Shown piece by piece: positions 1 through 64,000 of a stretch of 64,000 nucleotides of DNA. The notes below the pieces were generated by a model. The model was not told the DNA's origin and made no database searches. It saw only the letters and a program-made list of their open reading frames with translations. Source of the stretch: Candidatus Dojkabacteria bacterium (GTDB lineage Bacteria > Patescibacteriota > Dojkabacteria > B142 > OLB20); contig CP129475.1 in assembly GCA_030583785.1 (NCBI GenBank), positions 543,559 through 607,558 of the forward strand. Reading direction: 5' to 3'. The translations under genes and the position numbers were made by a program. Numbering within the stretch: the stretch's first letter is position 1; every line of letters starts with the position of its first letter.

Positions 1-40
1 AGTAAATGATACACTATGCCAGTTGAACTATCAAAAGACC

Positions 41-496
41 TCAATCGCTATGAGTTCTTTGTTTAAGGAGCCTATCTAGAAGGACTGCTATCCATGTCGA
101 AGCCTCTGCAGGATTACCTTTACCCTTCATCTGCATTATTTTTTCGGGACTGGATAAATGTCGAGGAATTGTATAGCCAAAAATTCTTGGCCCTGACGGT
201 TGCTGGGGCTTAGGCTTTGCTTCGACCTTTGCCGGCTGCTGAGGACTTTGAACCACAGGTGGCTGTTGCACTTCTTTTTGTTCTCCTGTTCGTTCAGTTG
301 CTGCTTCAATCTGATTAAGCAACTCATCACCATATTCAGGTGATCCTTCTGCAGCTGCCGGTGCTGATTCAAAAGATGCAGGGACCTCTGGACTTCCTCT
401 ATACGGGGCGGACTGTGCAGCAACTAACGGCTGACCTGTTCCAGTTTGCTGGTCATTATAAGGACTATATTGTTGATCGTTTGCGTTCGAAGACAA
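41..496 (-). CDS. hypothetical Pro/Gln/Ala-rich low-complexity protein
   Basis: 151-aa ORF with low-complexity P/Q/A/E-rich sequence. Its ATG abuts the smpB stop (497), suggesting co-transcription. No recognisable domain. Confidence 0.4.
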   Translation of the reverse strand: MSSNANDQQYSPYNDQQTGTGQPLVAAQSAPYRGSPEVPASFESAPAAAEGSPEYGDELLNQIEAATERTGEQKEVQQPPVVQSPQQPAKVEAKPKPQQPSGPRIFGYTIPRHLSSPEKIMQMKGKGNPAEASTWIAVLLDRLLKQRTHSD

Positions 497-952
497 TTAT
501 TTCAAGTTGTAATATTTAATATCTCTAGCAATACTTCTTTTTTGCTCTGTCTCTTTTATCTTGGCTCTCTTGTCATGGAGTTTTTTTCCCCTTGCTAGAG
601 CCAGGCTTAATTTTACATTATTCCTTTGTAAATGCATATCCAAAGGGACAATTGTGCTTCCTCTCTCTTTTACTCCTCTGGCAAGTTGTTTTAATTCTGA
701 AGCATTTAACAATAATTTTCGATCCCTTGTCTCTGATTTTAGTTGTGCATCAGACATTCCTGGCCACTTAGCAATATGTGCACCTGTCAAAAAAGCCTCG
801 CCTTTTCTCATGGTGATAAAGCTTTCTTTAAGGCTGATTCTTCCTGTTTTTACAGATTTAACCTCCCAGCCTTCTAAGACAATACCCGCAGTATATGTTG
901 CTACTGGCTCAAAATTGAAGAGTGCCTTTTTATTTTTAGCTAAGATCTTCAT
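497..952 (-). CDS. smpB: SsrA-binding protein SmpB (tmRNA trans-translation)
   Basis: Motifs typical of SmpB: KNKKALFNFE..VATYTAGIVL.GWEVKS..G..SL, then a basic C-terminal tail KKLHDKRAKIKETEQKR. I moved the start to the internal Met (MKILAKNKK) at 952, which also removes overlap with the upstream gene ending at 954. The ORF track gives 497..1039. Confidence 0.85.
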   Translation of the reverse strand: MKILAKNKKALFNFEPVATYTAGIVLEGWEVKSVKTGRISLKESFITMRKGEAFLTGAHIAKWPGMSDAQLKSETRDRKLLLNASELKQLARGVKERGSTIVPLDMHLQRNNVKLSLALARGKKLHDKRAKIKETEQKRSIARDIKYYNLK

Positions 953-953
953 T

Positions 954-3296
954 CTAAAACTTTTCAAGCTGAGCAAGTGAGAGTTCGTAGACCTTTGTTC
1001 CGTCAAGAACATATAGCTTTCCGTTTTGTCTGTTTGCAATTATTTCTTTGATATTGGTAAAGACCGAATTGCTTTCTCCTCTGTAGACATATTGAGCTCG
1101 CAAATTAATTTGGTTTACATCCTTTGGAAATATGAGGATTCTCTTTTTTGACGGATCGGCAATATATACATTAACTTCATCGACAAATAAGGCTGTAGCA
1201 GAAAATAGATTCTCGCCTGAATTCAATCCTGTCAAAACCGGAGTGTCGTCGACATTATTAAGCGCTCTGTATAATCCCTGTTTAATATTAGCCAATAAGT
1301 AAATTTTTAAGTCAGAAATAGCAATATCTGTTCCGCTCGCGAGTTCGTCGAATGAGAATCGTCTTTCTGGAATTCCGTATGACTCCCCTGATCTTTGCAA
1401 CATTATTACTGATTTTATGCTCTGATCAACTCCATATATTCTTCCACCAAAGATATCTGCGAATTCAATTTGTGCAACATTGCCTAGCCTAAAAGCACTT
1501 GTGCCGGCATGACGGGTTATCGTTCCGTCTTCTCGGTTAACTGTGGCAAGCCTTCTGTCTCCATCTTCGTCTAAGAGAACGATGTTGCCATTATTGTCTG
1601 CAGTAATGCTTCTTGGTCGTGTTAGTCCTGATGCGAATTCTTTAAGATCAGCTCCGCTGAGAGATGATCGGTAGATTTTTCCATATTCGGAGTCCGAAAT
1701 AAACAACTCGTTTTTACTGATAACTATGTCGCTTGGATTAGCTCCTGGGAACAACCCTGCAATATCTACAACCACATTCGGATCAACAACTGCTACTGTC
1801 TTATTCAAAAGATCGCGGATGCCTTCGAGCTTCTTCAGATTTTCTTCAACTTGTTCAGCAAATTTTTCTACTTCTTTAGCCTTGTTTAGTTCAGATTCAG
1901 CTGTTGAAAGTTTTTCTAGAGAAGCCTGCTTTCTTTCTTCCCCGCTAGTTGCCCTAGATATAATTTCTGCAACCTTATCGACCTCTTCAATTAGTTCAAC
2001 TGCCTTGTTAAGATGCATTTCAGCCTCGTTTTCTCTGGCAATGGTAGCATTTCGCTCTTGGATACTAGTTACACTAAAGTACAAGAGCATGACCAATGCA
2101 AAAACGGCTATTAATATAACCCTCCAGTTTCTGCCCGGCCCTTTGCCTTTTAAGTAAAGCTGATCTTTCTTTACACCAAGAATATCTTCTAATAATAATT
2201 TTTTAATCGACAGAAATGCTTTCTTTAATATTAGGAAAATTTTATCAAAGACTACTTTATATGTCGGTTGATCATAATTTACATCGGTTGTCTGAGCCTT
2301 GGCCCTAACTTCTGCAGGGGTAACTGCCAATGGTGCTTTGCCTCTGACTCTTCTTCGGGATTTAGCTAAAGCAGAAGATAATTTTAGTTTTAGTTCAGAA
2401 ACCTTTGCCTTTAAAGATCCTATTGGAGAAACACTTTTATTATCTTGTTCATTTTCGCGTTCGTCTAGGTTTTCGCGTTCCGATTCTGTTTCTGATTCCA
2501 TTTCTGATTCCGTCTCGGATTCAATATCTGCTTCGGGTTCGACTTCTGCATTCTCTTGTTCAACAAGATCTGCCAATGTAAGGTCTTCATCTTCTAGTTC
2601 ATTTTTTCCAGAACTCACAACAAGCTCTCTTTCTGCTCTAGCACTTTGACGATCTACTTCGTAACCAACCATTATTGCTGAGACAAGGGCGTTATTATCA
2701 AAAACTCTTTTCTTAAATAGATCATCTGAGAAATTAACGCATACCTCAACAATGTCGTCTCTAGTTAACTCTTTAACGACAATAGGTGAACTTAGAATAA
2801 TTATGTCGTTTCTTTTAAGTAGCATACTGCCAATTTTTATTTGTGCTCTTCCGGTAGGGTCCTTAAGAGCCGGAGCAATATCGGTAAGTATTCCATCTCT
2901 ATAGATATGAGCATGGCATTGGCCCATACTTACAAAACTGGCTACTCTTTTGTGCACGACTAATGCAAGCAAATCAATATCTATGCCTGTTTCGGCTGCT
3001 TGATCGTTCTCTAGAATCTTTTGCAAGTAAGCCTGAGTGGATATAATTGCCTTTTCTAAGGCAAGCAAAGGTTTATCTGTAGGATTCTCGAAATAAGTTT
3101 CGTGCAAATGGTCTAGAAGTAGATTTCCTGCGGTACTAACATTGAATGTTTCAGGACCTGTCATAGAAATTGCCGCAAAGATTTCTCCGCGTTTGCGCAT
3201 GAATTCTTCGTTCATAGGTTTGTAGGCATAAACGCTGGCCCACTTCCCCTTTGCCGGTGTTCCTATATAGTATTTTTTTTGAATATTGCTTTTCAT
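954..3296 (-). CDS. multidomain membrane protein: N-terminal PP2C/PPM-like (probably degenerate) domain, acidic repeat linker, single TM, coiled coil, C-terminal NHL-type beta-propeller
   Basis: N-terminal ~200 aa resemble the PPM phosphatase core (LALVVHKRVASFVSMGQCHAHIYRDGIL, compare TALLLxxxLxVAxVGDSRAYLLRDGEL), but the GDS metal-binding Asp is replaced (GQC). A Glu/Ser/Thr acidic repeat follows (ESETESEMESETESE). One hydrophobic helix is present (RVILIAVFALVMLLYFSVTSI). A heptad-like coiled coil follows. The C-terminus carries repeated NGNIVLLD / GKLYVLDG units typical of NHL repeats. Confidence 0.5.
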   Translation of the reverse strand: MKSNIQKKYYIGTPAKGKWASVYAYKPMNEEFMRKRGEIFAAISMTGPETFNVSTAGNLLLDHLHETYFENPTDKPLLALEKAIISTQAYLQKILENDQAAETGIDIDLLALVVHKRVASFVSMGQCHAHIYRDGILTDIAPALKDPTGRAQIKIGSMLLKRNDIIILSSPIVVKELTRDDIVEVCVNFSDDLFKKRVFDNNALVSAIMVGYEVDRQSARAERELVVSSGKNELEDEDLTLADLVEQENAEVEPEADIESETESEMESETESERENLDERENEQDNKSVSPIGSLKAKVSELKLKLSSALAKSRRRVRGKAPLAVTPAEVRAKAQTTDVNYDQPTYKVVFDKIFLILKKAFLSIKKLLLEDILGVKKDQLYLKGKGPGRNWRVILIAVFALVMLLYFSVTSIQERNATIARENEAEMHLNKAVELIEEVDKVAEIISRATSGEERKQASLEKLSTAESELNKAKEVEKFAEQVEENLKKLEGIRDLLNKTVAVVDPNVVVDIAGLFPGANPSDIVISKNELFISDSEYGKIYRSSLSGADLKEFASGLTRPRSITADNNGNIVLLDEDGDRRLATVNREDGTITRHAGTSAFRLGNVAQIEFADIFGGRIYGVDQSIKSVIMLQRSGESYGIPERRFSFDELASGTDIAISDLKIYLLANIKQGLYRALNNVDDTPVLTGLNSGENLFSATALFVDEVNVYIADPSKKRILIFPKDVNQINLRAQYVYRGESNSVFTNIKEIIANRQNGKLYVLDGTKVYELSLAQLEKF
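2470..2560. repeat. imperfect short tandem repeat (gattc/ttctg units) encoding acidic SETE repeat inside CDS 954..3296
   Basis: Visible reiteration of ttccgattctgtttctgattccatttctgattccgtctcggattc in the sequence. It translates on the minus strand to ESETESEMESETESE. Confidence 0.5.
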
Positions 3297-3529
3297 CTTG
3301 CGGGATTAACAACTACTGCAAGAATTAGTATCAGAAATAAAAGTATAACATGCAACGCTGCATATATCATGATTGGAACTCGCAACTTTGTTTTAACTAA
3401 TCTACCCACAACTAGTGTTTGTTTAGAGATTACGAGCATAGTTAATAAGTGAAGAAGCGTATATACTATCGCTCCGATCTTGAGGATTGCTAGTATTATT
3501 GTGTATTCTGCCGAGGCAAGATCGTTCAT
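3293..3529 (-). CDS. small two-helix membrane protein (hypothetical)
   Basis: 78-aa ORF with two strongly hydrophobic segments. It sits in 4-nt-overlap operon arrangement with its neighbours. Confidence 0.35.
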   Translation of the reverse strand: MNDLASAEYTIILAILKIGAIVYTLLHLLTMLVISKQTLVVGRLVKTKLRVPIMIYAALHVILLFLILILAVVVNPAR

Positions 3530-4185
3530 GGTTCTTCCCTTCTTCCGCCACCACGGCGATTCATAAATTTACTTAGGTCTGTTAATACATTTCTAAACCA
3601 AGTTGGGTCAGGAACAGATTCAAAAAGAAATTTTCCGCGATCAGAAGCAGTTGTAACAATAATGTCACCATAGTCAAATAAAGCAGGAAGGATTCCGACA
3701 ACATTTTGTCTTATGTCTTCAATATTTTTTAACGAAGCCTCTGAAACAAATTTACCGGTAAGGATTCTAAATTCGATATGAATAAATCTTTGGCTGGTAA
3801 TTAAATAAATGTCGAAATACCAATCTAAAAGTTTAGCGAACGCGTAACTAATGACAGTTGAGTAATAAATAAGTGCCAACAAAACCCAAGAGCCAACTGA
3901 CACAAAATCCCAAAGATTAAAACCTCTGGGTAGAAATTCGGGAAACGAAGCGATAGCCCATTCAATTGCTGCAATAACGATTATTGGCGTGATTAGGAAT
4001 GCTAAAACTCTTAACATCCATCCAAGATTAGTAATTACATGTCTACGCACAAGAATATAAACAGATTCTCCCCTGTCTTGTGTGGCAAATTCAACACCTT
4101 TCGGATATACATCGAGAGTACCAAGCAAACTCTTGCGAGGCTTGGGAAGGATTTCACGAATAGATTGAGGTTCTGGACCTGCCAT
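3526..4185 (-). CDS. membrane protein with bacterial PH-like (bPH_2/YdbS-like) domain
   Basis: Two TM helices (LAFLITPIIVIAAIEWAI ; VLLALIYYSTVISYAFAKLL) are followed by a beta-rich region (YLITSQRFIHIEFRILTG...GDIIVTTAS...FLFESVPDP). The arrangement resembles membrane-flanked bPH_2 domains. Assignment is by pattern only. Confidence 0.4.
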   Translation of the reverse strand: MAGPEPQSIREILPKPRKSLLGTLDVYPKGVEFATQDRGESVYILVRRHVITNLGWMLRVLAFLITPIIVIAAIEWAIASFPEFLPRGFNLWDFVSVGSWVLLALIYYSTVISYAFAKLLDWYFDIYLITSQRFIHIEFRILTGKFVSEASLKNIEDIRQNVVGILPALFDYGDIIVTTASDRGKFLFESVPDPTWFRNVLTDLSKFMNRRGGGRREEP

Positions 4186-4222
4186 AATTCATTTTAACAG
4201 GAGCAATGGCAGAATAAAATGC

Positions 4223-5962
4223 CTAACCTGTTTTCAAAAACCAGGTTAAACTATATATGTAATCGGTGGTGCCTTTTGGCTTAACATTGGCTACCCAGCT
4301 ATTCCAAACAGCTTTATACAGCCAGCCTGACATAACTTTGGTGCCATTTGATCCGGTTAATCTGACCTGTTTGACACGGTTAGAGCCATCTCTGACAAAG
4401 GCAATGCTCTGCAGTTCTCCGACTCCATTTTTAACCCCTTTTAAGAAGTTATTTGAGCCTCCGGTAGTATAGTTGTTAGCCGCCCAAGTCAAAAATCCAT
4501 TTAGATCCGACAAGCTGTAGCTGTTTGTTTTCCATTTCCAGTTTGTATATGAAAACTTGGCTGCTATGTGGTTGTCATTTACATGTCTTAAGTATGAATA
4601 AGGAGTACCTACACCTTCAAAGTTAGACCAAACAGTATCGTTATTTGCGGTTCCATAACCTTGACTATTGTCAGAAGAATAAAGTGCCCTAATTATTTGA
4701 TTCGTATGTGTGCTTCCACTTGAAATGATCACTTTGTTAAGGGTTTCATCGGCTGCCCACCTTTTGGCATTCCCACCTTTGTATACCTGACAAGATGCAG
4801 TTGTGCAGATTGTTCCGCTGTAACTTGCGGCATAAGACCTGGCAGCAATAACCTGAGCCTTAATAGCCTCTTCAGGCCAACAATCCCAAACAGTGTTTGG
4901 ATTATCAATTACATACTTTTGTGGATTTTGCGTTACTTGCTCTTGATTACCACAGGCTTTGTCTGGAACTTCTCCAAGACCTGCGACATAGTCGTTAAGA
5001 TCCATGACACCATAACCTTGCACAGATATTGTTCCAGATCGCTCTTCAACTCTGGTTTGGGTGTAATAAAAATTTAATATCTGCTCTGCGGTCCAGCCTT
5101 TTTGTGCTGCACCATAAGCACCAAATTGAGACAAACCGACTCCGTGACCTTGATACAAATCTCTGCCGGTACCTTCAAAAAACAGTTCTCCGCTAATGAT
5201 GACGACATCATCGACCGGTCCACCACCGACTAGTTTATTTTCTTCGGCTAGAATTGCTTTTTGTTCTTCGGTTAATTGTTCGATTCTTTGTTGAACCTGA
5301 CCCATATGTCCGCGAATTGATCCGGCATTAGAAGATGACGAGGCAATGGTGTTGTTTAAACTGGCAATCTTTTGTTCTAAGGACTTCTTTTTTTCGGCCA
5401 GCGCAGTTTTATCTTTCTCTAATTCACCGATCTGAACAGCGTAAGTTTCGCTTGTTTGTTCAAGATCGTTTAGCTCGGCCGAAATCCCAAGTATCTGTCG
5501 CCTTGATTCTTCGGCAATATATTCTTGATAAACAGCCGTTTTTAAAAAATCATCAGATCCGATAATTTGGGTGGTTGTTGAATTTGTTTTCCAGATAATA
5601 TACGACTGAGTAATTTCTTGATCTTGCACTTTTTGCATCTCCTCTTTTTGTAAACTTTTAAGGGAAATTGTCTGTTCAAGGTTCTGGCTCTCGAGTTCGT
5701 TTATCTCTAGCTGAGTTTCAACATCAGTAAGTTCAGCTTTTACTCGTTCAATTTCTGAAAGTGTAGAACTTTTGTTTGCCTCGCTAGCTTTGAGAGTGTC
5801 TTGCGCTTTTTTTAGCTTGGCAGCTAGTTCTTCGAGTTCTTTTTGTTTAGCGATTATTTCTTGGTTGATCTCGTCGGATGTTTTTGCATAAACGGCTATA
5901 GGAGAATAGACTCCTGCCAGCAGAACGAATATTAAACTGAAGATCACAAATTTGCTTTTCAT
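4223..5962 (-). CDS. secreted coiled-coil protein with C-terminal SpoIID/LytB-type domain (peptidoglycan remodelling)
   Basis: Signal peptide (MKSKFVIFSLIFVLLAGVYSPIAVYA). A long heptad coiled coil follows, like EnvC/NlpD activators. The segment EEAIKAQVIAARSYA...CTTASCQVYKG matches the conserved SpoIID/LytB core (xAxKAQAVAARTYA...CQVY). Confidence 0.65.
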   Translation of the reverse strand: MKSKFVIFSLIFVLLAGVYSPIAVYAKTSDEINQEIIAKQKELEELAAKLKKAQDTLKASEANKSSTLSEIERVKAELTDVETQLEINELESQNLEQTISLKSLQKEEMQKVQDQEITQSYIIWKTNSTTTQIIGSDDFLKTAVYQEYIAEESRRQILGISAELNDLEQTSETYAVQIGELEKDKTALAEKKKSLEQKIASLNNTIASSSSNAGSIRGHMGQVQQRIEQLTEEQKAILAEENKLVGGGPVDDVVIISGELFFEGTGRDLYQGHGVGLSQFGAYGAAQKGWTAEQILNFYYTQTRVEERSGTISVQGYGVMDLNDYVAGLGEVPDKACGNQEQVTQNPQKYVIDNPNTVWDCWPEEAIKAQVIAARSYAASYSGTICTTASCQVYKGGNAKRWAADETLNKVIISSGSTHTNQIIRALYSSDNSQGYGTANNDTVWSNFEGVGTPYSYLRHVNDNHIAAKFSYTNWKWKTNSYSLSDLNGFLTWAANNYTTGGSNNFLKGVKNGVGELQSIAFVRDGSNRVKQVRLTGSNGTKVMSGWLYKAVWNSWVANVKPKGTTDYIYSLTWFLKTG

Positions 5963-6024
5963 CTAATAGATGTAGCGTTTATCTACATCTATTGTTACAC
6001 ATAATCGCAAGTATATACAACGAA

Positions 6025-8133
6025 CTAAACATGCAAGATGTTGTCGCCCCATTCTTCGTACTCAAGATAATGCGAAAAAAACAATATTTGATGATTTTGC
6101 ATGAGCTCTTTTAAAATAACACCCGCCTGCTCTCTGCGTTTGGCGTCAAAGGTGACAAATGGGTCGTCAAGGATTATTGGTAGAGAATCTGCAGGATGGA
6201 GCGTTTTAATTAACGCTAACCTTGTGACGAAATATATCTGATCAACTGTTCCGGCTGACAATGCAGATGTAGGGTCGAGCCAATCATTTTTTTCGCTACT
6301 GAATACCTCGAGAGAAAAGTTTTCTAAGAGCCTAGCGTCTTTGTATCTACCTGCTGTGATAACAGGAAGATACTTTTCAATATATTCTGATACTTTGCTT
6401 TGCACAGATTTTGCAGTGTGGGAAATTGCCTCTTTAAGTTTTTGCAGGGCCAGATTATAAACTTGTTCTTGACGCAGATAATAATCTAACCTTGATTTTG
6501 CAGTTCCAAGTTTTTCTTCAAGTACGGCTATCATTTCTGAATCAACCTGCGCGTCTTGGCTTCGAATCTTTGAGGCTGTGCTTTCTTCTTTAAGTTTGCC
6601 TTGTTCAAGAAGAAGCAGATCTAACTCTCTTCGTTTAGCCAAGAATGCTTGCGAATCTAATTTAGCTGCCCTGACTTTTTCGTCTAAGACATTGTGTTCG
6701 ATGGATTTTATCTCGGTTAGGATTTCTATCTGTTCTTTATTAATGTCATCGATTTTTTTGTTTCCAAGCAGGCCACTAATGCGATTTTCTAACTCCTTTT
6801 TTTGCTCATGCAACGCTTTGTAATCTGCTTTGCGAGTGTAGAAATCTTGCTCACTGTCTACGGAAAATTTTGAAAGTAGATTTTGCAGATGAAGTTGCGA
6901 CTTTTCGAGCATTTCGTTTTTATGAGCGATCTGGTTTTCAATTCTGATTCTTGCGGATTCGTCTGTTTGTTGATCAGGTTCTTTTGTTTTTAGTGCAAAG
7001 AATAAAACCAGCGCTAAAGCAAGCCCGACCAGTAAAAGAACTGGCGAATTTAGACTTAACGCCAGAGCCAACGAAACAAAAATAATAACTGCAGACGAAA
7101 GTATTTGTTTGCTATTTATTGATGCTTGCTTTTTAACCTGTTGCGGTTTTGGAATTAGTGGCATTTCTTGAAGTTCGATTTCTGTGTTTTTTATATATGT
7201 TGCAACCTCGGTAATCTCGCGGGCAACGGCATCTAGATCTGAAACTTTTACAAATGCTGAAAACTGCTGAAGCTGAATATCGAACTGCTTAATTTTAATG
7301 TTTGATTCTTCGACAGTTTTAAGCTGAGATTCAGTTTCGTTAAGTCTTTCTTTAAGTTCTGCAATTTTTGCTTCTGCCTCTTCTCTTTTTTTATGATTTT
7401 CTATTAGCTCTCTTAAGGCAGTGATTTTGTTTTCGACATCTTCAAGCTTTCCAGTGCTTTCTTTTCCGCTTTTTTTAGCTTCGAGCAGTAAAGCAAATTC
7501 TGATTTCTTTTCTTGTAACTGAGCTTCTAATGATGCGACCAGTTCTTCTGTCTGTTTAATTTCTCCGGGATTCTTTGCCAAGCGATCTAAACCTTTTCTA
7601 AGATCTTTTATTCTATTCTCTAGTTCAGCAATTACCGCCTGAGCACCACCTTCGTTTGATGAACTGACAGCATTTTGAAGTGCTGCAGAAAATTCTTTGT
7701 AGCTTTTAAAATTCAGTAAATCCTTATGACGAATAAACGAGGTTGATAAGTATATATCTTGAGCAGGAATGCCAAGAAGCCTTTGAAGTTCGTTACTGAC
7801 CTGTAGAAAACCTTCTATAGATGTGTTTTTATCAAGATTAATAAGAACAACACTTCCTTGGGCAAAGTCCTTTTCGAGCCTGTACAACTTGCTTTCGGTT
7901 TCAAATTCTAGAGCAAGAAACGCTTTATTCTGACCCTGCCAAGACTGAATTCTTTGCGCTGTATTCTTGGACTTGGTTGCAGGATCGGTAAAGAGAGCAT
8001 CTAGAATCGCGTCGGCAATTGTAGATTTTCCTTGTTCGTTTTGCCCGGTAATAACATTTAAGCCTGATGAAAAATTAAATGTTTTATCTGCGAACCGCTT
8101 ATAGTTTTTTAGGTATAGGCTTTTAATGATCAT
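6025..8133 (-). CDS. SbcC/Rad50-family SMC-like ATPase with internal hydrophobic hairpin (YhaN/SbcE-like)
   Basis: N-terminal AAA_23 with Walker A GQNEQGKST. C-terminal signature and Walker B region (IILDDPFVTFD). A short coiled coil is present. No CxxC zinc hook. In its place are two adjacent hydrophobic helices (VIIFVSLALALSLNSPVLLLVGLALALVLFFAL). Start moved to the Met of MIIKSLYLKNY (8133); the ORF track gives 8184. Confidence 0.65.
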   Translation of the reverse strand: MIIKSLYLKNYKRFADKTFNFSSGLNVITGQNEQGKSTIADAILDALFTDPATKSKNTAQRIQSWQGQNKAFLALEFETESKLYRLEKDFAQGSVVLINLDKNTSIEGFLQVSNELQRLLGIPAQDIYLSTSFIRHKDLLNFKSYKEFSAALQNAVSSSNEGGAQAVIAELENRIKDLRKGLDRLAKNPGEIKQTEELVASLEAQLQEKKSEFALLLEAKKSGKESTGKLEDVENKITALRELIENHKKREEAEAKIAELKERLNETESQLKTVEESNIKIKQFDIQLQQFSAFVKVSDLDAVAREITEVATYIKNTEIELQEMPLIPKPQQVKKQASINSKQILSSAVIIFVSLALALSLNSPVLLLVGLALALVLFFALKTKEPDQQTDESARIRIENQIAHKNEMLEKSQLHLQNLLSKFSVDSEQDFYTRKADYKALHEQKKELENRISGLLGNKKIDDINKEQIEILTEIKSIEHNVLDEKVRAAKLDSQAFLAKRRELDLLLLEQGKLKEESTASKIRSQDAQVDSEMIAVLEEKLGTAKSRLDYYLRQEQVYNLALQKLKEAISHTAKSVQSKVSEYIEKYLPVITAGRYKDARLLENFSLEVFSSEKNDWLDPTSALSAGTVDQIYFVTRLALIKTLHPADSLPIILDDPFVTFDAKRREQAGVILKELMQNHQILFFSHYLEYEEWGDNILHV

Positions 8134-9238
8134 CGGTAATTGGTCTAAGCATAGATACACCAAGTCTGAGCGCATCGTCGGCAAGGTCTGGATCGGAACT
8201 AGTTTGTTTGTACTCTTGAACTAGACGAATGTATCTGCCAATAATAGTATCGGCCGGAAACGAAGCCAACTCGGAATCGCTGAGCTGAAATTCTGTTTTA
8301 TCAGATATTTTTGCGTAGAAACAAATGTCTGCAAGCAGGGTTTTTATAGCATCGATATCGGGTGCATTATCTAAGCCGACATTGCCTTCGAGAGTAAGAT
8401 CTAAGAAGTCATGCTTATTAACTTTTGTATTAATATGAGTTATAAGTTCGGCTGTGTTTAACTCTGAATTGATTGAGTACTTTTCTGTATGGACTGACCT
8501 GTGACCAATTCTGATTGGTTCTACCGAAACAGTTTCGCCAAGTTCGACCTTAAGAATGCTACCTGCACCTGTTTGATCTGCTTGCAAAACCTCTGGCGAG
8601 CCACAGTACCAAGCCTTGGTTTTGACAGTACCGACATTTAGGCTACTATGCCAATCGCCTAAAGCCACATATGCTAAGCCTGAATCTTCGATGTTTTGCT
8701 TGTAGATTGGTGAGTTTTCTGGCTTTGCCATTAGATCTACGGAACCGTGAAATACTCCAATAGCAGGTAGAGATTTATCTACGCTTAGTTCTGCAAGCGG
8801 AGAAACTTTTGTAACTCTGTCTTTGGTTGCTGTTCCATAAACATTAATGCCTAGCTCTGGAAAAGTTTTTAATGTCGGTTTGTGCTCGCGAAAAATATGG
8901 AGCCCCTGCTCTTCGAGTTTTGCAAAAGCATCTGAAGCAAATATTGAACCCGTTTCGAGACGATCGTGATTACCCGGAATAAGTGCAATTTTTACACCTG
9001 CGCCAAGCAACTGTGAAAAAACTACCTGAACTTGTGTGACATCGGCACTAGATGGATAGGGAGAATCGAAGAGATCGCCGGCAAGAACCAGTAGATCGGC
9101 TTTTTGGGCTTGTGCAACTTCTGGAATTTTGGCAAAAGTTCTGCGAAGAAGATCTCGTTGCTCGCCAGCCTTACCTGCAAGAAAGCCGAACTTGGAACCT
9201 AAATGAATATCGCTTGTATGTAGTATTGTGATTGCCAT
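8123..9238 (-). CDS. sbcD: SbcD/Mre11-family calcineurin-like phosphoesterase nuclease
   Basis: Metallophosphoesterase motifs HTSDIHLG, GDLFD, GNHD, GDWH. It lies upstream of, and overlaps, the SbcC-like gene, the classic sbcDC arrangement. Confidence 0.8.
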   Translation of the reverse strand: MAITILHTSDIHLGSKFGFLAGKAGEQRDLLRRTFAKIPEVAQAQKADLLVLAGDLFDSPYPSSADVTQVQVVFSQLLGAGVKIALIPGNHDRLETGSIFASDAFAKLEEQGLHIFREHKPTLKTFPELGINVYGTATKDRVTKVSPLAELSVDKSLPAIGVFHGSVDLMAKPENSPIYKQNIEDSGLAYVALGDWHSSLNVGTVKTKAWYCGSPEVLQADQTGAGSILKVELGETVSVEPIRIGHRSVHTEKYSINSELNTAELITHINTKVNKHDFLDLTLEGNVGLDNAPDIDAIKTLLADICFYAKISDKTEFQLSDSELASFPADTIIGRYIRLVQEYKQTSSDPDLADDALRLGVSMLRPITDDH

Positions 9239-9836
9239 AAAACAAGTTTACTTGAATACAATGTTAAATAAAAGTGTAGCTAGGTAAACGCACTTTCACC
9301 ATGCTATAATCTATTATAAATTTATTAAGTCTATCTTAATAACAGAATGAATCCAGAAACGACTCCCACAATAAAGGATAATGATAGATTTATCTTGATA
9401 TCAACTCTAAGATTAATTGGCATAACTTATGCAGGTAGCCTTGTTGCGATAACCATTTTCCCTCCAATAATTACTGGAATCAGATTTGTTGCAGCAATTG
9501 CAGAGCTTCAACAAGGAAACCCACTTGCCGCTGCTGAATTTCCCAACTTAATTGGTGGCTACCAGCCATAATAGTTATAGGCTTATAATCAACTAAGACA
9601 CCTACACTCTTAGGCTAATTTCAAGCACGAATTATAAAGCGCGCATAATTTTCGCAACAAACAGTCAACACCTTCGTAGTTATTTATTAAGAACATACGA
9701 TAGTTATCCACACAAATGCCTAATTACGATATTATTAAATATTTCTTAATAGATGATATATATACTTAAGATATATTTACTATAGGTTTACTTTTTATGC
9801 GATTCGTTATATAATTGCAGTGTAGATATAACAGCT

Positions 9837-11057
9837 ATGCAAGAAACAGCTCTTGGTCTTCCACATTCTGGGAAAACTGGCCCCCTAGACCCATCTCGCC
9901 TGGAGAGCAGTTCAACCACCTACACCAACGGAAACAACCATGCAACCCCCCCTACTACTAATACCGCAGAAGCGACCGAAAGAGTTGCAACTGTCGATGA
10001 GATAGAGGCATATATTAACGGAAGACTATCAGAACACAACTTAACACCCGAAAGGGTTGTAAGAATACAAGATAGAATAACTCAAGATTTTCTCTCTGGA
10101 AGAAATGTAGTAAGTTATCCACTTGGACGACTTACCAACTCTTCAGAGCAACCATTACTTAGTTTAGGTGATCAGGATTTTACTGAACTTATGCACCAAG
10201 AAATCGAAAGATTCTTTCATGGTCACGAGCATCCTTTGTCTCTATCCTTCCTTAATTGGTCAACTATGAGTTCTATTATTAGGAAAGTAGGTGACGAACG
10301 ATACGGTACTTTCGTAGAGAAGAAAGGATGGGCTATTCCAACTTTTTCTGGACTAGATGTGGATCCCGGTGACCTAAACGCCATTCACGCAGTACTAATG
10401 CTGGCACCAAACGGAGGAGACCCTGTGGAGTTAAAGCACGCAGGCAGTATGCGTATAGTTTTCAGCGATATTCCAGAAAACCCAAATGCTGATCTATTAA
10501 GTATTATCGAAAACTGGCCATTCCTAGCTACTACGCACATCAAAAACGGTCGCGACGGAGAAATTACTGTCCCACAAGCAATTCGTGACGCCTGCAAGAT
10601 ACCTGACCTTACTGGACTAGAAAGAGCAATTCGACAAGGCAATGTCGTCACCTACGAAAGACTTATTGGAGCAAATTATAAAGAGATATTCGGAGAGAAT
10701 AAAAAAGTCGGCTTCAGAAATGGCACCCTCGCAGCTATGGGTGTAATAACACTACTTGCCTCGGCAAGATTACTTAGCAGAAGATCAAGACAGCAAGATC
10801 CGATTAGATATGTTGTTCTACAGGCCGACTCTCTTAACCACGAAATATACAAAGCAAACTTTGGCGAAGGCATGGGCATATTTACAATACATGAACATGC
10901 AGAAGCGCTCAAAAAGGACAATGGCACCGATTATCGATCTGACAAAACCTTCACTTCAATTATCGACCTTAAGCAAGCACAAAAGTATATACGAGAGAAT
11001 GTACCAACCCTTGCTGGATTTGCCGAATATGCACTTAACCTAGTAAGAGAGCCCTAG
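9837..11057 (+). CDS. hypothetical soluble protein (no recognisable domain)
   Basis: 406-aa ORF after a ~600-nt AT-rich non-coding stretch. It has no TM or signal peptide, and its composition looks less AT-biased than the neighbouring genes. I recognise no motif. Confidence 0.4.
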   Translation: MQETALGLPHSGKTGPLDPSRLESSSTTYTNGNNHATPPTTNTAEATERVATVDEIEAYINGRLSEHNLTPERVVRIQDRITQDFLSGRNVVSYPLGRLTNSSEQPLLSLGDQDFTELMHQEIERFFHGHEHPLSLSFLNWSTMSSIIRKVGDERYGTFVEKKGWAIPTFSGLDVDPGDLNAIHAVLMLAPNGGDPVELKHAGSMRIVFSDIPENPNADLLSIIENWPFLATTHIKNGRDGEITVPQAIRDACKIPDLTGLERAIRQGNVVTYERLIGANYKEIFGENKKVGFRNGTLAAMGVITLLASARLLSRRSRQQDPIRYVVLQADSLNHEIYKANFGEGMGIFTIHEHAEALKKDNGTDYRSDKTFTSIIDLKQAQKYIRENVPTLAGFAEYALNLVREP

Positions 11058-11109
11058 TTTGCTTAGTTGCAAGGTTGAGACTATTATAGTAATCAATAAT
11101 ATCTAAGTT

Positions 11110-13431
11110 ATGATTACTGTTCTTTATACAGTTACAATTCTTCACTTTGTACTTGCTGCTTTTGTTATCTTCAAAGACAAGAAAAATCCTGTAAACATCA
11201 CCTTTTCGCTGTTCCTCGTGGGTGGAGCTTTATGGTCGCTCACAAATGCCTTTTTTCAGGAAGCATTAACCGAGCAGGAAATGTTTGGCTGGGCCGCAGC
11301 ATCTTACTCTGCGGCAACGGTGATGCTCTTCTTTCTGGCACTTTTTTCCAAACTTATGATCGCAGGCAGCCTAGGCAAGAAGACTGCAATTGCTCTGGCT
11401 CTAACAGGATTAATATCTTTCATAGTTGTTTACATTCCCGATTTCGTTCTAAAAGGTGTCAATTTTGAGGGGAAAGCAATTATCGGAGGCCCTGCCCTGC
11501 CGTTATTGTTTGCGACATATATTGCTCTAATGTTCTTTACACTAATCACTCTATATAGAGGAATGATTTTAGCAACTGCTCGCAGAAAAATGCAGCTTAA
11601 ACTGGTGTTCTATGGAATCCTAGTAGTTGTTCTTATCGGAAATACTACCAACCTGATACTGCCTTCATTGAATGTATACTCGTTGGTTGCATTTGGCCCG
11701 TCATTCTCTTTGGTATTCCTGTCGCTTGTAGCCGTAGCGATTCTAAAGTACCAACTGTTAGACATCCGTTTCTTGCTAGGTCGCGTGATTTACTACACCC
11801 TACTTGCAGCACTCGTATATATTGCCTTTTACTTCTTTGTTAATTTTTACGAACTTACTTTCGGTTCAACAACCTCAATTCCGACTCTTATAGTTGGCGT
11901 ACCGATTGCTTATGCATTTGTACTTGCCTTCTCTGCCTTTGACTCGATCGTAAAAAACTACACTGATACACAACTGATCAATCCGGGATACAATCCTTTA
12001 GAAACAATAGACCAGCTGACTAGAGCAACTAATCAGATGCTTGATCTTCAGGACATTGCTGAAATATCTTTGGCCACAATTGCCAAAACTATTCGTCCAT
12101 CAATTGCAGGTTTGGTTATCGACACAAAAGGATCTGCCTGGAAAACCTTTTCGCATAAAACGGAACTGGATCTTAACTCAAAGGATTATAGTTTCATTGC
12201 ATCGCTTTTTAAGGTAGACGAGTTCAAACCGATTTTGCTTGATCTGTTAGATATCGACATCACCAATTCCCCTAATCTGACTAATCAGGCGATCCTGAAA
12301 ATTATGCATCGAGACAACATACATGCAATAGTACCTATTAAAGACAACGAAAACATAATTGGACTTCTCGCTCTGGGCGCAAAAGATGGAAACAGTCCAT
12401 ACAACATGCAAGATATTCGCCTACTAGAGGGAATATCAGGAAACCTAGGTTTGGCTATTAATCGATCGCTTTTATACAGAGAGATTCAGCAATTCAACAA
12501 AGACCTGCAAAGAAAAGTTGAACAGGCAACATCAGAACTTAAAGAGAAAAACAGTAATCTCGAAGTAGCACTTGCCAAGATAGAAGAAATCCGCAGACAA
12601 GAAAGAGACATGATAGATGTTATGGGTCACGAACTACGCACTCCTATCTCGATTGTCAGAAATGCCCTAATGGTTCTTGATGGCAAGTTTAAAAAGAATG
12701 CAGGAGAAATCCCTAAAGAGATGCTTGGAAAATATCTGGAAATGGCGATTGAATCAGTCAAACGCGAACTGATTCTTATTGAAACTTTTCTATCTGCAAC
12801 AAAAGTTGAAGGTAATAGAATCCAGCTTCGACTACAAAAGATTGACCTAAACGATGTGGTTAATGACTCGCTTGAAGCTCTTGGTAGAGACGCCAAGACC
12901 AAAGGATTAAACATTATTCACAAACCAAGCAAAGAACCGATTTACGCTTATGCAGACAGAGTCCGCACCCAAGAAATTATGGATAATTTTGTAAGTAATG
13001 CCATTAAATACACACCCAGAGGGAGTATAACAATCGATGTTAAGGCAGATAAGAAATGGGTAACGGCAACTGTTAAAGATACGGGCGTAGGAATTTCCAG
13101 ACAGGATCTGGAAAAACTCGGCAAAAAGTTCTTTAGGGCTCAACCGCACTACAGCGCAACAGATGGCGCCAGACCAAGCGGAACAGGACTTGGTCTTTAT
13201 GTAACCTTTGAACTGATCGATATAATGAACGGAAAGAGAATTATTACAAGCGAGCTCGGAAAAGGTTCTACCTTCGGATTTGCTCTGCCAATATTTGATG
13301 GACAAGAAGAAAAACAGATCGATCAGACATTTATGACCGATCCAAGCCTTGCCAGTGAAACAGTAGACAACTATGCAGGTAAGCCAATCAATAGAGCCTT
13401 AAACAGGTTTATGAACAGAGAAGAAATCTAG
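11110..13431 (+). CDS. multi-pass membrane sensor histidine kinase (TM sensor, GAF-like, HisKA, HATPase_c)
   Basis: About 8-9 N-terminal TM helices. H-box MGHELRTPISIVRNAL. N/G boxes: NAIKYT, DTGVGI, GTGLGLYV, GKGSTFGF. Confidence 0.8.
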   Translation: MITVLYTVTILHFVLAAFVIFKDKKNPVNITFSLFLVGGALWSLTNAFFQEALTEQEMFGWAAASYSAATVMLFFLALFSKLMIAGSLGKKTAIALALTGLISFIVVYIPDFVLKGVNFEGKAIIGGPALPLLFATYIALMFFTLITLYRGMILATARRKMQLKLVFYGILVVVLIGNTTNLILPSLNVYSLVAFGPSFSLVFLSLVAVAILKYQLLDIRFLLGRVIYYTLLAALVYIAFYFFVNFYELTFGSTTSIPTLIVGVPIAYAFVLAFSAFDSIVKNYTDTQLINPGYNPLETIDQLTRATNQMLDLQDIAEISLATIAKTIRPSIAGLVIDTKGSAWKTFSHKTELDLNSKDYSFIASLFKVDEFKPILLDLLDIDITNSPNLTNQAILKIMHRDNIHAIVPIKDNENIIGLLALGAKDGNSPYNMQDIRLLEGISGNLGLAINRSLLYREIQQFNKDLQRKVEQATSELKEKNSNLEVALAKIEEIRRQERDMIDVMGHELRTPISIVRNALMVLDGKFKKNAGEIPKEMLGKYLEMAIESVKRELILIETFLSATKVEGNRIQLRLQKIDLNDVVNDSLEALGRDAKTKGLNIIHKPSKEPIYAYADRVRTQEIMDNFVSNAIKYTPRGSITIDVKADKKWVTATVKDTGVGISRQDLEKLGKKFFRAQPHYSATDGARPSGTGLGLYVTFELIDIMNGKRIITSELGKGSTFGFALPIFDGQEEKQIDQTFMTDPSLASETVDNYAGKPINRALNRFMNREEI

Positions 13432-14498
13432 TATTCTCTGTTAATCATATAATCAGCAACACCATCTAAGAATTCTCTGCCCTCCCCTTGCCACTCGAGT
13501 CTAGTTTCTAGTGCAGCTTTTGCCTGGGCTACAAACTTTCTTGTTTGTTCTTGTGAGTATTCCAAAGAACCTGTATCGCGGATAATCTGTCTGACCTTGT
13601 CGGCATCTTTCTGAGTTATATTATGATTACCAAGTGCCTGAGTTATTGTTTTCACCTGTTTTGGAGTTCCGTTTTCTAAAGCCTTGATTATTAAAAGTGT
13701 GTGTTTTCCCTCTCGCAAGTCAGAAGTATTTGCTTTGCCTAGCTTTTCTTCGTCTCCAAACATGCCAAGGATATCGTCTTGGATTTGAAAAGCTATCCCA
13801 GCAGGAATAGCATAGTCTGTTAAGACTTTCACATCATCGTCAGTCGCACCTGCAAGAATTGCACCAACCGAGATCGGAGTTTCGTAGGTATATGTTGCGG
13901 TCTTAAACTCATGAACCAAAAAGACATCTTCCTCGCTAACACTTTTTCTTACAGAGCCTACTACATCTAGCATTTGTCCATAACCTACGGTTACAATCTG
14001 CTTATGAAGTTTGCTTAGTGCTTTAACCTTTAGCGGAGCATCAAAGTCTGAATCGGTTAAAATATCACAAGCAAGATGACAGGCAATATCTCCAAGATTA
14101 ATCGCCATACTTTCTCCAAAATGGACCGGATCTTGCATTCCATACTGTTGCCTATGGACATCTGCGTATATTGTATGAATTGTCGCTCCTCCTCTGCGTA
14201 AAGCGTCCTGATCCATAACATCATCGTGAATCAATAGGTACGACTGGATGATTTCGATAAAGGCAGATACTCGCAGAGCCTCTTCTGAATTCTTGCCACG
14301 AAGCATAAGATAGGTATAATACATTAAGGCTGCACGCAAACGCTTGGCTTTTCTGAGAGTATATTCTTTTAGATAAGTCACCGCAGAATGTGCCACCGGA
14401 GATATATTCTTAGCTTGCGGGACAACTTGGTCAAAATATTCATCTAGAAGTGGTTCAAGTTTATTTCTAAACTGCTCTAGTGTTTGTTTTGCGTCCAT
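13428..14498 (-). CDS. trans-polyprenyl diphosphate synthase (FPP/GGPP synthase family)
   Basis: First and second Asp-rich motifs: LIHDDVMDQDALRRG and FQIQDDILGMFGDEEKLGK. Product chain length cannot be read from the sequence. Confidence 0.8.
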   Translation of the reverse strand: MDAKQTLEQFRNKLEPLLDEYFDQVVPQAKNISPVAHSAVTYLKEYTLRKAKRLRAALMYYTYLMLRGKNSEEALRVSAFIEIIQSYLLIHDDVMDQDALRRGGATIHTIYADVHRQQYGMQDPVHFGESMAINLGDIACHLACDILTDSDFDAPLKVKALSKLHKQIVTVGYGQMLDVVGSVRKSVSEEDVFLVHEFKTATYTYETPISVGAILAGATDDDVKVLTDYAIPAGIAFQIQDDILGMFGDEEKLGKANTSDLREGKHTLLIIKALENGTPKQVKTITQALGNHNITQKDADKVRQIIRDTGSLEYSQEQTRKFVAQAKAALETRLEWQGEGREFLDGVADYMINREY

Positions 14499-14573
14499 AT
14501 TGATGTAAAGTGATGATGGATATATTTTCCACGATTATATAGCAGAAACTGGGTTAGGTCTAACATTTCAGAT

Positions 14574-16124
14574 ATGAACTCAAGTAAAATTAAAGATACC
14601 ATAAGTGGATGTAATACTTATCCTCACACAACTTTCTCAATATATGGTCTGACAATTATCCTTATAGACAACCTTGAATCTTTCAAAGATCTTGAGCTCA
14701 CAGTTGTTGACCATATTCTTAATAATGCTAGATCTATTTGTATAAGTGGTAAAGATTATCGTTTAATTATCGAAGGCAAAGAATCGAACTATTATCAATC
14801 ACATTTCTTCAACTTCCAGCTAAATCTCATGGTATATGTTGGTTTAAATCGGTTTACGAAAAGAAGTGATTATCGCAAGAGAGAGATTAAGCAATTAGGT
14901 AGAGATATTATTCACTTTCTTGAGCATGAGATAAATAAGCTAACGGACTTCAACGAAAAAACTGTTGGCTTTGAATTAGTTGTAGGGAAATACATAAATC
15001 AGATACCAAAGCTATATAGAAACAAGAACTACGCGAAAATAATAAGCAAAAGAAGAGAGAGACTATCAAGGAAGTCACCTATACTTATATATACTGCTGA
15101 AGGGCTCGATAAGGATATACTATCACAAATTGATATAGCTCCCTTTATCGACAGTATTCCATCAAGATCAATGATTGCAAATTCACCAGAGGCCTCGATT
15201 CTGCTTGCCGAGAGAGCAACACACTCAAAAGAAATTATAGTTAATAAAATAAAAGATACGATAAATGAGCATGGAGGACTCCCTGCATTCTGGCAGTCAG
15301 AGTATTTCAATCTCTTTTGGATGACAGAAATCCTTTCCGTCTCAAATCAAATCGACAGTGAAACAAATAAATTACTATTTGATAAGCTTAAATTAACAAC
15401 CCTAATTAGTGATGGCATGGAAGGATCTATGAATAAGAAGAAGGGTTTCAGTATCGCAAAAGGTTTTAGCTTATACGATCTTGATACAACCGCAATGGGT
15501 ATAAGAGCATTGGCGTATATTGGAATTGATAACCACCAATTGGAAGAATTTAACTATAATTACTATCTATCTAATGGCGGTAAGTATCAAACCTATCCCA
15601 ACGACAATAGAGAATCTGTAACAACAATCGCACATACTTTATCTGCACAGATTATTCAAAGAAATGTCGATCCCAATATTGTAAACCAATTATTAAATCT
15701 AATTAATCGCAATCAATTAAGTGATAAATGGCATACATCAAGAGTATATGTATTGTTTACGATTCTACACAGCTTAATTGAATTAAGAAAGTTTACAAAT
15801 GATTATGTAGATGTTACAGAACTGGTATTACGAAAACTAATGACATATAAAAGTAAAAATTCAATGTCATTTACTTCTTTGAATTTACCTGGTGGTGGGA
15901 CTATTGAAGAGACATGTTGGGCGATTCTATCAATCTATCATTACTTAAAATCTTCAGAGAAACAAGACAAATATCTAACTCAAATACTAAAGGGTGCAAT
16001 TGAATTTATTAAAGAGGAGAGAGAAAGGTACCTAACCGAGAAACTCTGGGTAGTCAAGATCCCCTACAGGCCCTATTATGTTGTAGATACTTTAATTAAT
16101 TGTTGTTTAGGTATTAATATCTGA
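14574..16124 (+). CDS. alpha/alpha-toroid protein resembling class II terpene cyclase / prenyltransferase-squalene oxidase repeat family (DxDTTA variant motif)
   Basis: C-terminal ~300 aa carry repeated helical-hairpin signatures: HGGLPAFW, SNGGKYQ, NLPGGGTIEETCWAILSI (compare GGWGE...TAWALLAL). A YDLDTTAMGIRALAYIG segment is close to the class II cyclase DxDDTA(M/V) motif with its third Asp replaced by Thr. The N-terminal ~200 aa are of unknown fold. The gene is very AT-rich and divergent from the polyprenyl synthase. Confidence 0.35.
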   Translation: MNSSKIKDTISGCNTYPHTTFSIYGLTIILIDNLESFKDLELTVVDHILNNARSICISGKDYRLIIEGKESNYYQSHFFNFQLNLMVYVGLNRFTKRSDYRKREIKQLGRDIIHFLEHEINKLTDFNEKTVGFELVVGKYINQIPKLYRNKNYAKIISKRRERLSRKSPILIYTAEGLDKDILSQIDIAPFIDSIPSRSMIANSPEASILLAERATHSKEIIVNKIKDTINEHGGLPAFWQSEYFNLFWMTEILSVSNQIDSETNKLLFDKLKLTTLISDGMEGSMNKKKGFSIAKGFSLYDLDTTAMGIRALAYIGIDNHQLEEFNYNYYLSNGGKYQTYPNDNRESVTTIAHTLSAQIIQRNVDPNIVNQLLNLINRNQLSDKWHTSRVYVLFTILHSLIELRKFTNDYVDVTELVLRKLMTYKSKNSMSFTSLNLPGGGTIEETCWAILSIYHYLKSSEKQDKYLTQILKGAIEFIKEERERYLTEKLWVVKIPYRPYYVVDTLINCCLGINI

Positions 16125-16128
16125 AAAT

Positions 16129-16683
16129 ATGAAAGCAATCTCAATTATTACAGAGCCTAAACTTACATTCACCATTCTACTTATATACATATCGATCTTC
16201 AGAAACAATAATTTGATTGAATTCTTTGTATATCTGCTAGTTATAATTATTTCACTATTATTGGTAAAGAGAACGAAAGATAAAAACCTTGTTGAAGAAA
16301 CTTATGAATATAAAACTAAACCTGAGAAATCTCTTCGAATAAGCACATATTTATTGACAATCATAATGTCGATTCTTATGTTTTTATTCGCGGTAATAAA
16401 CAGCCGACAATCAGACCTATCATTTTCATTAATTCTGATTGTGTTAACAATTATTATGCTTGTCTTTGCCATACTAGGCACAAAACTAAGCGCACATTTA
16501 ATGTATACAGCGCTCATTATTCTCTATTTCTTTGAAGGTGTGACTAGTTTCATCATAATGTTGTTAGTTTTGCCTTTCGTTGCATTCTCACGAGTAAAGT
16601 TAAAGAAGCATAGTATTAAGCAAATTTTTATGACAGCAATATTAATAGTAATAGTTTCGATAATCAGGGCATTAATAAAATGA
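16129..16683 (+). CDS. polytopic small membrane protein (hypothetical)
   Basis: 184 aa with 5-6 hydrophobic helices. Sits in the very AT-rich island, translationally coupled to the flanking genes. Confidence 0.4.
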   Translation: MKAISIITEPKLTFTILLIYISIFRNNNLIEFFVYLLVIIISLLLVKRTKDKNLVEETYEYKTKPEKSLRISTYLLTIIMSILMFLFAVINSRQSDLSFSLILIVLTIIMLVFAILGTKLSAHLMYTALIILYFFEGVTSFIIMLLVLPFVAFSRVKLKKHSIKQIFMTAILIVIVSIIRALIK

Positions 16684-18671
16684 ATCAAAAATACACAGAT
16701 AACAATCTCCAGACAGATATTGATCGACTATTTGTAGCTCAAGATATCATTAAGGAGTTATCAGCAAAAAATTCATTTGAAGAAGTTGCGGTTAGTGCTC
16801 TAACTTTAATCGAGAAAAGAATGGGTTACTCTGCCGCATCGATATCTATGGTTAATAATGAAAAAGACACGATTCAATTAAAATATGTTTCAGATACATA
16901 TCTTTCGAAGATCCTTAAAAGCCTTGTATTAAACGAAAGGGTTATGGGTCAATATAGTATGAAAAAAGGGATAAAGACATTAACAATGCGAGCAGCACTT
17001 GAAGGTGAAGTAAAGATTGATAACGATATAACAAAATTCACAGTACCACCATTAACAAGAACAATTGCTCAAGCAATTCAGTTATTTACTAGGACAAAAT
17101 GTATGGTAGCTGTACCAATAAGATCGAAAGCTAGGGTAATTGCTGTACTAAACTTTACTGTTCCTAAAGACAAAACTGAAATTGGGGTAAACGAACAGAA
17201 GACATTAAAACTTTTTGTTGACCAGATAGGTCTAATTATAGATAACATTATCAACAACGAAGAGATAAAGAGCTTCAACAAACAACTTGAGGAAAAGGTC
17301 GCAATCGCAACAAAAGACCTCGAAAAAAGAAATACGAACCTTGAAACCTTATACAACTTGACTAGTAATATATCTCAAACACTCAATCCCGATCAAGTAC
17401 TGCAAACTTCTGTGAACACGATCCCCATCGATGAGGAACTTATAGGTGTTACCGTTTCAACATATGACCAAATCACAAAGAAGATCTCCATAAAAGCAAC
17501 AACCCAGAGTTTACTTGCAGAAAAGGCACTTGAAATAATCGGAAATTTCTCAAAGTATGAACTCAATTTATCGAACCCATTACATAGAAAGAATCTCCTA
17601 GTAAGAGCTTTGAAAGAAGGAACACCAAAGGAAACAAAGGATTTGTATGATTTTGTTAGACCAATCCTTAACAAATCAATGTCTGAAGGTTTAAACAGAT
17701 TATTAAAAATTGAGAACATACTTATTTACCCATTGTTAGCCCGTGGTGAACCTATTGGTGCAATCGTCTTCTATCTTAAAAAAGTCGGGGAGACAAGTAT
17801 TACAACCGAAAAACAACAGCTTTATTCTACTTATGCGTCACAGCTAAGTATCGCACTTGAGAACGCACTCCTATTTAGCAAATCACAAGAAATTACTACC
17901 AATTTGCAAGAAGCCAGGCAAAGAGAAAGGGATATGGTTGATGTCATGGGGCATGAACTAAGAACACCTATTTCTATTGTCAGAAATGCTCTATTAACAC
18001 TTGAGAAAGATTACAAAGCAGATAAGAAGATTGAAGATCAAGAAAAACTTGGTAGGTATTTAGACATGGCAATTGAATCAACAAAAAGAGAGATTCGTTT
18101 GATAGAAACCCTTCTCTCAGCTACGAAAGTTGAAGGAAACAAGGTTCAACTTGACCTAACGAAAGTTGATTTGACAGATGTGATCAACGACTCAATAGAA
18201 GCGATGAAAGGATACTTTGATGACAAGCCCAGAGTCAAACTTATCTACAATGCACCCAAAAGGCCAGTCTATATATATTCCGATCGAGTGAGGATACAAG
18301 AAATTACAGACAATTTATTAAGTAATGCTATTAAATATACTGCAGAAGGTTATGTAAAGATTGATTTACAAAAAAATAGCGATGAGGCTTGGATCACTAT
18401 TAAGGACACAGGCATCGGAATCGATGAACCTGACTTAAAAAACCTGGGCCATAAGTTCTTTAGAGCCAAAGGTATGCTAACTGAAGATCCAAATATTGTG
18501 CAGCCTAGTGGGACAGGACTTGGTCTTTTTGTATCGTTTAATCTACTGAAGCTTCTAAACGGCAGAAAACAAATTAAGAGTAATCGAGGAAAAGGATCAA
18601 CATTCAGCTTTTCGCAACCAATCTATAGAAATCAAAGGAATTCAAGAATTGAAGGGTCGATGGTAGGCTGA
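16680..18671 (+). CDS. soluble GAF-domain sensor histidine kinase, paralog of 11110..13431
   Basis: The HisKA/HATPase_c region is nearly collinear with HK1 (RERDMVDVMGHELRTPISIVRNAL ; LIETLLSATKVEGN ; NAIKYT ; GTGLGLFV ; GKGSTFSF). No TM segment. The N-terminus has GAF-like repeats. Confidence 0.75.
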   Translation: MNQKYTDNNLQTDIDRLFVAQDIIKELSAKNSFEEVAVSALTLIEKRMGYSAASISMVNNEKDTIQLKYVSDTYLSKILKSLVLNERVMGQYSMKKGIKTLTMRAALEGEVKIDNDITKFTVPPLTRTIAQAIQLFTRTKCMVAVPIRSKARVIAVLNFTVPKDKTEIGVNEQKTLKLFVDQIGLIIDNIINNEEIKSFNKQLEEKVAIATKDLEKRNTNLETLYNLTSNISQTLNPDQVLQTSVNTIPIDEELIGVTVSTYDQITKKISIKATTQSLLAEKALEIIGNFSKYELNLSNPLHRKNLLVRALKEGTPKETKDLYDFVRPILNKSMSEGLNRLLKIENILIYPLLARGEPIGAIVFYLKKVGETSITTEKQQLYSTYASQLSIALENALLFSKSQEITTNLQEARQRERDMVDVMGHELRTPISIVRNALLTLEKDYKADKKIEDQEKLGRYLDMAIESTKREIRLIETLLSATKVEGNKVQLDLTKVDLTDVINDSIEAMKGYFDDKPRVKLIYNAPKRPVYIYSDRVRIQEITDNLLSNAIKYTAEGYVKIDLQKNSDEAWITIKDTGIGIDEPDLKNLGHKFFRAKGMLTEDPNIVQPSGTGLGLFVSFNLLKLLNGRKQIKSNRGKGSTFSFSQPIYRNQRNSRIEGSMVG

Positions 18672-18792
18672 CTCAACCTTCTCTTTATTCTATATTCTCT
18701 TAGCTTTCTACCTAATCTGGACATTCGTAGATGATAACTGAGAAATCATAGCAATGTTGCACTTGCTGGCATTGTATTCTAATACAAACCGC

Positions 18793-19650
18793 TCAAATCA
18801 GTGTCCACCAGAAGTCCCCTGTATTAACAGGATGAGCAGTGCATTTATACCTTCTAGTTGTTCCGTTAGGTAGGTTGAACTTATATTCTCTTCCTTCCTC
18901 AACACATGGACTATTAGGGATTCCATAATCTTCGGGAAAACCATTTACTTCAGACGGTGCACAACTCAAGCCACTCTGACATGCTACATTACTGACAGTA
19001 CAAGTTTCCGGAGGCAGTCCACCATCGGTTCCATAACAACCGTTTGAAGAACCGGCCGCAGAACCTATATCACAACAACCGCCTACCCCATCACTTACAG
19101 ATGATATCAGTGAGGATGTTGGAGTTGCTGTTGCACCCGTAGGTGCTACTGAATCATCGCCCTGATTCTGTGATCCGGTTTCTGAACACACCGTACTGAA
19201 AAAAAATGTAAACCCAGGATCTCTGAGGTTGGCATAACATTCTGCCTCGTTGGATATGAGCCCTCGCATGATAGTTGCCACCACTGGCTGCGAAAGAAAA
19301 TACAAAAGCACACCTATCACCCATTGGCCTCCTCTTTTTTTTGCCTGCTCTGCTTTTTGTTCATCACCGGCACTTGTAAGGTAGATAAACCCGATAACAA
19401 CAAGCAGAAGCATAAAAACTATTCCTCCAAAAGCCCAGGCAGCATAAATAAACCTGATAACAACATATTGAAGCTCTCTGAGTTGAGGAGGTTCGCAATT
19501 TGGATCGTTAAGATCACATGGTGGTGTTAATCCTTGGGCATTGACTGAATCAAAAGAACCTACTAGCAAAGGTAACAAGAGCATAGTCAAAACGACCAGC
19601 AATACACCAAGTCTTTTTAATAACAAGATTAATGAATCGATTCTTTTCAT
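18793..19650 (-). CDS. VirB2/TrbC-like pilin-fold protein with C-terminal Cys/Gly/Ser-rich ectodomain (paralog 1)
   Basis: Signal peptide (MKRIDSLILLLKRLGVLLVVLTMLLLPLLVG). Two Cys in the short pre-core segment (PPCDLNDPNCEPP). Hydrophobic helix, charged loop (TSAGDEQKAEQAKKRG), second helix. A ~160-aa C-terminal domain with ~12 Cys follows. Start moved to the internal Met (19650); the ORF track gives 19722. Confidence 0.5.
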   Translation of the reverse strand: MKRIDSLILLLKRLGVLLVVLTMLLLPLLVGSFDSVNAQGLTPPCDLNDPNCEPPQLRELQYVVIRFIYAAWAFGGIVFMLLLVVIGFIYLTSAGDEQKAEQAKKRGGQWVIGVLLYFLSQPVVATIMRGLISNEAECYANLRDPGFTFFFSTVCSETGSQNQGDDSVAPTGATATPTSSLISSVSDGVGGCCDIGSAAGSSNGCYGTDGGLPPETCTVSNVACQSGLSCAPSEVNGFPEDYGIPNSPCVEEGREYKFNLPNGTTRRYKCTAHPVNTGDFWWTLI

Positions 19651-19735
19651 GTTTATAGTATAGGTCAGCTGTAAACAAAGTTCCAGAAAAAAAAGATCCG
19701 CACTAGGCGGATCTTTAAGCACATTTTAGTAATAA

Positions 19736-20278
19736 TTACTTACAATTCACACTAATTTGGCCTTGCCCTTTTGCAAATGCTTCGTACTCTGCCTCACAAC
19801 CAGTACAAACTGAATCAGCTGGATCTGCTAAACAAGCTTTACAGCCTACGCTGTTTGGTGCCGATAAACAGGTCTGGAATAAGTTTGGATCTGGTCTTGA
19901 AGCGCCAAAAAAGACAAAGACTAATACTATACCGACTATTGCCAAAAGCATTGCTGCAATACCCATGAAGATGGCAGTTATTGATTTTTGCGCTTCTTCG
20001 ATTTTACCGGAATCACCTTGAGACTGAATATACTTGATAGCTGCCATAATTGCATATACAACTGCAATTAGAACAACAATACCAAGAGCAATAACTAAAG
20101 CAAGTTGCACTCGACTGGTAACAAACTGTGCAGAACCGCTACCGTCTGGACCAGTAAGATTGAATATATCAGCTATTTGCGCAGGCAATAAACTTTGTGC
20201 AGCAACAACATTGACAAGACCTACTACAACAAAGAATGCCATTAATGCAAAAGCAACTGGAAAGAATCGTTTGGACAT
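19736..20278 (-). CDS. VirB2/TrbC-like pilin-fold protein with C-terminal Cys-rich tail (paralog 2)
   Basis: Signal peptide. Helix (LALVIALGIVVLIAVVYAIMAAI), loop (QSQGDSGKIEEAQKS), helix (AIFMGIAAMLLAIVGIVLVFVFF). Tail has 7 Cys (CLSAPNSVGCKACLADPADSVCTGCEAEY). Confidence 0.55.
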   Translation of the reverse strand: MSKRFFPVAFALMAFFVVVGLVNVVAAQSLLPAQIADIFNLTGPDGSGSAQFVTSRVQLALVIALGIVVLIAVVYAIMAAIKYIQSQGDSGKIEEAQKSITAIFMGIAAMLLAIVGIVLVFVFFGASRPDPNLFQTCLSAPNSVGCKACLADPADSVCTGCEAEYEAFAKGQGQISVNCK

Positions 20279-20362
20279 AAATATTAAATAATAATTAATG
20301 ACTAATACTCTCTATTTACAATTAGTTTAGCCTATCTGGTTATAAATGTTAAGTATTAACAA

Positions 20363-20914
20363 TTAAAACCAGCGCGAACTGATATTTTCACAAGATTGTT
20401 CCCATCTTCTGTACTCATTAAGAGTAATATCGTTGACTACAAGACTCTGCCATTCTTGACCATCGCGTACCTTGCAACAGCCTATGGCTACATTCTGTCT
20501 GAAATCATCTTCGCTATAGCCTTTTAATGTTTCGTCTGTTTCAAGATATTGAAACATGAATTGTCCGCTTGTTCCACCACACTGTGCAAGATTTGTATGC
20601 CAAGAATAAATATCCCCTATTCCTGTGAAAGCTCCAACCACAGATAAAACGACTAGAAAACCGAGGAACATAGCAATTCCAATCCAGATATTGGTAATTG
20701 TCTTTTTGCCTGCTTCGATCCCATCCGGTTCTGCCGCACTGGTAATAATTCGGATGCCTGCATAAATCGACAATGCAACCCAGACCACCACCATAACAGT
20801 GAAGACCATACTAATTCCAAAAGCGATTACCGATAGAACTCCTCCCGTAGCGATTCCTCCAACATTGGGAATTAGTAATTGAATGCCGCCGATTGTTGTT
20901 TGTAGATTGAACAT
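20363..20914 (-). CDS. VirB2/TrbC-like pilin-fold protein with C-terminal Cys-containing domain (paralog 3)
   Basis: Helix - SAAEPDGIEAGKKT loop - helix core. A ~80-aa C-terminal domain has 4 Cys, including a CC pair. Confidence 0.5.
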   Translation of the reverse strand: MFNLQTTIGGIQLLIPNVGGIATGGVLSVIAFGISMVFTVMVVVWVALSIYAGIRIITSAAEPDGIEAGKKTITNIWIGIAMFLGFLVVLSVVGAFTGIGDIYSWHTNLAQCGGTSGQFMFQYLETDETLKGYSEDDFRQNVAIGCCKVRDGQEWQSLVVNDITLNEYRRWEQSCENISSRWF

Positions 20915-20927
20915 GCTAATTATAATT

Positions 20928-21665
20928 TTACGGAATTAACTGCCATACTCCAGAAATGGAAGTTGGTGTCTCACGATTACAAATATAATTTTCAATTTCT
21001 CCATTAGTTAGAGCCCGATATGCTTTCTTCCCTATAGGTGAACATGCTTGGTTTGTTACCGTACCAATTAGCCTTTCTGGAGGGACCAAATCAAAATCAA
21101 AGAGGTTTTCGGCAAGACCAAGCAACATAGCCAACAACTGAATAATGATTATGCCAAATACAGATATAACTACTCCGATAAGAGCGTTCTTAAAAATTTT
21201 AACAGAGAGTTCGACTTTGTCTGCATTGTCTGCGGCCGTTGTTCGAACAATCATTCCGTACACTGCCATAAGTACAGTAACAACAGCAATAACACCCATT
21301 ACTGCAGAAAGTAATAACCGAGTTATTCGCGGGATAGCCATCTGAGGAGGACCGAAATCTATTCCAGAGAAATTGACACTGTTAACAACTTCGTCTGTGG
21401 CTTGATCCTCTCTTTCTTTCGGTTCTGAAGGATCTCCTTTTTTGCAGCTACGACCCTCTGCAATAATCCAATACTGACAAACATCATTGCAATCAGCTGC
21501 AGGATCGGTGAATTTAAGCACAGAACAAGCCGGATCAACAACTAGGTCAGTACGATTTGGTTCACTAACGGGCCCGGAATCCGGATCATCTTGGTCAATA
21601 ATGGCGCAACCAGAAAGTACAGTTAAAGCAACTGCAAATATAAATAGATTGAGTAATTTCTTCAT
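20928..21665 (-). CDS. lipoprotein with N-terminal Cys-rich domain, central VirB2/TrbC-like core and C-terminal Cys pair (paralog 4)
   Basis: Lipobox LTVLSGC. N-terminal domain with 5 Cys. Core IAVVTVLMAVYGMIV - RTTAADNADKVELSVK - ALIGVVISVFGIIIIQLLAMLLG. Confidence 0.5.
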   Translation of the reverse strand: MKKLLNLFIFAVALTVLSGCAIIDQDDPDSGPVSEPNRTDLVVDPACSVLKFTDPAADCNDVCQYWIIAEGRSCKKGDPSEPKEREDQATDEVVNSVNFSGIDFGPPQMAIPRITRLLLSAVMGVIAVVTVLMAVYGMIVRTTAADNADKVELSVKIFKNALIGVVISVFGIIIIQLLAMLLGLAENLFDFDLVPPERLIGTVTNQACSPIGKKAYRALTNGEIENYICNRETPTSISGVWQLIP

Positions 21666-21668
21666 TTG

Positions 21669-22022
21669 TTAATTACCAATTAACTGGATTCCGAAAATTG
21701 CCCCAATTAAACCAACTACTACAGGTGCAACAATGATAATAACAAAACCAATAACAGCATATGTCAATATTTTGTTTGCCTTTGCCTCTTGGTCTGCGTT
21801 ACCGGCAGCCGTGAGCTTGGTAAAACCCCCCAGAATGATCATAGCCAGCAAAGCCAAAGTTGCAGCAGGAAGGATAAACGCACTTAGCGAAGAAACAATG
21901 CTACTAATGTTTCCGAAAGCAGGATTGACAGGGTTTTGAATTGGATTCTGCGCTAAAACTTTTGTCGCTGCCACGAAAAAGATAACTATTGAAAGTACGA
22001 ATGTGCTTAATTGCTTTTTCAT
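21669..22022 (-). CDS. minimal VirB2/TrbC-like pilin (paralog 5, no Cys domain)
   Basis: Signal peptide MKKQLSTFVLSIVIFFVAATKVLA. Helix, AAGNADQEAKANK loop, helix (AVIGFVIIIVAPVVVGLIGAIFG). Size and topology are those of a canonical T-pilin/TrbC subunit. Start moved to the internal Met (22022); the ORF track gives 22043. Confidence 0.6.
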   Translation of the reverse strand: MKKQLSTFVLSIVIFFVAATKVLAQNPIQNPVNPAFGNISSIVSSLSAFILPAATLALLAMIILGGFTKLTAAGNADQEAKANKILTYAVIGFVIIIVAPVVVGLIGAIFGIQLIGN

Positions 22023-22064
22023 ATTCTTAGAATAGCAGAGCAAATAAATTGATTCAAATTACTC

Positions 22065-23207
22065 TTATCCTCCCAGGAAGTTTTCAGGAAGGATGCCAAG
22101 TACATTTATTCCCAAGAATCTTAGTATCACGACTGCGCCAACCAAAACCACCAAAGCAATTAGCGCAGAAGTAATCAGTTCCTTTGCCTCTCTTATTTGT
22201 TCGGGATTATCTGTCTGCATCATTATTGCAGCCTGCAGAAATCTGATTATCATGACACCACCGATTATTCCTATTCCTATTTGAAACAGCCTGGTAATGA
22301 TTCCATCTCTTGAATAATCAACGCAACCGATTGCAGTCCAAATTGTATTTGGACTGCTTGTGCATTCAATACAAAGGTTTTTTTCAGCATCGTTTCCTAC
22401 TATTGTTTCGCAACCGGTTGCTCCCGGAGCACCTTGTCGCCTTTCATACTCTTCTTCTGTAATCCAACTACCACTGTAACATCGTTTTTCTTTTAGTGTG
22501 TATCCTGGCGGATAGCAATTTTGTTCACAGCCAGACCTTGTTGTTGGAACTAGTGAGGACTTATCTGGATCTTCATCTACTGCCACACAGTTGTTGGGCT
22601 GGCATGAATAGCTTTGTTCAGGCGCCCGACCATGAGGATCTGTCAACAACAATAGATTATATAGACCTTCTCCGGGAGACCGTCCCTGGTCGTTAGCATT
22701 CTTGCAAGAGATCGGTCCTGGATTACCAGGTACTTGTGCCGGTGTGTATAGATTATTCACAACATTTACGACTCGATTATAGTTTCCTTCAAAGTCATTC
22801 TGATATCCCTGCGGGCAACAGACTATATACTTGGTAAAGCCCACCTGCTTCCAGATTGGATCCATATTTACGGGACAACAATAGAATTCGTTCCAATCAC
22901 CAAAATTTCCGTCGGTTCCTTTAACTCGTGCGATTCTCTCTTCGGCCAAACAAACCTCTACCCTATCGCCAGATCTTCTGCCTTGTACCGGATTTCCAAA
23001 AATACCTTCAGCAGGCTCTGTTAAACAAACTTTTTCTATTGTAGGTTGCTGCCTTCCATTGGTCATGTTCCTTTCGGTTAAACCATCTGGACAGACTGGT
23101 GTTGGAACACAGACGGCGCTTCCCACAGCAGAGACATTTTCGGATACTAAAGAAGCAAAGGTTACGAAAGAAGCAATGATTATGAATAAACGGACAATGT
23201 GAATCAC
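22065..23207 (-). CDS. secreted protein with large N-terminal Cys-rich ectodomain (~24 Cys) fused to C-terminal VirB2/TrbC-like core (paralog 6)
   Basis: Signal peptide. A ~280-aa domain dense in Cys/Pro/Gly. C-terminal core IGIGIIGGVMIIRFLQAAIMM - QTDNPEQIREAKE loop - LITSALIALVVLVGAVVILRFLG. Confidence 0.5.
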   Translation of the reverse strand: MIHIVRLFIIIASFVTFASLVSENVSAVGSAVCVPTPVCPDGLTERNMTNGRQQPTIEKVCLTEPAEGIFGNPVQGRRSGDRVEVCLAEERIARVKGTDGNFGDWNEFYCCPVNMDPIWKQVGFTKYIVCCPQGYQNDFEGNYNRVVNVVNNLYTPAQVPGNPGPISCKNANDQGRSPGEGLYNLLLLTDPHGRAPEQSYSCQPNNCVAVDEDPDKSSLVPTTRSGCEQNCYPPGYTLKEKRCYSGSWITEEEYERRQGAPGATGCETIVGNDAEKNLCIECTSSPNTIWTAIGCVDYSRDGIITRLFQIGIGIIGGVMIIRFLQAAIMMQTDNPEQIREAKELITSALIALVVLVGAVVILRFLGINVLGILPENFLGG

Positions 23208-25783
23208 TTTGGCACATTAGCTAAACTAGAAATATGAATCTCACCGCCTGCAGATAGTGTTCCGCCTACGATCTGCTTGGCAATATGGTTTTCTATATCA
23301 TCTTGAATAACTCTTCTTAATTCTCTGGCACCATATAAAGGATTGTAACCTTTTTTGGCAAGCTCGGCCAACAGGGTTGGAGCATAAGAAAAGGTGATAC
23401 CTTTTTCTTCCAGCTTCTCTTCAAGCTCTTTGAGCATGAGTGCTGCAATTTGTTGTACCTCGATGGGAACAAGTGGTTTGAACAGAACAACTTTATCGAA
23501 ACGATTAATAAATTCGATGCGTAGATAGTTTCTCAGCCTAGGCATTATTTCTGTTCGAAGCTTTTGGTAGTCGTAACCTTTTGCAGTGTAATCTGCAATC
23601 TCTTTTGATCCAAGATTTGATGTAGCAATAATAATTGTATTCGAAAAATCGACCTTTCTGCCCGCGCCATCTGTTAGTGATCCTTCGTCAAGAACCTGTA
23701 AGAACAGATCAAGAACTTTTGCATTAGCTTTCTCGATTTCATCAAGAAGAAGTAACGAATAAGGCTTTGTCCTAACGGCTTCTGTTAAATAGCCACCCTG
23801 AAATGTTCCTTTCACTTCTTTGCCAAGGAGTCTATCTAAATTTTCTGCCTCCTGATACTCAGACATGTCTAGCCTCAGCATTAGTTTTTCATCGCCGTAA
23901 TAGACTTTTGTTAATGCTTTAGCAAGTTCTGTTTTACCAACTCCAGTAGGCCCGAAGAACAGAAACGAGGCAATTGGCCTTTTGCCACTCATAAGCCCCG
24001 CTCTTGACCTGCGTAAAGCGTCTGCAACAGCAATAACAGCTTCTTCTTGTCCAACTATCCTTTTGTTGATTTCTTCTTCAAGGTTTACAAGTAACTTGGA
24101 CTCCTCTGTACTAATTGCACCAACTTTTACGCCTACTTTCGCCGACACGACTTCTTCGATCAACTGTTCATCTGCAAAATTAATACCTCGGTTTTGTGCT
24201 TCGACCATTACTTCTTCGAGCAAGTCTATTCCTTTGTCGGGCATGACTTTTTCAAAAGAGAACGAACCGGATAACTTGATAAGTCTTACAAGCGCATCAA
24301 AACTGACTTTAACCTTAAATTTATCTTCAAGCTTCGGCAGAACATCCATTAAGATTTGTTGACTAACAGATTCGGATGGGACTTTAAGCTCGACCTGTTT
24401 GAACTTTGCAGATAACGACCGTTCCGGCTTTATTCGGCGCTCGTATCCTGAAGTTGTTGCGACAGCAACTGTTCTTATTTTGTAACGATCAAGAGCATTT
24501 ATAATTAGGCCAACTATTTCTTCGGTAACATCTCTTCTACCGCTTAAAATTTGCTCAAAGTCATCTAACACTAAAATTATGTTCTTGGCTGCTGCTGATT
24601 CTTCAAAAACGCTTTGAACTCTTTCTTTGAACTTTTCAATATTCTGCGACAGAGCAAAGGCTCTACTAAAATCAAAACCGACAAGGCGCATATCTTTTAA
24701 AGATTTAGGGACATCTTCAACCACCATACGGACTGCGAGACTCTTGACTAGGGTCGTTCTTCCAACACCTGGGTTTCCGGTCAAAATTACTGCGCTATCT
24801 TCGCCTTCAACCAGATACGAAATCATTTGCTCCAGCTCTTCTTCTCGGGCAAGAGAATAACTAAAATCACCTTGTGCAACTTCGGCAGTATAGTCTCTTT
24901 GGAATTGAACAAGGATCGGTGAAAACCTTGAGGTAAAAGCTCTATTTACAGTAGAAACAGGTTTTAATGCTCTCTTTTGTTTAAACAATTTCTTGTAGCG
25001 AGCAATATCGCTTTTGTTCTGGATCCACAGACCTAAAGAAGCCACTTCTTCTGGAAGAACATTTACACTTTTCAATTTCTGCTTCAAAGGTTCTTTAAGT
25101 AAGAAGAGGAAAAAGGCGAGTTCATCGACACTATTTGTATGCAGTTCGTAAGCAAGTTCAAAAGACTCTTTTAGAACTTTCACCAACCATTCATCGACAT
25201 GGGTATTATTCATTCTGGAATGCGTGCTGCTAATTTTTTGTAACATTTCCTGATTCAAACCGAGCCTTTTTGCTGCGGCCATAACCTTTGGAAAAGAATA
25301 AAGCTCGTGCATTAATAGTGGTAAAAAGTTGTGGTCATCCATGCGCAACAAGTCATCTATAACATTGAGCAAATCATGATCAATAAATGAGCTCAATTCT
25401 ATCTGCTTGGGAAGGTCACCCTTGTTCAAAGATGCACGCAAATCGCTTAGCTGTTTGATACGCAACGAGTCGATAAATCTTGTCCTATTTCTGCGTAAAA
25501 ATAAAGCATATAAAAAAGGCAGAACAGAAAAGACTGCCAGTACATCTTTAATTCTGTCGGGATTAAGGATTTCAAATAGCAGAATCTTTCCTTCTTGCAA
25601 ATCTGTGAAGAAAAGAATAAATAAGGTGATCGCCGAAATGACAGTCAGAAAAAGTCCTAACGACCTATCAAATAATTCGAACTCTCTTCGTAGCCCATAT
25701 TCCTTTAATAAGTAGTCCCAATCAAGGAATAGAGGGATGCTTTTAAACAGTCCGATATTTTCTTTACCTTTACGCAACTGCAT
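23204..25783 (-). CDS. membrane-anchored Clp/Hsp100-family double AAA+ ATPase (ClpC/ClpA-like, no M-domain, no obvious ClpP-docking loop)
   Basis: Two N-terminal TM helices. Two Clp_N-like repeats (LPLLMHELYSFPKVMAAAKRLGLNQEML ; FFLFLLKEPLKQKLKSVNVL). D1 Walker A GNPGVGRTTL and Walker B ILVLDDFE. D2 Walker A GPTGVGKTELAK, Walker B LLLLDEIEKA, sensor IIIATSNLG. Its last 4 nt overlap the pilin-like paralog 6. Confidence 0.7.
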   Translation of the reverse strand: MQLRKGKENIGLFKSIPLFLDWDYLLKEYGLRREFELFDRSLGLFLTVISAITLFILFFTDLQEGKILLFEILNPDRIKDVLAVFSVLPFLYALFLRRNRTRFIDSLRIKQLSDLRASLNKGDLPKQIELSSFIDHDLLNVIDDLLRMDDHNFLPLLMHELYSFPKVMAAAKRLGLNQEMLQKISSTHSRMNNTHVDEWLVKVLKESFELAYELHTNSVDELAFFLFLLKEPLKQKLKSVNVLPEEVASLGLWIQNKSDIARYKKLFKQKRALKPVSTVNRAFTSRFSPILVQFQRDYTAEVAQGDFSYSLAREEELEQMISYLVEGEDSAVILTGNPGVGRTTLVKSLAVRMVVEDVPKSLKDMRLVGFDFSRAFALSQNIEKFKERVQSVFEESAAAKNIILVLDDFEQILSGRRDVTEEIVGLIINALDRYKIRTVAVATTSGYERRIKPERSLSAKFKQVELKVPSESVSQQILMDVLPKLEDKFKVKVSFDALVRLIKLSGSFSFEKVMPDKGIDLLEEVMVEAQNRGINFADEQLIEEVVSAKVGVKVGAISTEESKLLVNLEEEINKRIVGQEEAVIAVADALRRSRAGLMSGKRPIASFLFFGPTGVGKTELAKALTKVYYGDEKLMLRLDMSEYQEAENLDRLLGKEVKGTFQGGYLTEAVRTKPYSLLLLDEIEKANAKVLDLFLQVLDEGSLTDGAGRKVDFSNTIIIATSNLGSKEIADYTAKGYDYQKLRTEIMPRLRNYLRIEFINRFDKVVLFKPLVPIEVQQIAALMLKELEEKLEEKGITFSYAPTLLAELAKKGYNPLYGARELRRVIQDDIENHIAKQIVGGTLSAGGEIHISSLANVPK

Positions 25784-26108
25784 AGTTTAAATAGCGGATG
25801 AGCTGGATAAATGGCACTAAAGGTAAGACAAGATAAAATACAAAAATGGCCAACAACGGCAAAGTGAAGATAGTAAGAATAATGGAACCAGTTACAACCC
25901 AAACGAGTCGTATAGGAATGCTAATAAATACCCCGATCATTGAGTAGTCTTGATACAGGGGTACCAATATATTGGTTGCCATCGGTAAAATATTTAGGTA
26001 GCCAAGGGCAAAACTCCATATTGCAGATAGTTCCTGCAAGACTTGCCTAGACTGAACAAAATACCACCAGATCCAAAAATTAAGCAGATATTTTTTTATC
26101 AGCACCAC
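25770..26108 (-). CDS. small polytopic membrane protein (hypothetical)
   Basis: 112 aa with 3 hydrophobic helices. Overlaps the start of the Clp-like gene, so may lead the operon. Coding status is uncertain. Confidence 0.3.
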   Translation of the reverse strand: MVLIKKYLLNFWIWWYFVQSRQVLQELSAIWSFALGYLNILPMATNILVPLYQDYSMIGVFISIPIRLVWVVTGSIILTIFTLPLLAIFVFYLVLPLVPFIQLIRYLNYAVA

Positions 26109-26217
26109 AGAAGTGATAAATCTTAAAAAAGTTTAACACAGCGAAAGATTGCCGTCATGGGTTAACTGCTTTATAGATGATATAATTCGGCTGAAGTATT
26201 TTAGGCCATAACTTCGC

Positions 26218-27882
26218 ATGAAAAATGCGCTTAAAAGGTTATCAAGGTACGCCGCAGAGATCTATTTCTTGTTTGTGGCATTAGTCATTATGCTCCCCCT
26301 TTTAAGAGAGGGATACATATTGCTACTGGACATGACCTTTACCCCTAAAATGAACTACAGTTTTCAAAGTCCTTTCGGTTTATATAACGAGGCCGCTAGA
26401 GACGCAGTCCTTAACATTGCATCGCAAATAATAGGTTCGCAGTTACTCGAAAAGCTATTATTGCTCACCTTGTTATTCATGACCGGCTACTTCATGTTTC
26501 AACTTCTTAAACATTTAAAAGTGAATGCAGATGCAGCCCTTGTTGGCGCAACTCTATATTTATGGAATCCCTTTATTTATAGTCGATTACTTGCCGGTCA
26601 CTGGGCTTTTATATTTGGATATGCATTGCTACCAATCTTCCTGATTTTTTTTAACAAATACTTAAGTAGGAAAAGATTCTCGAATACTTATCTTATTTCT
26701 GCTGCGCTCCTTTGGTTTGCGGCCAGCCTAATAAGTATTCATCATCTATTCATATATTTTATTCCATCTGTTGCCATTACCTTTGCCCACATGCTGCAAA
26801 CCAAAAACTGGGAAGGTAAAATCGCAAGATTGGTTTCAATTTGTGCATTTGTGACTCTTTTCTCTTTTAGTTGGTTCTTACCCACAATCCTTTCTGGAGA
26901 AGTTTCTAGAATCGATAATAATAATCTGCAATTCTTTGCCTCCACTCCTGACCTAAAATATGGACTCTCTACAAACTTACTTGGAATGTATGGGTTTTGG
27001 GCAGAGAATACAATTGGCGAAACAATAAAACCCTATCTGTCGATCTGGCCAGTTATTTCCATATCTTTAGTGATTATCTCGGCTGCTTCTTTACTGCTGG
27101 CAAAACAATGCTGTAAAAAAAATCAGTATTTATTCATCGTTGCTCTGGCAGGAACTGGTTTTATTGGATTTGTTCTTGCTCACGGATCATATGGAATAAT
27201 GCAACCTTTTTGGGACTTCTTCTTTGTAAAGATTCCCTTGTTGCAAATGTTTAGAGACTCACAAAAGTTTCTTAGTTTATATGTCTTAGCATTGAGTATT
27301 CTTCTTCCTTTCAGTATAGGCGCCATCGCTGATTCAGTTAAGATATATAAATTGAGTAAAGAGTCGAAGATAAGAGGATTGAGCATTTTATTGGTTTTGT
27401 TAATAATTCTGGTCAATCCTTTTATGGGATTTGCGGCTGCTGGTCAGATGAAAATATCTGATTATCCAGACAGTTGGTATCAACTTGAGGATAAAGTTAT
27501 TAGTGAACAGAGACCCTCTAAGATTCTGATGCTTCCATGGTTAGCCTATGCCAAGTTCGGGTTCAGTGATAAACAAATTGCCAACCCTGGATCAAAATTC
27601 TTTAGTGCCTATGTTATCGCAGAAAGGATTCCTGCCCTTCTAAAGCAACCTACAAACTGCGAGATCGAATTTAAAGAATATTATAGAGGCGAGATTATTA
27701 GTCTCTGCTTAAACAGCAATAGTGCAAACGCTGACTGGATTAACCAGATTAAAAGCAATGGAATTGACTATGTTGTCATCAATAAAATAAAAGGCTTTGA
27801 AGTAAATGATTTTTACAACGACAAAGAACACTTTCAGAAATTATTTACAGACGACTATACAGAAATATACGAGGTGCTTTAG
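26218..27882 (+). CDS. polytopic membrane protein, GT-C-like glycosyltransferase candidate (paralog of N-domain of 32595..36314)
   Basis: About 10+ TM helices. Pattern shared with the larger neighbour: AALVGATLYLWNPFIYSRLLAGHWAFIFGYALLPIF versus AALIAGFVYTLNTYSIVLFAEAGHINILVAYGFVPLAI. The architecture resembles YfhO/arabinosyltransferase-type GT-C enzymes. Confidence 0.4.
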   Translation: MKNALKRLSRYAAEIYFLFVALVIMLPLLREGYILLLDMTFTPKMNYSFQSPFGLYNEAARDAVLNIASQIIGSQLLEKLLLLTLLFMTGYFMFQLLKHLKVNADAALVGATLYLWNPFIYSRLLAGHWAFIFGYALLPIFLIFFNKYLSRKRFSNTYLISAALLWFAASLISIHHLFIYFIPSVAITFAHMLQTKNWEGKIARLVSICAFVTLFSFSWFLPTILSGEVSRIDNNNLQFFASTPDLKYGLSTNLLGMYGFWAENTIGETIKPYLSIWPVISISLVIISAASLLLAKQCCKKNQYLFIVALAGTGFIGFVLAHGSYGIMQPFWDFFFVKIPLLQMFRDSQKFLSLYVLALSILLPFSIGAIADSVKIYKLSKESKIRGLSILLVLLIILVNPFMGFAAAGQMKISDYPDSWYQLEDKVISEQRPSKILMLPWLAYAKFGFSDKQIANPGSKFFSAYVIAERIPALLKQPTNCEIEFKEYYRGEIISLCLNSNSANADWINQIKSNGIDYVVINKIKGFEVNDFYNDKEHFQKLFTDDYTEIYEVL

Positions 27883-28247
27883 AATAGAATAGTATTATTG
27901 CGAAAATTTACTGGAATCACTAGCCACATATTATATAGGTCAGTTACTTGCAGCAGAGATAATCGCTGAAGATGAATCAGCAGACCGACTTAACGGCGAG
28001 ATCCATAGAATAAATCCCCTACACTATGACGCAGCCGCAATTCTTGTGGGTTCCAAAGAAAGAAATCTACCTCTAGAAAAATATTCTATAAGTATCGAAG
28101 GCATAGACTGCAACTTTCGAATAGCGGCTGCGTATTATTTGGCAAAGCATATGCGTGATAAGCGCTGATATTTGTTGTTTAGTGCTGCAATAAGTTATAA
28201 TCAAGCACCTCTGCCCAGGTAGCAATAACACCAAAATTATAATAACC

Positions 28248-29729
28248 ATGATATATGAACCTAGACTAGATACTGCTCATAGGCAGGAGCTGAAAGGAAC
28301 AGGTAACAGGAAATTAGTATTATTGTTACTGGCTGGCACTTTGGTTGTGTCTGCAAGCGGATGCTTTCAAAACGCGGGTCAACCACTCGAGATAACACCT
28401 AGTAACCCAGTTGTTAGAACTTTTACACCTACCCCCACTCCAACAATGGAGGTATTAGCGACTGCAACTCTGCCGCCAACCGCAACTTTACCACCAACTG
28501 AAACAGTGGGAGCAGGTGACCCACCAGAAGACGACCCAGAAGATGACAATAATGACCCTCTACCAACAGCAGGCCCCGATGGAGTAATTCGTATCACAGC
28601 AACACCAAATCCAACAGAGGCTCAGACATTAACTCCAACAACAAGGCCTACTGAAACCGAAACTGCAACAGCACAACCTACTTTGGATAGCGATGCAGTT
28701 CTGTTTGATGCAGATGGAAAAACACTAAATTGGCAGCCGGCTGGATTTATACCAGCATTATCAAACCTTGAAGGTAACCAATATGGATTTCTTAACCCTG
28801 ATGGTACAACTACTATCAGAGAAGATGGGGCAATAATCCTCGAATATTTCTCTAGACTCTTTGCAGGAGAGAATATAAGCCAAAGTGCGATAGACATCTG
28901 GTCTCTGGCAGAGACAGATATTAGTAATATCCCAGCGGATTTCTTGGCAGATCAGCATAACAAGATTCGCGAATTAGTAGCTGAGCAGGTTGGATATTCT
29001 TCCAGAGTGGGAGAAAGCAGAATCGACGAAGATCAATTAGCTGCAACTATGAACTACCTGCACGAAGTTTTTGCCGCAATGGCTTCAACTGGATCGCTTC
29101 CCCAATCCGGAAACAATGCAACAGTCTTTTATGTGCCTGTTCAAGAACTTGTGACTTCATATAACGGCGACATGCTTGATTTATCTGAATATCAAATATT
29201 TCAGACAGGTAGGCAAGAACCACAGAATCCGGCAGAAGCGATGTCGGCTATTAACCAAATTGCAAGAAACCAAAACAGTCGCCAAATGCAAATTGGAGGA
29301 GCTGACGGGATAATAAGACGACTCTCGGCACCCTTCAGAAGATTCTTTACTAACAGTAACAGACCTACGAGTCTTTCTGCAGAAAACTACAACGGTCATG
29401 TATTTGTTGTTAGAATGACTGTTGGTGGAAATTCTTACCGCATTAGCCTTGGTGCAGACTCCATTGTGAATTTGTACACATCCAGCGAAGCAACCAGTAC
29501 ACCTTTTATGCTGGCGACGGGAACAGCAACAATGCCAGCGCCGACATCTACAGATAGCTGGAACGAAACAAGACCAACCGAAACACAACCAACAAGAGAG
29601 GCTACAGCAATTGTGCCACCAACTGACGAACCTCCACCACCAACTGATCTGCCTATTCCACCAACGGATGTTGTGCCACCGACTGACATGCCACCTCAGC
29701 CGACTTTAACAAGTGTACCGAATAATTAA
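28248..29729 (+). CDS. lipoprotein with Pro/Thr-rich repeat linkers (putative glycosylated surface protein)
   Basis: Signal plus lipobox-like SASGC. N-terminal TPTPTPT and TATLPPTATLPPTET repeats. C-terminal PPTDEPPPPTDLPIPPTDVVPPTDMPPQPT repeats. The globular middle part is of unknown function. Confidence 0.5.
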   Translation: MIYEPRLDTAHRQELKGTGNRKLVLLLLAGTLVVSASGCFQNAGQPLEITPSNPVVRTFTPTPTPTMEVLATATLPPTATLPPTETVGAGDPPEDDPEDDNNDPLPTAGPDGVIRITATPNPTEAQTLTPTTRPTETETATAQPTLDSDAVLFDADGKTLNWQPAGFIPALSNLEGNQYGFLNPDGTTTIREDGAIILEYFSRLFAGENISQSAIDIWSLAETDISNIPADFLADQHNKIRELVAEQVGYSSRVGESRIDEDQLAATMNYLHEVFAAMASTGSLPQSGNNATVFYVPVQELVTSYNGDMLDLSEYQIFQTGRQEPQNPAEAMSAINQIARNQNSRQMQIGGADGIIRRLSAPFRRFFTNSNRPTSLSAENYNGHVFVVRMTVGGNSYRISLGADSIVNLYTSSEATSTPFMLATGTATMPAPTSTDSWNETRPTETQPTREATAIVPPTDEPPPPTDLPIPPTDVVPPTDMPPQPTLTSVPNN

Positions 29730-29747
29730 TTTTTTATTTAAATTCGT

Positions 29748-32546
29748 ATGAAAATAAAAAAGACAGTAACAGCAATAGTTATAAGCTGTTTGCTTCTCTC
29801 TTTGTTTCCGATTCAAAAAACAGAAGCCACAGTCGGAGAATGCGTAATTGGGACTGTATGCGCATACAAAGATGTATATGATTTCCAAACCTCTACTTAT
29901 CACCCCGAAATTGCAAACGGCGTTGAACTAGAACAAAACATCTTCAGAATTGGAATCTGGAATACATCAGGAAGTCCAATCCACAATGTCAGGGTTCATG
30001 ATGTTCTTCCTTCTGGTCTAACTTATATACCCACAACCGTTGTCGTTGCTGGTTATACAGGGACATATAATGATCAGGATCTTTTTAACGGAACTGGAAT
30101 AAATTTTGGAACAGTTGCCAATTCCGGATCAATACAACTTAATTTTCTGGTAAGAGTCGACGACTTGCCTGAAGGCAATTACACTTTAACTAACAACGCA
30201 ACAATAACCTGGGACGGAGGATCAATTTCAGATACAGCTTCTGTGTATGTCGAAGCACAAGATCCACCTGTAAACGAAGGAATATTATTGGTGAACGAAA
30301 TTAACCATGCACCAAGAGCCGATTACAGTGCAGGATCTTCATATGCTTTAAAGAATCGAACTGCAGTAAACGCTGATGATCAATGGATTGAAGTCTTTAT
30401 ACGACAGAACGGTCTTGACCTTAGCGATTCACGCTGGGAAATGACAATTACCAACAACGGAGGCAGTACTGACACAAGAAACCTATTAACCATTGGATCA
30501 AGCTATGAATATTTCGGATCAGGATCTGTAACAAATACAGTTAATGGTGCCTATCTTCTTCTTGCTAATCCTTATCTAGAAATCTCAAACGATGCAATAA
30601 TCAGCATTAAATACAACGGAATCACAGTCGATGATATGACCGTTAGTGGTTCAAACACAGGTCTTTTAGATGAAACCATAGGAAGGAACGAAAGCAGCAC
30701 AGACACAAACAGTAACTCAGATTTCAGTAGGAATCACGGAACTCCAGGTAGAGCTAATGAACAAAGAAGCCAAGCACGCTATGAGGCAGAAATCTATATT
30801 GACTCCCAAGCTGGCAACGAAAGAGGTATCGATGTCATTGATGCTGGCGCCAGTAGAGGCATAGCCAAAAAGCTTGAACCGGCATTTGATCTAGCTGGAA
30901 ATATAATGAATGTATCTTCATCTGCCCAGAATGCAGCAGGATACTACAAAGCAATACTTAGACTGAAAGCAGAAAATGCCGATCTTAATAGTTCTGATCA
31001 TTTTGCAGAGTTTAACATCAACTACGATAACGGCACAGGTGGATACCATACAATTGGCTATGCTATCCGCGGTAGAGATATCGTATCTAATGGCGTATAC
31101 CAAAACTTTGAGATCGAATTCCGAAAAGGCCCGTCAACAACAAATTCAGTCTTTGAGCTTAGCTTTATACCATCAGCAGGTACAACAGTAATTGTCGACT
31201 ATATCGAAGTTGCTCCATTTTCTCCCAACAATTCTCTACCCCGAGTATACGAGGCCGAAAATATGCACTTCAAAACAGGCTATAGAGCCGACGATGCTGG
31301 TACAGCAGTTGCTTTTGGACCTAAATCTGAAGCTAATGCAGACTCCTTCATGAGCTTCGGTCCATTTACCGCAAGTCACATTACAGGAATCGGTTCAGGA
31401 CAATTCCTAGCAACATATAGAATGCGCTTTGCCAATATTACAGGATCAGCATCCGATTTGGCAGTCCGCATTGATGTTCATAACAAAGCAACAGGAATCT
31501 ATCGAGAGAGATTCTTAAGAGTGGCAGACTTATCTGGAAGTTATAAAGACTTCGAGATTTCATTCCCGGCAACCGGTCAAGGTTCAATCGAATTTCGAGT
31601 TATTAACCTTGGGGCAGCTGACATCTACTTTGACAAAGTAACAGTAACCTCAACAAGTTCTGCCAGCATCAGTTATGAGGCAGAGAGTGATTTCGAGTAT
31701 CCAATAGCTCCTGTTGCAACACTAATCAATGCAGGGGCTTCTGGAACACAGGAGGTAAAGGCAGATACAGCAATCAACGCTGAAGGATTCTTAATCAGAG
31801 GTCCTCATGCTTTTGACCAAACAGAAACCAGCAAATACTATGAAGCAAGTTTCAGATTAAGAACAGACTCACCTGCAAGTGGAAACAGCCTACCCGCCGC
31901 ATTACTGTTTATCAGAAACATTGATACAGGACAAATTCTTACAAGTCAGATAGTACATGCCAACACGCTGGTTGAAGATTACAGATCATTCAAGCTGGTC
32001 TTCAACTCTCCAATCGAGGGCAGACTATCTTATGAGGTCTACTTTTTGAGGACAACAAATGTGATTGCCGATAATGTGGTCGTAACAGAACTGCCAGGCA
32101 ATCCAAATCCAAGAGTAAGTCAGGCTGAACAGCTTAGAAGATGGAATAATAACGGCTCAATCGTTGAAGACAGCAAGGCTTCAAACAGCATCGGTCACAC
32201 AAGTGGCTATGCGGTGCAAGCTCTAAGCGGAATTAATAACAATCAAGTTGTCTTGTTTAGTGATTCCCAAGAAGTATTCCCTTCGGGAAACTATGAAGCC
32301 AAATTCCATGTTCGCGGAACTCTCTCCGGAGGATCATCACAAGATATTGCCTATCTTGAGGTATGGAACGAGTTCGGACACCTTAACTATTACCCTCTAA
32401 AGGAATCAGAATTAGACACCGAATATGGTGTATTCACAGTTCCTTTCACAAAAGTCTCTAACGGAAGAATCTACTTTAAAGTGTTCTACCGCGGAGGTCT
32501 TTCTAACAGCATGTTAATCGATAAAATCGAAGTGAACATGTTATAA
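29748..32546 (+). CDS. large secreted surface protein: signal peptide, DUF11-type conserved repeat domain, lamin-tail (LTD)-like domain, four ~140-aa internal repeats
   Basis: Signal MKIKKTVTAIVISCLLLSLFPIQKTEA. DUF11-like segment (NVRVHDVLPSGLTYIP...YTLTNNATITWDGG). LTD-like segment (ILLVNEINHAPRAD...DQWIEVF). Repeat units open with RYEAEIYID / VYEAENMHF / SYEAESDFE / SQAEQLRRW. Confidence 0.55.
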   Translation: MKIKKTVTAIVISCLLLSLFPIQKTEATVGECVIGTVCAYKDVYDFQTSTYHPEIANGVELEQNIFRIGIWNTSGSPIHNVRVHDVLPSGLTYIPTTVVVAGYTGTYNDQDLFNGTGINFGTVANSGSIQLNFLVRVDDLPEGNYTLTNNATITWDGGSISDTASVYVEAQDPPVNEGILLVNEINHAPRADYSAGSSYALKNRTAVNADDQWIEVFIRQNGLDLSDSRWEMTITNNGGSTDTRNLLTIGSSYEYFGSGSVTNTVNGAYLLLANPYLEISNDAIISIKYNGITVDDMTVSGSNTGLLDETIGRNESSTDTNSNSDFSRNHGTPGRANEQRSQARYEAEIYIDSQAGNERGIDVIDAGASRGIAKKLEPAFDLAGNIMNVSSSAQNAAGYYKAILRLKAENADLNSSDHFAEFNINYDNGTGGYHTIGYAIRGRDIVSNGVYQNFEIEFRKGPSTTNSVFELSFIPSAGTTVIVDYIEVAPFSPNNSLPRVYEAENMHFKTGYRADDAGTAVAFGPKSEANADSFMSFGPFTASHITGIGSGQFLATYRMRFANITGSASDLAVRIDVHNKATGIYRERFLRVADLSGSYKDFEISFPATGQGSIEFRVINLGAADIYFDKVTVTSTSSASISYEAESDFEYPIAPVATLINAGASGTQEVKADTAINAEGFLIRGPHAFDQTETSKYYEASFRLRTDSPASGNSLPAALLFIRNIDTGQILTSQIVHANTLVEDYRSFKLVFNSPIEGRLSYEVYFLRTTNVIADNVVVTELPGNPNPRVSQAEQLRRWNNNGSIVEDSKASNSIGHTSGYAVQALSGINNNQVVLFSDSQEVFPSGNYEAKFHVRGTLSGGSSQDIAYLEVWNEFGHLNYYPLKESELDTEYGVFTVPFTKVSNGRIYFKVFYRGGLSNSMLIDKIEVNML

Positions 32547-32594
32547 TTATAGGATATTATCCCCTCTATCGCTCTGCGGTAGAGGGGTCCTATA

Positions 32595-35500
32595 ATGCAA
32601 TCGAATCTGATTAGATCAATAAAATCTTCAGTTTTTAGCTCAACTGCCGTTTTAGCAGTAATCTTTTTGGGCGTCCTTTCTTTTGTATTTGTTAAGGAAT
32701 GGATTAATTCTTTGCCACAATTTGGCGGAGACTGGCACTATGTATTCCAAGAACATATACAAGAAGAAAACCGATTTCCTCAACTCTGGGAACATTCAGA
32801 GAATCTAGGTTCAAGCCAAGCAGGTAGAATTGCTTTAGGATTACTCGATCTTATCCAAGCTCGAATAGCCGATGCTACTGGAGCAGACTTTGCACAAACA
32901 GAAGTTATTATCTGGTTTCTGCCTTTTGTGATGTCTTCCTTTCTTGGAATCTTTTTACTCTCAAAGAAGCTTTTTAAGAACAACAAAGCCGCACTTATTG
33001 CCGGATTTGTTTATACATTAAATACATACAGTATTGTCTTGTTTGCCGAAGCGGGACATATTAATATTCTCGTGGCTTACGGCTTTGTACCTCTTGCGAT
33101 CAATAGTTTTATTTCACTAATCGGTAAGCCAAATTTCTGGAATGCATTTTTGTTCACATTGCTGCAAAGTGTCGTATTTATATTTGATATCCGCATCGGT
33201 TTTATTGGACTGATCCCGCTAGTTATCCTCTTGTTCAGTAAATTCTTCTTTATAAGGAAATCATTAAGCACAAAGTTACTATTGTCTCTTTTTTTTGGCG
33301 GCTTTTTATTTATTATAATTAACCTATTCTGGCTGATACCAATAATTACAACTCCGCAGGAGCAAATACTTGCTAGTGGTCAAGCCGATAGCGTCTGGGT
33401 AGAGAGATTAAGCTATCAAGAATTATCTCATGCACTTACACTAAGTCACCCATTTTTCAGTCAAGAGGGAATCTCTTACTTTTCTGCAAATCCCGTTAGT
33501 CCTTTTGCAATTATTTTGTCTGTTTTTATAATCTTTGGTGTTATCAAGGCAGTTAAAAAAGATAAAAAAACTGTCTTTGTCTTACTTGGTATTCTGCTTA
33601 TCGGATCATTTTTTGTGAAAGGAGCAAATGAGCCTTTTGGAAGCGTCTATATTTGGATGTTTGAAAACATCCCGGGTTTTACGATGTTTAGGGAGCCGCA
33701 AAAATTTTATGTCCTTTCTGCCCTGCCATACTCATTACTATTAGGTTACGGTGTTGTCCGCTTTGCCTCTTTTCTTTCTGAGCTTAATCTACGCAAGCAA
33801 AAACAATTAAAACTGATCTCGTATTCACTGTTCCTACTGATATACTTTATGATTCTCTTGCCGGTGTTTTCCGGAAAGATCGAAGGGAACCTAAAAGCCC
33901 GAGAGCTGCCTGAGTATTCACACAGAATTGAAGAAATAATTGCGAATAATAAAGATTTTTACCGTGTACTCTGGATTCCTCAAGTAACAAGCTCCGCTTT
34001 CCGCAGCGATAGTAATCCCAGATTAGATTTTAATGTGGCTATTAGCGAACTTGTGGGATCAGATAATTATAACTCTGCATCTATTTATGAATATGTAACC
34101 AGCAACCAGTTTCAATATATTCTAAGCTCTATGTCTGTTAAGTATATTGTTTTTGCCAACGATCCCGAAGTAAACCGCTGGTATTCATCAGGTGTTAAAG
34201 AAGCTGAGAATTATCTTATCAACAGCGGGGATTACACTGTAGTTCAGGACGAAACTTATACTATTTTAGAAAACAAAAGATTCGACAGTCTTTTTACAAG
34301 GCTTAATAGACCGTTAATCACAAATTCTGAAATTGCCGATCTTAATCTGCCCGAAAATACATTTAATGTCGGTAGAAGTTATATTTTCCCTGAAGGCACA
34401 GACTTAACAGGCGACATCTATGGTAAAACAGATAAAAGACTTTACCTTACTGTTAATAACAGTATCGTAAGCGTTGACGAAGGTAGTATCTCTACACTTG
34501 TCAAACTTGAAGAAAACGACATATTCAATATAAACAATACCGCTTCTCCTTATGTCAAAGTTAATTTTCAAAGACAATCCGATGGTAGTTATATAATTCA
34601 TGCAGTCGGAAACAAAGAGAATATTCTTATCGGAGATCAGGAGATCGATCTAAATAATGTTCAATTTAAAAGTACTACTCGCACATATATTGATCCAAAT
34701 CTAGAATATTTTGTTCGTGGTGAAGCTGGAGGTATTTCGTTTATGCCAGAAGAAATCGTAGCAGGCACAACTAAAGGCTTTGTTAAGATTAATACTAATC
34801 AGCCTGTGCTAGAGGTTTTTGCAGAAAATTCTCAACAATATGTTGCAGAAAGTTTTAGGGAGGACTCTGTTTTGGAAATTGGTGACTGTAACAACTATGA
34901 CAACACAAGTCTTGAAGACAATCAAATACTGTATAGATTATCAAACGACAGTCCAGATGGTTCAAAGTCGTTTCTGTTATCAGCGAATAACCACATAGCT
35001 TGTTTTAATAAGTCTTTCTTTCCAAGTCCTGAAGATCAAATTGCTCTACTCAGTTTAAATTACAAACAGATAAGCGGTTCGTTGCCCGAAATCTGCATTT
35101 TCGATCATGAAAAAGATAGCTGTGTGTATAGAACAGAGCTGGCTCAAGCTTCTGCGGTTGAATGGAAACGACTGGAACTACCATTTCTTCTAGATAAAGA
35201 AACTACAAGATACAGTGTTTATCTGTATACAAATGCTCTGGAATCTCCAAGCAGAAACCTATACGATAATCTGTCCGTAAAGGGATTTAGAAGTATAGAT
35301 CGGCTTTCATTAGATAAGATTCCTGCCAACCAACCAGCAGATAGTATTTTTGTGGCCGGTCGCGAACAGACAATTAAGTATAACTCTGAACTGGTGCAAA
35401 GAATTCCGATTTATAATTCATCTTTTGATATGCCCATAGATCATCGTCTGTTTGTTAAGGACTGTAATAACAAAGACAAAAGTGAACTGGAAGCTAATGG

Positions 35501-36314
35501 AATAAATGCCTGGCTAGATAATGAATCTGTAGACGGTCGCTATAGCTTAGCTCTAGAGGGTAATAGGCATAGCGCCTGCTATTCTGTGCCAATAGGACTC
35601 TTAAACAAGGTTGTGCAGAATCATTTCACTTTTAGCTACAAAAGTAATAACAATAGCTATGTGAAGTATTGTCTTCTTAATACAAATACCGGGCAGTGCG
35701 ACTTGCAAGAAGTTCTCAAGCCATCATCAAAATGGACAGAATACAGCTTTATATTTCGTGCCCGCTCAGAGGCAAATTATGAGCTTTATATTTCTACATT
35801 TGCAGAACAAGGTGACGATCATTACTACTTGGCAAAAATTGACAATCTTAGAGTCTATTCAATACCAGTGGATTATAACCATAAGCTCTATTTGTCTGCA
35901 GAAATTGCAGGCAATATTGAAAACTCCCCTATTAATTATCAGCGTCTAGGGCATGCAAGCTATTTATTAGATGTTAAGGAATACAAAGGTCAGGATTTGC
36001 TTCTAAAGTTTTCGCAACAAAAGAACCAAGGCTGGATAGTTTATAAAACCAACGATGCTAGTCTTGAAACGGGATTCTTTTCTCGACTGGGCAGACTGCT
36101 GGGAAATGTCGTAACTTATGATGTGCAAAATTTCAAAGTTGATGGCTTTGCAAATGCTTGGTTGCTTGAAGAGATTGATTCAGATTACATTCTGATTGAA
36201 TATCGACCACAAACTCAAGCAGATTTGTATTTACTTGTATCGCTTAGCTCAATGGTATTGATATTACCATCAATTGTATTGATGAGGGTTGTTAAGAGAG
36301 TTGGGAAAAGATAG
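32595..36314 (+). CDS. very large membrane protein: N-terminal polytopic GT-C-like domain plus ~800-aa extracytoplasmic domain and C-terminal TM anchor
   Basis: About 13 TM helices in the first ~430 aa (see the paralog at 26218). A long soluble region has scattered Cys. The final hydrophobic helix (LYLLVSLSSMVLILPSIVLM) is followed by the basic tail RVVKRVGKR. Confidence 0.4.
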   Translation: MQSNLIRSIKSSVFSSTAVLAVIFLGVLSFVFVKEWINSLPQFGGDWHYVFQEHIQEENRFPQLWEHSENLGSSQAGRIALGLLDLIQARIADATGADFAQTEVIIWFLPFVMSSFLGIFLLSKKLFKNNKAALIAGFVYTLNTYSIVLFAEAGHINILVAYGFVPLAINSFISLIGKPNFWNAFLFTLLQSVVFIFDIRIGFIGLIPLVILLFSKFFFIRKSLSTKLLLSLFFGGFLFIIINLFWLIPIITTPQEQILASGQADSVWVERLSYQELSHALTLSHPFFSQEGISYFSANPVSPFAIILSVFIIFGVIKAVKKDKKTVFVLLGILLIGSFFVKGANEPFGSVYIWMFENIPGFTMFREPQKFYVLSALPYSLLLGYGVVRFASFLSELNLRKQKQLKLISYSLFLLIYFMILLPVFSGKIEGNLKARELPEYSHRIEEIIANNKDFYRVLWIPQVTSSAFRSDSNPRLDFNVAISELVGSDNYNSASIYEYVTSNQFQYILSSMSVKYIVFANDPEVNRWYSSGVKEAENYLINSGDYTVVQDETYTILENKRFDSLFTRLNRPLITNSEIADLNLPENTFNVGRSYIFPEGTDLTGDIYGKTDKRLYLTVNNSIVSVDEGSISTLVKLEENDIFNINNTASPYVKVNFQRQSDGSYIIHAVGNKENILIGDQEIDLNNVQFKSTTRTYIDPNLEYFVRGEAGGISFMPEEIVAGTTKGFVKINTNQPVLEVFAENSQQYVAESFREDSVLEIGDCNNYDNTSLEDNQILYRLSNDSPDGSKSFLLSANNHIACFNKSFFPSPEDQIALLSLNYKQISGSLPEICIFDHEKDSCVYRTELAQASAVEWKRLELPFLLDKETTRYSVYLYTNALESPSRNLYDNLSVKGFRSIDRLSLDKIPANQPADSIFVAGREQTIKYNSELVQRIPIYNSSFDMPIDHRLFVKDCNNKDKSELEANGINAWLDNESVDGRYSLALEGNRHSACYSVPIGLLNKVVQNHFTFSYKSNNNSYVKYCLLNTNTGQCDLQEVLKPSSKWTEYSFIFRARSEANYELYISTFAEQGDDHYYLAKIDNLRVYSIPVDYNHKLYLSAEIAGNIENSPINYQRLGHASYLLDVKEYKGQDLLLKFSQQKNQGWIVYKTNDASLETGFFSRLGRLLGNVVTYDVQNFKVDGFANAWLLEEIDSDYILIEYRPQTQADLYLLVSLSSMVLILPSIVLMRVVKRVGKR

Positions 36315-36317
36315 ACA

Positions 36318-37163
36318 TTAGCGAAAAGTCTGATCTGAGTTTTCTGAAGCGATTTTACCGAAGACATAACCAAATGCAGCACTTGTGTAACGAACTATTT
36401 GGTAGATAATAAACCCGATCGATAAAATCGGATGCTTGATGAAACGAGGTAAGTTACGAACATATGCCGGTTTTATTGGGACTTTTTGCCAAAAGGTTAG
36501 CTTTCTTGGTGTGCCAGCACTACTTTTATTTGCCAAAGTAGACCCGTAAAAGAAGTGTTTCTTGGCAATATCGGCAAGTCTTTTTGGCTCTCCTAAATGC
36601 GTTTCTTCGCTGTTAATAAACGACATTTTAAAACCAGCTTCTTGCAGCCTATTGAAGATATCATAATCTTCTCCTGCGACCATATTCTCGTTAAAGCCGT
36701 TAACGCTCATGAATGCCTTTCTTGTTAGAAATCTAGGGGAAATGCCTGAATGCGCAAATTTGAGCATGTCTCGCTCAAATTTGCGCACCTTGGCCCAAAA
36801 ACTTACGCTACCATCTGAAGTATTATGTACTGCGACCATGTCAAAGCCCTGCTTAATCTGTTCAATCGCTTCTTCAACAATGCGTTCATCGAGAACAAAG
36901 TCATCGTCTACAAAATAAAGGCAATCACCAAAACTGTGTTTGGCTCCATAATTTTTTTGTTTAGATCTGCCCCTATCACATTTTAAAAACTTCGCCTCAA
37001 AACTTTTTACAATAGATTGGGTGCCGTCAGTTGAGCCACCATCAACTATTATGATCTCATCTACTTTCTGAGTCTGTTTAGAGATAGACTGCAAAGTATC
37101 GGCAAGATATCTTTCGGAATTCAAAGTTGGAATAACGATGCTTACTGTTAACTTCTTATCCAT
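36318..37163 (-). CDS. family 2 glycosyltransferase
   Basis: VSIVIPTLNSERYL...IIVDGGSTDGT...YFVDDDF, the GT-A DxD pattern. Confidence 0.7.
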   Translation of the reverse strand: MDKKLTVSIVIPTLNSERYLADTLQSISKQTQKVDEIIIVDGGSTDGTQSIVKSFEAKFLKCDRGRSKQKNYGAKHSFGDCLYFVDDDFVLDERIVEEAIEQIKQGFDMVAVHNTSDGSVSFWAKVRKFERDMLKFAHSGISPRFLTRKAFMSVNGFNENMVAGEDYDIFNRLQEAGFKMSFINSEETHLGEPKRLADIAKKHFFYGSTLANKSSAGTPRKLTFWQKVPIKPAYVRNLPRFIKHPILSIGFIIYQIVRYTSAAFGYVFGKIASENSDQTFR

Positions 37164-38257
37164 TTCTGCAACTGCTTATTAACGAATTTATAGCTATTAT
37201 CCCAGGTCAGCTTATTTGCAAATAATTTTGCGGAACTGCTCATGTTATCTCTTAATTTAAGATCTTCAAATATCCTGCTTATTGCTAGAGCTAGCTTTTC
37301 TGGACTTTCATCTATTGTATGTAAACCTGTTTGGTAGTGAATAACAGCATCAACACTACCTGCGACCGGATAGACAACGGCCGGAACACCAAGTGCTGCA
37401 GATTCTAATACGGCTAATCCCCAACCCTCTTTTATTGAGGTACTTAGTGTAACCCAACTCTCTGCAACAATAATGTGTTTCTCTTGCTCACTTAAGTAAC
37501 CGAGAAATTGAACATTGTCTTTAAGATGATTTTTATTCACGAATTTCTGGATTCTATGGAAGTATTTCCCTTCTGTCTTTCCAAGTACTCGATATTTAAT
37601 AAATGGATATTTCTTTCTTAGAATTGATATTGCCCTAAGCTGATCTTCTACCCGTTTCAGTGGTCTTAATCCTCCAAAGTAAACAATGCTGGGATATTTT
37701 GTTTTTTGCAAATTAGAAGGGATTATCGGCTGATCTGTTCCTTCGGGAACAATTGCGATATTTTTTTCAGAAATTCCTAGCTTAATTAACTCTTCAGCAG
37801 TAGATTTACTCACTGTCAAGATTCGTTCGTTTCTGTATATGAATCTAAGTACCAATTGCTCCATAACTAATCCAATTATCGATAGCGGAAATGGCAACAT
37901 GTAAAGCCAAATCTTGCCTGCGACTTCATGAATAAGCGTCACCCTCTTTGCTTTGTCAACATAAAGTGGCGTAAAAAACTGAAGAGCATGTATCTCATCC
38001 ACTACAATATCTATGCTTGATTTGTTTTTCAAATAGTAACGCAGTGCATGCCAGATAACCGACAATCTATTGCCCTTTCTAATATAGTTGATCCCGTCTT
38101 CTATACTTGCTTCTCGAAACTCCTTTGGTTTCGACGAAATCCAGGTTACAACATGACCTGCCTTCACAAAACGACTCATGATTTCACCGCTAAACCTCTC
38201 TGCGCCACCGGCCCTCACATTATATGGATCGTATCTGTTGAGAATAAGTATGTGCAT
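37148..38257 (-). CDS. family 1/4 (GT-B) glycosyltransferase
   Basis: C-terminal EGWGLAVLESAALGVPAVV matches the GT4 E(x7)E motif region. N-terminal MHILILN...AGGAERF start. Confidence 0.7.
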   Translation of the reverse strand: MHILILNRYDPYNVRAGGAERFSGEIMSRFVKAGHVVTWISSKPKEFREASIEDGINYIRKGNRLSVIWHALRYYLKNKSSIDIVVDEIHALQFFTPLYVDKAKRVTLIHEVAGKIWLYMLPFPLSIIGLVMEQLVLRFIYRNERILTVSKSTAEELIKLGISEKNIAIVPEGTDQPIIPSNLQKTKYPSIVYFGGLRPLKRVEDQLRAISILRKKYPFIKYRVLGKTEGKYFHRIQKFVNKNHLKDNVQFLGYLSEQEKHIIVAESWVTLSTSIKEGWGLAVLESAALGVPAVVYPVAGSVDAVIHYQTGLHTIDESPEKLALAISRIFEDLKLRDNMSSSAKLFANKLTWDNSYKFVNKQLQKWIRS

Positions 38258-39069
38258 TAGTTTATCAACCTAAGGGAAGCAACCTCGCGTTTAATAGAAT
38301 CTTTGAAGTAAATCTGTGATTTTCCGTAATAGTCAAGAATCCTGAGCCTATAAAAGACTGCAGTCGTATCCCAGAATGAACGGAGTCCTTCAAAAAAAGT
38401 AATGGTGCTGTTCTTTTTGTCCTCTTGAAGCAAAATTGGAACTTCTGCAATAGAAGTAAATCCAAGTTTGCTCGCAACTGCAAGAAATTCAATTTCAAAG
38501 GCAAATCTCTTCACGAGAAGTCTGGGTAATACCGCAGCAACCACTTCTTTCGTATAGAATTTGATCCCCACTTGAGTATCAGACACTTTGACTCCTGTAA
38601 GGAGTCCTGCATATTTATTGTAAAATCTGCTAAATAATTTTCTAGAAGGCGAATACGAAACCTCTGATTGCTTGTGCCATTTAGAAGGCACAACTAAATC
38701 GAACTGACCACTTCTAATCGTATTTATAATTGTCGTCAGATTACCGGGCAGAATATCTGCTCCAGCATCAACATAGCCTATGTAGTCTCCTTTAGCCCTC
38801 ATCATACCGAAACGCACCGCAAATCCTTTTCCTCTATTTTGTTCATAATGATAAATTCGCACTATGTCTTCTGGAAAAGAAGATAAAGCTTTAACAGTTG
38901 CCGGGGCATATCCATCTACTACAACAATTATTTCGTAACTTATGTTCAGGCTGTTTAATTCAGCTACTCTGCTGTTAATCGTGTCCAGAATAAAAGAATC
39001 TGCCTTGTAAGCAGGGATAACAATCGAAAATAATGGCCTATTTTGTATATTGGTCTGCTTTTTGTTCAC
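38257..39069 (-). CDS. family 2 glycosyltransferase (polyprenyl-phosphate sugar transferase-like)
   Basis: FSIVIPAYKA...IIVVVDGYAP...GKGFAVRFGMMRAKGDYIGYVDAGADI. Confidence 0.7.
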   Translation of the reverse strand: MNKKQTNIQNRPLFSIVIPAYKADSFILDTINSRVAELNSLNISYEIIVVVDGYAPATVKALSSFPEDIVRIYHYEQNRGKGFAVRFGMMRAKGDYIGYVDAGADILPGNLTTIINTIRSGQFDLVVPSKWHKQSEVSYSPSRKLFSRFYNKYAGLLTGVKVSDTQVGIKFYTKEVVAAVLPRLLVKRFAFEIEFLAVASKLGFTSIAEVPILLQEDKKNSTITFFEGLRSFWDTTAVFYRLRILDYYGKSQIYFKDSIKREVASLRLIN

Positions 39070-40261
39070 GCCTAAAAGTAAGTAAGAAATATACAGAAAT
39101 AAGAAATAGAAAAGACATTACTACCATCTGGATATTAAGCACAGCGGCAATTGAATTTCCAAAATAATGTATTAATCCGATCTGCATTAACAAAGATAGG
39201 AACAAAAAAGGATTAATTTTATTATAATCCCTTGAGATTAGATAAAGCACGATATTATTGGCAAGAACAAATATTGTCATGATAACCGTCTGCATGGCTA
39301 AATATGATGCTGCTTCGATGAATTCTAAACCAAAAACACTTTGAACAAGAAAGGTTCCAAGAAAAGCAAAGGCGATCGTTGCAAAAAGTCCTATTCCTGA
39401 ACTGATTATAAGACTTTGCTTAAGATCCTTTAACGAACCGTTGCCGGAAGCGCTTATAGGGAAGAGAGCTATGGAGATAGATCCTGCCAAGAAAAATACC
39501 AACTTACCGAAGGTAATAACAGCACCATAAATTCCTGCGTCATATGCCGCAAGTGATGATCTTGCCATTACCCCATCGACGATGAACATAAGATTGATCA
39601 CAATAAATCCTATTGAAACTGCAGTTACAGATTTAATACTAAAGACTTCTAGAACATCCACTTCCTTTTCACTAACTGTTAAGCGAGTAGATAATAATTT
39701 GGCGACAATTAATGTTATTAAGGAACCTACAGCCAGTCCAAATAATATCCCGTTAATACCAAGTCCTAAGGCAATAGCAGTTACAGCAAATATCAACTTT
39801 AATACTGATTCAATTATCTGTGTAATAGCTGTATCAGCAAATGACATTGATCCACGCAGAATGCCTCGATACATTGCCAGAAACAGAGAACTTAAAGCTA
39901 GCAAGGCCAACATAGCGAAAGGTGTGATATCTGAAATATTCAAATAACTTCTGAGAAATATCGTGCCAAGTAGAATAAAGCTAATTGCTAGTAGTATCTG
40001 AGCAATTAATAATATCTTAAGAAGATGCTGTTCTACCTGCTTGCTTGAAAGTTTATGTGTTGCCACTACTTTTGTGACAACATTAAAAACAACTGTCTGA
40101 GCAATACTGATAACAAACGAAAGCGACAGAAGCGATACAAGAACACCAAAGTCTTCTGGGCCAATGAACCTGCCTAAGGTATAGAACAAGAAATTCAAGC
40201 CCGCAGTCAGCACTGCCGCAAATGTAAATATCAGCGTTCCTTGTATAAGTTTGTTTGACAT
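39038..40261 (-). CDS. Wzx-type oligosaccharide/polysaccharide flippase (MOP superfamily)
   Basis: 12-14 predicted TM helices, with size and topology typical of a polysaccharide biosynthesis flippase. Start moved to the Met of MSNKLIQG (40261) to avoid overlapping the upstream gene; the ORF track gives 40360. Confidence 0.55.
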   Translation of the reverse strand: MSNKLIQGTLIFTFAAVLTAGLNFLFYTLGRFIGPEDFGVLVSLLSLSFVISIAQTVVFNVVTKVVATHKLSSKQVEQHLLKILLIAQILLAISFILLGTIFLRSYLNISDITPFAMLALLALSSLFLAMYRGILRGSMSFADTAITQIIESVLKLIFAVTAIALGLGINGILFGLAVGSLITLIVAKLLSTRLTVSEKEVDVLEVFSIKSVTAVSIGFIVINLMFIVDGVMARSSLAAYDAGIYGAVITFGKLVFFLAGSISIALFPISASGNGSLKDLKQSLIISSGIGLFATIAFAFLGTFLVQSVFGLEFIEAASYLAMQTVIMTIFVLANNIVLYLISRDYNKINPFLFLSLLMQIGLIHYFGNSIAAVLNIQMVVMSFLFLISVYFLLTFRREQKADQYTK

Positions 40262-40284
40262 TGCTCCAGCGCGACTACAATTTA

Positions 40285-40941
40285 CTAGCTCTGGGATTTT
40301 CTTCGTGATGAGAATGCGAATGCTATTAACAGAACCAAGAGCAATAATAATAAGCAACACAATAACAGTACCCCGGCATTAAGGGAACCTAGAATGCTTG
40401 TGCTTTGTTGTCCAACTGCTAAATAAGGGAAATTATTTGCTTCTGCTGAATAGAAGTAATAAATTGAGCTTTCTGTTTTTTGTGCAGTGTTTTCTCTTAC
40501 CCATGCATTGTCTGAATTATTGTGGGTGAACAAAGAAATATCGTTCTGATTCAGAGATTTTTCGTTTAACCAACTCTTTCGAACTTTAAGATCAAGGCTT
40601 GTTTTTTTAATATCGTTTTCGTTTATTCCATTAAACTCAAATTCGCAATACTCAAAGGCATTGTCTATCTGTGCAGAGTCCTTTTTTGGGTTATCTGAAA
40701 GTTTTCTTAAGATAATTTCACCTTTTATATTGGTCTTTGCCTCTATTGTAACCTTATCGATTGATTCACAACCTGTAGGATAAAAAGAAATTCTATCTGA
40801 GGCAGCAATATCGATTCCATAAACTTCACCATTATCTCTATAAATTGGTGTTACTTGATTTGTATCATATTGGGCAAATGCAAGCGAAGGACTTAACAAT
40901 ATGGACAGTGAAAGAATTATTGAAACAAAATACTTGGTCAT
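40285..40941 (-). CDS. secreted protein with C-terminal hydrophobic anchor and basic tail (sorting-signal-like)
   Basis: Signal peptide MTKYFVSIILSLSILLSPSLAFA. C-terminal LLLCCLLLLLLVLLIAFAF followed by SSRRKSQS. Confidence 0.4.
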   Translation of the reverse strand: MTKYFVSIILSLSILLSPSLAFAQYDTNQVTPIYRDNGEVYGIDIAASDRISFYPTGCESIDKVTIEAKTNIKGEIILRKLSDNPKKDSAQIDNAFEYCEFEFNGINENDIKKTSLDLKVRKSWLNEKSLNQNDISLFTHNNSDNAWVRENTAQKTESSIYYFYSAEANNFPYLAVGQQSTSILGSLNAGVLLLCCLLLLLLVLLIAFAFSSRRKSQS

Positions 40942-41044
40942 GTTCTGGTTAATAAAATTAAAACAGGATAGGTTATTATATCAAATATATAGCCTATATC
41001 ATAACGCTAATGCGTTGAATCCTACTGCCAGATAATACGAAAAA

Positions 41045-41072
41045 GGCCCCGCCGGGTTTCGCCGGCGGGGCC
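41045..41072 (-). terminator. rho-independent terminator downstream of groEL
   Basis: Perfect 11-bp GC stem, ggccccgccgg / ccggcggggcc, with a 6-nt loop. An A-run on the plus strand (41038-41044) gives a T-tract after the hairpin on the minus strand. Confidence 0.7.
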
Positions 41073-41086
41073 CTTTTACTAAATAA

Positions 41087-42736
<1,650 letters not shown>

Positions 42737-42743
42737 TTAAAAA

Positions 42744-43043
42744 TTATTTAATAATCGCTAAGATTGCGTCTTCGCCCATTATTAGAAAGTCTTCCCCATC
42801 AACCTCTATCTCCTCTGGGGAATACTTCTTAAACAGAACTTTGTCGCCGACTTTGACATTAAATGGAATGAGTTTGCCATCTGCGTTTAATTTTCCTGAG
42901 CCTAAGGCAACTATTTCGCCTTTTTGTGACTTTTCTTTGTCTACAGTGTCTGGTAAGACTATACCAGAAGCAGTTAGATTCTCTTCACTAACAGGCTTAA
43001 CCAAGATGTTCCCTCCGATTGGGGTTAATTTTGCTTTTGCCAT
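42744..43043 (-). CDS. groS: co-chaperonin GroES (Cpn10)
   Basis: KLTPIGGNILVKPVSEE..TASGIVLPDT...GEIVALGSG. Confidence 0.9.
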   Translation of the reverse strand: MAKAKLTPIGGNILVKPVSEENLTASGIVLPDTVDKEKSQKGEIVALGSGKLNADGKLIPFNVKVGDKVLFKKYSPEEIEVDGEDFLIMGEDAILAIIK

Positions 43044-43131
43044 ATTTGCAATTTATTTAAGAAATAAAATTATAAATTAGAATTATTAAAATCCTAACTA
43101 AAGGATCAATAAGAATAGTCTAAGATGATTA

Positions 43132-43160
43132 TTGGCAGCTGAGTGCTTACACTGCTAAAT
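43132..43160 (-). promoter_or_regulatory. degenerate CIRCE-like inverted repeat upstream of groES
   Basis: The minus-strand sequence reads TTAGCAGTGTAAGCACTCAGCTGCCAA. It contains TTAGCA and a TAAGCACTC half-site resembling CIRCE (TTAGCACTC-N9-GAGTGCTAA), but there is no clean second half-site. Confidence 0.2.
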
Positions 43161-43207
43161 AATATTCTATGCTGACACATATTGTCAAGCGAAATCCCGA
43201 TAACGTC

Positions 43208-45220
43208 TTATTGATTAGCGTTTTCAAAAATCTTTTCTACTTCAATCTTTGCCGAGTCAGTAGGCACTCTTTGCAGAAAGAAAGGAATATAGATTGGTGT
43301 GTATTTAATTCGATACTCGCTGATTCCTTCAAGTGAAGATATATACTCATGAGCCTCAGAAAGACTGACTCCTGCGATCTTTTCGATCAGATCATCTTCT
43401 GAAATGTCTGCTGTTACACCTGCATTTGAACTAAGAGAGAAAGTAACCTCGGAGTTGTCGTCATTAACAGAAATATCCCGAATAACGGGATCAGACAGAT
43501 TTATTGAGCCACCAGCCTGAGTTTCGTTATTTTTTACAACCTCTTCTGCAACAGTTGTCAGATCAGATTTTAATACAGTAATGGCACTTATGGTAAGTTT
43601 CAAGTCTACTGTAAAAGTATCTGCTTCTTTGTCCACTTCAACCGAAGTCTTGAGTTCATCTTGCTTAAACTTTTGACTTCCATCGAGCAAAATATCTTCT
43701 TGAGAAATTAGACCTTTAAGGCTATCTACCAATTGCTGCTTCAATTCATCTTCGGCTGATCCCTTGATGGAATCGATATCTTGTTGGGTCACAATAATGA
43801 TCTCTTTTGTTGTTCCTCCAGTAATATCGTAGTAACTGTTTGCAGTCATCTGGCTGGTTGTATAGCCTGATATAACATAAGTAGAATTAACATTTACGAT
43901 ATTGTAGTTTGATCCAAACGATGAGGCTTCGACAGGAACATCACGAACTGCACCGTTATTGATTAATGGTGGAACCGTTACATCTCTGGTGATGACATAT
44001 TGAAGATCGGTATTGATATTTGTTACCGATGTACCCTTTTTAAGCTGGATTGGAGAATCCGTCAGATTACTAATATCAATTAATCCTTTTGCCTTGTCTC
44101 CGGATTCACCTTTGCCTGTTGCCTGTCCTTCTTTAGTGATTGAACTTGTCTTACTTAGCAGATTGGCAGGAATTATTAGTTGTTCGGTATCGATTTCGTC
44201 AACCTTAGTTGATGCTGTAACCTTTTCGTTAACTTTCACTTTGTTTTCGGCAAATATGAGTGTGATGCTGACAAAGGGAAAGAACAGATACGATATTAAA
44301 AAGAAGATTATTATTCCGACACTAAAAGACTGCAACAGTTTCTTGTTGCCTCCGGCAGCATAAAACTGGGCAACAAATCTTTTTACTTTGCCAAAAAAGG
44401 CATTGTCGTTAACCTGCCTTCTGCTAGTTCTTTTAACCTGACTTGTTTGTTTTTGTTGCAACATCGAAGTTAAATCCTTTCCTAAAAGACCCGCTTTGTT
44501 TCTTGGTTCTGGCGCATTATGCGAAACTGAACTGTTGCTCTTTGCGTTTTCAGCTTGCTGTTTTAGATAGTTTAGATTCTTATCTTGATGCTTAAAGACA
44601 GCTTGATCGACCTGATTATCTGCAAGAGCAACTCCAGATATGTCTGGTTCTGTTTCGAGTCTTTTCCTTTCTTCATCCATGAGTGAGAGATCGTCTGTAA
44701 TATCACCGCCGGCATAAACCATAATATTGCCAAGTTCGACCGCTTTGGCCTCGAGTCTTTTGGGCTCGTTTGCGACTTCTTCTTCTGGTTCTTCTTCAAT
44801 TACTGCCTTGACAGTTGTAGATTGATCAACCTCGAGCTCGTCTTCGGCGACAATCTTTTCATCTTTGCGATCCCCGACCAGTTCGTTTTTGAGTCTAAGC
44901 TTTTCGTTTAACAAAACTTCTTTAAGTTCTTTGGCTCTAATCCATATTTCTTTAGTGACATTGCTTATTTTGTCGACTGCCACTAACGAAGCTTTGTCTG
45001 CTAGTTTTCTTCCGATCTCATCTTCTGTAACAAGGACAAGTAGCTTATCGGTTTGAAGCATTTGTTTAGTTAGGAGCTTTAAACTTACAGCGCTGCTAAC
45101 CAAGGCAGCATGTTTAGGAATAACAAGTATTGCCCTATTGCTCTGTGAAAGAAGGACCTTTTCAATAGTAAAGACAATTTCTTCTTCTGTATCAATAAAT
45201 ATTTTGTTTGCGTTTGCCAT
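43208..45220 (-). CDS. hypothetical bitopic membrane protein (acidic cytoplasmic N-domain, one TM, ~340-aa external domain)
   Basis: 670-aa ORF with a single hydrophobic segment (LLQSFSVGIIIFFLISYLFFPFVSITLIF). It lies immediately downstream of the FtsA-like gene, with a 2-nt gap. Confidence 0.4.
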   Translation of the reverse strand: MANANKIFIDTEEEIVFTIEKVLLSQSNRAILVIPKHAALVSSAVSLKLLTKQMLQTDKLLVLVTEDEIGRKLADKASLVAVDKISNVTKEIWIRAKELKEVLLNEKLRLKNELVGDRKDEKIVAEDELEVDQSTTVKAVIEEEPEEEVANEPKRLEAKAVELGNIMVYAGGDITDDLSLMDEERKRLETEPDISGVALADNQVDQAVFKHQDKNLNYLKQQAENAKSNSSVSHNAPEPRNKAGLLGKDLTSMLQQKQTSQVKRTSRRQVNDNAFFGKVKRFVAQFYAAGGNKKLLQSFSVGIIIFFLISYLFFPFVSITLIFAENKVKVNEKVTASTKVDEIDTEQLIIPANLLSKTSSITKEGQATGKGESGDKAKGLIDISNLTDSPIQLKKGTSVTNINTDLQYVITRDVTVPPLINNGAVRDVPVEASSFGSNYNIVNVNSTYVISGYTTSQMTANSYYDITGGTTKEIIIVTQQDIDSIKGSAEDELKQQLVDSLKGLISQEDILLDGSQKFKQDELKTSVEVDKEADTFTVDLKLTISAITVLKSDLTTVAEEVVKNNETQAGGSINLSDPVIRDISVNDDNSEVTFSLSSNAGVTADISEDDLIEKIAGVSLSEAHEYISSLEGISEYRIKYTPIYIPFFLQRVPTDSAKIEVEKIFENANQ

Positions 45221-45222
45221 AC

Positions 45223-46476
45223 TTATACTAATTCAAGAATCATTCTAGCTAAAGCCAAAGGTGTGACATCTGAAGGATCAATTATTCTACCTGTCTGATC
45301 TTCGATATCTACCAATTGATTTGGAAACAACATTGATGTTTTTGGATATTTTCTGAAAGGTAAAACCTGTAACCAAGGATGCTCGAGTAGCACTTGTCTA
45401 ACCTCTGGTAAAGCAGAGCCTCCACCACATAAGTAAAACTGAGTCGGGTACTTGTCGAGATCATCAAGTTCTTCTAAAGAAAGCTCTACTCCTTCGGCCC
45501 AAATGTTTATATCTTTCTTAAGTGCTTTTCTAATTTGAATTTCTTTGTCTTTGGTAAGTTTTCCGTCTGCATATTCAATCTTCATTTGCTCTGCGTCATG
45601 AAGCTCAAGATCTAGGTCTTTTTGAATTCTTCGTGAAAATACTCTGCCCCCGAAAGCAAACATTTTTGTTCCGACTATTCCACCTTGGTCAACAACCGCC
45701 ACATCTGTTGTTCCTCCTCCGACATCGATTATGACTGCGCTAAATTCTTTACTGCGTGCTCCTTTTATTGCTCTGGCAATTGCGTATGGTTGAACCTCGA
45801 TGCTTAGAACTTCTAGTCCAAGACTGGCTGCAATCTCTTTGAGAGAATTAACATGCAGCGAAGGTGCAAAAGTCGAAAAAACACGATAGGTAACTTCTGA
45901 ACCGGTAAAGCCAAGTGGATTGTCAACTTTTACTCCGTCAATATATGTAGCATTAATTTTGCTGTTCAGCTCCTGCAAGGCAGCAACTGGAATCCCAATA
46001 TCTTCTGCAATATCTGTTGCGGCATCGGCAAAGGCTTGTTGCTTAACATGGGCAATAACTTCTGCCATCTCTGTTTCGTCAATCTTGCTGTCGGGATCTT
46101 CTCTGGTATAGTCAGCCATAATTGTGATTCCCTGCACAAGTTCTCCGGCAATACCCATAACTGTTCTAGTTGGGATAGGCGTTCGGTAGGGCTCTTCGCC
46201 CTCTGGTAAGTTTTTATTGGCAATGGCATCCGCATCAAGAAGAGCTTCGCCAATAGCACGATCACAGGCGCTGATTACATTCTCGAGATTAACAATCATG
46301 GCACCCTGCATGGCACTGCTATGCTGTCTGACTTTTGAATATCCTTTGATGGCAATCTTAAGGCTAGTGAAATCCACCGAAAACAAAGCAGCCTTAACAA
46401 ATTCGGTTCCGATATCTAGAGCTAGATATATGTCTTCTTGTTGAGTTTTTGGGCTTTTGCGAAAAAAAGGCAACAT
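45223..46476 (-). CDS. actin-family ATPase, FtsA-like (FtsA/PilM superfamily)
   Basis: Phosphate-1 YLALDIGTEFVKAAL. Phosphate-2 VIIDVGGGTTDVAVV. Adenosine motif YLCGGGSALPEV. Its 417-aa length fits FtsA better than PilM. Confidence 0.55.
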   Translation of the reverse strand: MLPFFRKSPKTQQEDIYLALDIGTEFVKAALFSVDFTSLKIAIKGYSKVRQHSSAMQGAMIVNLENVISACDRAIGEALLDADAIANKNLPEGEEPYRTPIPTRTVMGIAGELVQGITIMADYTREDPDSKIDETEMAEVIAHVKQQAFADAATDIAEDIGIPVAALQELNSKINATYIDGVKVDNPLGFTGSEVTYRVFSTFAPSLHVNSLKEIAASLGLEVLSIEVQPYAIARAIKGARSKEFSAVIIDVGGGTTDVAVVDQGGIVGTKMFAFGGRVFSRRIQKDLDLELHDAEQMKIEYADGKLTKDKEIQIRKALKKDINIWAEGVELSLEELDDLDKYPTQFYLCGGGSALPEVRQVLLEHPWLQVLPFRKYPKTSMLFPNQLVDIEDQTGRIIDPSDVTPLALARMILELV

Positions 46477-46755
46477 AACAACTGTATTATGTACAGTTAT
46501 TATAATACAGGATTAGAGCAAATGTGTCTTGACCAGATAAGATCCTCTCGAAGTGAAATAATATAGGCCCTTCATGAATCTAAAAGAATACTCTTATCTG
46601 TATTCTCTAGATATTAATCCCCTCCATTATAAGCTAATTCAATCAAGACTATATTGCCGTAACTGTTATATAGAAATCGTCCTTAATGATATAATCTAGG
46701 CAGAATTTGGAATTTCGAACATTATTGTATATAATTGATATAGATATATACATTC

Positions 46756-47814
46756 ATGGGATCACCAGATATTACACCAGGAATAATAATTGGAAAATTA
46801 GAAGCACCACAAGAGACAATTGCTTCTCAACGACCCGATGAAGATCAAGCTTCAAGGGTTAATATTCTGGGACAGTTACATGGTATTACCCCTGAGCAGA
46901 TAAGAAATTTTAAAGAAGCAATTCCTCTTGCTAATTATTACAATGGCGTTGACCCAGTAATAATGCTTGATCTTGCAGCAGGAACAGGTTTTGTTGCCGA
47001 ACAAATTGCTCAACATGCCATAGATACAGGTATACCGGTAACCATGCATACAATCGAGATTAATCATGCTATGAATGCAGTAGCAAGAGCAAGAATAGAA
47101 TCCTTTCTTGGAGTAGATCCAAGTAGGCGAGATCTCTTTTCTATGCTAGCTCACGATGGAGATATTACAACACAAGGCGGAATTGAGAGATTAGCAAAAC
47201 TGCGGGAAGCGAGTGTTGATATAGTCAGCATTAAAATGGGTTTGCATGAAATGCCGATGGCAAACAAGAGGGAATTATTAAAAGATGTTTATCGTGTTTT
47301 AAAACCGGGAGGCAGATTGGTTTCTTGGGATGTCTTTGTTCCAGAGAGGACTAATGGCACACCTGCCATTGAATATACACGCTTTATTGCGGAAAAAGAT
47401 CGAATTGCAGGTAGAGGGTCAATGGCAATAAGAAGAGAGTTCCATACAAAAGGTGAATTAAAAAGATTACTTACTCAGGCAGGATTTAATCAAGAGATGA
47501 TTAGTATGTCGCAGTACAGTTGGGTCAGAACCTGGGACACCATAGAAAGGTGGTTCTTTGAGCTGGGAAACGAAAATCCGTCAAACTTAATAAGATTAAA
47601 CCAGGCAGCAACGGATTATATTGGACGCTATGACGAATCAATGCTAGGTGATTCAGCTTTTACTGGCACTCTTCGGGAGTATATGGATTTGCATTATACC
47701 AATGGTGGCTTTGACGGAACAGGTATTGATCCAATATTGGCGGATAGACAATATGTAGTCACTGGCTATAGTTTTGAAATTGGAAGCGGAATAAGTATCG
47801 CTATCAAGAAATAG
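46756..47814 (+). CDS. class I SAM-dependent methyltransferase
   Basis: Motif I VIMLDLAAGTGFVAEQIA. Motif post-II/III VLKPGGRLVSWDVF. Confidence 0.65.
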   Translation: MGSPDITPGIIIGKLEAPQETIASQRPDEDQASRVNILGQLHGITPEQIRNFKEAIPLANYYNGVDPVIMLDLAAGTGFVAEQIAQHAIDTGIPVTMHTIEINHAMNAVARARIESFLGVDPSRRDLFSMLAHDGDITTQGGIERLAKLREASVDIVSIKMGLHEMPMANKRELLKDVYRVLKPGGRLVSWDVFVPERTNGTPAIEYTRFIAEKDRIAGRGSMAIRREFHTKGELKRLLTQAGFNQEMISMSQYSWVRTWDTIERWFFELGNENPSNLIRLNQAATDYIGRYDESMLGDSAFTGTLREYMDLHYTNGGFDGTGIDPILADRQYVVTGYSFEIGSGISIAIKK

Positions 47815-47887
47815 TTAACAAATACTGCTATTTACTTACTATATACATTGTTATATAATAATACTCAATATATATTAACTCTTCATT

Positions 47888-48478
47888 ATGAAGGCAGCAA
47901 TAATTGGAGCAAAACTTAACAATAAGTCAAATATAGAGGCTCAAATAATAAAAAAGGCACTACAAGAAAAAGGCGTATCTGTTGACTTCTCTTATTACGA
48001 AACCAATACCGATCACGATGCAATTAATCTCGAAGAAACACACAAAAGAAACCAAAAGTTAATAAAAAATGCTGACTTCTTAATTGCAGAGGCAACCGAA
48101 TACAGCAGCGGAATCGGATACCTAATTGCTAATGCCCTTAGCCAGAAAAAACCAGTACTGGCTTTGCATAACATTGATAAAAACCCTAATCCTTCAAATA
48201 TTATTAAAGCAAGTGCATCTTCAAAACTATTAACTTTTGCTGAGTATAAAGACAATACAACAATAGAAAAAGCAACAGTTGATTTTGTATACTCAGTAAA
48301 ATCAATGCTTGATACCAAATTCATCCTCATCATCTCTCCAGAGATTGAGAGATATCTAGAATGGGTATCAGATAACCGCAGAATGCATAAGGCACAAGTC
48401 GTGCGCAGAGCCGTTGAAGACACTATGGAAAAAGACAAAGAGTACAAGGACTATTTGAAGAAGGAATACGGAATTTAA
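47888..48478 (+). CDS. nucleoside 2-deoxyribosyltransferase-like (SLOG-type Rossmannoid) domain fused to C-terminal ribbon-helix-helix-like segment
   Basis: The N-terminus runs MKAAIIGAKL...ADFLIAEATEYSSGIGYLIANALSQKKPVLALHN, compare NDT-like MKIYLAGP...ADxVVAxLDG...GTxxEIGYAxAxGKPV. The C-terminus ISPEIERYLEWVSDNRRMHKAQVVRRAVEDTMEK is a beta-strand plus helices of CopG/RHH type. Confidence 0.4.
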   Translation: MKAAIIGAKLNNKSNIEAQIIKKALQEKGVSVDFSYYETNTDHDAINLEETHKRNQKLIKNADFLIAEATEYSSGIGYLIANALSQKKPVLALHNIDKNPNPSNIIKASASSKLLTFAEYKDNTTIEKATVDFVYSVKSMLDTKFILIISPEIERYLEWVSDNRRMHKAQVVRRAVEDTMEKDKEYKDYLKKEYGI

Positions 48479-48491
48479 GTTATGTGATTAA

Positions 48492-48518
48492 GGGCGGGGC
48501 CTTTGGCCCCGCCCTTTT
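48492..48518. terminator. bidirectional rho-independent terminator between convergent genes
   Basis: Stem gggcggggcc / ggccccgccc with a 3-nt loop, followed by TTTT (48515-48518) on the plus strand. Confidence 0.7.
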
Positions 48519-48523
48519 CGTTC

Positions 48524-49603
48524 TTAGGATACAATACCTATCTCTTCTGGAATGTATTCCCTGAAATTGGCAACAGTTATTTCAAATCTTTCACCTTCTC
48601 CCATTACTATTCTTTTAGCAACTTTGCGCACCAAAGTGGTAAGAGTTCTTTCAAGCTCACGAATACCAGCATCGAACCCCAAAGGCCTAATTAAAAGTGG
48701 CCAGACATCTTCTGCAAACACAATCCTGTCTGCCTCTAACCCTGAATTCTCTAAAACCTTTGGAAGCAGGTAGTCTCTGGCAATATGCATTTTTTCGTCG
48801 TCACTGTAACTAATCATTCTAACTACTTCAAGACGATCAAGTAGAGCTGCACTAATTCCGCCAAGGTTATTTGCGGTAGCCACAAAAATAACATTTGATA
48901 AATCAATCGGATAATCAAGATAATTATCTCTGAATGTTGAGTTCTGCTCTGGATCAAGGATCTCTAGTAGTGCGGCCATTACATCTGCTCTTGAATTTTC
49001 ACTAACTTTATCAACCTCATCCATAAGAATCATTGGATTCATGACGCCGGTTCTAGTTAATGCCTTTATTACCTGACCTGGCTCTGCGTCTGGTTCACCT
49101 CTAGATCGACCCCTAAGTTCGGTTACCCCAGACAAACCTCCTAAAGATATTCTGACAAACTTTCTGCCCAAAGCCACCGAAATAGACTTTGCAATAGAAG
49201 TTTTACCGATACCTTGAATACCAACTAAACAAAGAATCGGTGCATGTGAAGAACTACCTTGCAGTCTGGCCATTTCTTCAGGGTGTCCACCTTGACTGGC
49301 AGCCATGGCCTGCTCTTTTCGAAGCCTTAAATTAAGCATGGCCACATATTCAAGCATCCTTTCTTTAATATTTTCTACACCGTAATGCGTCTTGTCTAAC
49401 TGTGCCTTAACTCTCTTTAGATCTAGATCATCGGTTGTGTACTTGCCCCAAGGCACATTTGTAATCCAGCCTATATATTTTTCTACTGTTTCGTACTCTT
49501 TGGAAAAAGATCCATACTTAACCATCTTGTGCAATCTTTGCAACATTCCCATACCCTTCTCGAACAATTCTCGAGGCATCGGAGTCTCGGAGATCCTTTT
49601 CAT
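48524..49603 (-). CDS. Lon-family AAA+ ATPase module only (no LonN, no S16 protease domain)
   Basis: YIGWITNVPWGKYTTDDLDLKRVKAQLDKTHYGVENIKERMLEYVA matches the Lon pre-AAA helix. Walker A ILCLVGIQGIGKTS. Walker B ILMDEVDK. LEILDPEQNSTFRDNYLDYPIDLSNVIFVATAN matches the Lon sensor region. The ORF ends at the end of the AAA+ small domain and is followed by a terminator. Confidence 0.7.
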   Translation of the reverse strand: MKRISETPMPRELFEKGMGMLQRLHKMVKYGSFSKEYETVEKYIGWITNVPWGKYTTDDLDLKRVKAQLDKTHYGVENIKERMLEYVAMLNLRLRKEQAMAASQGGHPEEMARLQGSSSHAPILCLVGIQGIGKTSIAKSISVALGRKFVRISLGGLSGVTELRGRSRGEPDAEPGQVIKALTRTGVMNPMILMDEVDKVSENSRADVMAALLEILDPEQNSTFRDNYLDYPIDLSNVIFVATANNLGGISAALLDRLEVVRMISYSDDEKMHIARDYLLPKVLENSGLEADRIVFAEDVWPLLIRPLGFDAGIRELERTLTTLVRKVAKRIVMGEGERFEITVANFREYIPEEIGIVS

Positions 49604-49746
49604 GAGGAGATTTATTTCTTCGATATCACTTATCGCTTGGTTGTTTTGGGTGGGTTGTACTATTGGTGCGACTGGCGCTACTGGGTTGCTGCATATAAAA
49701 AAGCCATATACAACAGTATATGGCTTTTAGCAACAAGTCTCAATTA

Positions 49747-50400
49747 TTAGCTCTCAGCTTTTGCAGTTTCTTCTGCAGGGGCTGCTTCTGCACCTTCTCC
49801 TTCAGCAACTTCACCTTCTATCTCTGTAGCCTCTTCTTCAAGAGTCTTTTGAGGTGCTGCAATATAAGCTATGACCGAAGATTCAAGGTCTGCAGCGTCA
49901 AGTTCCACTCCCTTTGGTAGTTCGATATCCTTAGCATGAATTGAATCACCAACCTGCTCTAATTTTGAGATATCAACAACAAATTCAGAAGGAAGGTCGT
50001 CTGGAAGACAGTAAACTGTAAGTTCGTCTACCTGATTAACAAGCAATCCTAGGTTATTTTTTACTGCAGGTGATTCACCGGTAATCACAACAGGAATATC
50101 GGCCATAATTGGCTTGGTCATATCTACCTGATACAGAGATACACTGATCACCTCTTGAAAAAGAGGATCAGTTTGCACCTCTTTAACGAGTGCTCGACCC
50201 GACTTCTTATCGTCTACGCTAAGATCGATTAGGTTGCTGTATCCAACTTTGTCGAATAGCTTATTAAACACCTTTGCATCGATTTCGAAAGAAATCGGCT
50301 CAGTTTTTGGTCCATAAACAGACCCAGGAATTTTTCCTTCTTTTCTTAGGTGCTTTACCTTTTTGCCGCTCACCTTACGGCTTGAAACATTTAGCTTCAT
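49747..50400 (-). CDS. rplY: 50S ribosomal protein L25 (Ctc/general stress form with acidic C-terminal extension)
   Basis: MKLNVSSRKVSGKKVKHLRKEGKIPGSVYG, typical L25 N-terminus. Acidic tail. Confidence 0.8.
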   Translation of the reverse strand: MKLNVSSRKVSGKKVKHLRKEGKIPGSVYGPKTEPISFEIDAKVFNKLFDKVGYSNLIDLSVDDKKSGRALVKEVQTDPLFQEVISVSLYQVDMTKPIMADIPVVITGESPAVKNNLGLLVNQVDELTVYCLPDDLPSEFVVDISKLEQVGDSIHAKDIELPKGVELDAADLESSVIAYIAAPQKTLEEEATEIEGEVAEGEGAEAAPAEETAKAES

Positions 50401-50428
50401 GAATTCTTCTTAACAATAATGATAAAAA

Positions 50429-50961
50429 CTAGGCAGCCTTTTTAATAATAATTCTTCTGTCTTCACCTTCTCCGACACTTTCTGTAACTATCCCTTCTTC
50501 TTGTTTTAAACACATATGCACCACTCTGCGTTCAGATGGTTTCATAGGAGGAAGTTCCATTTCTTGACCTGACTCCTTAACCTGATCTGCCGCTCTGAGA
50601 GCATAGCTTTTTAGATATCGTTCTCTGCTTTCTTTATAATCGTTTACCTCGAGCAGAATTCTAATATCGTCTTCTACCTGTAATTCTTTTGATAACATCA
50701 AGCCGAGAATTACCTGTATTGATTCAAGGTTTTTTCCGTGATGACAATCAGCTCGTTAAGATTGTCTCCCAGAAACTGAATGTTCACATAAGTTACATTG
50801 CGTCCGTTATCGTCGTCTCCGAAAGAAACTTTAACTTCTGCATCGAGACCCAACTGCGTAAGAAAATCTTCTGCCAGACTCTTAGCTATGCTTAATATCT
50901 GCTCATCCTTCATGTTCAGGTGATTTAGATTTAGAACTAAAATGCGCAAAAACTTTATCAC
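50429..50961 (-). pseudogene. khpB: khpB/jag (KH + R3H RNA-binding protein) interrupted by an apparent +1/-1 frameshift
   Basis: Upstream ORF (50710..50961) gives AEDFLTQLGLDAEVKVSF...VNIQFLGDNLNELIVI, the start of the KH domain. The frame of the downstream ORF (50429..50701) reads ..DCHHGKNLESIQVILGL.., the continuation of the KH motif (LIGRxGxTLDALQ). It continues into R3H (LPPMKPSERRVVHMCL...GEGEDRRIII). The KH domain is therefore split across two frames near 50740-50750. Confidence 0.55.
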
Positions 50962-52192
50962 GATTAGTGATAAGCTGCTCGATTATAGCAAATGCGCTCT
51001 GTCCAGTCCAGAAGAGGCTTACACCAGTAGGAAATATACTCGCCCCACCCAGAAAGCCCAAGGACATAAGTATTGTTATGACAGGGAAAATAAACATCAT
51101 CTGTTTTGTTGAAGACTGCATCAGCTCTGCGAAATCAGGCTCCTCTTCCTTGCCGTCTTCTTTCTTTTTATTTTTTTTGTCTGGTTTATCGCTCTTCTCT
51201 TCTTCTGGCTTGGCAAATGTAGAAAAGCCCATCTGAATTCTTGATGAGATGTATTGAGTCACACCTACAGCAACCGATATAACAATATACGGCATGACGA
51301 CAGCAAGATTAGAAAAACCGTAATCTGTTGCCACCCTAGATAGATCTGCCCCAATGAATTCGAGATTGAGAGCGATTCCCTGAGTGTAGGAGTATTCATC
51401 GTTCTCTAGTTCTATTCCATTTATAGAAATGACCAGCTTGTCGTATTCAATGGTTTGCATTGATGGCGGCCTTAGAAAAACATTAAGCTCTTTAACATCT
51501 GCGGATAAAACTTGGCCATTTTGGAAGTTTTTTACAAAGATGGCAATATTTGCCAACCTTTGCTCGGCAAGTTTTTTGTCTTTCTCTGCTCTTTGCTCCT
51601 CGTTCAAATTATTAGTTTTGTCGTTGATGCTTTCTTGTAAATCTTTAGTCCTGTCAGTGTCGTTTGTCCTTGCAAATGTGAACGATTGCTCAAGAACCGC
51701 GCCATCAGAGGCAGTAACCTTAAAATCAATAGTTTGTAGATCTTCTGTAAATTCTTCGGGCAACTTTATTGTAACTGAGTCTTCTGGGAGTTTAAGAGCT
51801 TCGACATAGGCGACCTCGTTATAAGCATGAACACCTTGATTAACAAGATTAATAATCACATTTCTAACTTGGACAAGTAGAATGATGACAATTATCAGGT
51901 TTAGACATCCGCCAAGTTGCCCCGGAAGAAATTCTGCCTGAAGCTTTGCCATCTCTTTTGCTAATGCTTCTTGATCGTTCTTATATTTATCTTTTACTTC
52001 TTTTGTTTTCTTCTGAAATTCTTTGCTTTTCTCTGCTGACTTCATTTGCTTTCTTGTCAGCGGAAATGTGATCAGCTTAGCAATTAAAGCGACAAGCAGA
52101 ATCGCGATGCCTAGATTCTCTACTAATAGCTGATAGATCAGCATCAGCAGATTAAATATCGGAACATAAAAAAAGTTGTGAAATATATCCAT
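50903..52192 (-). CDS. yidC: membrane protein insertase YidC/Oxa1 family
   Basis: GIAILLVALIAKLITFPLTRKQMKS..K..KEV...Y..D...L..EM..LQ.EF.P.Q.LGGCL..I matches the YidC core TM2-loop-TM3 pattern. It lies immediately upstream of khpB/jag, the conserved yidC-jag arrangement. Confidence 0.8.
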   Translation of the reverse strand: MDIFHNFFYVPIFNLLMLIYQLLVENLGIAILLVALIAKLITFPLTRKQMKSAEKSKEFQKKTKEVKDKYKNDQEALAKEMAKLQAEFLPGQLGGCLNLIIVIILLVQVRNVIINLVNQGVHAYNEVAYVEALKLPEDSVTIKLPEEFTEDLQTIDFKVTASDGAVLEQSFTFARTNDTDRTKDLQESINDKTNNLNEEQRAEKDKKLAEQRLANIAIFVKNFQNGQVLSADVKELNVFLRPPSMQTIEYDKLVISINGIELENDEYSYTQGIALNLEFIGADLSRVATDYGFSNLAVVMPYIVISVAVGVTQYISSRIQMGFSTFAKPEEEKSDKPDKKNKKKEDGKEEEPDFAELMQSSTKQMMFIFPVITILMSLGFLGGASIFPTGVSLFWTGQSAFAIIEQLITNRDKVFAHFSSKSKSPEHEG

Positions 52193-52241
52193 TAATTGGG
52201 ATTAAACGATAGATTCTAACAGATTTGCTTATTATACACAT

Positions 52242-52616
52242 CTACGCAAGTTTCTTTTGGTATTCGATCGCTTTGTTTGTAAGATCGAGAGCCTCGTCGA
52301 TTTGCCCGTTTTCTATAAGTTTTTTCACTTTATCTTCAACGGCTTGTTTTAACTTTTGTTCATATTCAATCATAATGGGGACAACCGCCCTGCTTAGTTC
52401 TTCGAAATGATCGTCGAGTGTGGGAATTACTTCGATTAACCTTTGATAGTCAATGCCTTTTGGTAGCTTTTCTAAAACCAGCTTTGCAATATCTGTTGCC
52501 CTTTGCTCGGTCATTTCTCCTCCTTCTACCTGCTTAGAGATAATTTCTAGAATAGATTGCTGAACTCTTTCTCTAAGTTGATCGGCTTTTTGTTGTTCGT
52601 TGTTTTGATTATCCAT
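52242..52616 (-). CDS. hypothetical helical protein
   Basis: 124-aa ORF, charged/helical, no motif recognised. Confidence 0.35.
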   Translation of the reverse strand: MDNQNNEQQKADQLRERVQQSILEIISKQVEGGEMTEQRATDIAKLVLEKLPKGIDYQRLIEVIPTLDDHFEELSRAVVPIMIEYEQKLKQAVEDKVKKLIENGQIDEALDLTNKAIEYQKKLA

Positions 52617-52619
52617 AGT

Positions 52620-52967
52620 TTATTGTGTTTGTCTGTTAGGAACCATGACATCTTCAATTTCGTCAACATTCTTGTAGATTAGAGCTAGTGCCTTCATGAT
52701 TTCTTTAACATTAACATCATTATACTCTACAAGTTTTTTTGTGTGCTCAACTTCTCGCAGAATTCTATTAATTAATTCTTCTCTTTTTACAGATTGATTC
52801 AAAACATCGGTGACTTGCTCATGCAAGAGTTTTCCTTGCGAAATACCCAATTCTCGTTTTAATTCCTCAACGGTTCTTTTTAGTTCACGCAATTCTGGAA
52901 AAACTGTGTCCCACTGTCTTTTTAGATTATTAAAGTCATTGATTAATTGTTGAAGTTTTGGATCCAT
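52620..52967 (-). CDS. hypothetical coiled-coil protein
   Basis: 115-aa ORF with heptad-like K/E/L pattern. Confidence 0.35.
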   Translation of the reverse strand: MDPKLQQLINDFNNLKRQWDTVFPELRELKRTVEELKRELGISQGKLLHEQVTDVLNQSVKREELINRILREVEHTKKLVEYNDVNVKEIMKALALIYKNVDEIEDVMVPNRQTQ

Positions 52968-52969
52968 TT

Positions 52970-53914
52970 TTAATCTATTAGTTGCTGGTCTAAATAATTG
53001 CGCATCTCTTGAGCAATTTTAGCTAAATCTGAATTAGCCGGCAAAGCGAATCCACAGGCGCCCTTGTGTCCTCCTGCACTACTAGGACTAATACTCTTTG
53101 CCATATTTAGTAGGTCGTATTCTTTTGCTTCTGGGTTAATGGCATTTCTATACAAACCAATCTTTACACGATTATCTTTTGCGGGCTTTGCTATGGCAAT
53201 GGCTGATACATCTTTGTGTCTTGAGACAAACAAATAGCTATGTAGCTTTAAATCTTCGGCGTAAGAGCTAAAGTCAATAAACAATAGGTCTCCCAGCAAT
53301 GTTTCGTGCTTGCTGGCATAACTTTGTGCCTGTTCTTGTTTGGATCTTGTTTCTTGCAGATAAGTTTTAATCGCTTGGTTATTCCAAACGGTTTGGGGTG
53401 AATATTTGCTGAATAATTGAACAAGCAACTGGTTAATTGCATGGTTATTTCGATCAATTGACAGGGCAATATCTAATAAGGGTGATCTCTGCTCAATATC
53501 TGCCAAACTGATTTTACCTCCGTCGATTTTATCGACTTCTTGAATATAGTCTGCAAACAACGACAGATCAGAAACATGCTTAAAATACTCATATACTATC
53601 CGTGAGGCACTGTCTGCAACTTGCCATCTCCCCGGGAAAGATTCGGTTTCGGGCTTATTGCTGTCATGATGGTCAAAATACAGTCCGCAGCCTTCAATAT
53701 ACATTAGGTCAGAAATTACTGTTTTGCTGTCAATACTGGTTACAAGTTCACCAGCTCGTATTTGCGCTGATTCGGTTAGATAAACTTCTGCCTGTTGATA
53801 GACATTAAGAAGGATTGCCGCACAAACGATTCCGTCAAGATCACTATCTGAAAGAATCTTGTTGATTTCATACATTCCTGGGGCTGCTGGATCGTATCCG
53901 TAAACTTTACTCAA
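52970..53914 (-). CDS. nrnA: DHH-family phosphoesterase (NrnA-like oligoribonuclease/pAp phosphatase)
   Basis: DHH motifs DSDLDGIVCAAIL and FDHHD. DHHA1 GGH motif AGGHKGACGF. Confidence 0.7.
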   Translation of the reverse strand: MSKVYGYDPAAPGMYEINKILSDSDLDGIVCAAILLNVYQQAEVYLTESAQIRAGELVTSIDSKTVISDLMYIEGCGLYFDHHDSNKPETESFPGRWQVADSASRIVYEYFKHVSDLSLFADYIQEVDKIDGGKISLADIEQRSPLLDIALSIDRNNHAINQLLVQLFSKYSPQTVWNNQAIKTYLQETRSKQEQAQSYASKHETLLGDLLFIDFSSYAEDLKLHSYLFVSRHKDVSAIAIAKPAKDNRVKIGLYRNAINPEAKEYDLLNMAKSISPSSAGGHKGACGFALPANSDLAKIAQEMRNYLDQQLID

Positions 53915-53953
53915 TTTAAATCAATAATCTGTTAGATTATAACATTCAAATCT

Positions 53954-54514
53954 TTAGGCAACTAAACTTTCGCGTCCGGATTTAAGAATCTTTGCTTTCT
54001 TTACAAGATCTAGGACTGCTTTCTCGACTTCAGTTGCAATTTGAGGGTTAAGTAGCTCTCCAGACTCATCAAATTGTTCTTGTACTTTGTAAAAATGGAT
54101 GTCTCTGGAGCCGACATAAATATCAAGAGCCCGAAGTACTGGCAACAATGCTTCAATTACCCGAACTCCACCCCACATACCGCTAGACACACCTGCGATT
54201 ATTGCCGGCTTAATTCGATAAGGGGACAAATCCTTCTCTGCATCAAGGATTCGTTTCAATGATGGAGGAAAACTGTGGTTGTATTCTGGAGTAACAAAAA
54301 TAAAACCATCTGCCTGTTTTATCTTCTCTTGAAAGTCTGGATTAAGAGAAGCGGTTCCATCTTCGGGTAGATTAAGATTACGCGGGTCGATAATTTCGGT
54401 TGTAATATCTTCTGAGATTTGTACAACAATCTTTTCTACAGCCTTGGCTGCAAGCTCTGACATTCTACCTTCTCTAGTTGTTCCAAGTATTATTGGGAGA
54501 TAAATCTTATTCAT
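53954..54514 (-). CDS. NAD(P)H-dependent FMN reductase (flavodoxin-like fold)
   Basis: MNKIYLPIILGTTREG...ADGFIFVTPEYNHSFPPSLKRILD, a pattern typical of the SsuE/ArsH-type FMN reductase family. Confidence 0.6.
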   Translation of the reverse strand: MNKIYLPIILGTTREGRMSELAAKAVEKIVVQISEDITTEIIDPRNLNLPEDGTASLNPDFQEKIKQADGFIFVTPEYNHSFPPSLKRILDAEKDLSPYRIKPAIIAGVSSGMWGGVRVIEALLPVLRALDIYVGSRDIHFYKVQEQFDESGELLNPQIATEVEKAVLDLVKKAKILKSGRESLVA

Positions 54515-55304
54515 TTGTTCTGGTATTTAATGGTTCGATGAATTCGATGCTTGCCAGCATATCATCAATTAAGGCCTTTTGCTTAAGCGAATCAGTGCCG
54601 CCAATTGCAATTACATAATCTCTTCCAGCCACGGAATAAAATATATAGTCTGCTATTCCGCTATTTTTTCTTTCAATTCTTGCCTGCGTTATGTCCTTCC
54701 CGTTCAATTTTCTAGTCTGCACATCATCAAGAAGGAAATCATTGCCGAAACTAAATGTACCCCTAAAATCTAGGTTACTTATATAGTCTTTACTATTTTC
54801 TCTGTCGAAAGCAAAGAGCGACTCACTGGTTTTACTGCTTAGAAAGGGCATGAAAAAGATCGCAAGTCCCTCGTAGGTAGTGAAATCAGTGAATGAATCC
54901 GTTCCTGCTTTAAAGCTACCACATGTATCGAATTCGCCTCTTTTACCGGGTTGCCATTCAGCAGGTGCTTTTAGCCTAATCTGACAATCCGACAGAATAT
55001 AACTGATCCATCCCTCGTATGTATCTGGATCTTGTGCAGTTTCAGTTGGAGTAACGGTTACAGTTATGGTTGCGACAGGTGTATTTGTGACTAGCGCAGG
55101 AGTAGGCGAAACTACTCCATTTGCTGATCCGTCACCCCGAAGAACGAATCCGCTCACAAAGCCAACGCTGCCACACAGACATCCAAATAATATGGTTACG
55201 AGTAGTAGAAGTTTTGGCGAAAGCCCTTTTTTGATTTGGATCTGCTGAGCTGGCAATTGTGGATTGTTTATTTCGTTCATAATATCAAGGATAACACATT
55301 GCAA
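54507..55304 (-). CDS. hypothetical membrane-anchored/secreted protein with Thr/Val/Pro linker
   Basis: N-terminal hydrophobic segment (LLLLVTILFGCLCGSVGFVSGFVL). A TPVATITVTVTPTETAQDP linker. No recognisable domain. Confidence 0.35.
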   Translation of the reverse strand: MQCVILDIMNEINNPQLPAQQIQIKKGLSPKLLLLVTILFGCLCGSVGFVSGFVLRGDGSANGVVSPTPALVTNTPVATITVTVTPTETAQDPDTYEGWISYILSDCQIRLKAPAEWQPGKRGEFDTCGSFKAGTDSFTDFTTYEGLAIFFMPFLSSKTSESLFAFDRENSKDYISNLDFRGTFSFGNDFLLDDVQTRKLNGKDITQARIERKNSGIADYIFYSVAGRDYVIAIGGTDSLKQKALIDDMLASIEFIEPLNTRTNE

Positions 55305-55348
55305 AGTAGATGTTTAACTGGCACAATTTTACTTATAGATTCAATTAA

Positions 55349-57709
55349 ATGACTGCCCTGCCCAAGTACTTAAACAACGAAGACCTTGTCGCCTTAAATA
55401 AATACCTGCGTCTTGCAGATTATATAGGTGCAGCACAGCTATACCTCAAAGACAACCAGCTGCTAGAAGAAGAACTTAAGCCAGAACATATTAAAGAAAG
55501 AATACTTGGCCACTGGGGAACAGTTCCCGGGCTAAACTTCATCTATGCTTGTTTGAACTTAGTCATAAAGCATAGAAAACAAGAAACAATGTTTATTGCT
55601 GGTCCCGGTCATGGGTATCCGTCATTACTGGCAAATCTATATCTCGAAGAATCGCTGGCAAACTTTTATCCGGACTATCGAGTCGGCAAAGAAAGCTTAA
55701 AAAGACTTATCAGAGAATTTAGCTGGCCCGGAGGTTTCCCTAGCCATTCAAACCCAGAAACGCCTGGTGCAATCCACGAAGGAGGCGAGCTTGGCTACGC
55801 ACTTTCAACTGCATTTGGAGCGGCTTTTGATAACCCAAACCTCGTTGTTGCCTGTGTTGTTGGAGATGGAGAAGCAGAAACGGGTCCAACAGCAGCAGCC
55901 TGGCACAGCACAAAATTCTTAAATCCTCTTACTGATGGAGCGGTCCTTCCGATTCTGCACATCAACAAATTCAAGATTTCTGGTCCAACAATATTTGGCA
56001 CAATGGATGACGAAGAACTTGAAAACTTGTTTAAAGGATACGGATACAAGCCATACATCGTTTCTGGAGACATTCTATACGAACCTATGCTTTCTGCCCT
56101 CGATTCTGCGATTACTGATATTAAAGACATTCAAAGCCAGGCAATTTCTGGAAGCTATCCGCTAAAACCGAAATGGCCAGTCATTCTTCTAAGATCAAAA
56201 AAAGGATGGAATGGGCCAAAAGAATTAAAGGGACTTCCGATCGAGGATTCGTTTCGATCACACGGAATACCTTTAGAAAAAGTTAAAAAAGACGAAACAG
56301 AGTTCTCTGTTTTAAAAAACTGGCTCGAAAGCTACGAACTATCAGAACTGCTAGATGCTGAATTTAAACCCATTCCAGAAATTCTCGACATTCTGCCGGA
56401 AAAAGACCTGCGCATGGGTATGACTAAACACGGCAATGGCGGAGCAATAGCTAAAGAACTTATTCTACCAGACCTACAAATATACGAATACAGTTCGTTT
56501 GAGCCGGCAAAAGAATATGCCAGTAGTATGGGTCGACTTGGTGAATATCTGCGCGATGTAATCAAGCTCAACCCTCGCAACTTCAGAATCATGTCACCCG
56601 ACGAAACCGAATCCAACAAACTTCATTCACTTTTTGAAGTTACAGACAGAGGATATATGTGGCCTGTTCCTTTTGGATCAGAGAATATCGGTCCCGAAGG
56701 CAGAGTCATGGAAATATTAAGCGAACACACTCTGCAAGGTTGGCTTCAGGGATATACACTCACCGGTCGCCATGGTGTATTTATTTCCTACGAGGCATTT
56801 ATGATGATTGTCGCCAGTATGGTAGATCAATACAGCAAATTCCTTAAGCAATCAGATCTTATAAGCTGGAGATCCCCTGTTCCATCAATGAATATTGTGT
56901 TAACCAGCAATGCATGGAGACAAGATCATAATGGCTTTTCGCATCAAAACCCGGGATTTATCAGTTCAGTTTTAAATGACCAGTGCAACAAAGTGAATGT
57001 TCACTTCCCTGCCGATGCGAATATGTTACTGGCAACTATGGAAGACTGTTTGAGGACTAAAAACATGGTGAATGTGATAATCACCGGCAAGCGAGAACTT
57101 CCGCAGTATATGTCTATTCAAGAAGCCAGACTGCAAATCAAATCAGGAATAAATCGATGGGTTTGGGCGGGGAATCATGATTCTGACCCAGATGTCGTGT
57201 TTGTTGCAACAGGAGACTACATGACACAAGAAACTCTTGCTGCCATAAAGATCCTTAAAGAGATTGCGCCCGAAATGCGAACTCGCTTTATAAATATTAG
57301 CGAACTTACCTGCTTTGGAATTGGAGATAATCGCAATTTATGCAGAATTAGCCTTAGAGAATTTCGAGAATTGTTTACAGCAGATCGTGAAATAATCTAT
57401 AACTACCATGGTTATCCAGAAGACATCAAGCATCTAATTTACAATCATCCCGATGCTCATAGATTCCACATCAAAGGCTATGTTGAGAAAGGCACAACAA
57501 CAACCCCATTTGATATGGTCGTGCAAAATGGAACAGATCGTTACTCCTTGGCGATCGAAGCGATTGAATACGCATCGGCTGTTAACAACGAGATCCTCAT
57601 AAAGAAAGGAACGCTACAAAAACAACTTGAAGATATACTTGAAAAACATAGGCACTTTATAAAAGAGCACGGAGAAGATATACCCGAAGTTACAGAATTT
57701 AAGCTCTAA
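55349..57709 (+). CDS. xfp: xylulose-5-phosphate/fructose-6-phosphate phosphoketolase
   Basis: Canonical XFP N-terminus (LRLADYIGAAQLYLKDN...GHWGTVPGLNFIYACLN...IAGPGHGYPSLLANLYLE). The 786-aa length is also typical. Confidence 0.9.
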   Translation: MTALPKYLNNEDLVALNKYLRLADYIGAAQLYLKDNQLLEEELKPEHIKERILGHWGTVPGLNFIYACLNLVIKHRKQETMFIAGPGHGYPSLLANLYLEESLANFYPDYRVGKESLKRLIREFSWPGGFPSHSNPETPGAIHEGGELGYALSTAFGAAFDNPNLVVACVVGDGEAETGPTAAAWHSTKFLNPLTDGAVLPILHINKFKISGPTIFGTMDDEELENLFKGYGYKPYIVSGDILYEPMLSALDSAITDIKDIQSQAISGSYPLKPKWPVILLRSKKGWNGPKELKGLPIEDSFRSHGIPLEKVKKDETEFSVLKNWLESYELSELLDAEFKPIPEILDILPEKDLRMGMTKHGNGGAIAKELILPDLQIYEYSSFEPAKEYASSMGRLGEYLRDVIKLNPRNFRIMSPDETESNKLHSLFEVTDRGYMWPVPFGSENIGPEGRVMEILSEHTLQGWLQGYTLTGRHGVFISYEAFMMIVASMVDQYSKFLKQSDLISWRSPVPSMNIVLTSNAWRQDHNGFSHQNPGFISSVLNDQCNKVNVHFPADANMLLATMEDCLRTKNMVNVIITGKRELPQYMSIQEARLQIKSGINRWVWAGNHDSDPDVVFVATGDYMTQETLAAIKILKEIAPEMRTRFINISELTCFGIGDNRNLCRISLREFRELFTADREIIYNYHGYPEDIKHLIYNHPDAHRFHIKGYVEKGTTTTPFDMVVQNGTDRYSLAIEAIEYASAVNNEILIKKGTLQKQLEDILEKHRHFIKEHGEDIPEVTEFKL

Positions 57710-57711
57710 CA

Positions 57712-58869
57712 ATGGCAATACTTGTTGTTAACGCTGGCAGTACAACAATCAAATACAAGCTGTTTAGTAAAGATCTTACAGAGATTTTATCTGGAGTATT
57801 AGATAAAACTGATAACGATGTAGAATCCACCCTGAAAAAAGACGGAAGTAAGTACGAATGGGTTGTTAATCAAGAAGTATTTCAAAGCCCTGCAAGCACG
57901 ATATTAAACGAGGTGAAAGAACATCAACTCGATTTTATTGCATTTCGTGTAGTGCATGGTGGAGAAGATTTTAGAGAACCTCAACTTATTAGTACTGAAG
58001 TGCTAGAAAAGCTGGAGAAACTAAACAATCTGGCTCCGCTTCACAATCCACCTGCAATACGGGTAATTAGAGACTTCACTTCCAGTATTAATCTGCCGAT
58101 GTACGCTGTTTTTGACACTGCTTATCATGCAACAATGCCACCTGAATCATATCTGTATTCGATCCCCTTTGAATTCTATAGCAAGCATAAGATCAGAAAG
58201 TACGGTTTTCATGGAACCTCTCATAAATATGTGCACAACAGAATCAAATCATTAGAGACAAGAAGCTCTAAGATAGTTAGCTGCCACCTTGGCGGAGGTG
58301 CAAGTATAACCGCTATAGATAATGGAATAGTCATGGATACATCAATGGGCTTTACACCACTAGAAGGCTTAACAATGGCCACCAGAAGTGGAGACATTGA
58401 TGCCGGAGTTGTAATGTATATGGCAAGGGAGTTAAAGATTCCTATAGAAGAAATCAACGAGATTCTCAATAAGAAAAGTGGATTACTTGGTATTAGCGGA
58501 ATGACTTCTGATATGCGTGTTCTTCTGCAAGAGGAAGCAGCCGGCAACGAACGGGCACATCAAGCTATAGAAACATATATATACGATGTGCGCAGATATA
58601 TCGGAAGTTACATTGCCCTGCTCGGTGGCATTGATGTTCTCGCATTCACGGCCGGGATAGGACAAGGTTCTGATGTTATCAGGACAAGAGTCTGCGCCAA
58701 CCTCGAAAATTTCGGAATTATTTTAGACGAAACTATTAACACCGGAAAGATAAATGTATCCGAAGACCTCAAAATAAGTCTGCCTGCTTCTGTTCCTGTT
58801 TGGGTAATAGCAACAAATGAAGAATGGCAGATAGCAACGGAGGCAAGAGATTTATTCTCTTCTAGATAG
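57712..58869 (+). CDS. ackA: acetate kinase
   Basis: MAILVVNAGSTTIKYKLF N-terminus. AFRVVHGG, HLGGGASITAI and FTAGIG motifs. Begins 3 nt after the xfp stop. Confidence 0.9.
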   Translation: MAILVVNAGSTTIKYKLFSKDLTEILSGVLDKTDNDVESTLKKDGSKYEWVVNQEVFQSPASTILNEVKEHQLDFIAFRVVHGGEDFREPQLISTEVLEKLEKLNNLAPLHNPPAIRVIRDFTSSINLPMYAVFDTAYHATMPPESYLYSIPFEFYSKHKIRKYGFHGTSHKYVHNRIKSLETRSSKIVSCHLGGGASITAIDNGIVMDTSMGFTPLEGLTMATRSGDIDAGVVMYMARELKIPIEEINEILNKKSGLLGISGMTSDMRVLLQEEAAGNERAHQAIETYIYDVRRYIGSYIALLGGIDVLAFTAGIGQGSDVIRTRVCANLENFGIILDETINTGKINVSEDLKISLPASVPVWVIATNEEWQIATEARDLFSSR

Positions 58870-59587
58870 ACTTCTTTCGTTTTTGATGAAAGTATAGAGC
58901 AATTCTGAGAACGAACACCAAAATGACAAACACCATTAGAATTAAACTATGCGGTGGAAGTCCATTTGGTTCGGAAAGCCAGTTCGTCCAAACATTAAAT
59001 CTCTTTAGTCCGAAATGAATAACGATTAATGCATAAGCAAAATAGCCAAGATATCTAAGCTGTTTTCGCCACATTAGTCCCCCAAGTTCAAGCATTGAGT
59101 ATTTATTTGAAATGATTGTCATATAGGCAAAAATTCCAAGCGAGGCCAAGGCAGAAAGGAAGGCCCAAGAATTCGAGATTAGCATTTCCCCCACTCGCCA
59201 ATTGTATTCTAAATCAAAACTTGGCTGAGGAGCTGATGGAATCAATAAATAGTTAACTAATGAGAACAGTGAATGACTGAAAACATAGTAAAAACCTACA
59301 AGACCTAGGTATTTTCGGTAGACAACTTTTGTATCTACAAAATTCCAAAAGTAAGTGAGTCCGGAAAGTGCAAAAGACAAACCAATTAAATACATGCCGG
59401 TAAAAGAAAACACTATGTTGAGTTGATAAACATCGAGCCTTATCCCTTTTACAGTTTGGTATGCTGCAAGGAGAAAAACGAGCACAAACGAAAAAAGTAT
59501 TGTGTTAACCCAATAACGGTTATCGTTGGGTTGAGTTATTTTCGCGGTGATTTTGTTGTGCTTTTCAGCAAAAGTACCGGTAGCCAT
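58862..59587 (-). CDS. polytopic membrane protein (hypothetical)
   Basis: 241 aa with ~6 TM helices. No motif recognised. Confidence 0.35.
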   Translation of the reverse strand: MATGTFAEKHNKITAKITQPNDNRYWVNTILFSFVLVFLLAAYQTVKGIRLDVYQLNIVFSFTGMYLIGLSFALSGLTYFWNFVDTKVVYRKYLGLVGFYYVFSHSLFSLVNYLLIPSAPQPSFDLEYNWRVGEMLISNSWAFLSALASLGIFAYMTIISNKYSMLELGGLMWRKQLRYLGYFAYALIVIHFGLKRFNVWTNWLSEPNGLPPHSLILMVFVILVFVLRIALYFHQKRKKSI

Positions 59588-59592
59588 ATTTA

Positions 59593-60312
59593 TTAGTACA
59601 TTAAAATTCCGGAGACGACAACCCCTGCAGTTTCTGTACGCATGATTGGAAGATCTAAATGGATTGGCACATATCCTGTAGCAACAGCCTTGCCGATTTC
59701 GGTTTGACTAAACCCTCCTTCTGGTCCAACCATGGCAATTACCCTATCTTGATTCTGTATTGATTCTTTGAACTTTGCAATGTCCACAGATCCTTCGTGC
59801 TCTCTTGAAACAAGCACTGCTTTATGATCTGCTTTGGTATTTAGTACCTTTACTATGTCGTCAGCAATTGCTAGTTCGGGAACATAAAGCCTTTCACTTT
59901 GCCTTGAGGCTTCTTGCAGAATTTTATTTTTTCTGACTATTTTATCGGGGTGATTATCTGGTTTTCCTTGGCTTCGTTCTGCCTCAAAAACAATAAATGC
60001 CGAAACTCCAACTTCTGTATTCATGCGCAAAATATCGTCGATCTTGCCAGCTTTTGGTCTTGCTTGCGCAAGTATTAATGTTGGTGAATTGGGTCTGTCA
60101 AAAAATGTTGATGCAGAGATTGAAAACTCCACTTCTCTCTTTGTAGCTTTGGTGACTTGTGCGTTAAAGAGATTGCCTAATCCATCAAAGAGTTCGATAT
60201 TTTCACCAACCCTAATTCTTAATACAGAGCCTAAGTAATAAACAGTTTGAGGATCAGATATTATTCCTGAGTTGTCGTTTAGTTCGTCTGGCGAAACATA
60301 TATTCTATGCAT
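59593..60312 (-). CDS. rsmE: 16S rRNA (uracil1498-N3)-methyltransferase RsmE
   Basis: MHRIYV...VLRIRVGENIELFDGLGNLFNAQV N-terminal PUA-like region. GPEGGFSQTEI and IMRTETAG SPOUT motifs. Confidence 0.75.
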   Translation of the reverse strand: MHRIYVSPDELNDNSGIISDPQTVYYLGSVLRIRVGENIELFDGLGNLFNAQVTKATKREVEFSISASTFFDRPNSPTLILAQARPKAGKIDDILRMNTEVGVSAFIVFEAERSQGKPDNHPDKIVRKNKILQEASRQSERLYVPELAIADDIVKVLNTKADHKAVLVSREHEGSVDIAKFKESIQNQDRVIAMVGPEGGFSQTEIGKAVATGYVPIHLDLPIMRTETAGVVVSGILMY

Positions 60313-60317
60313 CTAGT

Positions 60318-60725
60318 TTATTTGATCATTGAAGCAAATAGACCTCCGGATATTATCAACCAAAAAGCCGGATAGAGCGCATCAATAAATAGAAGCTTCC
60401 AGGATTTTTTAGAGAATAAAAATTGGGTCATCATTGCAAAAAAGACAGGAATGGAAAGCAGGAAGCCAATAAATAATCCCTGTCCAAAATCTTTAGCTTG
60501 TAAAAAGATTACAAAGTTTGCCAAAACAAGCGCACTAAGAATAGAGCCGATAAAAACTAAGGCCAATGTTGAAGGCTTTAGCTCAAGTTCTGAGCTTGAG
60601 AACTTAAGTTCTTTCATCCAAGCTTTTCCGAAAAGTCCTTCTGAGTACCAAATAAAACCTAGTACCTGCGCAATTATTGCCGAGCCTAGAATTAATAACC
60701 AGTTAACTTCTAGCGTGAACTCCAT
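60318..60725 (-). CDS. DUF1761-like small membrane protein
   Basis: N-terminus INWLLILGSAIIAQVLGFIWYSEGLFGKAW resembles the DUF1761 family opening. 4 TM helices. Confidence 0.4.
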   Translation of the reverse strand: MEFTLEVNWLLILGSAIIAQVLGFIWYSEGLFGKAWMKELKFSSSELELKPSTLALVFIGSILSALVLANFVIFLQAKDFGQGLFIGFLLSIPVFFAMMTQFLFSKKSWKLLFIDALYPAFWLIISGGLFASMIK

Positions 60726-60755
60726 AGGTAGGTATTAAAAAATAAATTTTACGGA

Positions 60756-61163
60756 CTATTGTTCGATAAAATCGGCAATAGTTGTAGCTTCCATTTTATC
60801 CGAAATATAGTCACGAATCTCTTTAAAAACAGAAGTTAGTTTCTTTTCTTTTTCGATTGGGCTATTTGAGAAGAAGAACTGTGATACTGATTCAATAGGT
60901 GCAAGGGCACCATCCATAAGTCGAATAATTTCTGCCAGAGTGATTTTTTCTGCGGGCTTAGCAAGTTCATGGCCTCCGCTGTAACCCCTTTTCGATCTTA
61001 AGTATCCAGCTCTACTTAAGGCAACCAAGATTTGTTCCAGATACTTTTTCGATAGGTCATATTGATCAGAAATTTCTTGCGACCTTACGGGTCCGTCTTT
61101 CTGTTCTCTGGCAATTTTAATTAGGGACAGAAGCGCATACTCGCTCTTTGTCGTTAGACGCAT
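60756..61163 (-). CDS. Rrf2-family transcriptional regulator
   Basis: MRLTTKSEYALLSLIKIA...VRSQEISDQYDLSKKYLEQILVALSRAGYLRSKRGYSGGHELAKP, an Rrf2 wHTH. No Cys triad is visible, so it is likely not an Fe-S-binding member. Confidence 0.7.
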   Translation of the reverse strand: MRLTTKSEYALLSLIKIAREQKDGPVRSQEISDQYDLSKKYLEQILVALSRAGYLRSKRGYSGGHELAKPAEKITLAEIIRLMDGALAPIESVSQFFFSNSPIEKEKKLTSVFKEIRDYISDKMEATTIADFIEQ

Positions 61164-61174
61164 GAAAGTATTAA

Positions 61175-62425
61175 CTAATGTAAATGTGCATGTGCGTGCC
61201 CAGCGTCTTTACCTACACCCGACTTGGAAAAGATCCATGCGGCAAGCACTGTTGTAATTGGTACTGCAAGCACCAAGGCGCTACTTCCAACTAAGGTTCT
61301 AATCACTTCTTCGATAATGAACTCACTATTAAAGGTTAACCAAAGCGGAACGCCGTTATTTAGGGAGAAAAGCAGTAGTATCGGGAAAGATGAGCCAATA
61401 TAGGCAAGAACCAGAGTATTGACTAGAGACACAATATGTTCTCTACCGATAGATATTCCGCTTTCGTAAAGTTTCTTGAAGTTCATTTTGGGATTGGCGC
61501 GCTTGAGTTCTTCGATTGCAGCAGACTGAGCTGTGGTTACATCATCAAGAACTCCAAGCGCGCCAAAGATTATTCCCCCAAGCAACAGGCCTTTTAGATT
61601 TATCCCATTTGAACTACTAATGGTTAGAAGAATAGCCTCTTCGGATCCTGTACCAAAAAGTCTTGCCACATCAACAAATAATACTGCCAAGAAAGCAGCG
61701 ATACCTATAGAGATTAATGTTCCCGCAAGAGCAACAGTGATCCTTTTATTTACTCCATGAGCAAGATACATAGAAACTGAGGCTATCATAAGCGCACCTA
61801 TCAGGCTAATGGTCATTGGATCATCTCCAAGCACAATAGAAGGCACAACATAGGTAATAAGCACATATATTGTGAATCCAAGACCGATAATAGAAGTTAT
61901 CCCTTTCCAACCTGCAAAAACTACAGTCAGTCCAAAGAAGACTACAAAAAGGAGCATTATCGAGGGGAATCGATATTTATCAGAGATGAAATAAAGTTGT
62001 TCCTCTCCTTCGCCTGTTGAGGTAATGACAAGTTCTTCACCTACAAAAACAGTTTGTGCCTGTTCTGAACCAAATTGAATATCATTGCGGATCTCAATGG
62101 TGTCTCCCTTTCTGTCTCCGCTGTTGACCTTAACCTTAATTTCTTGAAATGGATACCTTGTTCCTCCAACCTCTATACTCCCTTCGTTCGTAATTTCTGT
62201 TACGACTGCGGTTTCAAATTTACTACCGGTTGAATCGGCAATCTCTGTTCGCATTCCCGATTCTTTTTCACGACGGGCAATATCTGCCTGAGAGAAAGCC
62301 AAGAAACTGAAAACAGCAACAAACAGGATTGCTATCACGGCCATTGGGTGTTTTAGTTTTGAGATAAGCACAGACTCGAGCGTAATAATGCTTTCTTCCT
62401 GTTTTATCTCCTTTTCTTCTGCCAT
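61175..62425 (-). CDS. YibE/F-family membrane protein with His-rich C-terminal tail
   Basis: Single N-terminal TM helix, then a soluble domain, then a ~7-TM C-terminal domain typical of YibE/F. Ends with GHAHAHLH. Start moved to the Met of MAEEKEIKQ (62425); the ORF track gives 62500. Confidence 0.55.
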   Translation of the reverse strand: MAEEKEIKQEESIITLESVLISKLKHPMAVIAILFVAVFSFLAFSQADIARREKESGMRTEIADSTGSKFETAVVTEITNEGSIEVGGTRYPFQEIKVKVNSGDRKGDTIEIRNDIQFGSEQAQTVFVGEELVITSTGEGEEQLYFISDKYRFPSIMLLFVVFFGLTVVFAGWKGITSIIGLGFTIYVLITYVVPSIVLGDDPMTISLIGALMIASVSMYLAHGVNKRITVALAGTLISIGIAAFLAVLFVDVARLFGTGSEEAILLTISSSNGINLKGLLLGGIIFGALGVLDDVTTAQSAAIEELKRANPKMNFKKLYESGISIGREHIVSLVNTLVLAYIGSSFPILLLFSLNNGVPLWLTFNSEFIIEEVIRTLVGSSALVLAVPITTVLAAWIFSKSGVGKDAGHAHAHLH

Positions 62426-62472
62426 AAAGCAATGATAACAGAAACATGCTACTTTGTTACACCCTAGATTAA

Positions 62473-63165
62473 ATGTATAATCTGAACATGAAACCAGCAA
62501 TCGAATTCCATAAGGTTAATATCAGCAGGAACCAGCAAAGAATTCTTTCCGGTGTTAATTTTCAAATTGATACAGGACATTTTGTATACATTATTGGTAC
62601 AAACGGCTCTGGGAAAAGCACGCTTATTCACGCTTTATTAGGACTTACAGAAATCGAATCCGGTGACATTAGAATCTTCGGAAAACTAAATACTCAAGAT
62701 AATGTTGCAGCTCATATAGGTTATGTACCTCAATACTCCGGCATAGATAGAAACTTTCCGATATCCGTAACAGAAATGATTGATCTAACCTGCACCAAGG
62801 GTTCGGGCTGTCCAACTGATGCTAAGGGCCACCTAGAATTCTTTAATGCCGGACACTTGGCAGACAGGCCAATCAGAAACCTCTCCGGAGGAGAATTTCA
62901 AAAAGTGCTGATAGCCAGAGCCTTAGTAAACAATCCAGACATTGTTATACTTGATGAACCCGTCAATAATCTAGATCAGCAAAGTCAAAAGAACTTGCTA
63001 CATAAACTGAAAGAGCTTTCACAAAAGCAAAATAAAACAATAATCATCATATCGCATGACCATCACTTGATCGAAGGCGAAGACTACATTCTCAGTATAT
63101 GTGAAGGCTCGGTTAAACCGTTAAACGGATCTATAGTCGAAAAAACAAATCATAAACATGAATGA
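62473..63165 (+). CDS. ABC transporter ATP-binding protein (metal/Zn-Mn uptake type)
   Basis: Walker A GTNGSGKST. Signature LSGGEFQKVLIARAL. Walker B ILDEP. Small size and pairing with an ABC-3 permease. Confidence 0.8.
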   Translation: MYNLNMKPAIEFHKVNISRNQQRILSGVNFQIDTGHFVYIIGTNGSGKSTLIHALLGLTEIESGDIRIFGKLNTQDNVAAHIGYVPQYSGIDRNFPISVTEMIDLTCTKGSGCPTDAKGHLEFFNAGHLADRPIRNLSGGEFQKVLIARALVNNPDIVILDEPVNNLDQQSQKNLLHKLKELSQKQNKTIIIISHDHHLIEGEDYILSICEGSVKPLNGSIVEKTNHKHE

Positions 63166-63973
63166 ACTACTTGAAGTAATACAGCTACCTTTTATGCAAA
63201 GAGCAATTATAGGCGGAATCATCGTCTCTATTCTCTGCGCAATTGTTGGTGTATTTGTTACACTTCGGAAAGAATCATTCCTTGCAGATGCCGTATCTCA
63301 TGCATCTTTAGCAGGAGTAGCTTTAGCTTTCTTAGTTGCCGGTCAACCAACTGTATTTGCCTTAATCACCGGAATAATCATGTCTACAGGAATAGTTTTT
63401 CTAAAGAAAAGGACTACCGTATCGAGCGATGCACTAATTGGAATTGTTTACTCCTTCTTGTTTGCCCTAGGTATAATTATTATAAGCGCCGTTCCCGGAT
63501 ACAAACCTGAACTGACAACTTATCTGTTCGGCTCGCTATTATCTGTCGGCAAAGATGACATTACACTGTCACTAATAGTATTTGTAATAGCAATCTCGAT
63601 CTTCTCGATCTTCTATAGGCAATTTCTTTTTCTAACCTTTGACTCCGAATCTGCTTATCTGCATGGAATACGAACCAGTAAACTTGAATACCTGCTTGCG
63701 ATTTTAACCAGTATAACAATAATTATTTCTATCAAAATTGTTGGAATTATTTTGGTAACTGCAATGTTGCTCATTCCGGCAACTTCCGCACGAATGCTTT
63801 CTAAGTCTTTTAAAACTATGATTCCATTTTCAATTGTACAAAGTGTTTGCTCAGTTATAGTCGGAATTGCATTTGCCTTCTTCTTTAACCTTCCAATCGG
63901 AGCAACAATTGTTGTAGTCTCTGGATTAATAATTGCCTTAATCTTCTTGGCAAAGATGCTTACTACAAGATAG
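63158..63973 (+). CDS. ABC-3 family metal ABC transporter permease (ZnuB/MntB-like)
   Basis: MNELLEVIQLPFMQRAIIGGIIVSILCAIVGVFVTLRKESFLADAVSHASLAGVA matches the ABC-3 permease N-terminus. 8 TM helices. Overlaps the upstream ATPase gene by 8 nt. Confidence 0.8.
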   Translation: MNELLEVIQLPFMQRAIIGGIIVSILCAIVGVFVTLRKESFLADAVSHASLAGVALAFLVAGQPTVFALITGIIMSTGIVFLKKRTTVSSDALIGIVYSFLFALGIIIISAVPGYKPELTTYLFGSLLSVGKDDITLSLIVFVIAISIFSIFYRQFLFLTFDSESAYLHGIRTSKLEYLLAILTSITIIISIKIVGIILVTAMLLIPATSARMLSKSFKTMIPFSIVQSVCSVIVGIAFAFFFNLPIGATIVVVSGLIIALIFLAKMLTTR

Positions 63974-64000
63974 ACATTTGTAACAATTCTCCTATATCTA

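What the first reader, a model, noticed from the sequence alone, without database searches (positions are those of the whole stretch)
13428..16124. Terpene-cyclase-like alpha/alpha-toroid protein with DxDTTA motif, divergent from a trans-polyprenyl diphosphate synthase
The 516-aa protein carries the helical-hairpin signatures of the SHC/prenyltransferase toroid (GGLPAFW; NGGKYQ; LPGGGTIEETCWAILSI). It also has FSLYDLDTTAMGIRALAYIG, strikingly close to the class II diterpene cyclase motif (x)DIDDTAM(A/G). The first two Asp are retained, including the central general-acid position. The third is Thr.

Its gene shares a 75-nt promoter region with a polyprenyl synthase that carries both DDxxD motifs. 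A two-gene isoprenoid cyclisation module would be unexpected in a reduced-genome organism. It could yield a membrane polycyclic or sesquarterpene-like lipid.
Basis: partly seen in the sequence, partly recalled or inferred. Interest (0 to 1): 0.65.

Follow-up and report, generated by a model that had tools for sequence, protein, structure and literature searches.

The report
Diterpene cyclase operon in ultra-small bacteria
A gene that no curated protein-family model recognises in a tiny-genome Dojkabacteria bacterium almost certainly encodes a real class II terpene cyclase related to the tuberculosis enzyme Rv3377c, and in most relatives examined it sits in a conserved gene cluster with a prenyl-diphosphate synthase, a putative membrane phosphatase and GAF-domain sensor proteins.

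Summary
The two divergent ORFs, the 75-nt spacer and all quoted peptide motifs are present. The 516-aa protein matches no Pfam or NCBIfam model. A 16-sequence family profile nevertheless hits only class II diterpene cyclases in the PDB (Rv3377c, E=2e-25). A confident AlphaFold model (pLDDT 89.7) superposes full-length on Rv3377c, PtmT2 and Tpn2 (TM about 0.7).

DLDTT aligns in register with Rv3377c's native DxDT acid motif. The activating His, the DKW lysine and the catalytic-base Tyr are invariant in the core family. The Thr is therefore a known functional variant, not a defect.

The neighbouring synthase is a short-chain, GGPPS-like enzyme. Its second motif is DDxxG, not DDxxD.

New finding: in 10 of 11 divergent lineages the cyclase is followed by a ~185-aa membrane protein with PAP2-like phosphatase motifs and then a cytoplasmic tandem-GAF histidine kinase. 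Five lineages add 2–4 tandem HTH(-GAF) regulators. The synthase changes position but stays clustered.

Most likely pathway: GGPP, then a bicyclic diterpenyl diphosphate, then a dephosphorylated diterpenoid, coupled to GAF sensing. A sesquarterpene or triterpene product is disfavoured. This is a new, apparently Patescibacteria-associated variant of a known enzyme kind.

The parts
13428..14498 (-). Short-chain trans-isoprenyl diphosphate synthase (GGPPS-like), 356 aa. First motif DDVMD with Tyr at position -5; second motif DDILGMFGD.
   Evidence: PF00348 E=1.7e-55. Best NCBIfam models are GGPP_syn, IdsA and an encapsulin-cargo polyprenyl transferase, all below their equivalog cutoffs. Best PDB hit is 3lk5, deposited as GGPP synthase, E=5.5e-43, with the same DDxxG second motif. 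Motifs are conserved in six cluster orthologues.
14499..14573 (.). 75-nt divergent intergenic spacer (32% GC).
   Evidence: One promoter-like site lies on the minus strand (14562-14534), but such sites occur at chance frequency in the region.
14574..16124 (+). Class II (protonation-initiated) terpene cyclase, beta-gamma didomain, 516 aa. Member of a divergent subfamily so far attributed to Patescibacteria where a taxon is named.
   Evidence: No Pfam or NCBIfam hit. Family profile against PDB: 6vpt (Rv3377c) E=2.1e-25 aligned 83-517, and all nine hits are class II diterpene cyclases. AF2 pLDDT 89.7, pTM 0.91. Foldseek TM 0.71/0.76 to 6vpt, 0.72 to 5bp8, 0.68-0.73 to 7xkx.
15477..15491 (+). D302-L-D304-T305-T306, the general-acid motif (DxDT variant of DxDD). 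D304 is the predicted proton donor.
   Evidence: In register with D293/D295/T296 of Rv3377c and with DADDT of canonical homologues. D302, D304 and T305 are invariant in 16 of 16 sequences. Residue roles are taken from PMC9585517.
15633..15635 (+). H354, equivalent to the activating His (H341 of Rv3377c) that hydrogen-bonds the catalytic Asp.
   Evidence: Aligned. Invariant in the 14 core-family sequences; Asp in outgroups P0020 and P0021.
15723..15731 (+). D384-K385-W386, the (D/E)KW motif. The equivalent Lys in Tpn2 is proposed to contact the substrate diphosphate.
   Evidence: D384 and K385 are invariant in 16 of 16; position 386 is W, F or Y. The motif and the Lys role are taken from PMC9585517 and PMC9814783.
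16065..16067 (+). Y498, equivalent to the catalytic-base Tyr (Y479 of Rv3377c). V494 is the 475-equivalent and is never Asp.
16129..16683 (+). 184-aa polytopic membrane protein (about six hydrophobic segments), 4 nt downstream of the cyclase stop. Putative divergent PAP2-type phosphatase. K119-x-S-A-H123 lies at nt 16483-16497 and S154-R-x5-H161-x3-Q165 at nt 16588-16623.
   Evidence: Immediately downstream of the cyclase in 10 of 11 lineages. Invariant P10, R70, K119, S121, A122, H123, R155, H161 and Q165. PAP2 is the top Pfam family for 3 of 8 members, but below cutoff (best 19.2 bits against 27.2). The family HMM scores E. coli YbjG at 14.5 bits, and 0 of 2000 shuffles reach that. hhalign aligns the C3 motif. 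The only PDB hit is B. subtilis PgpB, E=1.2.
16680..18671 (+). 663-aa soluble histidine kinase with two GAF domains plus HisKA and HATPase_c. Its start overlaps the stop of the 184-aa ORF by 4 nt.
   Evidence: Pfam. Full-length orthologues (35-55% identity) follow the small protein in every lineage where the sequence extends.

Best explanation
The 516-aa ORF encodes an active beta-gamma class II terpene cyclase. It belongs to a small, very divergent subfamily; the members whose source names a taxon are Patescibacteria. Its nearest characterised relative is M. tuberculosis Rv3377c (halimadienyl diphosphate synthase).

Mechanism, inferred by homology: D304 of the D302-x-D304-T305 motif protonates the terminal C=C of an all-trans prenyl diphosphate. 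D304 is held in its reactive state by H354 and by the T305-D302 hydrogen bond. The substrate is most likely the GGPP made by the adjacent short-chain synthase. The resulting cation cyclises to a bicyclic species, and Y498 or a nearby group removes a proton. The product is a bicyclic diterpenyl diphosphate. The hydrophobic residue at the Asp/Gly switch position weakly suggests a rearranged halimane- or clerodane-type skeleton and argues against a labdane skeleton formed by the Asp-water route.

The translationally coupled 184-aa membrane protein, a divergent PAP2-like enzyme, then probably removes phosphate to give a membrane-resident diterpenol or monophosphate. The co-operonic cytoplasmic tandem-GAF kinase, and the HTH-GAF regulators present in other lineages, couple this pathway to signal transduction, probably by sensing a pathway intermediate or product.

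Shown here: fold, homology, conservation of catalytic residues, and conserved gene linkage. Inferred: substrate chain length, product skeleton, phosphatase activity and the GAF ligand.

My sub-confidences are: class II cyclase 0.9; C20 substrate 0.6; PAP2-like phosphatase step 0.5; GAF domains sensing the terpenoid 0.25-0.3.
For: Homology: the single sequence hits 6vpt at E=1.8e-4 over residues 125-499. The 3-sequence profile reaches proteins carrying PF13243, PF13249 and PF00432. The 16-sequence profile hits 6vpt at 2.1e-25, and all nine PDB hits at E<=0.01 are class II diterpene cyclases.

Fold: AF2 pLDDT 89.7 and pTM 0.91. TM is 0.71-0.76 to Rv3377c, 0.72 to PtmT2 and 0.68-0.73 to Tpn2.

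Catalytic residues: D302, D304, T305, H354, D384, K385, W492 and Y498 are invariant in the 14 core members and in register with D293, D295, T296, H341 and Y479 of Rv3377c. DxDT is native and functional in Rv3377c. DxDTT is described as a class II motif whose middle Asp is essential.

Synthase: PF00348; nearest structure is deposited as a GGPPS; Tyr at -5.

Linkage: cyclase, small protein and GAF-HK occur in that order in 10 of 11 core lineages although cyclase identity is only about 27-36%. The synthase lies upstream and divergent (window, L001, L017), upstream on the same strand (L007, L016) or downstream (L018). HTH(-GAF) arrays occur in 5 lineages.

PAP2-like evidence.

Precedent: cyclisation followed by dephosphorylation occurs in AsDMS.
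Against: No curated model (Pfam SQHop_cyclase_N/C, Prenyltrans, or any NCBIfam) detects the protein. Identity to any characterised enzyme is only about 16-22%.

No enzyme activity, substrate or product has been measured.

The PAP2 assignment rests on sub-threshold scores that cover only the C2-C3 hairpin. No canonical C1 (Kx6RP) motif is present, and the C3 Asp is replaced by Gln.

One lineage (L014) has the cyclase without the small protein, kinase or synthase nearby, and one (L006/L012) has only a decayed synthase remnant.

No MEP or mevalonate genes occur in the 64-kb window, so precursor supply is unverified.

The synthase could simply be the organism's housekeeping source of primer for undecaprenyl phosphate.

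No literature precedent for GAF sensing of terpenoids was found.
Confidence: 0.72

Rival explanations
1. It is a class II sesquiterpene cyclase acting on FPP (drimenyl-diphosphate-synthase-like). The neighbouring synthase would make FPP, and the PAP2-like protein would yield a drimenol-type alcohol.
For: SsDMS structures (beta-gamma fold, FPP substrate) are recovered by Foldseek at TM 0.55-0.62. DxDTT is also the motif of the FPP-using AsDMS and AstC. Chain length of the synthase is inferred only from motifs; the second-best PDB hit, 8f8f, is deposited as an FPP synthase.
Against: SsDMS and AsDMS do not appear among the family-profile hits at E<=0.01, whereas nine diterpene cyclases do. Structural similarity is clearly higher to the GGPP-using Rv3377c, PtmT2 and Tpn2. 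The best synthase relatives are GGPPS models.
Confidence: 0.15
2. One reading: the enzyme cyclises a long, non-diphosphate or C30-C35 substrate (squalene-like or sesquarterpene) to give a hopanoid-like polycyclic membrane lipid.
For: The fold superfamily is shared with squalene-hopene and oxidosqualene cyclases. OSC 1w6j appears at Foldseek E=2.4e-5, TM 0.46. CPR bacteria are generally reported to lack de novo lipid synthesis (general knowledge), so a membrane rigidifier would make biological sense.
Against: No SHC or OSC reaches E<=0.01 against the family profile. At 516 aa the protein matches beta-gamma diterpene cyclases in size. K385 of the DKW motif, whose Tpn2 equivalent is proposed to bind diphosphate, is invariant. 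The synthase has a bulky Tyr at -5, which is typical of short-chain products by the established chain-length rules (my knowledge). No squalene or long-chain synthase gene occurs in the window.
Confidence: 0.04
3. The cyclase is real, but the conserved neighbours are not a pathway. The synthase would be the housekeeping FPP/GGPP source for undecaprenyl phosphate. The small membrane protein would be a non-enzymatic or transport partner, and the GAF kinase an unrelated regulator retained by synteny.
For: A trans-IDS is needed anyway for cell-wall carrier lipid (general knowledge). The synthase has typical window GC (41.0%), whereas cyclase, small protein and kinase are AT-rich (32.9%, 29.4% and 35.5%), which suggests different histories. 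The PAP2 evidence is sub-threshold. L014 has the cyclase alone.
Against: Outer flanks differ between loci while the core order persists. The synthase changes position and strand yet stays within the cluster. Start and stop codons overlap or nearly abut. GAF sensors recur in two different output architectures, and in the distant P0020 locus.
Confidence: 0.15
4. The protein is a non-catalytic alpha/alpha toroid (LanC-like, glycoside-hydrolase-like or thioester-domain-like), and the DLDTT resemblance is fortuitous.
For: There are no curated family hits. Alpha-2-macroglobulin and complement thioester domains appear low in the Foldseek lists.
Against: Thioester domains match only about 300 residues at TM 0.32-0.34, whereas the cyclases match full-length at TM about 0.7. 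No LanC-like protein reaches E<=0.01 against the family profile. The acid motif, activating His, DKW motif and base Tyr are all invariant and in register.
Confidence: 0.02

Closest known systems
Rv3377c (MtHPS), the halimadienyl/tuberculosinyl diphosphate synthase of Mycobacterium tuberculosis (PDB 6vpt)
   Same: Best sequence and structure match. Same beta-gamma size class (about 500 aa). Same DxDT(T) acid motif with Thr replacing the third Asp. Same activating His, DKW motif and C-terminal LW..K..Y with the base Tyr. Also encoded near a GGPP-type synthase (the operon is described in PMC9585517).
   Different: Only about 18-22% identity. Escapes the Pfam models that recognise Rv3377c-like proteins. 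The position equivalent to A475 is Val, Ile, Phe or Leu, not Gly or Ala. No Rv3378c-type adenosine transferase was found among the window ORFs scanned. The partners here are a PAP2-like membrane protein and GAF sensors. The host is a CPR bacterium, not an actinobacterium.
Actinobacterial class II diterpene cyclases PtmT2 (ent-CPP synthase, 5bp8) and Tpn2 (terpentedienyl-PP synthase, 7xkx)
   Same: Full-length beta-gamma superposition at TM 0.68-0.73. Shared general-acid Asp, activating His and DKW Lys.
   Different: Those enzymes have canonical DxDD and typically sit in clusters with class I synthases or UbiA-type cyclases. No such gene is found here.
Bifunctional drimenol synthases (AsDMS) and fungal AstC
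   Same: They use a DxDTT class II motif whose middle Asp is essential. In AsDMS, cyclisation is followed directly by dephosphorylation. That is the same two-step logic proposed here.
   Different: AsDMS is a HAD-beta fusion acting on FPP with a single shared active site. Here the cyclase is a beta-gamma didomain, and the putative phosphatase is a separate integral-membrane PAP2-like protein. Structural similarity is limited to one domain (TM about 0.38).
PAP2 lipid phosphate phosphatases (E. coli YbjG, B. subtilis PgpB/YodM)
   Same: For the 184-aa partner: similar size and polytopic topology. A Ser-x-His motif, then a ~30-residue helical hairpin, then SRx5Hx3(D/Q), in the same order and spacing as C2 and C3. 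YbjG itself dephosphorylates a polyprenyl diphosphate, according to its RefSeq annotation.
   Different: Below Pfam threshold. No Kx6RP (C1) motif. C2 is SAH rather than SGH/SDH. The C3 Asp is replaced by Gln.

Membership tests
Class II (DxDD-type) diterpene cyclases, beta-gamma didomain | Double alpha-barrel beta-gamma fold | tested here: met
   AF2 model pLDDT 89.7, pTM 0.91. Foldseek TM 0.71/0.76 to 6vpt, 0.72 to 5bp8 and 0.68-0.73 to 7xkx, aligned over the full length.
Class II (DxDD-type) diterpene cyclases, beta-gamma didomain | DxDD-type motif with the central Asp as general acid, in register | tested here: met
   D302-L-D304-T305 aligns with DADDT, DCDTT and D293-C-D295-T296. D302, D304 and T305 are invariant in 16 of 16 sequences. 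The third position is Thr, as in the characterised member Rv3377c.
Class II (DxDD-type) diterpene cyclases, beta-gamma didomain | Activating His (bacteria) hydrogen-bonded to the catalytic Asp | tested here: met
   H354 aligns with H341 of Rv3377c and is invariant in the 14 core members.
Class II (DxDD-type) diterpene cyclases, beta-gamma didomain | (D/E)KW motif, with the Lys proposed to contact the substrate diphosphate | tested here: met
   D384 and K385 are invariant; position 386 is W, F or Y. The motif is defined.
Class II (DxDD-type) diterpene cyclases, beta-gamma didomain | Significant sequence-profile similarity to characterised members | tested here: met
   Family profile against PDB: 6vpt 2.1e-25, 8v0f 2.6e-18, 9b99 3.3e-17, 7xkx 1.4e-13, 3pya 8e-8, 5bp8 6.7e-5.
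Class II (DxDD-type) diterpene cyclases, beta-gamma didomain | Match to the curated Pfam models SQHop_cyclase_N/C (PF13249/PF13243) or Prenyltrans (PF00432) | tested here: not met
   No hit even at E<=1 and no NCBIfam hit. The same is true of P0002, P0003 and P0020. This measures model sensitivity; it is not a mechanistic feature.
Class II (DxDD-type) diterpene cyclases, beta-gamma didomain | Protonation-initiated cyclisation of GGPP with retention of the diphosphate | not testable with these tools
   Requires an enzyme assay.
Rv3377c-type halimadienyl diphosphate synthase subfamily | DxDT acid motif and the Y479 catalytic base | tested here: met
   T305 and Y498 are in register and invariant.
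Rv3377c-type halimadienyl diphosphate synthase subfamily | Small residue (Gly or Ala) at position 475 | tested here: not met
   The equivalent V494 is V, I, F or L in all 16 sequences.
Rv3377c-type halimadienyl diphosphate synthase subfamily | Clustering with an Rv3378c-type transferase or a class I terpene synthase | tested here: not met
   No such family was found among the 35 window ORFs scanned against Pfam or in the related loci. About 20 smaller window ORFs were not scanned.
Squalene-hopene / oxidosqualene (triterpene) cyclases | Profile similarity to SHC/OSC, a size of about 630-730 aa, and a squalene-supplying neighbour | tested here: not met
   No SHC or OSC at E<=0.01. The protein is 516 aa. 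OSC matches only at TM 0.46. No squalene synthase in the window.
PAP2 phosphatase superfamily (for the 184-aa partner) | C2 (PSGH) and C3 (SRx5Hx3D) motifs separated by a helical hairpin | tested here: inconclusive
   Invariant K-x-S-A-H, then about 30 residues, then (S/A/C)-R-x5-H-x3-Q. Aligned to the C3 motif of YbjG and PgpB. HMM against YbjG scores 14.5 bits and beats 2000 of 2000 shuffles. The C3 Asp is Gln, however.
PAP2 phosphatase superfamily (for the 184-aa partner) | C1 motif Kx6RP | tested here: not met
   Only an invariant Arg (R70), with no conserved Lys at -7 and no following Pro.
PAP2 phosphatase superfamily (for the 184-aa partner) | Pfam PF01569 gathering score (27.2 bits) | tested here: not met
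   Best member scores 19.2 bits, E=1.1e-3. 3 of 8 members match at E<=1, and the window protein does not.
Short-chain trans-isoprenyl diphosphate synthases (GGPPS/FPPS) | Polyprenyl_synt domain with two Asp-rich motifs | tested here: met
   PF00348 E=1.7e-55. DDVMD plus DDILG..GD, the latter identical in type to 3lk5 and 8f8f.
Short-chain trans-isoprenyl diphosphate synthases (GGPPS/FPPS) | NCBIfam equivalog cutoff for a specific product length | tested here: not met
   GGPP_syn 195.6 bits against a cutoff of 500. All 16 models are below cutoff, so product length is inferred, not assigned.

The most novel reading that the evidence does not exclude
The cluster is a self-contained terpenoid signalling circuit in ultra-small (CPR/Patescibacteria) bacteria. 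A synthase, a class II cyclase and a PAP2-like phosphatase would make a cyclic diterpenoid, and this compound (or its diphosphate precursor) would be the ligand of the cluster's own cytoplasmic GAF domains, which are wired either to a histidine kinase or to arrays of HTH DNA-binding regulators. In effect this would be a bacterial 'diterpenoid hormone or autoinducer' system, possibly used in episymbiont-host or cell-cell communication. The evidence does not exclude it. GAF sensors co-occur with the cyclase in 10 of 11 core lineages and in a distant outgroup, in two different output architectures, and the GAF domains of the two architectures are mutually related.
Probability: 0.2. Interest if true: 0.85.

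Novelty: new variant of a known kind. Interest (0 to 1): 0.6.

Why it matters
CPR/Patescibacteria are generally described as metabolically minimal bacteria, largely unable to make their own lipids, and they are not usually regarded as producers of specialised metabolites. A conserved, compact and probably functional diterpenoid pathway in several Patescibacteria lineages (Dojkabacteria, Saccharibacteria and unclassified MAGs) would add a new chemical capability to this group.

The family is invisible to the Pfam and NCBIfam terpene-cyclase models, so surveys that rely on such models would probably miss it.

The obligatory pairing with GAF sensor proteins is unusual for terpene clusters. It makes a concrete hypothesis testable: that a cyclic terpenoid is sensed intracellularly.

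The enzyme is also a very distant relative of the tuberculosis virulence enzyme Rv3377c that shares its DxDT chemistry. That makes it useful for understanding which residues are truly essential in this variant acid motif.

Tried and rejected
1. Pfam and NCBIfam scans of the cyclase gave nothing, even at E<=1.
2. The first AF2 model, from 8 sequences, was poor in the N-terminal half (pLDDT 61.9). It was superseded by the 16-sequence model.
3. The third word-indexed homologue search, using the 16-sequence profile, returned only the eight proteins already known.
4. The genome contigs and metagenome-contig scans used a single peptide pattern and yielded only three loci, two of them the same organism.
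6. The promoter and terminator scan was at chance level, so no regulatory claim is made for the 75-nt spacer.
7. The L014 234-aa neighbour was tested as a possible small-protein homologue and rejected.
8. The L022 412-aa neighbour was tested as PAP2-like and rejected. It was also tested as a class I terpene synthase, with only a faint Pfam hit (E=0.17) and no PDB similarity, so it is left unresolved.
9. Literature searches for terpene cyclases in Patescibacteria/CPR and for GAF-terpenoid links found nothing relevant in the held library. The Rv3377c structure paper PMC8120997 is not held.
10. The LanC, glycoside-hydrolase and thioester-domain readings were considered and rejected on fold and profile ranks.

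Full report
OBSERVATION. The window carries two divergently oriented ORFs exactly as described: 13428-14498(-), 356 aa, and 14574-16124(+), 516 aa. They are separated by 75 nt (14499-14573). DLDTT is encoded at nt 15477-15491. The 516-aa protein is identical to an NCBI entry, 'MAG: hypothetical protein QY330_02635 [Candidatus Dojkabacteria bacterium]', on a 1,172,464-bp contig. The 'reduced-genome organism' premise is therefore correct. One detail needs correction. The synthase's first Asp-rich motif is DDVMD, but its second is DDILGMFGD (DDxxG), as in all six orthologous cluster synthases. The nearest solved structures, 3lk5 (deposited as a GGPP synthase) and 8f8f, have the same form. It is a subfamily trait, not a lesion. 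Sigma-70-like promoter matches are at chance level (23 found, 21.5 expected), so 'shared promoter region' remains an assumption.

WHAT THE 516-aa PROTEIN IS. No Pfam or NCBIfam model matches it, even at E<=1. The single sequence nevertheless hits PDB 6vpt at E=1.8e-4 over residues 125-499. 6vpt is M. tuberculosis Rv3377c, the class II diterpene cyclase that makes halimadienyl (tuberculosinyl) diphosphate (PMC9585517). A profile of the three closest homologues reaches proteins carrying SQHop_cyclase_N/C and Prenyltrans domains, one of them named halimadienyl-diphosphate synthase by its source. An exhaustive profile search of 1.84 billion representatives finds a compact family: 13 full-length representatives at E<=1e-30, then two intermediates (P0020 and P0021), then the general class II cyclase superfamily. 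The 16-sequence profile against all PDB sequences gives nine hits at E<=0.01. All nine are class II cyclases of prenyl diphosphates: Rv3377c at 2.1e-25 and aligned almost end to end, fungal and plant copalyl- or labdadienyl-PP synthases, Tpn2, AtCPS, abietadiene synthase, PtmT2 and OsCyc1. No squalene-hopene or oxidosqualene cyclase, LanC protein or prenyltransferase beta-subunit reaches that threshold.

STRUCTURE. With eight sequences the AF2 model was good only for the C-terminal half. With 16 family sequences it is confident throughout (pLDDT 89.7, pTM 0.91). Foldseek against the PDB puts Rv3377c first (E=1.9e-15, TM 0.71/0.76), followed by PtmT2 (TM 0.72) and Tpn2 (TM 0.68-0.73), all aligned full-length. 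Drimenyl-PP synthase SsDMS scores TM 0.55-0.62, OSC 0.46, and the thioester domains of alpha-2-macroglobulin and complement proteins only about 0.33 over one domain. The protein is therefore a beta-gamma didomain class II cyclase, not a single toroid and not a LanC- or GH-like fold.

CATALYTIC MACHINERY. The HMMER alignment to Rv3377c reproduces the published residue numbering. It gives these equivalences: D302=D293, D304=D295 (general acid), T305=T296, Y341=Y328, H354=H341 (the His that activates the acid) and Y498=Y479 (catalytic base). D384-K385-W386 corresponds to the (D/E)KW motif (residue roles). In the 14 core family members, D302, D304, T305, H354, D384, K385, W492 and Y498 are invariant despite about 27-36% pairwise identity to the query. 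In Rv3377c the Thr is native. It hydrogen-bonds the first Asp, and T296D lowers activity. DxDTT is also the functional motif of AsDMS and AstC, where mutating the middle Asp abolishes cyclisation (PMC9128629). The 'third Asp is Thr' feature is thus a known working variant, and it is common among the outgroup cyclases too. The position equivalent to Rv3377c A475 and Tpn2 G485 is an Asp/Gly switch between labdane and rearranged products. Here it is always V, I, F or L. This argues weakly against a labdane product formed by the Asp-water base route, but it does not identify the product.

THE SYNTHASE. It matches PF00348 at E=1.7e-55. The best NCBIfam models are GGPP synthase, IdsA and an encapsulin-cargo polyprenyl transferase, all far below their equivalog cutoffs. 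The best PDB hit is 3lk5 at 5.5e-43. The first motif has no insertion, and Tyr lies at position -5 in 5 of 6 orthologues. By the established chain-length-determination rules for trans-IDS enzymes (my knowledge, not tested here), this indicates a short-chain (C15-C20) product. C20 is the more likely product but is unproven.

THE CLUSTER (new relative to the finding). Context was recovered for 11 core-family lineages.
- Window (with identical copies L004/L005), L001 and L017: IDS divergent from the operon cyclase > ~185-aa protein > GAF-HisKA-HATPase kinase.
- L016: IDS > 98-aa gene on the opposite strand > 2 HTH-GAF > cyclase > 199 aa > kinase.
- L018: 3 HTH(-GAF) > 62-aa ORF > cyclase > 190 aa > kinase > IDS.
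- L007/L010 (a Saccharibacteria MAG): IDS > 4 HTH(-GAF) > cyclase > 179 aa > kinase. The kinase gene is cut by the contig end but is 55% identical to the L016 kinase.
- L019: 2 HTH > cyclase > 194 aa > kinase.
- L021: at least 4 HTH(-GAF) > cyclase > 177 aa > kinase.
- L006/L012: cyclase > 197 aa > kinase, then a decayed IDS that has lost the region carrying the first motif.
- L002: a short contig with cyclase > 189 aa > a cut ORF 50-56% identical to the kinases.
- L014: cyclase without any of these partners.
Outer flanks differ between loci (dnaA/dnaN and rnpA-yidC in L001, type-IV-pilin-like genes in the window). The genes overlap or nearly abut: in the window there is a 4-nt gap and then a 4-nt overlap. 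The IDS moves around the cluster without leaving it. The kinases are full-length orthologues at 35-55% identity, better conserved than the cyclases. They have no hydrophobic N-terminus, so they are cytoplasmic sensors. The GAF domains of the HTH-GAF proteins are detectably related to those of the kinases (BLASTP down to 2e-16). Within this 64-kb window they match only the two GAF domains of the cluster kinase. Even the distant outgroup P0020 shows receiver domain > cyclase > 412-aa protein > GAF kinase, with an IDS 7 kb away.

THE 184-aa PROTEIN. It is polytopic, with about six hydrophobic segments. Its invariant residues are P10, R70, K119, S121, A122, H123, R155, H161 and Q165. The pattern K-x-S-A-H, then about 30 residues, then (S/A/C)-R-x5-H-x3-Q resembles the C2 and C3 motifs of PAP2 lipid phosphatases (motif definitions are from my knowledge). 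The tests gave the following:
- PAP2 is the top Pfam family for 3 of 8 members, covering exactly this region, but below threshold (best 19.2 bits against 27.2). The window protein itself does not match.
- hhalign against E. coli YbjG, an undecaprenyl-pyrophosphate phosphatase, aligns SRVKLKKHSIKQ with SRVYLGVHWPLD (E=3.7e-4, probability 36%).
- The only PDB sequence hit is B. subtilis PgpB/YodM at the same motif, and it is not significant (E=1.2).
- The family HMM scores YbjG at 14.5 bits. The maximum over 2,000 composition-preserving shuffles is 10.3, and eight unrelated membrane proteins score 4.8 or less.
There is no canonical C1 motif, and the C3 Asp is Gln. I rate 'divergent PAP2-like phosphatase' at about 0.5.

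MOST LIKELY MECHANISM. The IDS makes GGPP. The cyclase protonates C14=C15 with D304 and forms a bicyclic diterpenyl diphosphate. The PAP2-like membrane protein removes phosphate, giving a membrane-associated diterpenol or monophosphate. Cyclisation followed by dephosphorylation has a direct precedent in AsDMS. The GAF kinase and the HTH-GAF regulators link the pathway to signalling. The fold, the homology, the residue conservation and the gene linkage are shown. Everything chemical is inferred.

RIVALS. An FPP-using drimenyl-type cyclase cannot be excluded (0.15). A triterpene or sesquarterpene product is unlikely (0.04). Incidental linkage of the neighbours is possible (0.15), but it is hard to reconcile with the shuffled yet persistent cluster. 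A non-catalytic toroid is effectively refuted.

COMPOSITION. The cyclase (32.9% GC) and the small protein (29.4%) are the two lowest-GC ORFs of the 54 in the window (mean 39.2%, s.d. 3.0). The kinase (35.5%) is sixth lowest, and the IDS (41.0%) is typical. This is compatible with the three-gene operon having a different history from the resident IDS, but that was not tested further.

NOVELTY AND SCORE. The enzyme kind is known, and DxDT(T) is a known variant. New here are a subfamily that curated models do not detect, so far attributed to Patescibacteria where a taxon is named, and its conserved cluster architecture with a PAP2-like protein and GAF sensors in place of class I synthases, P450s or Rv3378c-type transferases. 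I found no paper in the held library describing terpene cyclases in Patescibacteria or a GAF-terpenoid link. That is absence from the library, not proof of novelty. I rate it a new variant of a known kind, interest 0.6.

Noticed in passing
window 14574-18671 compared with its flanks: The cyclase (32.9% GC) and the 184-aa ORF (29.4%) are the two lowest-GC ORFs of the 54 in the window (mean 39.2%, s.d. 3.0). The GAF kinase (35.5%) is sixth lowest, while the adjacent IDS (41.0%) is typical. This may indicate a separate origin for the three-gene operon.
   Followed up: partly
window 11110-13431 (+): A 773-aa histidine kinase with an N-terminal 7TM (HisKA_7TM) region lies convergent to the IDS and overlaps it by 4 nt. 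Its kinase core is 53% identical to that of the cluster GAF kinase, so the two are paralogues. It is not present at this position in the other lineages.
   Followed up: partly
L007/L010 6205-9253; L016 8476-10001; L018 78-2743; L019 963-2505; L021 3-3571: Tandem arrays of 2-4 (possibly 5) paralogous ~245-270-aa HTH_3 (XRE-type) plus GAF regulators lie immediately upstream of the cyclase in five lineages (30-52% identical to one another). L018 also has a 62-aa fragment matching the C-terminus of such a regulator.
   Followed up: partly
L012 6132-6859 (same as L006, L011, L013): The polyprenyl synthase next to this lineage's cluster is a remnant. A 95-aa piece matches residues ~7-82 and a 146-aa piece matches residues ~211-354 of intact orthologues, so the region with the first Asp-rich motif is lost. 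The cyclase, small protein and kinase remain intact.
   Followed up: partly
L022 9485-14044 (GCA_025450075.1, outgroup cyclase P0020): The distant DGDTT cyclase is flanked by a stand-alone receiver domain upstream, and downstream by a 412-aa soluble helical protein and then a GAF histidine kinase. The 412-aa protein is not PAP2-like. It has a faint Terpene_syn_C_2 hit (E=0.17) and an N-x3-S-x3-E pattern (NGYKSYGRE), but no PDB sequence similarity. In P0020 and P0021 the activating His position is Asp.
   Followed up: partly
L014 1-21548 (P0015 lineage; contigs of 115 kb and 252 kb read, longest on record 411 kb): This is the only core-family cyclase without the small protein, kinase or synthase nearby. 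Its 10-kb surroundings hold three NUDIX hydrolase genes and a HAD hydrolase, which could in principle substitute for the dephosphorylation step. This was not tested.
   Followed up: no
window 55349-58869 (+): A phosphoketolase (XFP_N, XFP and XFP_C domains; E=3e-143) is followed directly by an acetate kinase (E=9e-119). Together they form a compact pentose/hexose-phosphate to acetate ATP-yielding pair.
   Followed up: no
window 954-3296(-), 26218-27882(+), 28248-29729(+), 43208-45220(-), 9837-11057(+): Several large ORFs (406-780 aa) have no Pfam match at E<=1e-5. Next to them are a 932-aa DUF11-repeat protein (29748-32546) and a 1239-aa protein with a weak DUF6541 match (32595-36314).
   Followed up: no
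window 19736-25783 (-): Downstream of the cluster lies a run of small genes without Pfam hits, followed by two T4SS_pilin-like genes and a ClpB-type AAA+ chaperone. The annotation comes from the identical Logan contig L004.
   Followed up: no
P0007 and P0008 (Logan assemblies): These two proteins share an identical Rv3377c-like C-terminal region with P0006 (501 aa, 1279 member sequences, DCDTT at 293 as in Rv3377c) but have different N-termini. One carries a DXP-synthase N-terminal domain (PF13292). They are probably assembly or gene-call fusions; I do not consider them real architectures.
   Followed up: no

Follow-up and report, generated by a model that had tools for sequence, protein, structure and literature searches.

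We analysed a 64-kb window from a Candidatus Dojkabacteria genome. Its ORF list contains six consecutive pilin-like ORFs on the minus strand, spanning 18793-23207 (Table 1); the initial annotation had placed six such genes in this interval, and all six loop sequences that it quoted are found in the ORFs. The array is chromosomal and lies 3' of genes for a small membrane protein and a membrane-anchored Hsp100/Clp-like ATPase. The small membrane protein gene ends 14 nt inside the ATPase gene, whose own overlap with the first pilin gene is 4 nt. Gaps of -4 to 84 nt had been reported among the six pilin-like genes; the 4-nt overlap exists, but between the ATPase and 380-aa protein genes rather than within the six.

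Table 1. Features of the pilin-like array and the genes preceding it (positions within the 64-kb window).
Feature	Position	Strand	Composition or basis
Small polytopic membrane protein, 112 aa, Cys-free, first gene of block	25770..26108	-	ORF list, hydrophobic segment
Membrane-anchored class-I Hsp100/Clp-like AAA+ ATPase, 859 aa	23204..25783	-	Pfam: AAA_2 178, ClpB_D2-small 78, AAA 72 bits
Six array ORFs	18793-19722, 19736-20278, 20363-20914, 20928-21665, 21669-22043, 22065-23207	-	ORF list
380-aa pilin-like protein	22065..23207	-	Signal peptide, ~270-aa beta-rich 18-Cys ectodomain, pilin core at C-terminus
Minimal pilin, 117 aa from MKKQL	21669..22022	-	Signal peptide and hairpin, Cys-free
245-aa pilin-like lipoprotein	20928..21665	-	Lipobox LSGC, N-terminal 4-Cys domain, core, C-terminal 2-Cys tail
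183-aa pilin-like protein	20363..20914	-	Short N-terminus, core, ~80-aa C-terminal 4-Cys domain
180-aa pilin-like protein	19736..20278	-	Signal peptide, core, ~50-aa helical 6-Cys C-terminal domain
285-aa pilin-like protein, last gene	18793..19650	-	Long signal peptide, Cys pair, core, proximal tail, Thr/Ser linker, distal Cys-rich domain
Intrinsic-terminator-like hairpin	19692..19716	-	10-bp stem, 5-nt loop, then U run

All six array proteins share a helix-loop-helix membrane core, as had been proposed. In leave-one-out comparisons, a profile of five cores recovers the sixth (E = 1.2e-11 to 3.5e-4), and the left-out core outranks every one of the remaining 137 ORFs (≥60 aa) in the window. The six cores are thus homologous, with only ~20-26% identity between paralogs. 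Their predicted cytoplasmic loops are only ~12-15 residues long and carry a conserved motif that is not of low complexity. Cysteine totals are 0 (117 aa), 4 (183 aa), 6 (180 aa), 7 including the lipobox cysteine (245 aa), 12 (285-aa form), and 18 (380 aa). One paralog is therefore minimal and Cys-free, as the initial annotation stated, and the range in the other five is 4-18 rather than the ‘4 to ~24’ that it gave. The added domains are, also as claimed, mutually unrelated in sequence (hhalign probability ≤10%), and predicted topology supports their location outside the cell.

The 380-aa protein has 11 identified homologs. A 12-sequence alignment of the family shows a highly conserved core, 8 invariant cysteines, and 6 that are almost so; in a 7-locus set, 10 cysteines are present in 7/7. 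Identity is 60% in the core versus 16-22% in the ectodomain. An AF2 model (pLDDT 53.6) predicts a beta-rich head and a hairpin (H303-330/H335-364). NCBI and Logan contigs both give the minimal pilin as 117 aa, and its ORF reaches 22043 if a TTG start is used. Its position in related loci is occupied by Cys-free orthologs of 117-130 aa, with two copies each in L014 and L025, and it is probably the bulk or major subunit.

Cysteine additions to the 245-aa lipoprotein had been described as N-terminal; four are, but two more lie C-terminal to the core. Its two closest orthologs keep the lipobox, whereas SPase-I type signals take its place in others, and cysteine columns are kept in 5-6 of 7 sequences. 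The 183-aa protein has no obvious signal peptide at its N-terminus; the profile made from the remaining cores recovers it (E = 1.2e-11), and its four cysteines are kept in 5-7 of 7 orthologs. The 180-aa protein has 117 identified homologs, a conserved mature N-terminus (QSLLP...), and 1-4 tandem copies among relatives. C137, C146, and C161 never vary across 83 aligned sequences, and C149, C158, and C179 are nearly invariant. Its AF2 model (pLDDT 81; 84-96 in the C-terminal domain) is helical in that domain.

The last gene encodes 309 aa from a GTG at 19722 or 285 aa from an ATG at 19650. The ATG is most likely the real start, and it agrees with the gene call in a near-identical NCBI contig. 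The terminator-like hairpin falls between the stop of the 180-aa protein gene and this ATG, inside the GTG extension. In L007 the two genes abut and the hairpin is not kept. The C-terminal Cys-rich domain reported for this protein is present, but a conserved cysteine pair also precedes helix 1. The proximal tail is conserved (CY.NLRDPGFTFFF..VC) and the distal domain hypervariable: orthologs range from 170 to 393 aa and keep the first four cysteines, with a distal part that is not alignable.

The minimal paralog matches T4SS_pilin (‘Type IV secretion system pilin’, Pfam accession PF18895) at 38.6 bits against a cut-off of 26.6. Five of the six paralogs fall below this cut-off: the 285-aa (25.3 bits), 380-aa (25.0 bits, residues 303-365), 245-aa (20.6 bits), and 180-aa (only 14.5 bits) proteins, and the 183-aa protein, which has no Pfam match at all. 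All six weakly match the ‘pilin-like conjugal transfer protein’ family NF045849 (among them the minimal pilin at 29.1, the 245-aa protein at 25.3, and the 183-aa protein at 16.7 bits), and searching with a profile of the six cores yields 49,062 cluster representatives (E ≤ 1e-3). Judged by these profiles, the six cores belong to PF18895. The initial annotation had instead seen the hallmark of VirB2/TrbC. Membership in a type IV secretion system (T4SS) pilin family bears out part of that claim, but no direct tie to VirB2/TrbC was found: the minimal paralog scores 15.6 bits on PF04956 (cut-off 27.9), and hhalign of the cores against genuine VirB2/TrbC gives 1.1% probability. Fold searches returned only generic helical hairpins.

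The ATPase is of the two-ring Hsp100 type and is anchored by two N-terminal helices (transmembrane segments 37-63 and 78-96), in agreement with the earlier reading of a membrane-anchored Clp/Hsp100 protein. It contains a ~290-aa lineage-specific domain and lacks both a Clp_N domain and a ClpB-type middle domain. It aligns with ClpA 183-733 in one colinear stretch, matches ClpB in two separate parts, and scores far below all NCBIfam equivalog cut-offs (for example, ClpB 466 versus 1232). With Walker A GVGRT, Walker B DD, and a pore loop without Tyr, the D1 ring looks degenerate; the D2 ring (GPTGVGKT/LLLLDE) looks canonical. The small membrane protein matches no Pfam or NCBIfam family. Its ortholog precedes the ATPase gene in L007-L011 and L013, and a putative 111-aa gene takes this place in L014.

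We identified the array directly 3' of the small membrane protein and ATPase genes in 13 related loci. These are all of the loci fetched through an ATPase or 380-aa protein homolog with enough flank, except the distant two-gene L012, where the array is missing; L016 was reached through a 180-aa protein homolog. Positional orthologs and gene order are kept in L007-L011, L013-L016, L025, L030, and L032, while the flanks of the block differ. Although the ATPase is only 40-66% identical across the compared loci, every paralog is matched in them by an ortholog at the same position that keeps the cysteine skeleton. Within ortholog families, cores are 60-75% identical versus 16-45% for ectodomains. 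Variation in the block is confined to the last gene's tail and to how many copies of the 180-aa type are present. By sequence comparison, the paralogs are thus separately conserved orthologs in fixed order across the class. The association with the ATPase is seen only in one class-level lineage and one bin labelled Saccharibacteria.

In other Candidate Phyla Radiation (CPR) bacteria, 3-8 such cores occur in single putative fused polypeptides, some with six cores and 42-65 cysteines; one cluster of these fusions is from Candidatus Andersenbacteria.

Pfam scans of large ORFs found no VirB4, VirB6, VirB11, or VirD4 in the 64-kb window, where ~10 ORFs had no match to any family, consistent with the initial annotation. 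Dojkabacteria genomes are reported to be VirB4-positive or to have a T4SS, however, and the missing VirB4 therefore says little. The suggestion of an unrecognised secretion or fibre system is countered by published arrays. A survey of Patescibacteria describes 441 tandem arrays of 2-11 PF18895/PF04956 genes with a mean identity of 25%, and pilin genes were not near virB4 in 813 of 1,948 VirB4-positive assemblies (PMC12102498). In Candidatus Southlakia epibionticum, six divergent, individually essential pilins lie inside a T4SS locus (PMC10633639, PMC12857230). These pilins (SEML1_0014-0019) are 104-186 aa and mostly minimal (PMC10633639), and two match both PF18895 and PF04956 (PMC10633639, Tables S1/S2). 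The same organism has a pair of genes for a small transmembrane protein and an AAA ATPase (SEML1_0701/0700), which lies away from the pilins and is non-essential.

These observations suggest, with some room for doubt, that the array represents the ‘VirB2-like pilin array’ of Patescibacteria in its Dojkabacteria form, with a minimal pilin and five paralogs carrying disulfide-stabilised extracellular domains. Each ectodomain would sit on a two-helix hairpin at its N-terminus, C-terminus, or both, depending on the paralog. Signal peptides and the lipobox underlie the proposal that the proteins enter the membrane through Sec, with SPase I or lipoprotein signals. Both termini would face outward and the short charged loop would be cytoplasmic. 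The ectodomains would be oxidised outside the cell; an MdbA-like oxidoreductase and VKOR, enriched in CPR, are possible disulfide formers (PMC6744442). Six non-interchangeable subunits could then build one heteromeric envelope structure. This would be a pilus or stalk linked to the T4SS, with variable heads on the accessory subunits for host-cell contact, as proposed for the S. epibionticum array. The rings of the presumably co-transcribed ATPase would lie in the cytoplasm, and the enzyme would most likely serve these hairpin proteins specifically, in their extraction, assembly, or quality control. This is the weakest step: the pilin loops are so short that they would be poor handles for an Hsp100, and the ATPase may be unneeded for pilin function, given that the S. 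epibionticum counterpart is distant and non-essential whereas the pilins are essential.

VirB4, VirB6, and PrgI are missing from the 64 kb, and a 270-aa head fits poorly into a tightly packed helical filament; both speak against this reading. The putative covalent chains of 3-8 cores in other CPR speak against a classical homopolymeric pilus.

Alternatively, the six hairpins might form a membrane-embedded hetero-oligomer (a ring, channel, or platform) of fixed stoichiometry under a Cys-rich extracellular cap. The bulky heads, the contrast between strong core conservation within families and low identity between paralogs, and the side-by-side packing hinted at by the multi-core chains are compatible with this arrangement, which we consider unlikely: those chains are putative gene calls, annotation and literature treat PF18895 as a pilin family whose members co-occur with T4SS genes, and the Cys-free paralog, doubled in two loci, looks like a polymerising bulk subunit.

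It is distinctly unlikely that the small membrane protein, Hsp100, and six pilins form a new, VirB4-independent fibre or secretion system in which the ATPase replaces VirB4/VirB11 as energy source and would pull hairpin subunits out of the membrane. The block stays together in 13 loci with changing flanks, the ATPase and first pilin genes overlap, T4SS genes were not found in the window, and the ATPase, a paralog specific to the lineage, brings its own membrane anchor and scores far below every NCBIfam Clp equivalog cut-off. Nonetheless, Dojkabacteria genomes are listed as VirB4-positive, separation of pilins from virB4 is common (PMC12102498), the S. epibionticum array lies within a T4SS locus with a comparable but dispensable ATPase pair elsewhere, and shared ancestry may explain part of an association so limited in lineage.

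The initial annotation saw a diversifying family of surface-exposed modules on a pilin-like scaffold, possibly adhesins. If diversification were free, the paralogs would be interchangeable alternatives, acting as surface adhesins or antigenic variants. Ectodomains do evolve much faster than cores, the last-gene tail is unalignable among relatives, the 180-aa type varies in copy number, the 380-aa type is doubled in L010, and the array survey, too, proposes that arrays adapt to different host strains (PMC12102498). Separate conservation of every ortholog, the fixed order, the conserved core, and the cysteine skeleton beneath a fast-evolving ectodomain nevertheless favour a fixed heteromeric set, and all six S. 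epibionticum pilins are individually essential and thus not redundant (PMC10633639), leaving free diversification improbable.

Finally, it is very improbable that the cores are an unrelated two-helix family resembling T4SS pilins through hydrophobic composition: despite the sub-threshold scores, the undetectable relation to genuine VirB2/TrbC, the non-specific fold matches, and source labels such as ‘DUF4190’ and ‘fumarate reductase subunit D’ for the 180-aa family, the minimal paralog passes a curated threshold over the full profile, leave-one-out profiles link all six above any other membrane protein of the window, the loop motif is conserved, and S. epibionticum PF18895 members also match PF04956 within a T4SS locus.

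The Dojkabacteria array thus resembles those of other Patescibacteria (SEML1_0014-0019, the TM7x ‘Sec secreted array’, and the 441 in PMC12102498) in its tandem PF18895 genes of ~20-26% mutual identity. Both it and the S. epibionticum array have six members, combine a signal peptide with a two-helix hairpin, are chromosomal in CPR genomes, and lack a relaxase context. In contrast to that array, five of its six members have conserved disulfide-rich ectodomains of 50-270 aa, and it lies outside a T4SS locus, 3' of the gene for a membrane-anchored Hsp100 ATPase. Pfam fails to recognise several members as pilins, the whole 180-aa family among them (precomputed Pfam domain in 0/117), unlike in other Patescibacteria arrays, so HMM-based pilin surveys would under-count them. 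While tandem divergent VirB2-like arrays are already known in Patescibacteria, the literature searched does not describe their disulfide-rich outer domains, a separately conserved ortholog set with fast-evolving ectodomains on a conserved cysteine skeleton, polypeptides with 3-8 fused cores, or an array directly after a small membrane protein and Hsp100/Clp motor.

Like VirB2/TrbC/TraA (Pfam accession PF04956; MPF_T and MPF_F, diderms), the array includes a small protein whose long signal peptide is followed by two hydrophobic helices with a short polar, basic loop between them, and whose termini are predicted to face outward. Unlike them, its cores have no significant sequence or profile similarity to that family, and the VirB3, VirB4, and VirB1 genes adjacent in fetched plasmid loci are missing. 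We know of no large ectodomains on classical conjugative pilins; adhesion in classical T4SSs falls to a separate VirB5 or TraN-type protein.

The array is also reminiscent of type IV pilus and type II secretion minor pilins and pseudopilins, where a conserved operon encodes one major and several distinct minor subunits that share a hydrophobic assembly module and differ in exposed heads, often with disulfides. These differ in fold and biogenesis route: the array proteins have two helices rather than one, inspection found a class III (prepilin peptidase) signal of the G/FxxxE type in 0/6, and PilB- or PilC-type genes are not adjacent.

Literature searches found no Clp associated with VirB2-like pilins, and to our knowledge none has been reported. 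An Hsp100/AAA+ gene within the operon of an envelope machine is nevertheless familiar from ClpV (T6SS) and EccA (T7SS), and the ClpV model TIGR03345 partially matches the array ATPase (397 versus a cut-off of 885). Unlike ClpV and EccA, this ATPase is anchored in the membrane by two N-terminal helices, lacks Clp_N, and has an apparently degenerate D1 ring.

All six minus-strand open reading frames of the initial annotation were recovered, each with two strong hydrophobic segments joined by the loop it had quoted. In transcription order they encode proteins of 380, 117, 245, 183, 180 and 285 aa, with gaps, counted from the last gene going upstream, of 13, 84, 13, 3 and 21 nt. Genes for a 112-aa membrane protein and an 859-aa Clp/Hsp100 ATPase precede them. 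The Clp gene overlaps the 380-aa gene by 4 nt and the 112-aa gene by 14 nt. Cysteine counts, in the same order, are 18, 0 (mature protein), 7, 4, 6 and 12, lower than the maximum of about 24 first proposed. The last gene most likely starts at ATG 19650, as called in the NCBI contig; a GTG start would give 309 aa. A 10-bp hairpin with a U-run lies between the stop of the 180-aa gene and this ATG, so the variable-tailed last gene may be attenuated or form a separate transcription unit. The terminator-like hairpin is not conserved in WS6 OLB20. A TATACT/TATAAA stretch stands ahead of the ATG.

Features of the pilin-like gene block and its surroundings, in window positions
Feature	Position	Strand	Remark
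Region 99.26% identical to NCBI contig JACFOF010000006.1 (L001)	18667-33207		DNA similarity ends exactly downstream of the last pilin gene (window ~18667; L001 14541)
Hairpin and U-run	19692-19716	minus	10-bp stem
180-aa pilin-like gene	19736-20278	minus	117 homologs
859-aa AAA+ gene	23204-25783	minus	ahead of the six pilin-like genes, same strand
112-aa membrane-protein gene	25770-26108	minus	heads the block
Run of large, mostly unannotated envelope proteins	26218-36314	plus	divergent from the block

We built a profile from any five of the shared two-helix cores and searched it against the window open reading frames of at least 60 aa. The left-out sixth core was retrieved at E values of 1.2e-11 to 3.5e-4, and none of the 137 other reading frames, many of them membrane proteins, scored above it. 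Because no other reading frame ranks higher, the six cores are, on profile evidence, homologous beyond mere compositional similarity. The Pfam family PF18895 (T4SS_pilin; gathering cut-off 26.6 bits for the whole protein) matches the 117/124-aa protein at 38.6 bits. The 309-aa (25.3 bits), 380-aa (25.0 bits), 245-aa (20.6 bits) and 180-aa (14.5 bits) proteins fall below the cut-off, and the 183-aa protein has no Pfam match. NCBIfam NF045849 ('pilin-like conjugal transfer protein') matches all six weakly. Since the leave-one-out profiles tie the six together, we accept all of them as PF18895 family members by transitivity. Hydropathy gives each the architecture of that family, namely an export signal, two hydrophobic helices and a short polar or charged loop; in the 183-aa protein a cleavable signal is not obvious. 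Because the Pfam model misses several of these families, surveys of CPR pilins that rely on HMMs under-count them.

Modelled with AF2 (pLDDT 81), the 180-aa protein has the expected long hairpin (H49-88/H90-126) and a small, confident helical domain with six cysteines. The AF2 model of the 380-aa protein, built from a 12-sequence alignment, places the hairpin at H303-330/H335-364; its pLDDT of 53.6 is too poor for a fold search. Among 117 homologs of the 180-aa protein, no precomputed Pfam domain is recorded. The family has a strikingly conserved mature N-terminus directly after the signal peptide (QSLLPxQIxDIFNLLGxxGSG) and is named inconsistently in the sources, as 'DUF4190', 'fumarate reductase subunit D' or 'heme/copper oxidase subunit 2'.

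Related loci were collected through the ATPase (L007-L011), the 380-aa protein (L013-L015) and, in metagenomes, the ATPase N-domain (L025 and L030-L032). A word-indexed search with the N-terminal 300 aa of the ATPase gave one match; the same segment worked on metagenome contigs as an alignment query with distant rows dropped. All compared loci share one order: small transmembrane protein, ATPase, 380-type, minimal pilin, 245-type, 183-type, 180-type and 309-type. In these loci the 380-type carries 16-20 cysteines, the minimal pilin is Cys-free and the 180-type is present in one to three copies. In L016/L028, reached through a 180-aa homolog, these families recur in a different order, beginning with four 180-type copies, and some copy numbers differ among loci. 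Ten cysteines of the 380-aa family occur in all seven locus sequences, and in the 12-sequence alignment eight are invariant and six nearly so. The 180-aa family (83 sequences) has three invariant and three nearly invariant cysteines. Within families, identity is 60-75% in the core versus 16-45% in the Cys-rich ectodomain, or head; between paralogs, core identity is about 20-26%. The distal tail of the last gene, alone, is unalignable, and its orthologs measure 170-393 aa. Ectodomains of different paralogs are mutually unrelated (hhalign probabilities ≤10%). A common C...W module in the C-terminal tails, seen in a first alignment, was ruled out at the same probabilities. As read from these alignments, such a pattern marks the subunits as distinct and not interchangeable, with heads that are exposed and evolve fast.

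The pilin array follows the ATPase in 13 loci, which is every locus found with the Clp query that has downstream sequence. Two loci carry an insertion, a UvrD helicase in L016/L028 and a 1,078-aa insertion in the other, and flanks vary among loci (L010 and L011, for example, have GroEL upstream). One exception is L012, a distant two-gene locus encoding a 413-aa headed pilin and a 143-aa pilin with no ATPase nearby. L012 and L016/L028 come from one assembly, GCA_015657875.1 (NPID01000413.1 and NPID01000369.1), whose contigs of 1.08 Mb and 0.6 Mb may represent more than one genome.

The ATPase has an N-terminal two-helix anchor and a specific domain of roughly 290 aa. It has no Clp_N match in Pfam and, being colinear in length with ClpA, offers no space for an M domain. 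Scores stay below the NCBIfam equivalog cut-offs for ClpB (466 versus 1232), ClpA (409 versus 993) and ClpV (397 versus 885). Its domain matches, two AAA modules and a D2-small domain, place it no more narrowly than in the Hsp100 class-I superfamily. In D1, the Walker B motif is DD or ED in all orthologs and the pore loop lacks Tyr; the Walker A motif reads GVGRT (Lys to Arg) in this genome and OLB20, not in other orthologs. The D1 ring thus looks catalytically degenerate, and the D2 ring is canonical. Genetic coupling of the pilins to this unusual membrane-bound Hsp100 suggests a chaperone or extraction step; we know of no such step in any T4SS.

The block lies in ordinary chromosome, among genes for GroEL, YidC, L25, SmpB, phosphoketolase, acetate kinase, glycosyltransferases and histidine kinases. 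JACFOF010000006.1 encodes the 380-aa protein without any change, and QY330_02650, on a 1.17-Mb contig of a Candidatus Dojkabacteria MAG, has exactly the sequence of the 180-aa protein. The ATPase has orthologs in Dojkabacteria MAGs, among them candidate division WS6 OLB20. A mobile-element origin was rejected: the window has no tRNA genes and no integrase family among its Pfam matches, its GC content is even and like that of the surroundings, its neighbours are housekeeping genes, and synteny is class-wide. A gene for an HTH_3/GAF regulator (261 aa) stands at the L001 breakpoint and is absent from the window; an HTH gene also follows the array in L007, L013 and L014. The divergent envelope-protein run includes a 554-aa polytopic membrane protein, a 493-aa Pro/Thr-rich protein, a 932-aa DUF11/CLIPPER-domain protein and a 1,239-aa DUF6541-like protein, and is syntenic in L007, L014 and L015, not in L010 or L011.

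The proteins carry SPase I type signals; the 245-aa protein and the two orthologs nearest to it have a lipobox. From the signals and loops, both protein ends are predicted to face outward with the charged loop in the cytoplasm, which would make all Cys-rich parts extracellular. MdbA-like oxidoreductase and VKOR are enriched in CPR genomes (PMC6744442) and could form the disulfides. The bulk subunit would be the Cys-free 117-aa protein. The five paralogs with heads would join it as accessory components of a single heteromeric surface structure, associated with a T4SS and used for contact with the host. For the Hsp100 ATPase, a dedicated role in extraction, assembly or quality control of these proteins is suggested solely by its conserved adjacency and the gene overlap. 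The S. epibionticum supplementary tables contain a candidate similar pair, SEML1_0701 (127 aa) and SEML1_0700 (860 aa, an AAA protein without Clp_N), which is non-essential and far from the pilins of that organism, the second exception to the linkage. By analogy, these data argue against a role of the ATPase in pilin extraction, assembly or quality control.

Fused proteins could point to a different arrangement of the cores. At E values up to 1e-3, the six-core profile retrieved 49,062 cluster representatives, the best of them single polypeptides with 3-8 tandem cores and some with 40-65 cysteines (P0013, P0014 with member PIT98131.1 from Ca. Andersenbacteria, P0017, P0023, P0027, P0034 and P0046). 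Examples have 606 aa with 7 cores, 501 aa with 6 cores, and 933 aa with 6 cores and 65 cysteines. These polypeptides may be single-chain pilin arrays or gene-calling artefacts. The multi-core forms suggest a membrane-embedded hetero-ring instead of a filament, which we consider unlikely.

As initially annotated, no VirB4, VirB6, VirB11 or VirD4 gene occurs among the Pfam matches of the 64-kb window. The T4SS core genes VirB4, VirB6 and PrgI/VirB3 were likewise absent from the window and from the precomputed Pfam lists of L001 and L012-L016. The block could be an autonomous Dojkabacteria envelope machine in which a Clp-type unfoldase, not VirB4, drives assembly or retraction of the heteromeric pilin-like structure, the heads recognise the host and the fused six-core CPR polyproteins are single-chain versions; we regard this as distinctly unlikely. 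Dojkabacteria genomes are flagged VirB4-positive in a survey (PMC12102498), and a preprint places Dojkabacteria among the phyla with a T4SS.

The initial annotation described a diversifying family; free diversification would make the paralogs interchangeable antigenic variants. The fixed ortholog set and order, the conserved cysteine columns and the within-family conservation of the cores speak against this and leave it very improbable. Like major and minor pilins, the paralogs behave as separate subunits whose set is ancient and fixed. That the six belong to an unrelated two-helix hairpin family is extremely improbable, as the leave-one-out profiles link them above all other membrane proteins of the window. 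The heteromeric, T4SS-associated surface structure is the most likely reading.

The likeness to VirB2/TrbC, as initially proposed, runs through PF18895 membership, with no significant direct match to PF04956 or to genuine VirB2/TrbC. The best PF04956 (TrbC/VirB2) score, for the minimal pilin only, is 15.6 bits (E = 0.02), below the cut-off of 27.9 bits. As reference we used eight genes annotated as VirB2/TrbC on conjugative MPF_T plasmids; the set is shallow but sound, as the A. tumefaciens VirB2 sequence matched at 100%. Comparison of 66 Dojkabacteria cores with these eight by hhalign gave a probability of 1.1%, with no relation found, and the six-core profile searched against all PDB sequences retrieved designed helical proteins only, no pilin. 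PF18895 is treated as VirB2-like by its curators and the T4SS field, and two S. epibionticum PF18895 pilins also match PF04956 and sit in a T4SS locus (PMC10633639). Judged by these searches, the link of the six cores to classical VirB2 is indirect. Type IV pilins (T4P/T2SS) are marked by one N-terminal hydrophobic helix and by a class III signal whose prepilin-peptidase site reads G/(F,M)xxxE. In the six proteins and in their orthologs the signals are of the SPase I or lipobox kind, and the helices number two.

The array itself, first presented as new, is a known feature of the phylum. A search of 3,035 Patescibacteria genomes with PF04956 and PF18895 found 441 'VirB2 arrays' of 2-11 genes in 383 assemblies, with a mean identity of 25%, and pilin genes near virB4 in only 1,135 of 1,948 VirB4-positive assemblies (Quinonero-Coronel et al., 2025; PMC12102498). 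An array was defined there as at least two PF18895 or PF04956 genes of low mutual identity, in tandem or one gene apart, in Patescibacteria. The Candidatus Dojkabacteria block is such an array, with six tandem genes whose cores are 19-26% identical to the minimal pilin. In another class of the phylum an array does lie inside a T4SS locus, the finding that the initial annotation had itself named as grounds for refutation: the T4SS cluster of S. epibionticum includes several pilin genes in series, every one of them essential (Wang et al., 2023; PMC10633639). The initial observation is correct; its interpretation is partly right, but papers of 2023-2025 anticipate most of it. In the literature searched we found neither the conserved ortholog structure nor the disulfide-rich heads nor the Clp linkage. 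In one class, pilins have gained fast-evolving, disulfide-scaffolded outer domains, which are obvious candidates for host recognition. The T4SS with its pilin array is among the few functions shown to be essential to the epibiotic life of a cultivated Patescibacterium.

Follow-up and report, generated by a model that had tools for sequence, protein, structure and literature searches.

The locus analyzed here raises the question of what a Clp/Hsp100 protein could be doing when it is anchored in the membrane and encoded head to tail with a series of pilin-like genes. The gene lies at 23204..25783 in a 64,000-nucleotide stretch of DNA (the window) from a Dojkabacteria/WS6 (CPR) bacterium, and is on the minus strand, as are all features located below. 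The answer favored here, to which we give roughly even odds (about 0.5), is that the encoded protein (TM-Clp) works as a ClpP-independent, FtsH/Msp1-like membrane "dislocase", with its entry face at the membrane and with the pilins encoded in the same transcript as the likeliest clients.

The open reading frame is a genuine gene of 859 amino acids with an ATG start, and the start methionine is invariant among homologues. Assignment to the Clp/Hsp100 family draws on Pfam and NCBIfam models, alignment with ClpB, an AlphaFold2 model (mean pLDDT 85.9), and a full-length search. Pfam identifies AAA (PF00004, residues 332-448), AAA_lid_9 (PF17871), AAA_2 (PF07724, residues 602-764, E=1.6e-52), and ClpB_D2-small (PF10431, residues 775-851), giving the two tandem AAA+ modules of a class I Clp/Hsp100 protein, the second of the AAA_2 type followed by ClpB_D2-small. 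Foldseek matches TM-Clp to ClpC/ClpB hexamer chains with E-values down to 1e-47. With the N-terminal 307 residues as the query, 53 cluster representatives were the only ones retrieved from 1.84 billion, and the alignments of the full-length representatives all begin at residue ~1. The full-length search likewise leaves a gap in score between the family (at least 603 bits, 60-100% coverage, no PF02861) and the remainder (at most 448 bits). The TM-Clp proteins are thus a discrete family of CPR-specific, integral-membrane Clp/Hsp100 members. Databases name them ClpC or ClpE, and no description of the family was found in the literature, to which this relative of the known ClpB/ClpC unfolding machines is apparently new.

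The hydrophobic segments that set this family apart are confined to the N-terminus. A cytosolic segment (residues 1-41; 25661..25783), with a beta-hairpin predicted by AlphaFold2 at residues 7-21, is followed by TM helix 1 (residues 42-60; 25604..25660; KD19 = 2.44; AlphaFold2 helix 32-64) and TM helix 2 (residues 78-96; 25496..25552; KD19 = 1.95; AlphaFold2 helix 78-96), and in the rest of the protein the hydropathy of 19-residue windows never rises above 1.47. TM helix 1 is found in 31/31 family members and TM helix 2, at KD of at least 1.5, in 23/31. Lysine and arginine make up 8 of the 41 residues before TM helix 1, 2 of the 17 in the loop, and 6 of the 15 after TM helix 2, a distribution that fits an N-in/C-in hairpin under the positive-inside rule. 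The second helix ends at a conserved cytoplasmic boundary, YxxYLxRxR, in which R98 is invariant and Y92 and L96 nearly so. Hydropathy, charge distribution, predicted helices, and family conservation agree on the arrangement of an anchored extractase, an N-terminal membrane anchor with a cytoplasmic AAA+ ring. Judged from its sequence, TM-Clp is an integral-membrane Hsp100 with a two-helix anchor, as had been proposed when the window was read from sequence alone (the sequence-only reading), and the anchor is oriented N-in/C-in. Residues 1-41 align with the CxxC..CxxC zinc-ribbon region of proteins from a sister clade (P0103) but contain no cysteine here. Beyond the anchor, a divergent helical domain (residues ~110-272; 24968..25456) is recognized by fold search as the Clp_N double repeat. 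The sequence-only reading had named two Clp_N-like repeats, and the fold stands; the repeats, however, go undetected by Pfam even at E<=1, and the sole PDB matches of the family profile are weak ones to ClpC N-domains (best E=0.032).

The two AAA+ modules have had different fates. The first (D1, residues ~300-535; 24179..24886), delimited by alignment with the ClpB structure and by family column frequencies, carries GNPGVGRTT and LVLDDF, and the second (D2, residues ~560-859; 23207..24106), delimited by Pfam, the ClpB alignment, and column frequencies, carries GPTGVGKT and LLLLDEIE; the D1 motifs and the LLLLDEIE of D2 had been quoted correctly in the sequence-only reading. In D1, Walker A is GVGRT, with arginine in place of lysine (K342R; also in OLB20), Walker B is DD, the Arg fingers are absent (A459/K460), and so is the KYRG pore loop with its tyrosine, such that TM-Clp lacks the combination of Walker A Lys, Walker B Glu, Arg fingers, and pore Tyr that marks a competent D1. 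Across the family, the catalytic-Glu column contains D in 17 members, N in 8, E in 5, and H in 1, and the Arg-finger columns contain S/A and L/M. Loss of the catalytic Glu, of the pair of Arg fingers, and of the Tyr in the pore loop is family-wide and inherited, while the Lys-to-Arg change in Walker A is a feature of this lineage. In D2, Walker A and B, sensor-1, the Arg finger, and sensor-2 all conform to the canonical pattern, the full set of catalytic residues is retained in 30/31 family members, and identity to the D2 of bona fide ClpB is 48-50%. The family pore-loop pattern is G-x-[FY]-[VI]-G-G, with F/Y in 27/31 members across the clade, V/I at the next position in 17/31, and then Gly; the window protein reads G-x-F-Q-G-G, with Gln at the hydrophobic position. 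The earlier description of a double-AAA+ unfoldase is accurate as to the two modules, but catalytic competence looks limited to D2; that the D1 motifs are non-canonical had gone unremarked in the sequence-only reading.

Two further absences claimed from the sequence alone, of a coiled-coil M-domain and of a ClpP-docking IGF/IGL tripeptide, were both substantiated. ClpB residues ~400-520 have no counterpart in TM-Clp, leaving a gap of 100 or more columns in the alignment, and the two Walker A motifs are 275 residues apart, compared with 399 in Haemophilus ClpB. In none of the 29 evaluable members (0/29) does the loop from sensor-1 to the Arg finger contain a ClpP tripeptide of the form [ILVM]G[FLM]; this loop has a fixed length of 43 residues, and the D2 module as a whole is as long as that of ClpB. 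None of the ORFs scanned in the 64-kb window was clpP.

The genetic setting ties TM-Clp to two kinds of membrane protein. Upstream lies a gene for a small conserved membrane protein of 112 amino acids (25770..26108), the last 14 nt of which overlap the beginning of the Clp gene; the gene before it is divergent, so the operon begins at this small ORF. From there through the fifth pilin-like gene, consecutive genes overlap or are separated by short gaps, which upholds the reading that the Clp gene is closely packed with the pilin-like array. The Clp stop and the start of pilin-like gene 1 do share 4 nt, as had been noted, although the shared sequence is GTGA, with a GTG start, and not ATGA. Pilin-like gene 1 (22065..23207; 380 aa, 18 Cys) encodes a signal peptide and a C-terminal two-TM pilin domain (PF18895, E=2e-5, 25.0 bits; NF045849, E=1.3e-5). 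It is followed by gene 2 (21669..22043; 124 aa; PF18895, E=1.1e-9), gene 3 (20928..21665; 245 aa, 7 Cys; sub-threshold PF18895 match, E=4.8e-4, with the shared two-TM hairpin and loop motif), gene 4 (20363..20914; 183 aa, 4 Cys; no Pfam match, but a TM-loop-TM core that aligns with the other five), gene 5 (19736..20278; 180 aa, 6 Cys; weak PF18895 match, E=0.039, and core alignment), and gene 6 (18793..19722; 13 Cys; PF18895, E=1.7e-5, 25.3 bits; likely true start the ATG at 19650). Against the Pfam T4SS_pilin cut-off of 26.6 bits, the six genes score 38.6; 25.3, 25.0, and 20.6; and 14.5, with one gene lacking a match, so that only gene 2 exceeds the threshold; the TM-loop-TM core is common to 6/6. 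A terminator-like hairpin with a 10-bp stem and a T-run (19692..19716) lies 3' of gene 5, between genes 5 and 6. Over the region as a whole, terminator-like sites are no more numerous than in shuffled controls.

Comparison of loci demonstrates that the small protein is the more constant companion of TM-Clp and the pilin array the more restricted one. The small-protein gene is directly upstream of Clp in 27/27 loci (25/25 with enough upstream sequence, plus L030 and L032), usually overlaps it, and encodes a product of ~110 aa across the family. Seven aligned sequences have a mean column identity of 58% and 18 invariant residues, and no relative was found in Pfam, NCBIfam, or the PDB. VirB2-like pilin arrays are found downstream of Clp in every clade-A locus with at least 2.6 kb of downstream sequence (about 19 loci, with L012 left out of the count), with a helicase-nuclease gene inserted between Clp and the pilins in 2 of these ~19. 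Arrays in the Dojkabacteria-type clade consist of 4-8 tightly packed paralogues, and in most clade-A loci the Clp-to-pilin junction measures -4 to +28 nt even at 31-66% protein identity. The conserved gene order is larger (YidC .. FtsA-like, GroES, GroEL, small ORF, Clp, pilins, SbcCD, SpoIID), with GroES/GroEL directly upstream in many loci, so part of the Clp-pilin adjacency may be inherited genome architecture. In the sister clade, whose proteins carry an N-terminal CxxC..CxxC zinc ribbon, the small-ORF/TM-Clp pair is kept (4/5 contexts have the small-protein gene, with detectable homology at E=2.8e-7), and the pilin array is absent, the neighbors being division or cell-wall genes (mraZ/rsmH/mraY or PMT/GtrA); in one sister-clade locus a PF18895 pilin gene adjoins the Clp gene. 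The co-occurrence suggested as a check by the sequence-only reading thus holds in all informative clade-A loci and not in the sister clade, which indicates that the pair forms the core and that linkage to pilins is particular to this clade. Most sister-clade proteins also lack the D2 pore-loop aromatic (GAPGDERGG), calling the threading mechanism into question for the wider group. A probable Saccharibacteria counterpart of the pair, SEML1_0700/0701, is unlinked to pilins; in the Tn-seq data for S. epibionticum (PMC10633639, supplements) these genes score NE/NE/GD, whereas the pilin genes are scored as essential.

In Hsp100 rings the substrate entrance is the N-domain/D1 face, and in ClpAP and ClpCP it is to D2 that ClpP binds. 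With the anchor at the N-terminus, the entrance of TM-Clp would then face the cytoplasmic side of the membrane. Its hexamer, in which the small protein probably takes part, would be held in place by twelve TM helices, with the entry side against the membrane in an extraction geometry like that of FtsH and Msp1. D2 would be the motor, drawing out of the bilayer those segments of embedded proteins that are exposed on the cytoplasmic side, without degrading anything by itself. The most likely clients in this genome would be the co-transcribed two-TM pilins. If these have the topology of VirB2, the conserved loop between their helices would lie on the cytoplasmic side. Taking them out of the membrane could contribute to assembly, recycling, or quality control. 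That the pair persists in the sister clade with no pilin array beside it suggests that the ancestral role was probably a broader handling of membrane or envelope proteins. A narrower version, which we consider doubtful, makes the small protein and TM-Clp a dedicated dislocase or retraction motor for VirB2-like pilins, with D2 threading the cytoplasmic loop to move subunits into or out of a filament independently of VirB4; if true, this would be an Hsp100-powered pilus system in CPR bacteria.

Several other explanations have to be weighed against the dislocase. The pair may instead be devoted to general membrane or envelope proteostasis, as a housekeeping, protease-less counterpart of FtsH, with pilin adjacency a product of conserved genome architecture. 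Conservation of the pair without arrays in the sister clade, the GroES/GroEL genes directly upstream in many loci, the reach of synteny to unrelated genes (SbcCD, SpoIID, YidC), and a probable Saccharibacteria counterpart away from the pilins and dispensable at the two earliest Tn-seq time points all fit this explanation, but an operon that starts at the small ORF and enters the pilins through a 4-nt overlap, junctions that stay tight in most clade-A loci even at 31-66% protein identity, and the pilin gene beside Clp in one sister-clade locus do not, and on balance we regard it as possible but rather unlikely. It is less likely still that TM-Clp is a non-threading scaffold or regulator, whose D2 ATP cycle acts as a switch, serving, for example, the gating or assembly of a membrane complex together with the small protein and not the unfolding of substrates. 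The D1 module stripped of catalytic and pore residues, the missing D2 pore aromatic in most sister-clade members, and the Gln in the pore loop of the window protein point in that direction; the F/Y, V/I, and Gly of the D2 pore motif, the almost universal retention of the D2 catalytic residues, and the similarity of this module to that of ClpB argue against it.

The sequence-only reading had gone further, proposing that TM-Clp could stand in for missing VirB4/VirB11 ATPases; in the strong version of this proposal it energizes a VirB2-like pilus by driving pilin dislocation and polymerization. VirB4-mediated pilin dislocation is an established case of a cytoplasmic ATPase acting on VirB2 and provides a precedent. 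The pilin array is co-oriented with the Clp gene and overlaps it, and the ORFs scanned in the window yielded no VirB4, VirB11, or VirD4-type protein, although an absence within 64 kb is not informative about the remaining genome. VirB4 is nevertheless reported from most classes of Patescibacteria, frequently at a distance from the pilin genes (PMC12102498), and a T4CP-like ATPase adjoins the module in a related locus (L005). TM-Clp itself has no VirB4 (AAA_10/CagE), VirB11 (T2SSE), or T4CP domain among the best 25 of its 45-48 Pfam matches. The polarity of the ring would draw substrates into the cytoplasm and not outward, the sister clade has no arrays, and the pilins of S. epibionticum are essential while the probable counterpart shows a growth defect only at the last time point. 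The replacement of VirB4/VirB11 is left without support, and we consider it improbable.

Comparison with known systems places TM-Clp between several of them. With VirB4, an unrelated ATPase family whose AAA_10 domain was found neither in TM-Clp nor in the other ORFs scanned in the window, it would share only the proposed client and step, a two-TM VirB2-type pilin drawn from the membrane on the cytoplasmic side. In sequence as in fold the best match is to the ClpB/Hsp104 disaggregases, namely to Thermus thermophilus ClpB (PDB 1qvr, E=2.7e-113; D2 residues 536-851 to 521-837, of equal length), and both proteins have a D2-small domain, a Clp_N-fold N-domain, and no ClpP tripeptide. Unlike ClpB, TM-Clp lacks the M-domain, has a two-helix anchor, has lost the D1 catalytic Glu, Arg fingers, and pore Tyr, and has replaced the GAPPGYVGY pore signature; its scores fall far below the cut-offs of the ClpB models (465.7 versus 1232.1 bits for TIGR03346; 402 versus 1417 for PRK10865). 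With ClpA, ClpC, and ClpE it shares two compact AAA+ modules, lacking a long M-domain as ClpA does; the ClpA model aligns as a single stretch over residues 271-852, and the N-terminal zinc ribbon of the sister-clade proteins recalls ClpE. However, TM-Clp has no IG[FL] loop, UVR, or short M-domain, is membrane anchored, and has a degenerate D1, and identity with ClpA was rejected (TIGR02639, 409.2 versus a cut-off of 993.15; no ClpP loop). ClpV/TssH offers the parallel of a ClpP-independent Hsp100 dedicated to the polymer of a secretion or surface machine, but ClpV is soluble, the TIGR03345 score (397.5 versus 884.95) excludes identity, and the window contains no T6SS genes. Plasmodium HSP101, in the PTEX translocon, is likewise an Hsp100 acting at a membrane; it has no TM helices, binds a separate pore, its exit (D2) side turned to the membrane, and pushes cargo out, whereas the anchor of TM-Clp is on the entry side. 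FtsH and Msp1/ATAD1 belong to the classical single-ring AAA clade, related only through the AAA+ fold and, in FtsH, joined to a protease domain, and the motor of TM-Clp would be its Hsp100-type D2, lying below an inactive D1 ring; by the analogy that we infer, it is nonetheless these proteins that TM-Clp resembles in its N-terminal anchor and in a hexameric ring whose entry face would lie at the cytoplasmic side of the membrane.

The ORF at 23204..25783 on the minus strand encodes an 859-aa membrane-anchored Clp/Hsp100 protein (TM-Clp) from an ATG start, the Met of which is invariant among six aligned homologues. Pfam recognizes a D1-type AAA domain with AAA_lid_9 (aa 332-448) in the first AAA+ module (D1), and an AAA_2 domain (aa 602-764; E=1.6e-52) and ClpB_D2-small (aa 775-851) in the region of the second (D2). 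The best NCBIfam models are ClpB, ClpA, ClpK, ClpV and ClpG, all scoring far below their curated cut-offs (e.g., 465.7 versus 1232.1 for ClpB and 409.2 versus 993.15 for ClpA), and the protein can therefore be placed in the Clp/Hsp100 superfamily as the equivalog of no named member. A ClpV/T6SS role was rejected on the basis of this low score and the lack of T6SS genes in the window. The closest loci belong to MAGs of candidate division WS6/Dojkabacteria, with 66% identity to strain OLB20, which places the window in a CPR/Patescibacteria genome. An exhaustive phmmer search of 1.84 billion representatives with the N-terminal 307 aa returned only 53 proteins, the full-length members of which span 822-868 aa and align from about residue 1, and the full-length search shows a clean score break between ~42 clusters of at least 603 bits without a Clp_N Pfam match and the next matches at 448 bits or less. 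The exhaustive search was used in place of a word-indexed search (with the N-terminal 307 aa or the family alignment A3), which gave one protein only, and the metagenome scan was run with a closer six-sequence alignment (A4), the family alignment being too diverse. The TM-Clp family is genuine and conserved, it is mis-annotated at present, and a hypothesis of its function can be put to the test. Source databases name its members ClpE, ClpC or "AAA family ATPase", labels that imply ClpP coupling or generic function, neither of which is supported by the sequence. The OLB20 orthologue (L001, 8001-10588) is interrupted, probably by a frameshift, and reads as two ORFs that overlap (8001-8327 and 8258-10588); the 769-aa piece is annotated by NCBI as ClpE, so the deposited protein lacks the membrane anchor. 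In a literature search, neither a bacterial Hsp100 integrated in the membrane nor a Clp-type ATPase linked to CPR pilin arrays was found described, both being absences of matches rather than proof of absence, and the main texts of a Patescibacteria T4SS survey, a 2025 T4SS review and the Southlakia epibionticum paper mention no such protein.

The N-terminal two-helix membrane anchor proposed in the sequence-only reading is borne out by hydropathy, structure prediction, charge pattern and family conservation. Kyte-Doolittle values over 19 residues peak at aa 42-60 (2.44) and aa 78-96 (1.95) and do not exceed 1.47 elsewhere, and the AlphaFold2 model (30-sequence family alignment; mean pLDDT 85.9) places a beta-hairpin at 7-21 ahead of two helices, a long one at 32-64 and another at 78-96. 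TM1 is strongly hydrophobic in all 31 family members and TM2 reaches at least 1.5 on the Kyte-Doolittle scale in 23 of them; canonical ClpB, the control, has no comparable hydrophobic segment. Lys and Arg make up 8 of the 41 residues before TM1, 2 of 17 in the connecting loop and 6 of 15 after TM2 (including the invariant R98), a distribution that fits a predicted N-in/C-in topology, which is what an ATPase needs. The same reading had described two Clp_N-like repeats. Pfam Clp_N has no match in TM-Clp even at E<=1; a profile built from the first 312 alignment columns of the family, compared with all PDB sequences, yielded 23 matches that are exclusively Clp N-domains, in register (best E=0.032).

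Alignment to the ClpB proteins of T. thermophilus and E. coli reveals changes throughout D1, where the Walker A motif is GVGRT (Lys to Arg), Walker B carries DD in place of DE, the Arg fingers change from RR to AK, and the pore loop changes from AGAKYRGEFEERLK in ClpB to AFALSQNIEKFKERVQ in TM-Clp. Among the 31 family members, the D1 Walker A Lys is present in 28, the catalytic Glu position is occupied by Asp (17), Asn (8), Glu (5) or His (1), the Arg-finger columns hold S/A and L/M, and the pore loop has no conserved aromatic. The Lys-to-Arg change is common to the window protein and its closest relative, OLB20, indicating that it was inherited, and a sequencing error at K342R was rejected on the same ground. 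In D2, the Walker A Lys is retained in every member, and the Walker B DE, sensor-1 Asn, Arg finger and sensor-2 Arg in 30 of 31. The canonical D2 pore signature GAPPGYVGY is replaced, leaving an aromatic-hydrophobic-Gly within G-x-[FY]-[VI]-G-G (F/Y in 27/31; F-Q-G in the window protein). Judged by these motifs, D1 is degenerate and D2 is the predicted motor. The lack of a long M-domain, also noted beforehand, is confirmed by the absence from TM-Clp of a counterpart to ClpB residues ~400-520, by a block of >100 columns filled by Haemophilus ClpB alone in a five-sequence alignment, and by a distance between the Walker A motifs of 275 residues versus 399 in ClpB. The D2 modules of TM-Clp and ClpB are equal in length, the loop between sensor 1 and the Arg finger has a fixed 43 residues in the family, and the [ILVM]G[FLM] tripeptide occurs in this loop in none of the 29 evaluable members, in agreement with the earlier observation that D2 has no ClpP-docking tripeptide.

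Directly upstream, a 112-aa small membrane protein is encoded at 25770..26108, overlapping the TM-Clp ATG by 14 nt, and because the gene preceding it is divergent (26218, + strand), the transcription unit probably begins at this small ORF. The possibility that the two are one frameshifted gene was rejected, as every locus has them as separate ORFs and the TM-Clp start Met is invariant; likewise, apparent 40-aa N-terminal extensions (L011, L012, L015, L017 and L023) are not fusions, since the first-start rule reads through the overlapping small ORF. The divergent neighbor (26218-27882, +) encodes a multi-TM protein of 554 aa that has no Pfam match and resembles the NCBIfam model NF053599, "MmpA family trehalose lipid delivery protein" (E=8.8e-50; 169.8 bits, under the 210-bit cut-off), and similar multi-TM proteins of ~570-600 aa occupy this position in L001-L003. 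A 4-nt overlap with the following pilin-like gene had been read as ATGA; the overlap exists, and its sequence is GTGA, formed by the TM-Clp stop and a GTG start. Five pilin-like genes lie downstream with gaps of 3-84 nt, and a terminator-like hairpin (19716..19692, minus strand; 10-bp stem followed by a T-run) separates the fifth pilin-like gene from the sixth. With its start at the listed GTG (19722), gene 6 would overlap this hairpin, so that translation more likely begins at the ATG at 19650. In the promoter and terminator scan, counts were not above those of shuffled sequence, with one strong hairpin only. The Pfam T4SS_pilin threshold is passed by one of the six pilin-like genes and narrowly missed by three, and a TM-loop-TM core in which the loop is conserved is common to all six. 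Just past the array are two GAF-containing histidine kinases (11110-13431 and 16680-18671, both +), one of which has a 7TM sensor domain at its N-terminus; among the scanned window ORFs, no response regulator was identified.

The comparison of gene neighborhoods covered the window and 29 loci. The small ORF precedes the TM-Clp gene in all 25 loci with at least 340 nt of upstream sequence, with a junction usually of -4 to +23 nt, and pilin-like genes follow the TM-Clp gene wherever 2.6 kb or more of downstream sequence is available (~19 loci, with L012 set apart), separated from it in 2 of these ~19 by an AddA-like helicase-nuclease gene. Such UvrD / PD-(D/E)XK genes directly follow the TM-Clp gene in L003 (10698-13934), L011 (11266-14262) and L012 (1010-aa ORF). 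Two further loci with precomputed Pfam annotation contain GroES, GroEL, small ORF, TM-Clp and T4SS_pilin genes in order. The module is embedded in a larger conserved block (YidC, a Lon-like AAA protein, an FtsA/PilM-like protein, a ~650-730-aa protein, GroES, GroEL, the module, SbcCD and SpoIID), and part of the adjacency between TM-Clp and pilins may therefore be inherited architecture. GroES and GroEL lie immediately 5' of the small ORF in relatives (L022, L027, L030 and L032), and other genes occupy this position in the window, OLB20, L002 and L003; in the window, genes for surface proteins, glycosyltransferases and polysaccharides that span ~13 kb (28248-40941) separate groEL (41087-42718) from the operon. 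The Lon-like protein of the window (48524-49603, minus strand; 359 aa; AAA and Lon_lid) has no protease domain and is kept in the same position in L030 and L031 (411 aa). Elsewhere in the window, a phosphoketolase (XFP) gene is directly followed by acetate kinase (55349-58869, +), a compact fermentative ATP-generating pair typical of CPR metabolism.

The next-best matches (P0096-P0107 and P0127; 860-945 aa) form a sister clade that is also membrane-anchored by two hydrophobic segments, often preceded by an N-terminal CxxC..CxxC zinc ribbon. In these proteins Clp_N is detectable by Pfam, D1 is degenerate, and the D2 pore loop is in most cases GAPGDERGG, without an aromatic. Their genes (L033 9606-12715; L035 6628-9709; L036 6603-9769; L038 2943-5911) have a small membrane ORF directly upstream in four of five contexts; that of L033 overlaps the Clp gene, and homology to the small protein of the window (E=2.8e-7) was shown for the L033/L034 ORF. 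The sister-clade neighbors are mraZ-rsmH .. mraY in L033 and L035, PMT .. GtrA in L038, or unrelated genes, with a single convergent pilin gene in L036 only and an array in none. In Southlakia epibionticum, an 860-aa "AAA family ATPase" (SEML1_0700) overlaps the upstream 127-aa hypothetical SEML1_0701 and has the Pfam pattern of TM-Clp, with no Clp_N match (PMC10633639 supplements). SEML1_0700 adjoins murT/gatD, far from the essential pilin array, and scored in Tn-seq as non-essential at the first two time points with a growth defect at the last (NE/NE/GD), in a genome that also encodes canonical ClpC (SEML1_0512) and ClpP (SEML1_0493) (PMC10633639). The Pfam domains of SEML1_0700 are offset by about -57 residues and it has a ~60-aa C-terminal extension; SEML1_0700/0701, which fits the pattern, is taken only as a lead, a probable counterpart of the TM-Clp/small-protein pair. 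Together, the sister clade and the SEML1_0700 lead indicate that the conserved core is the pair, and that the operonic pilin link is specific to the Dojkabacteria-type clade to which the window protein belongs.

In Hsp100 rings, the N-domain/D1 face admits the substrate and D2, the docking site for ClpP in ClpAP and ClpCP, releases it. The domain anatomy, motif states, partner gene and operon of TM-Clp are settled here; its mode of action is predicted from this Hsp100 precedent. An anchor only ~15 residues before the N-domain would hold the substrate entrance to the cytoplasmic face of the membrane, an orientation shared with FtsH and Msp1. In this position, D2 alone would drive the withdrawal of accessible membrane-protein segments into the cytoplasm, without an attached protease, and D1 would form a structural ring, possibly still able to bind nucleotide. 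The probably cotranscribed two-TM pilins are the obvious candidate clients in the window's genome, and the interpretation of TM-Clp as a membrane dislocase with pilins as its main clients in the Dojkabacteria-type clade is given about an even chance (~0.5). A broader ancestral role is argued for by the sister clade and the Tn-seq lead. General envelope proteostasis with incidental pilin adjacency is a less likely alternative. No VirB4-, VirB11- or VirD4-type proteins were found among the scanned ORFs of the 64-kb window, and the sequence-only reading had raised the possibility of TM-Clp standing in for VirB4/VirB11; the predicted inward-pulling polarity of the ring counts against outward "pushing" and against VirB4 replacement, which is improbable. 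The only T4SS ATPase seen adjoining the module is a 787-aa T4CP-like protein (TrwB_AAD_bind, TraG-D_C, DUF87) in the groEL/small ORF interval of L005 (4693-7056), from a MAG labelled Saccharibacteria. That TM-Clp acts as a non-threading scaffold is likewise a slim prospect.

The epibiotic life of CPR/Patescibacteria relies on surface machinery. Their arrays of VirB2-like pilins are essential in the sole CPR species tested, S. epibionticum (PMC10633639), and the module is a candidate factor for pilin handling in CPR. The probable counterpart SEML1_0700/0701 in this genetically tractable Saccharibacterium makes the idea directly testable. In the textbook view, Hsp100/Clp unfoldases are soluble. 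An integral-membrane Hsp100 in which the D1 ring is dead and a small membrane partner is obligatory would widen the known roles of the family and, if the dislocase interpretation is true, would be a bacterial equivalent, free of any protease, of the eukaryotic extractases of membrane proteins such as Msp1.
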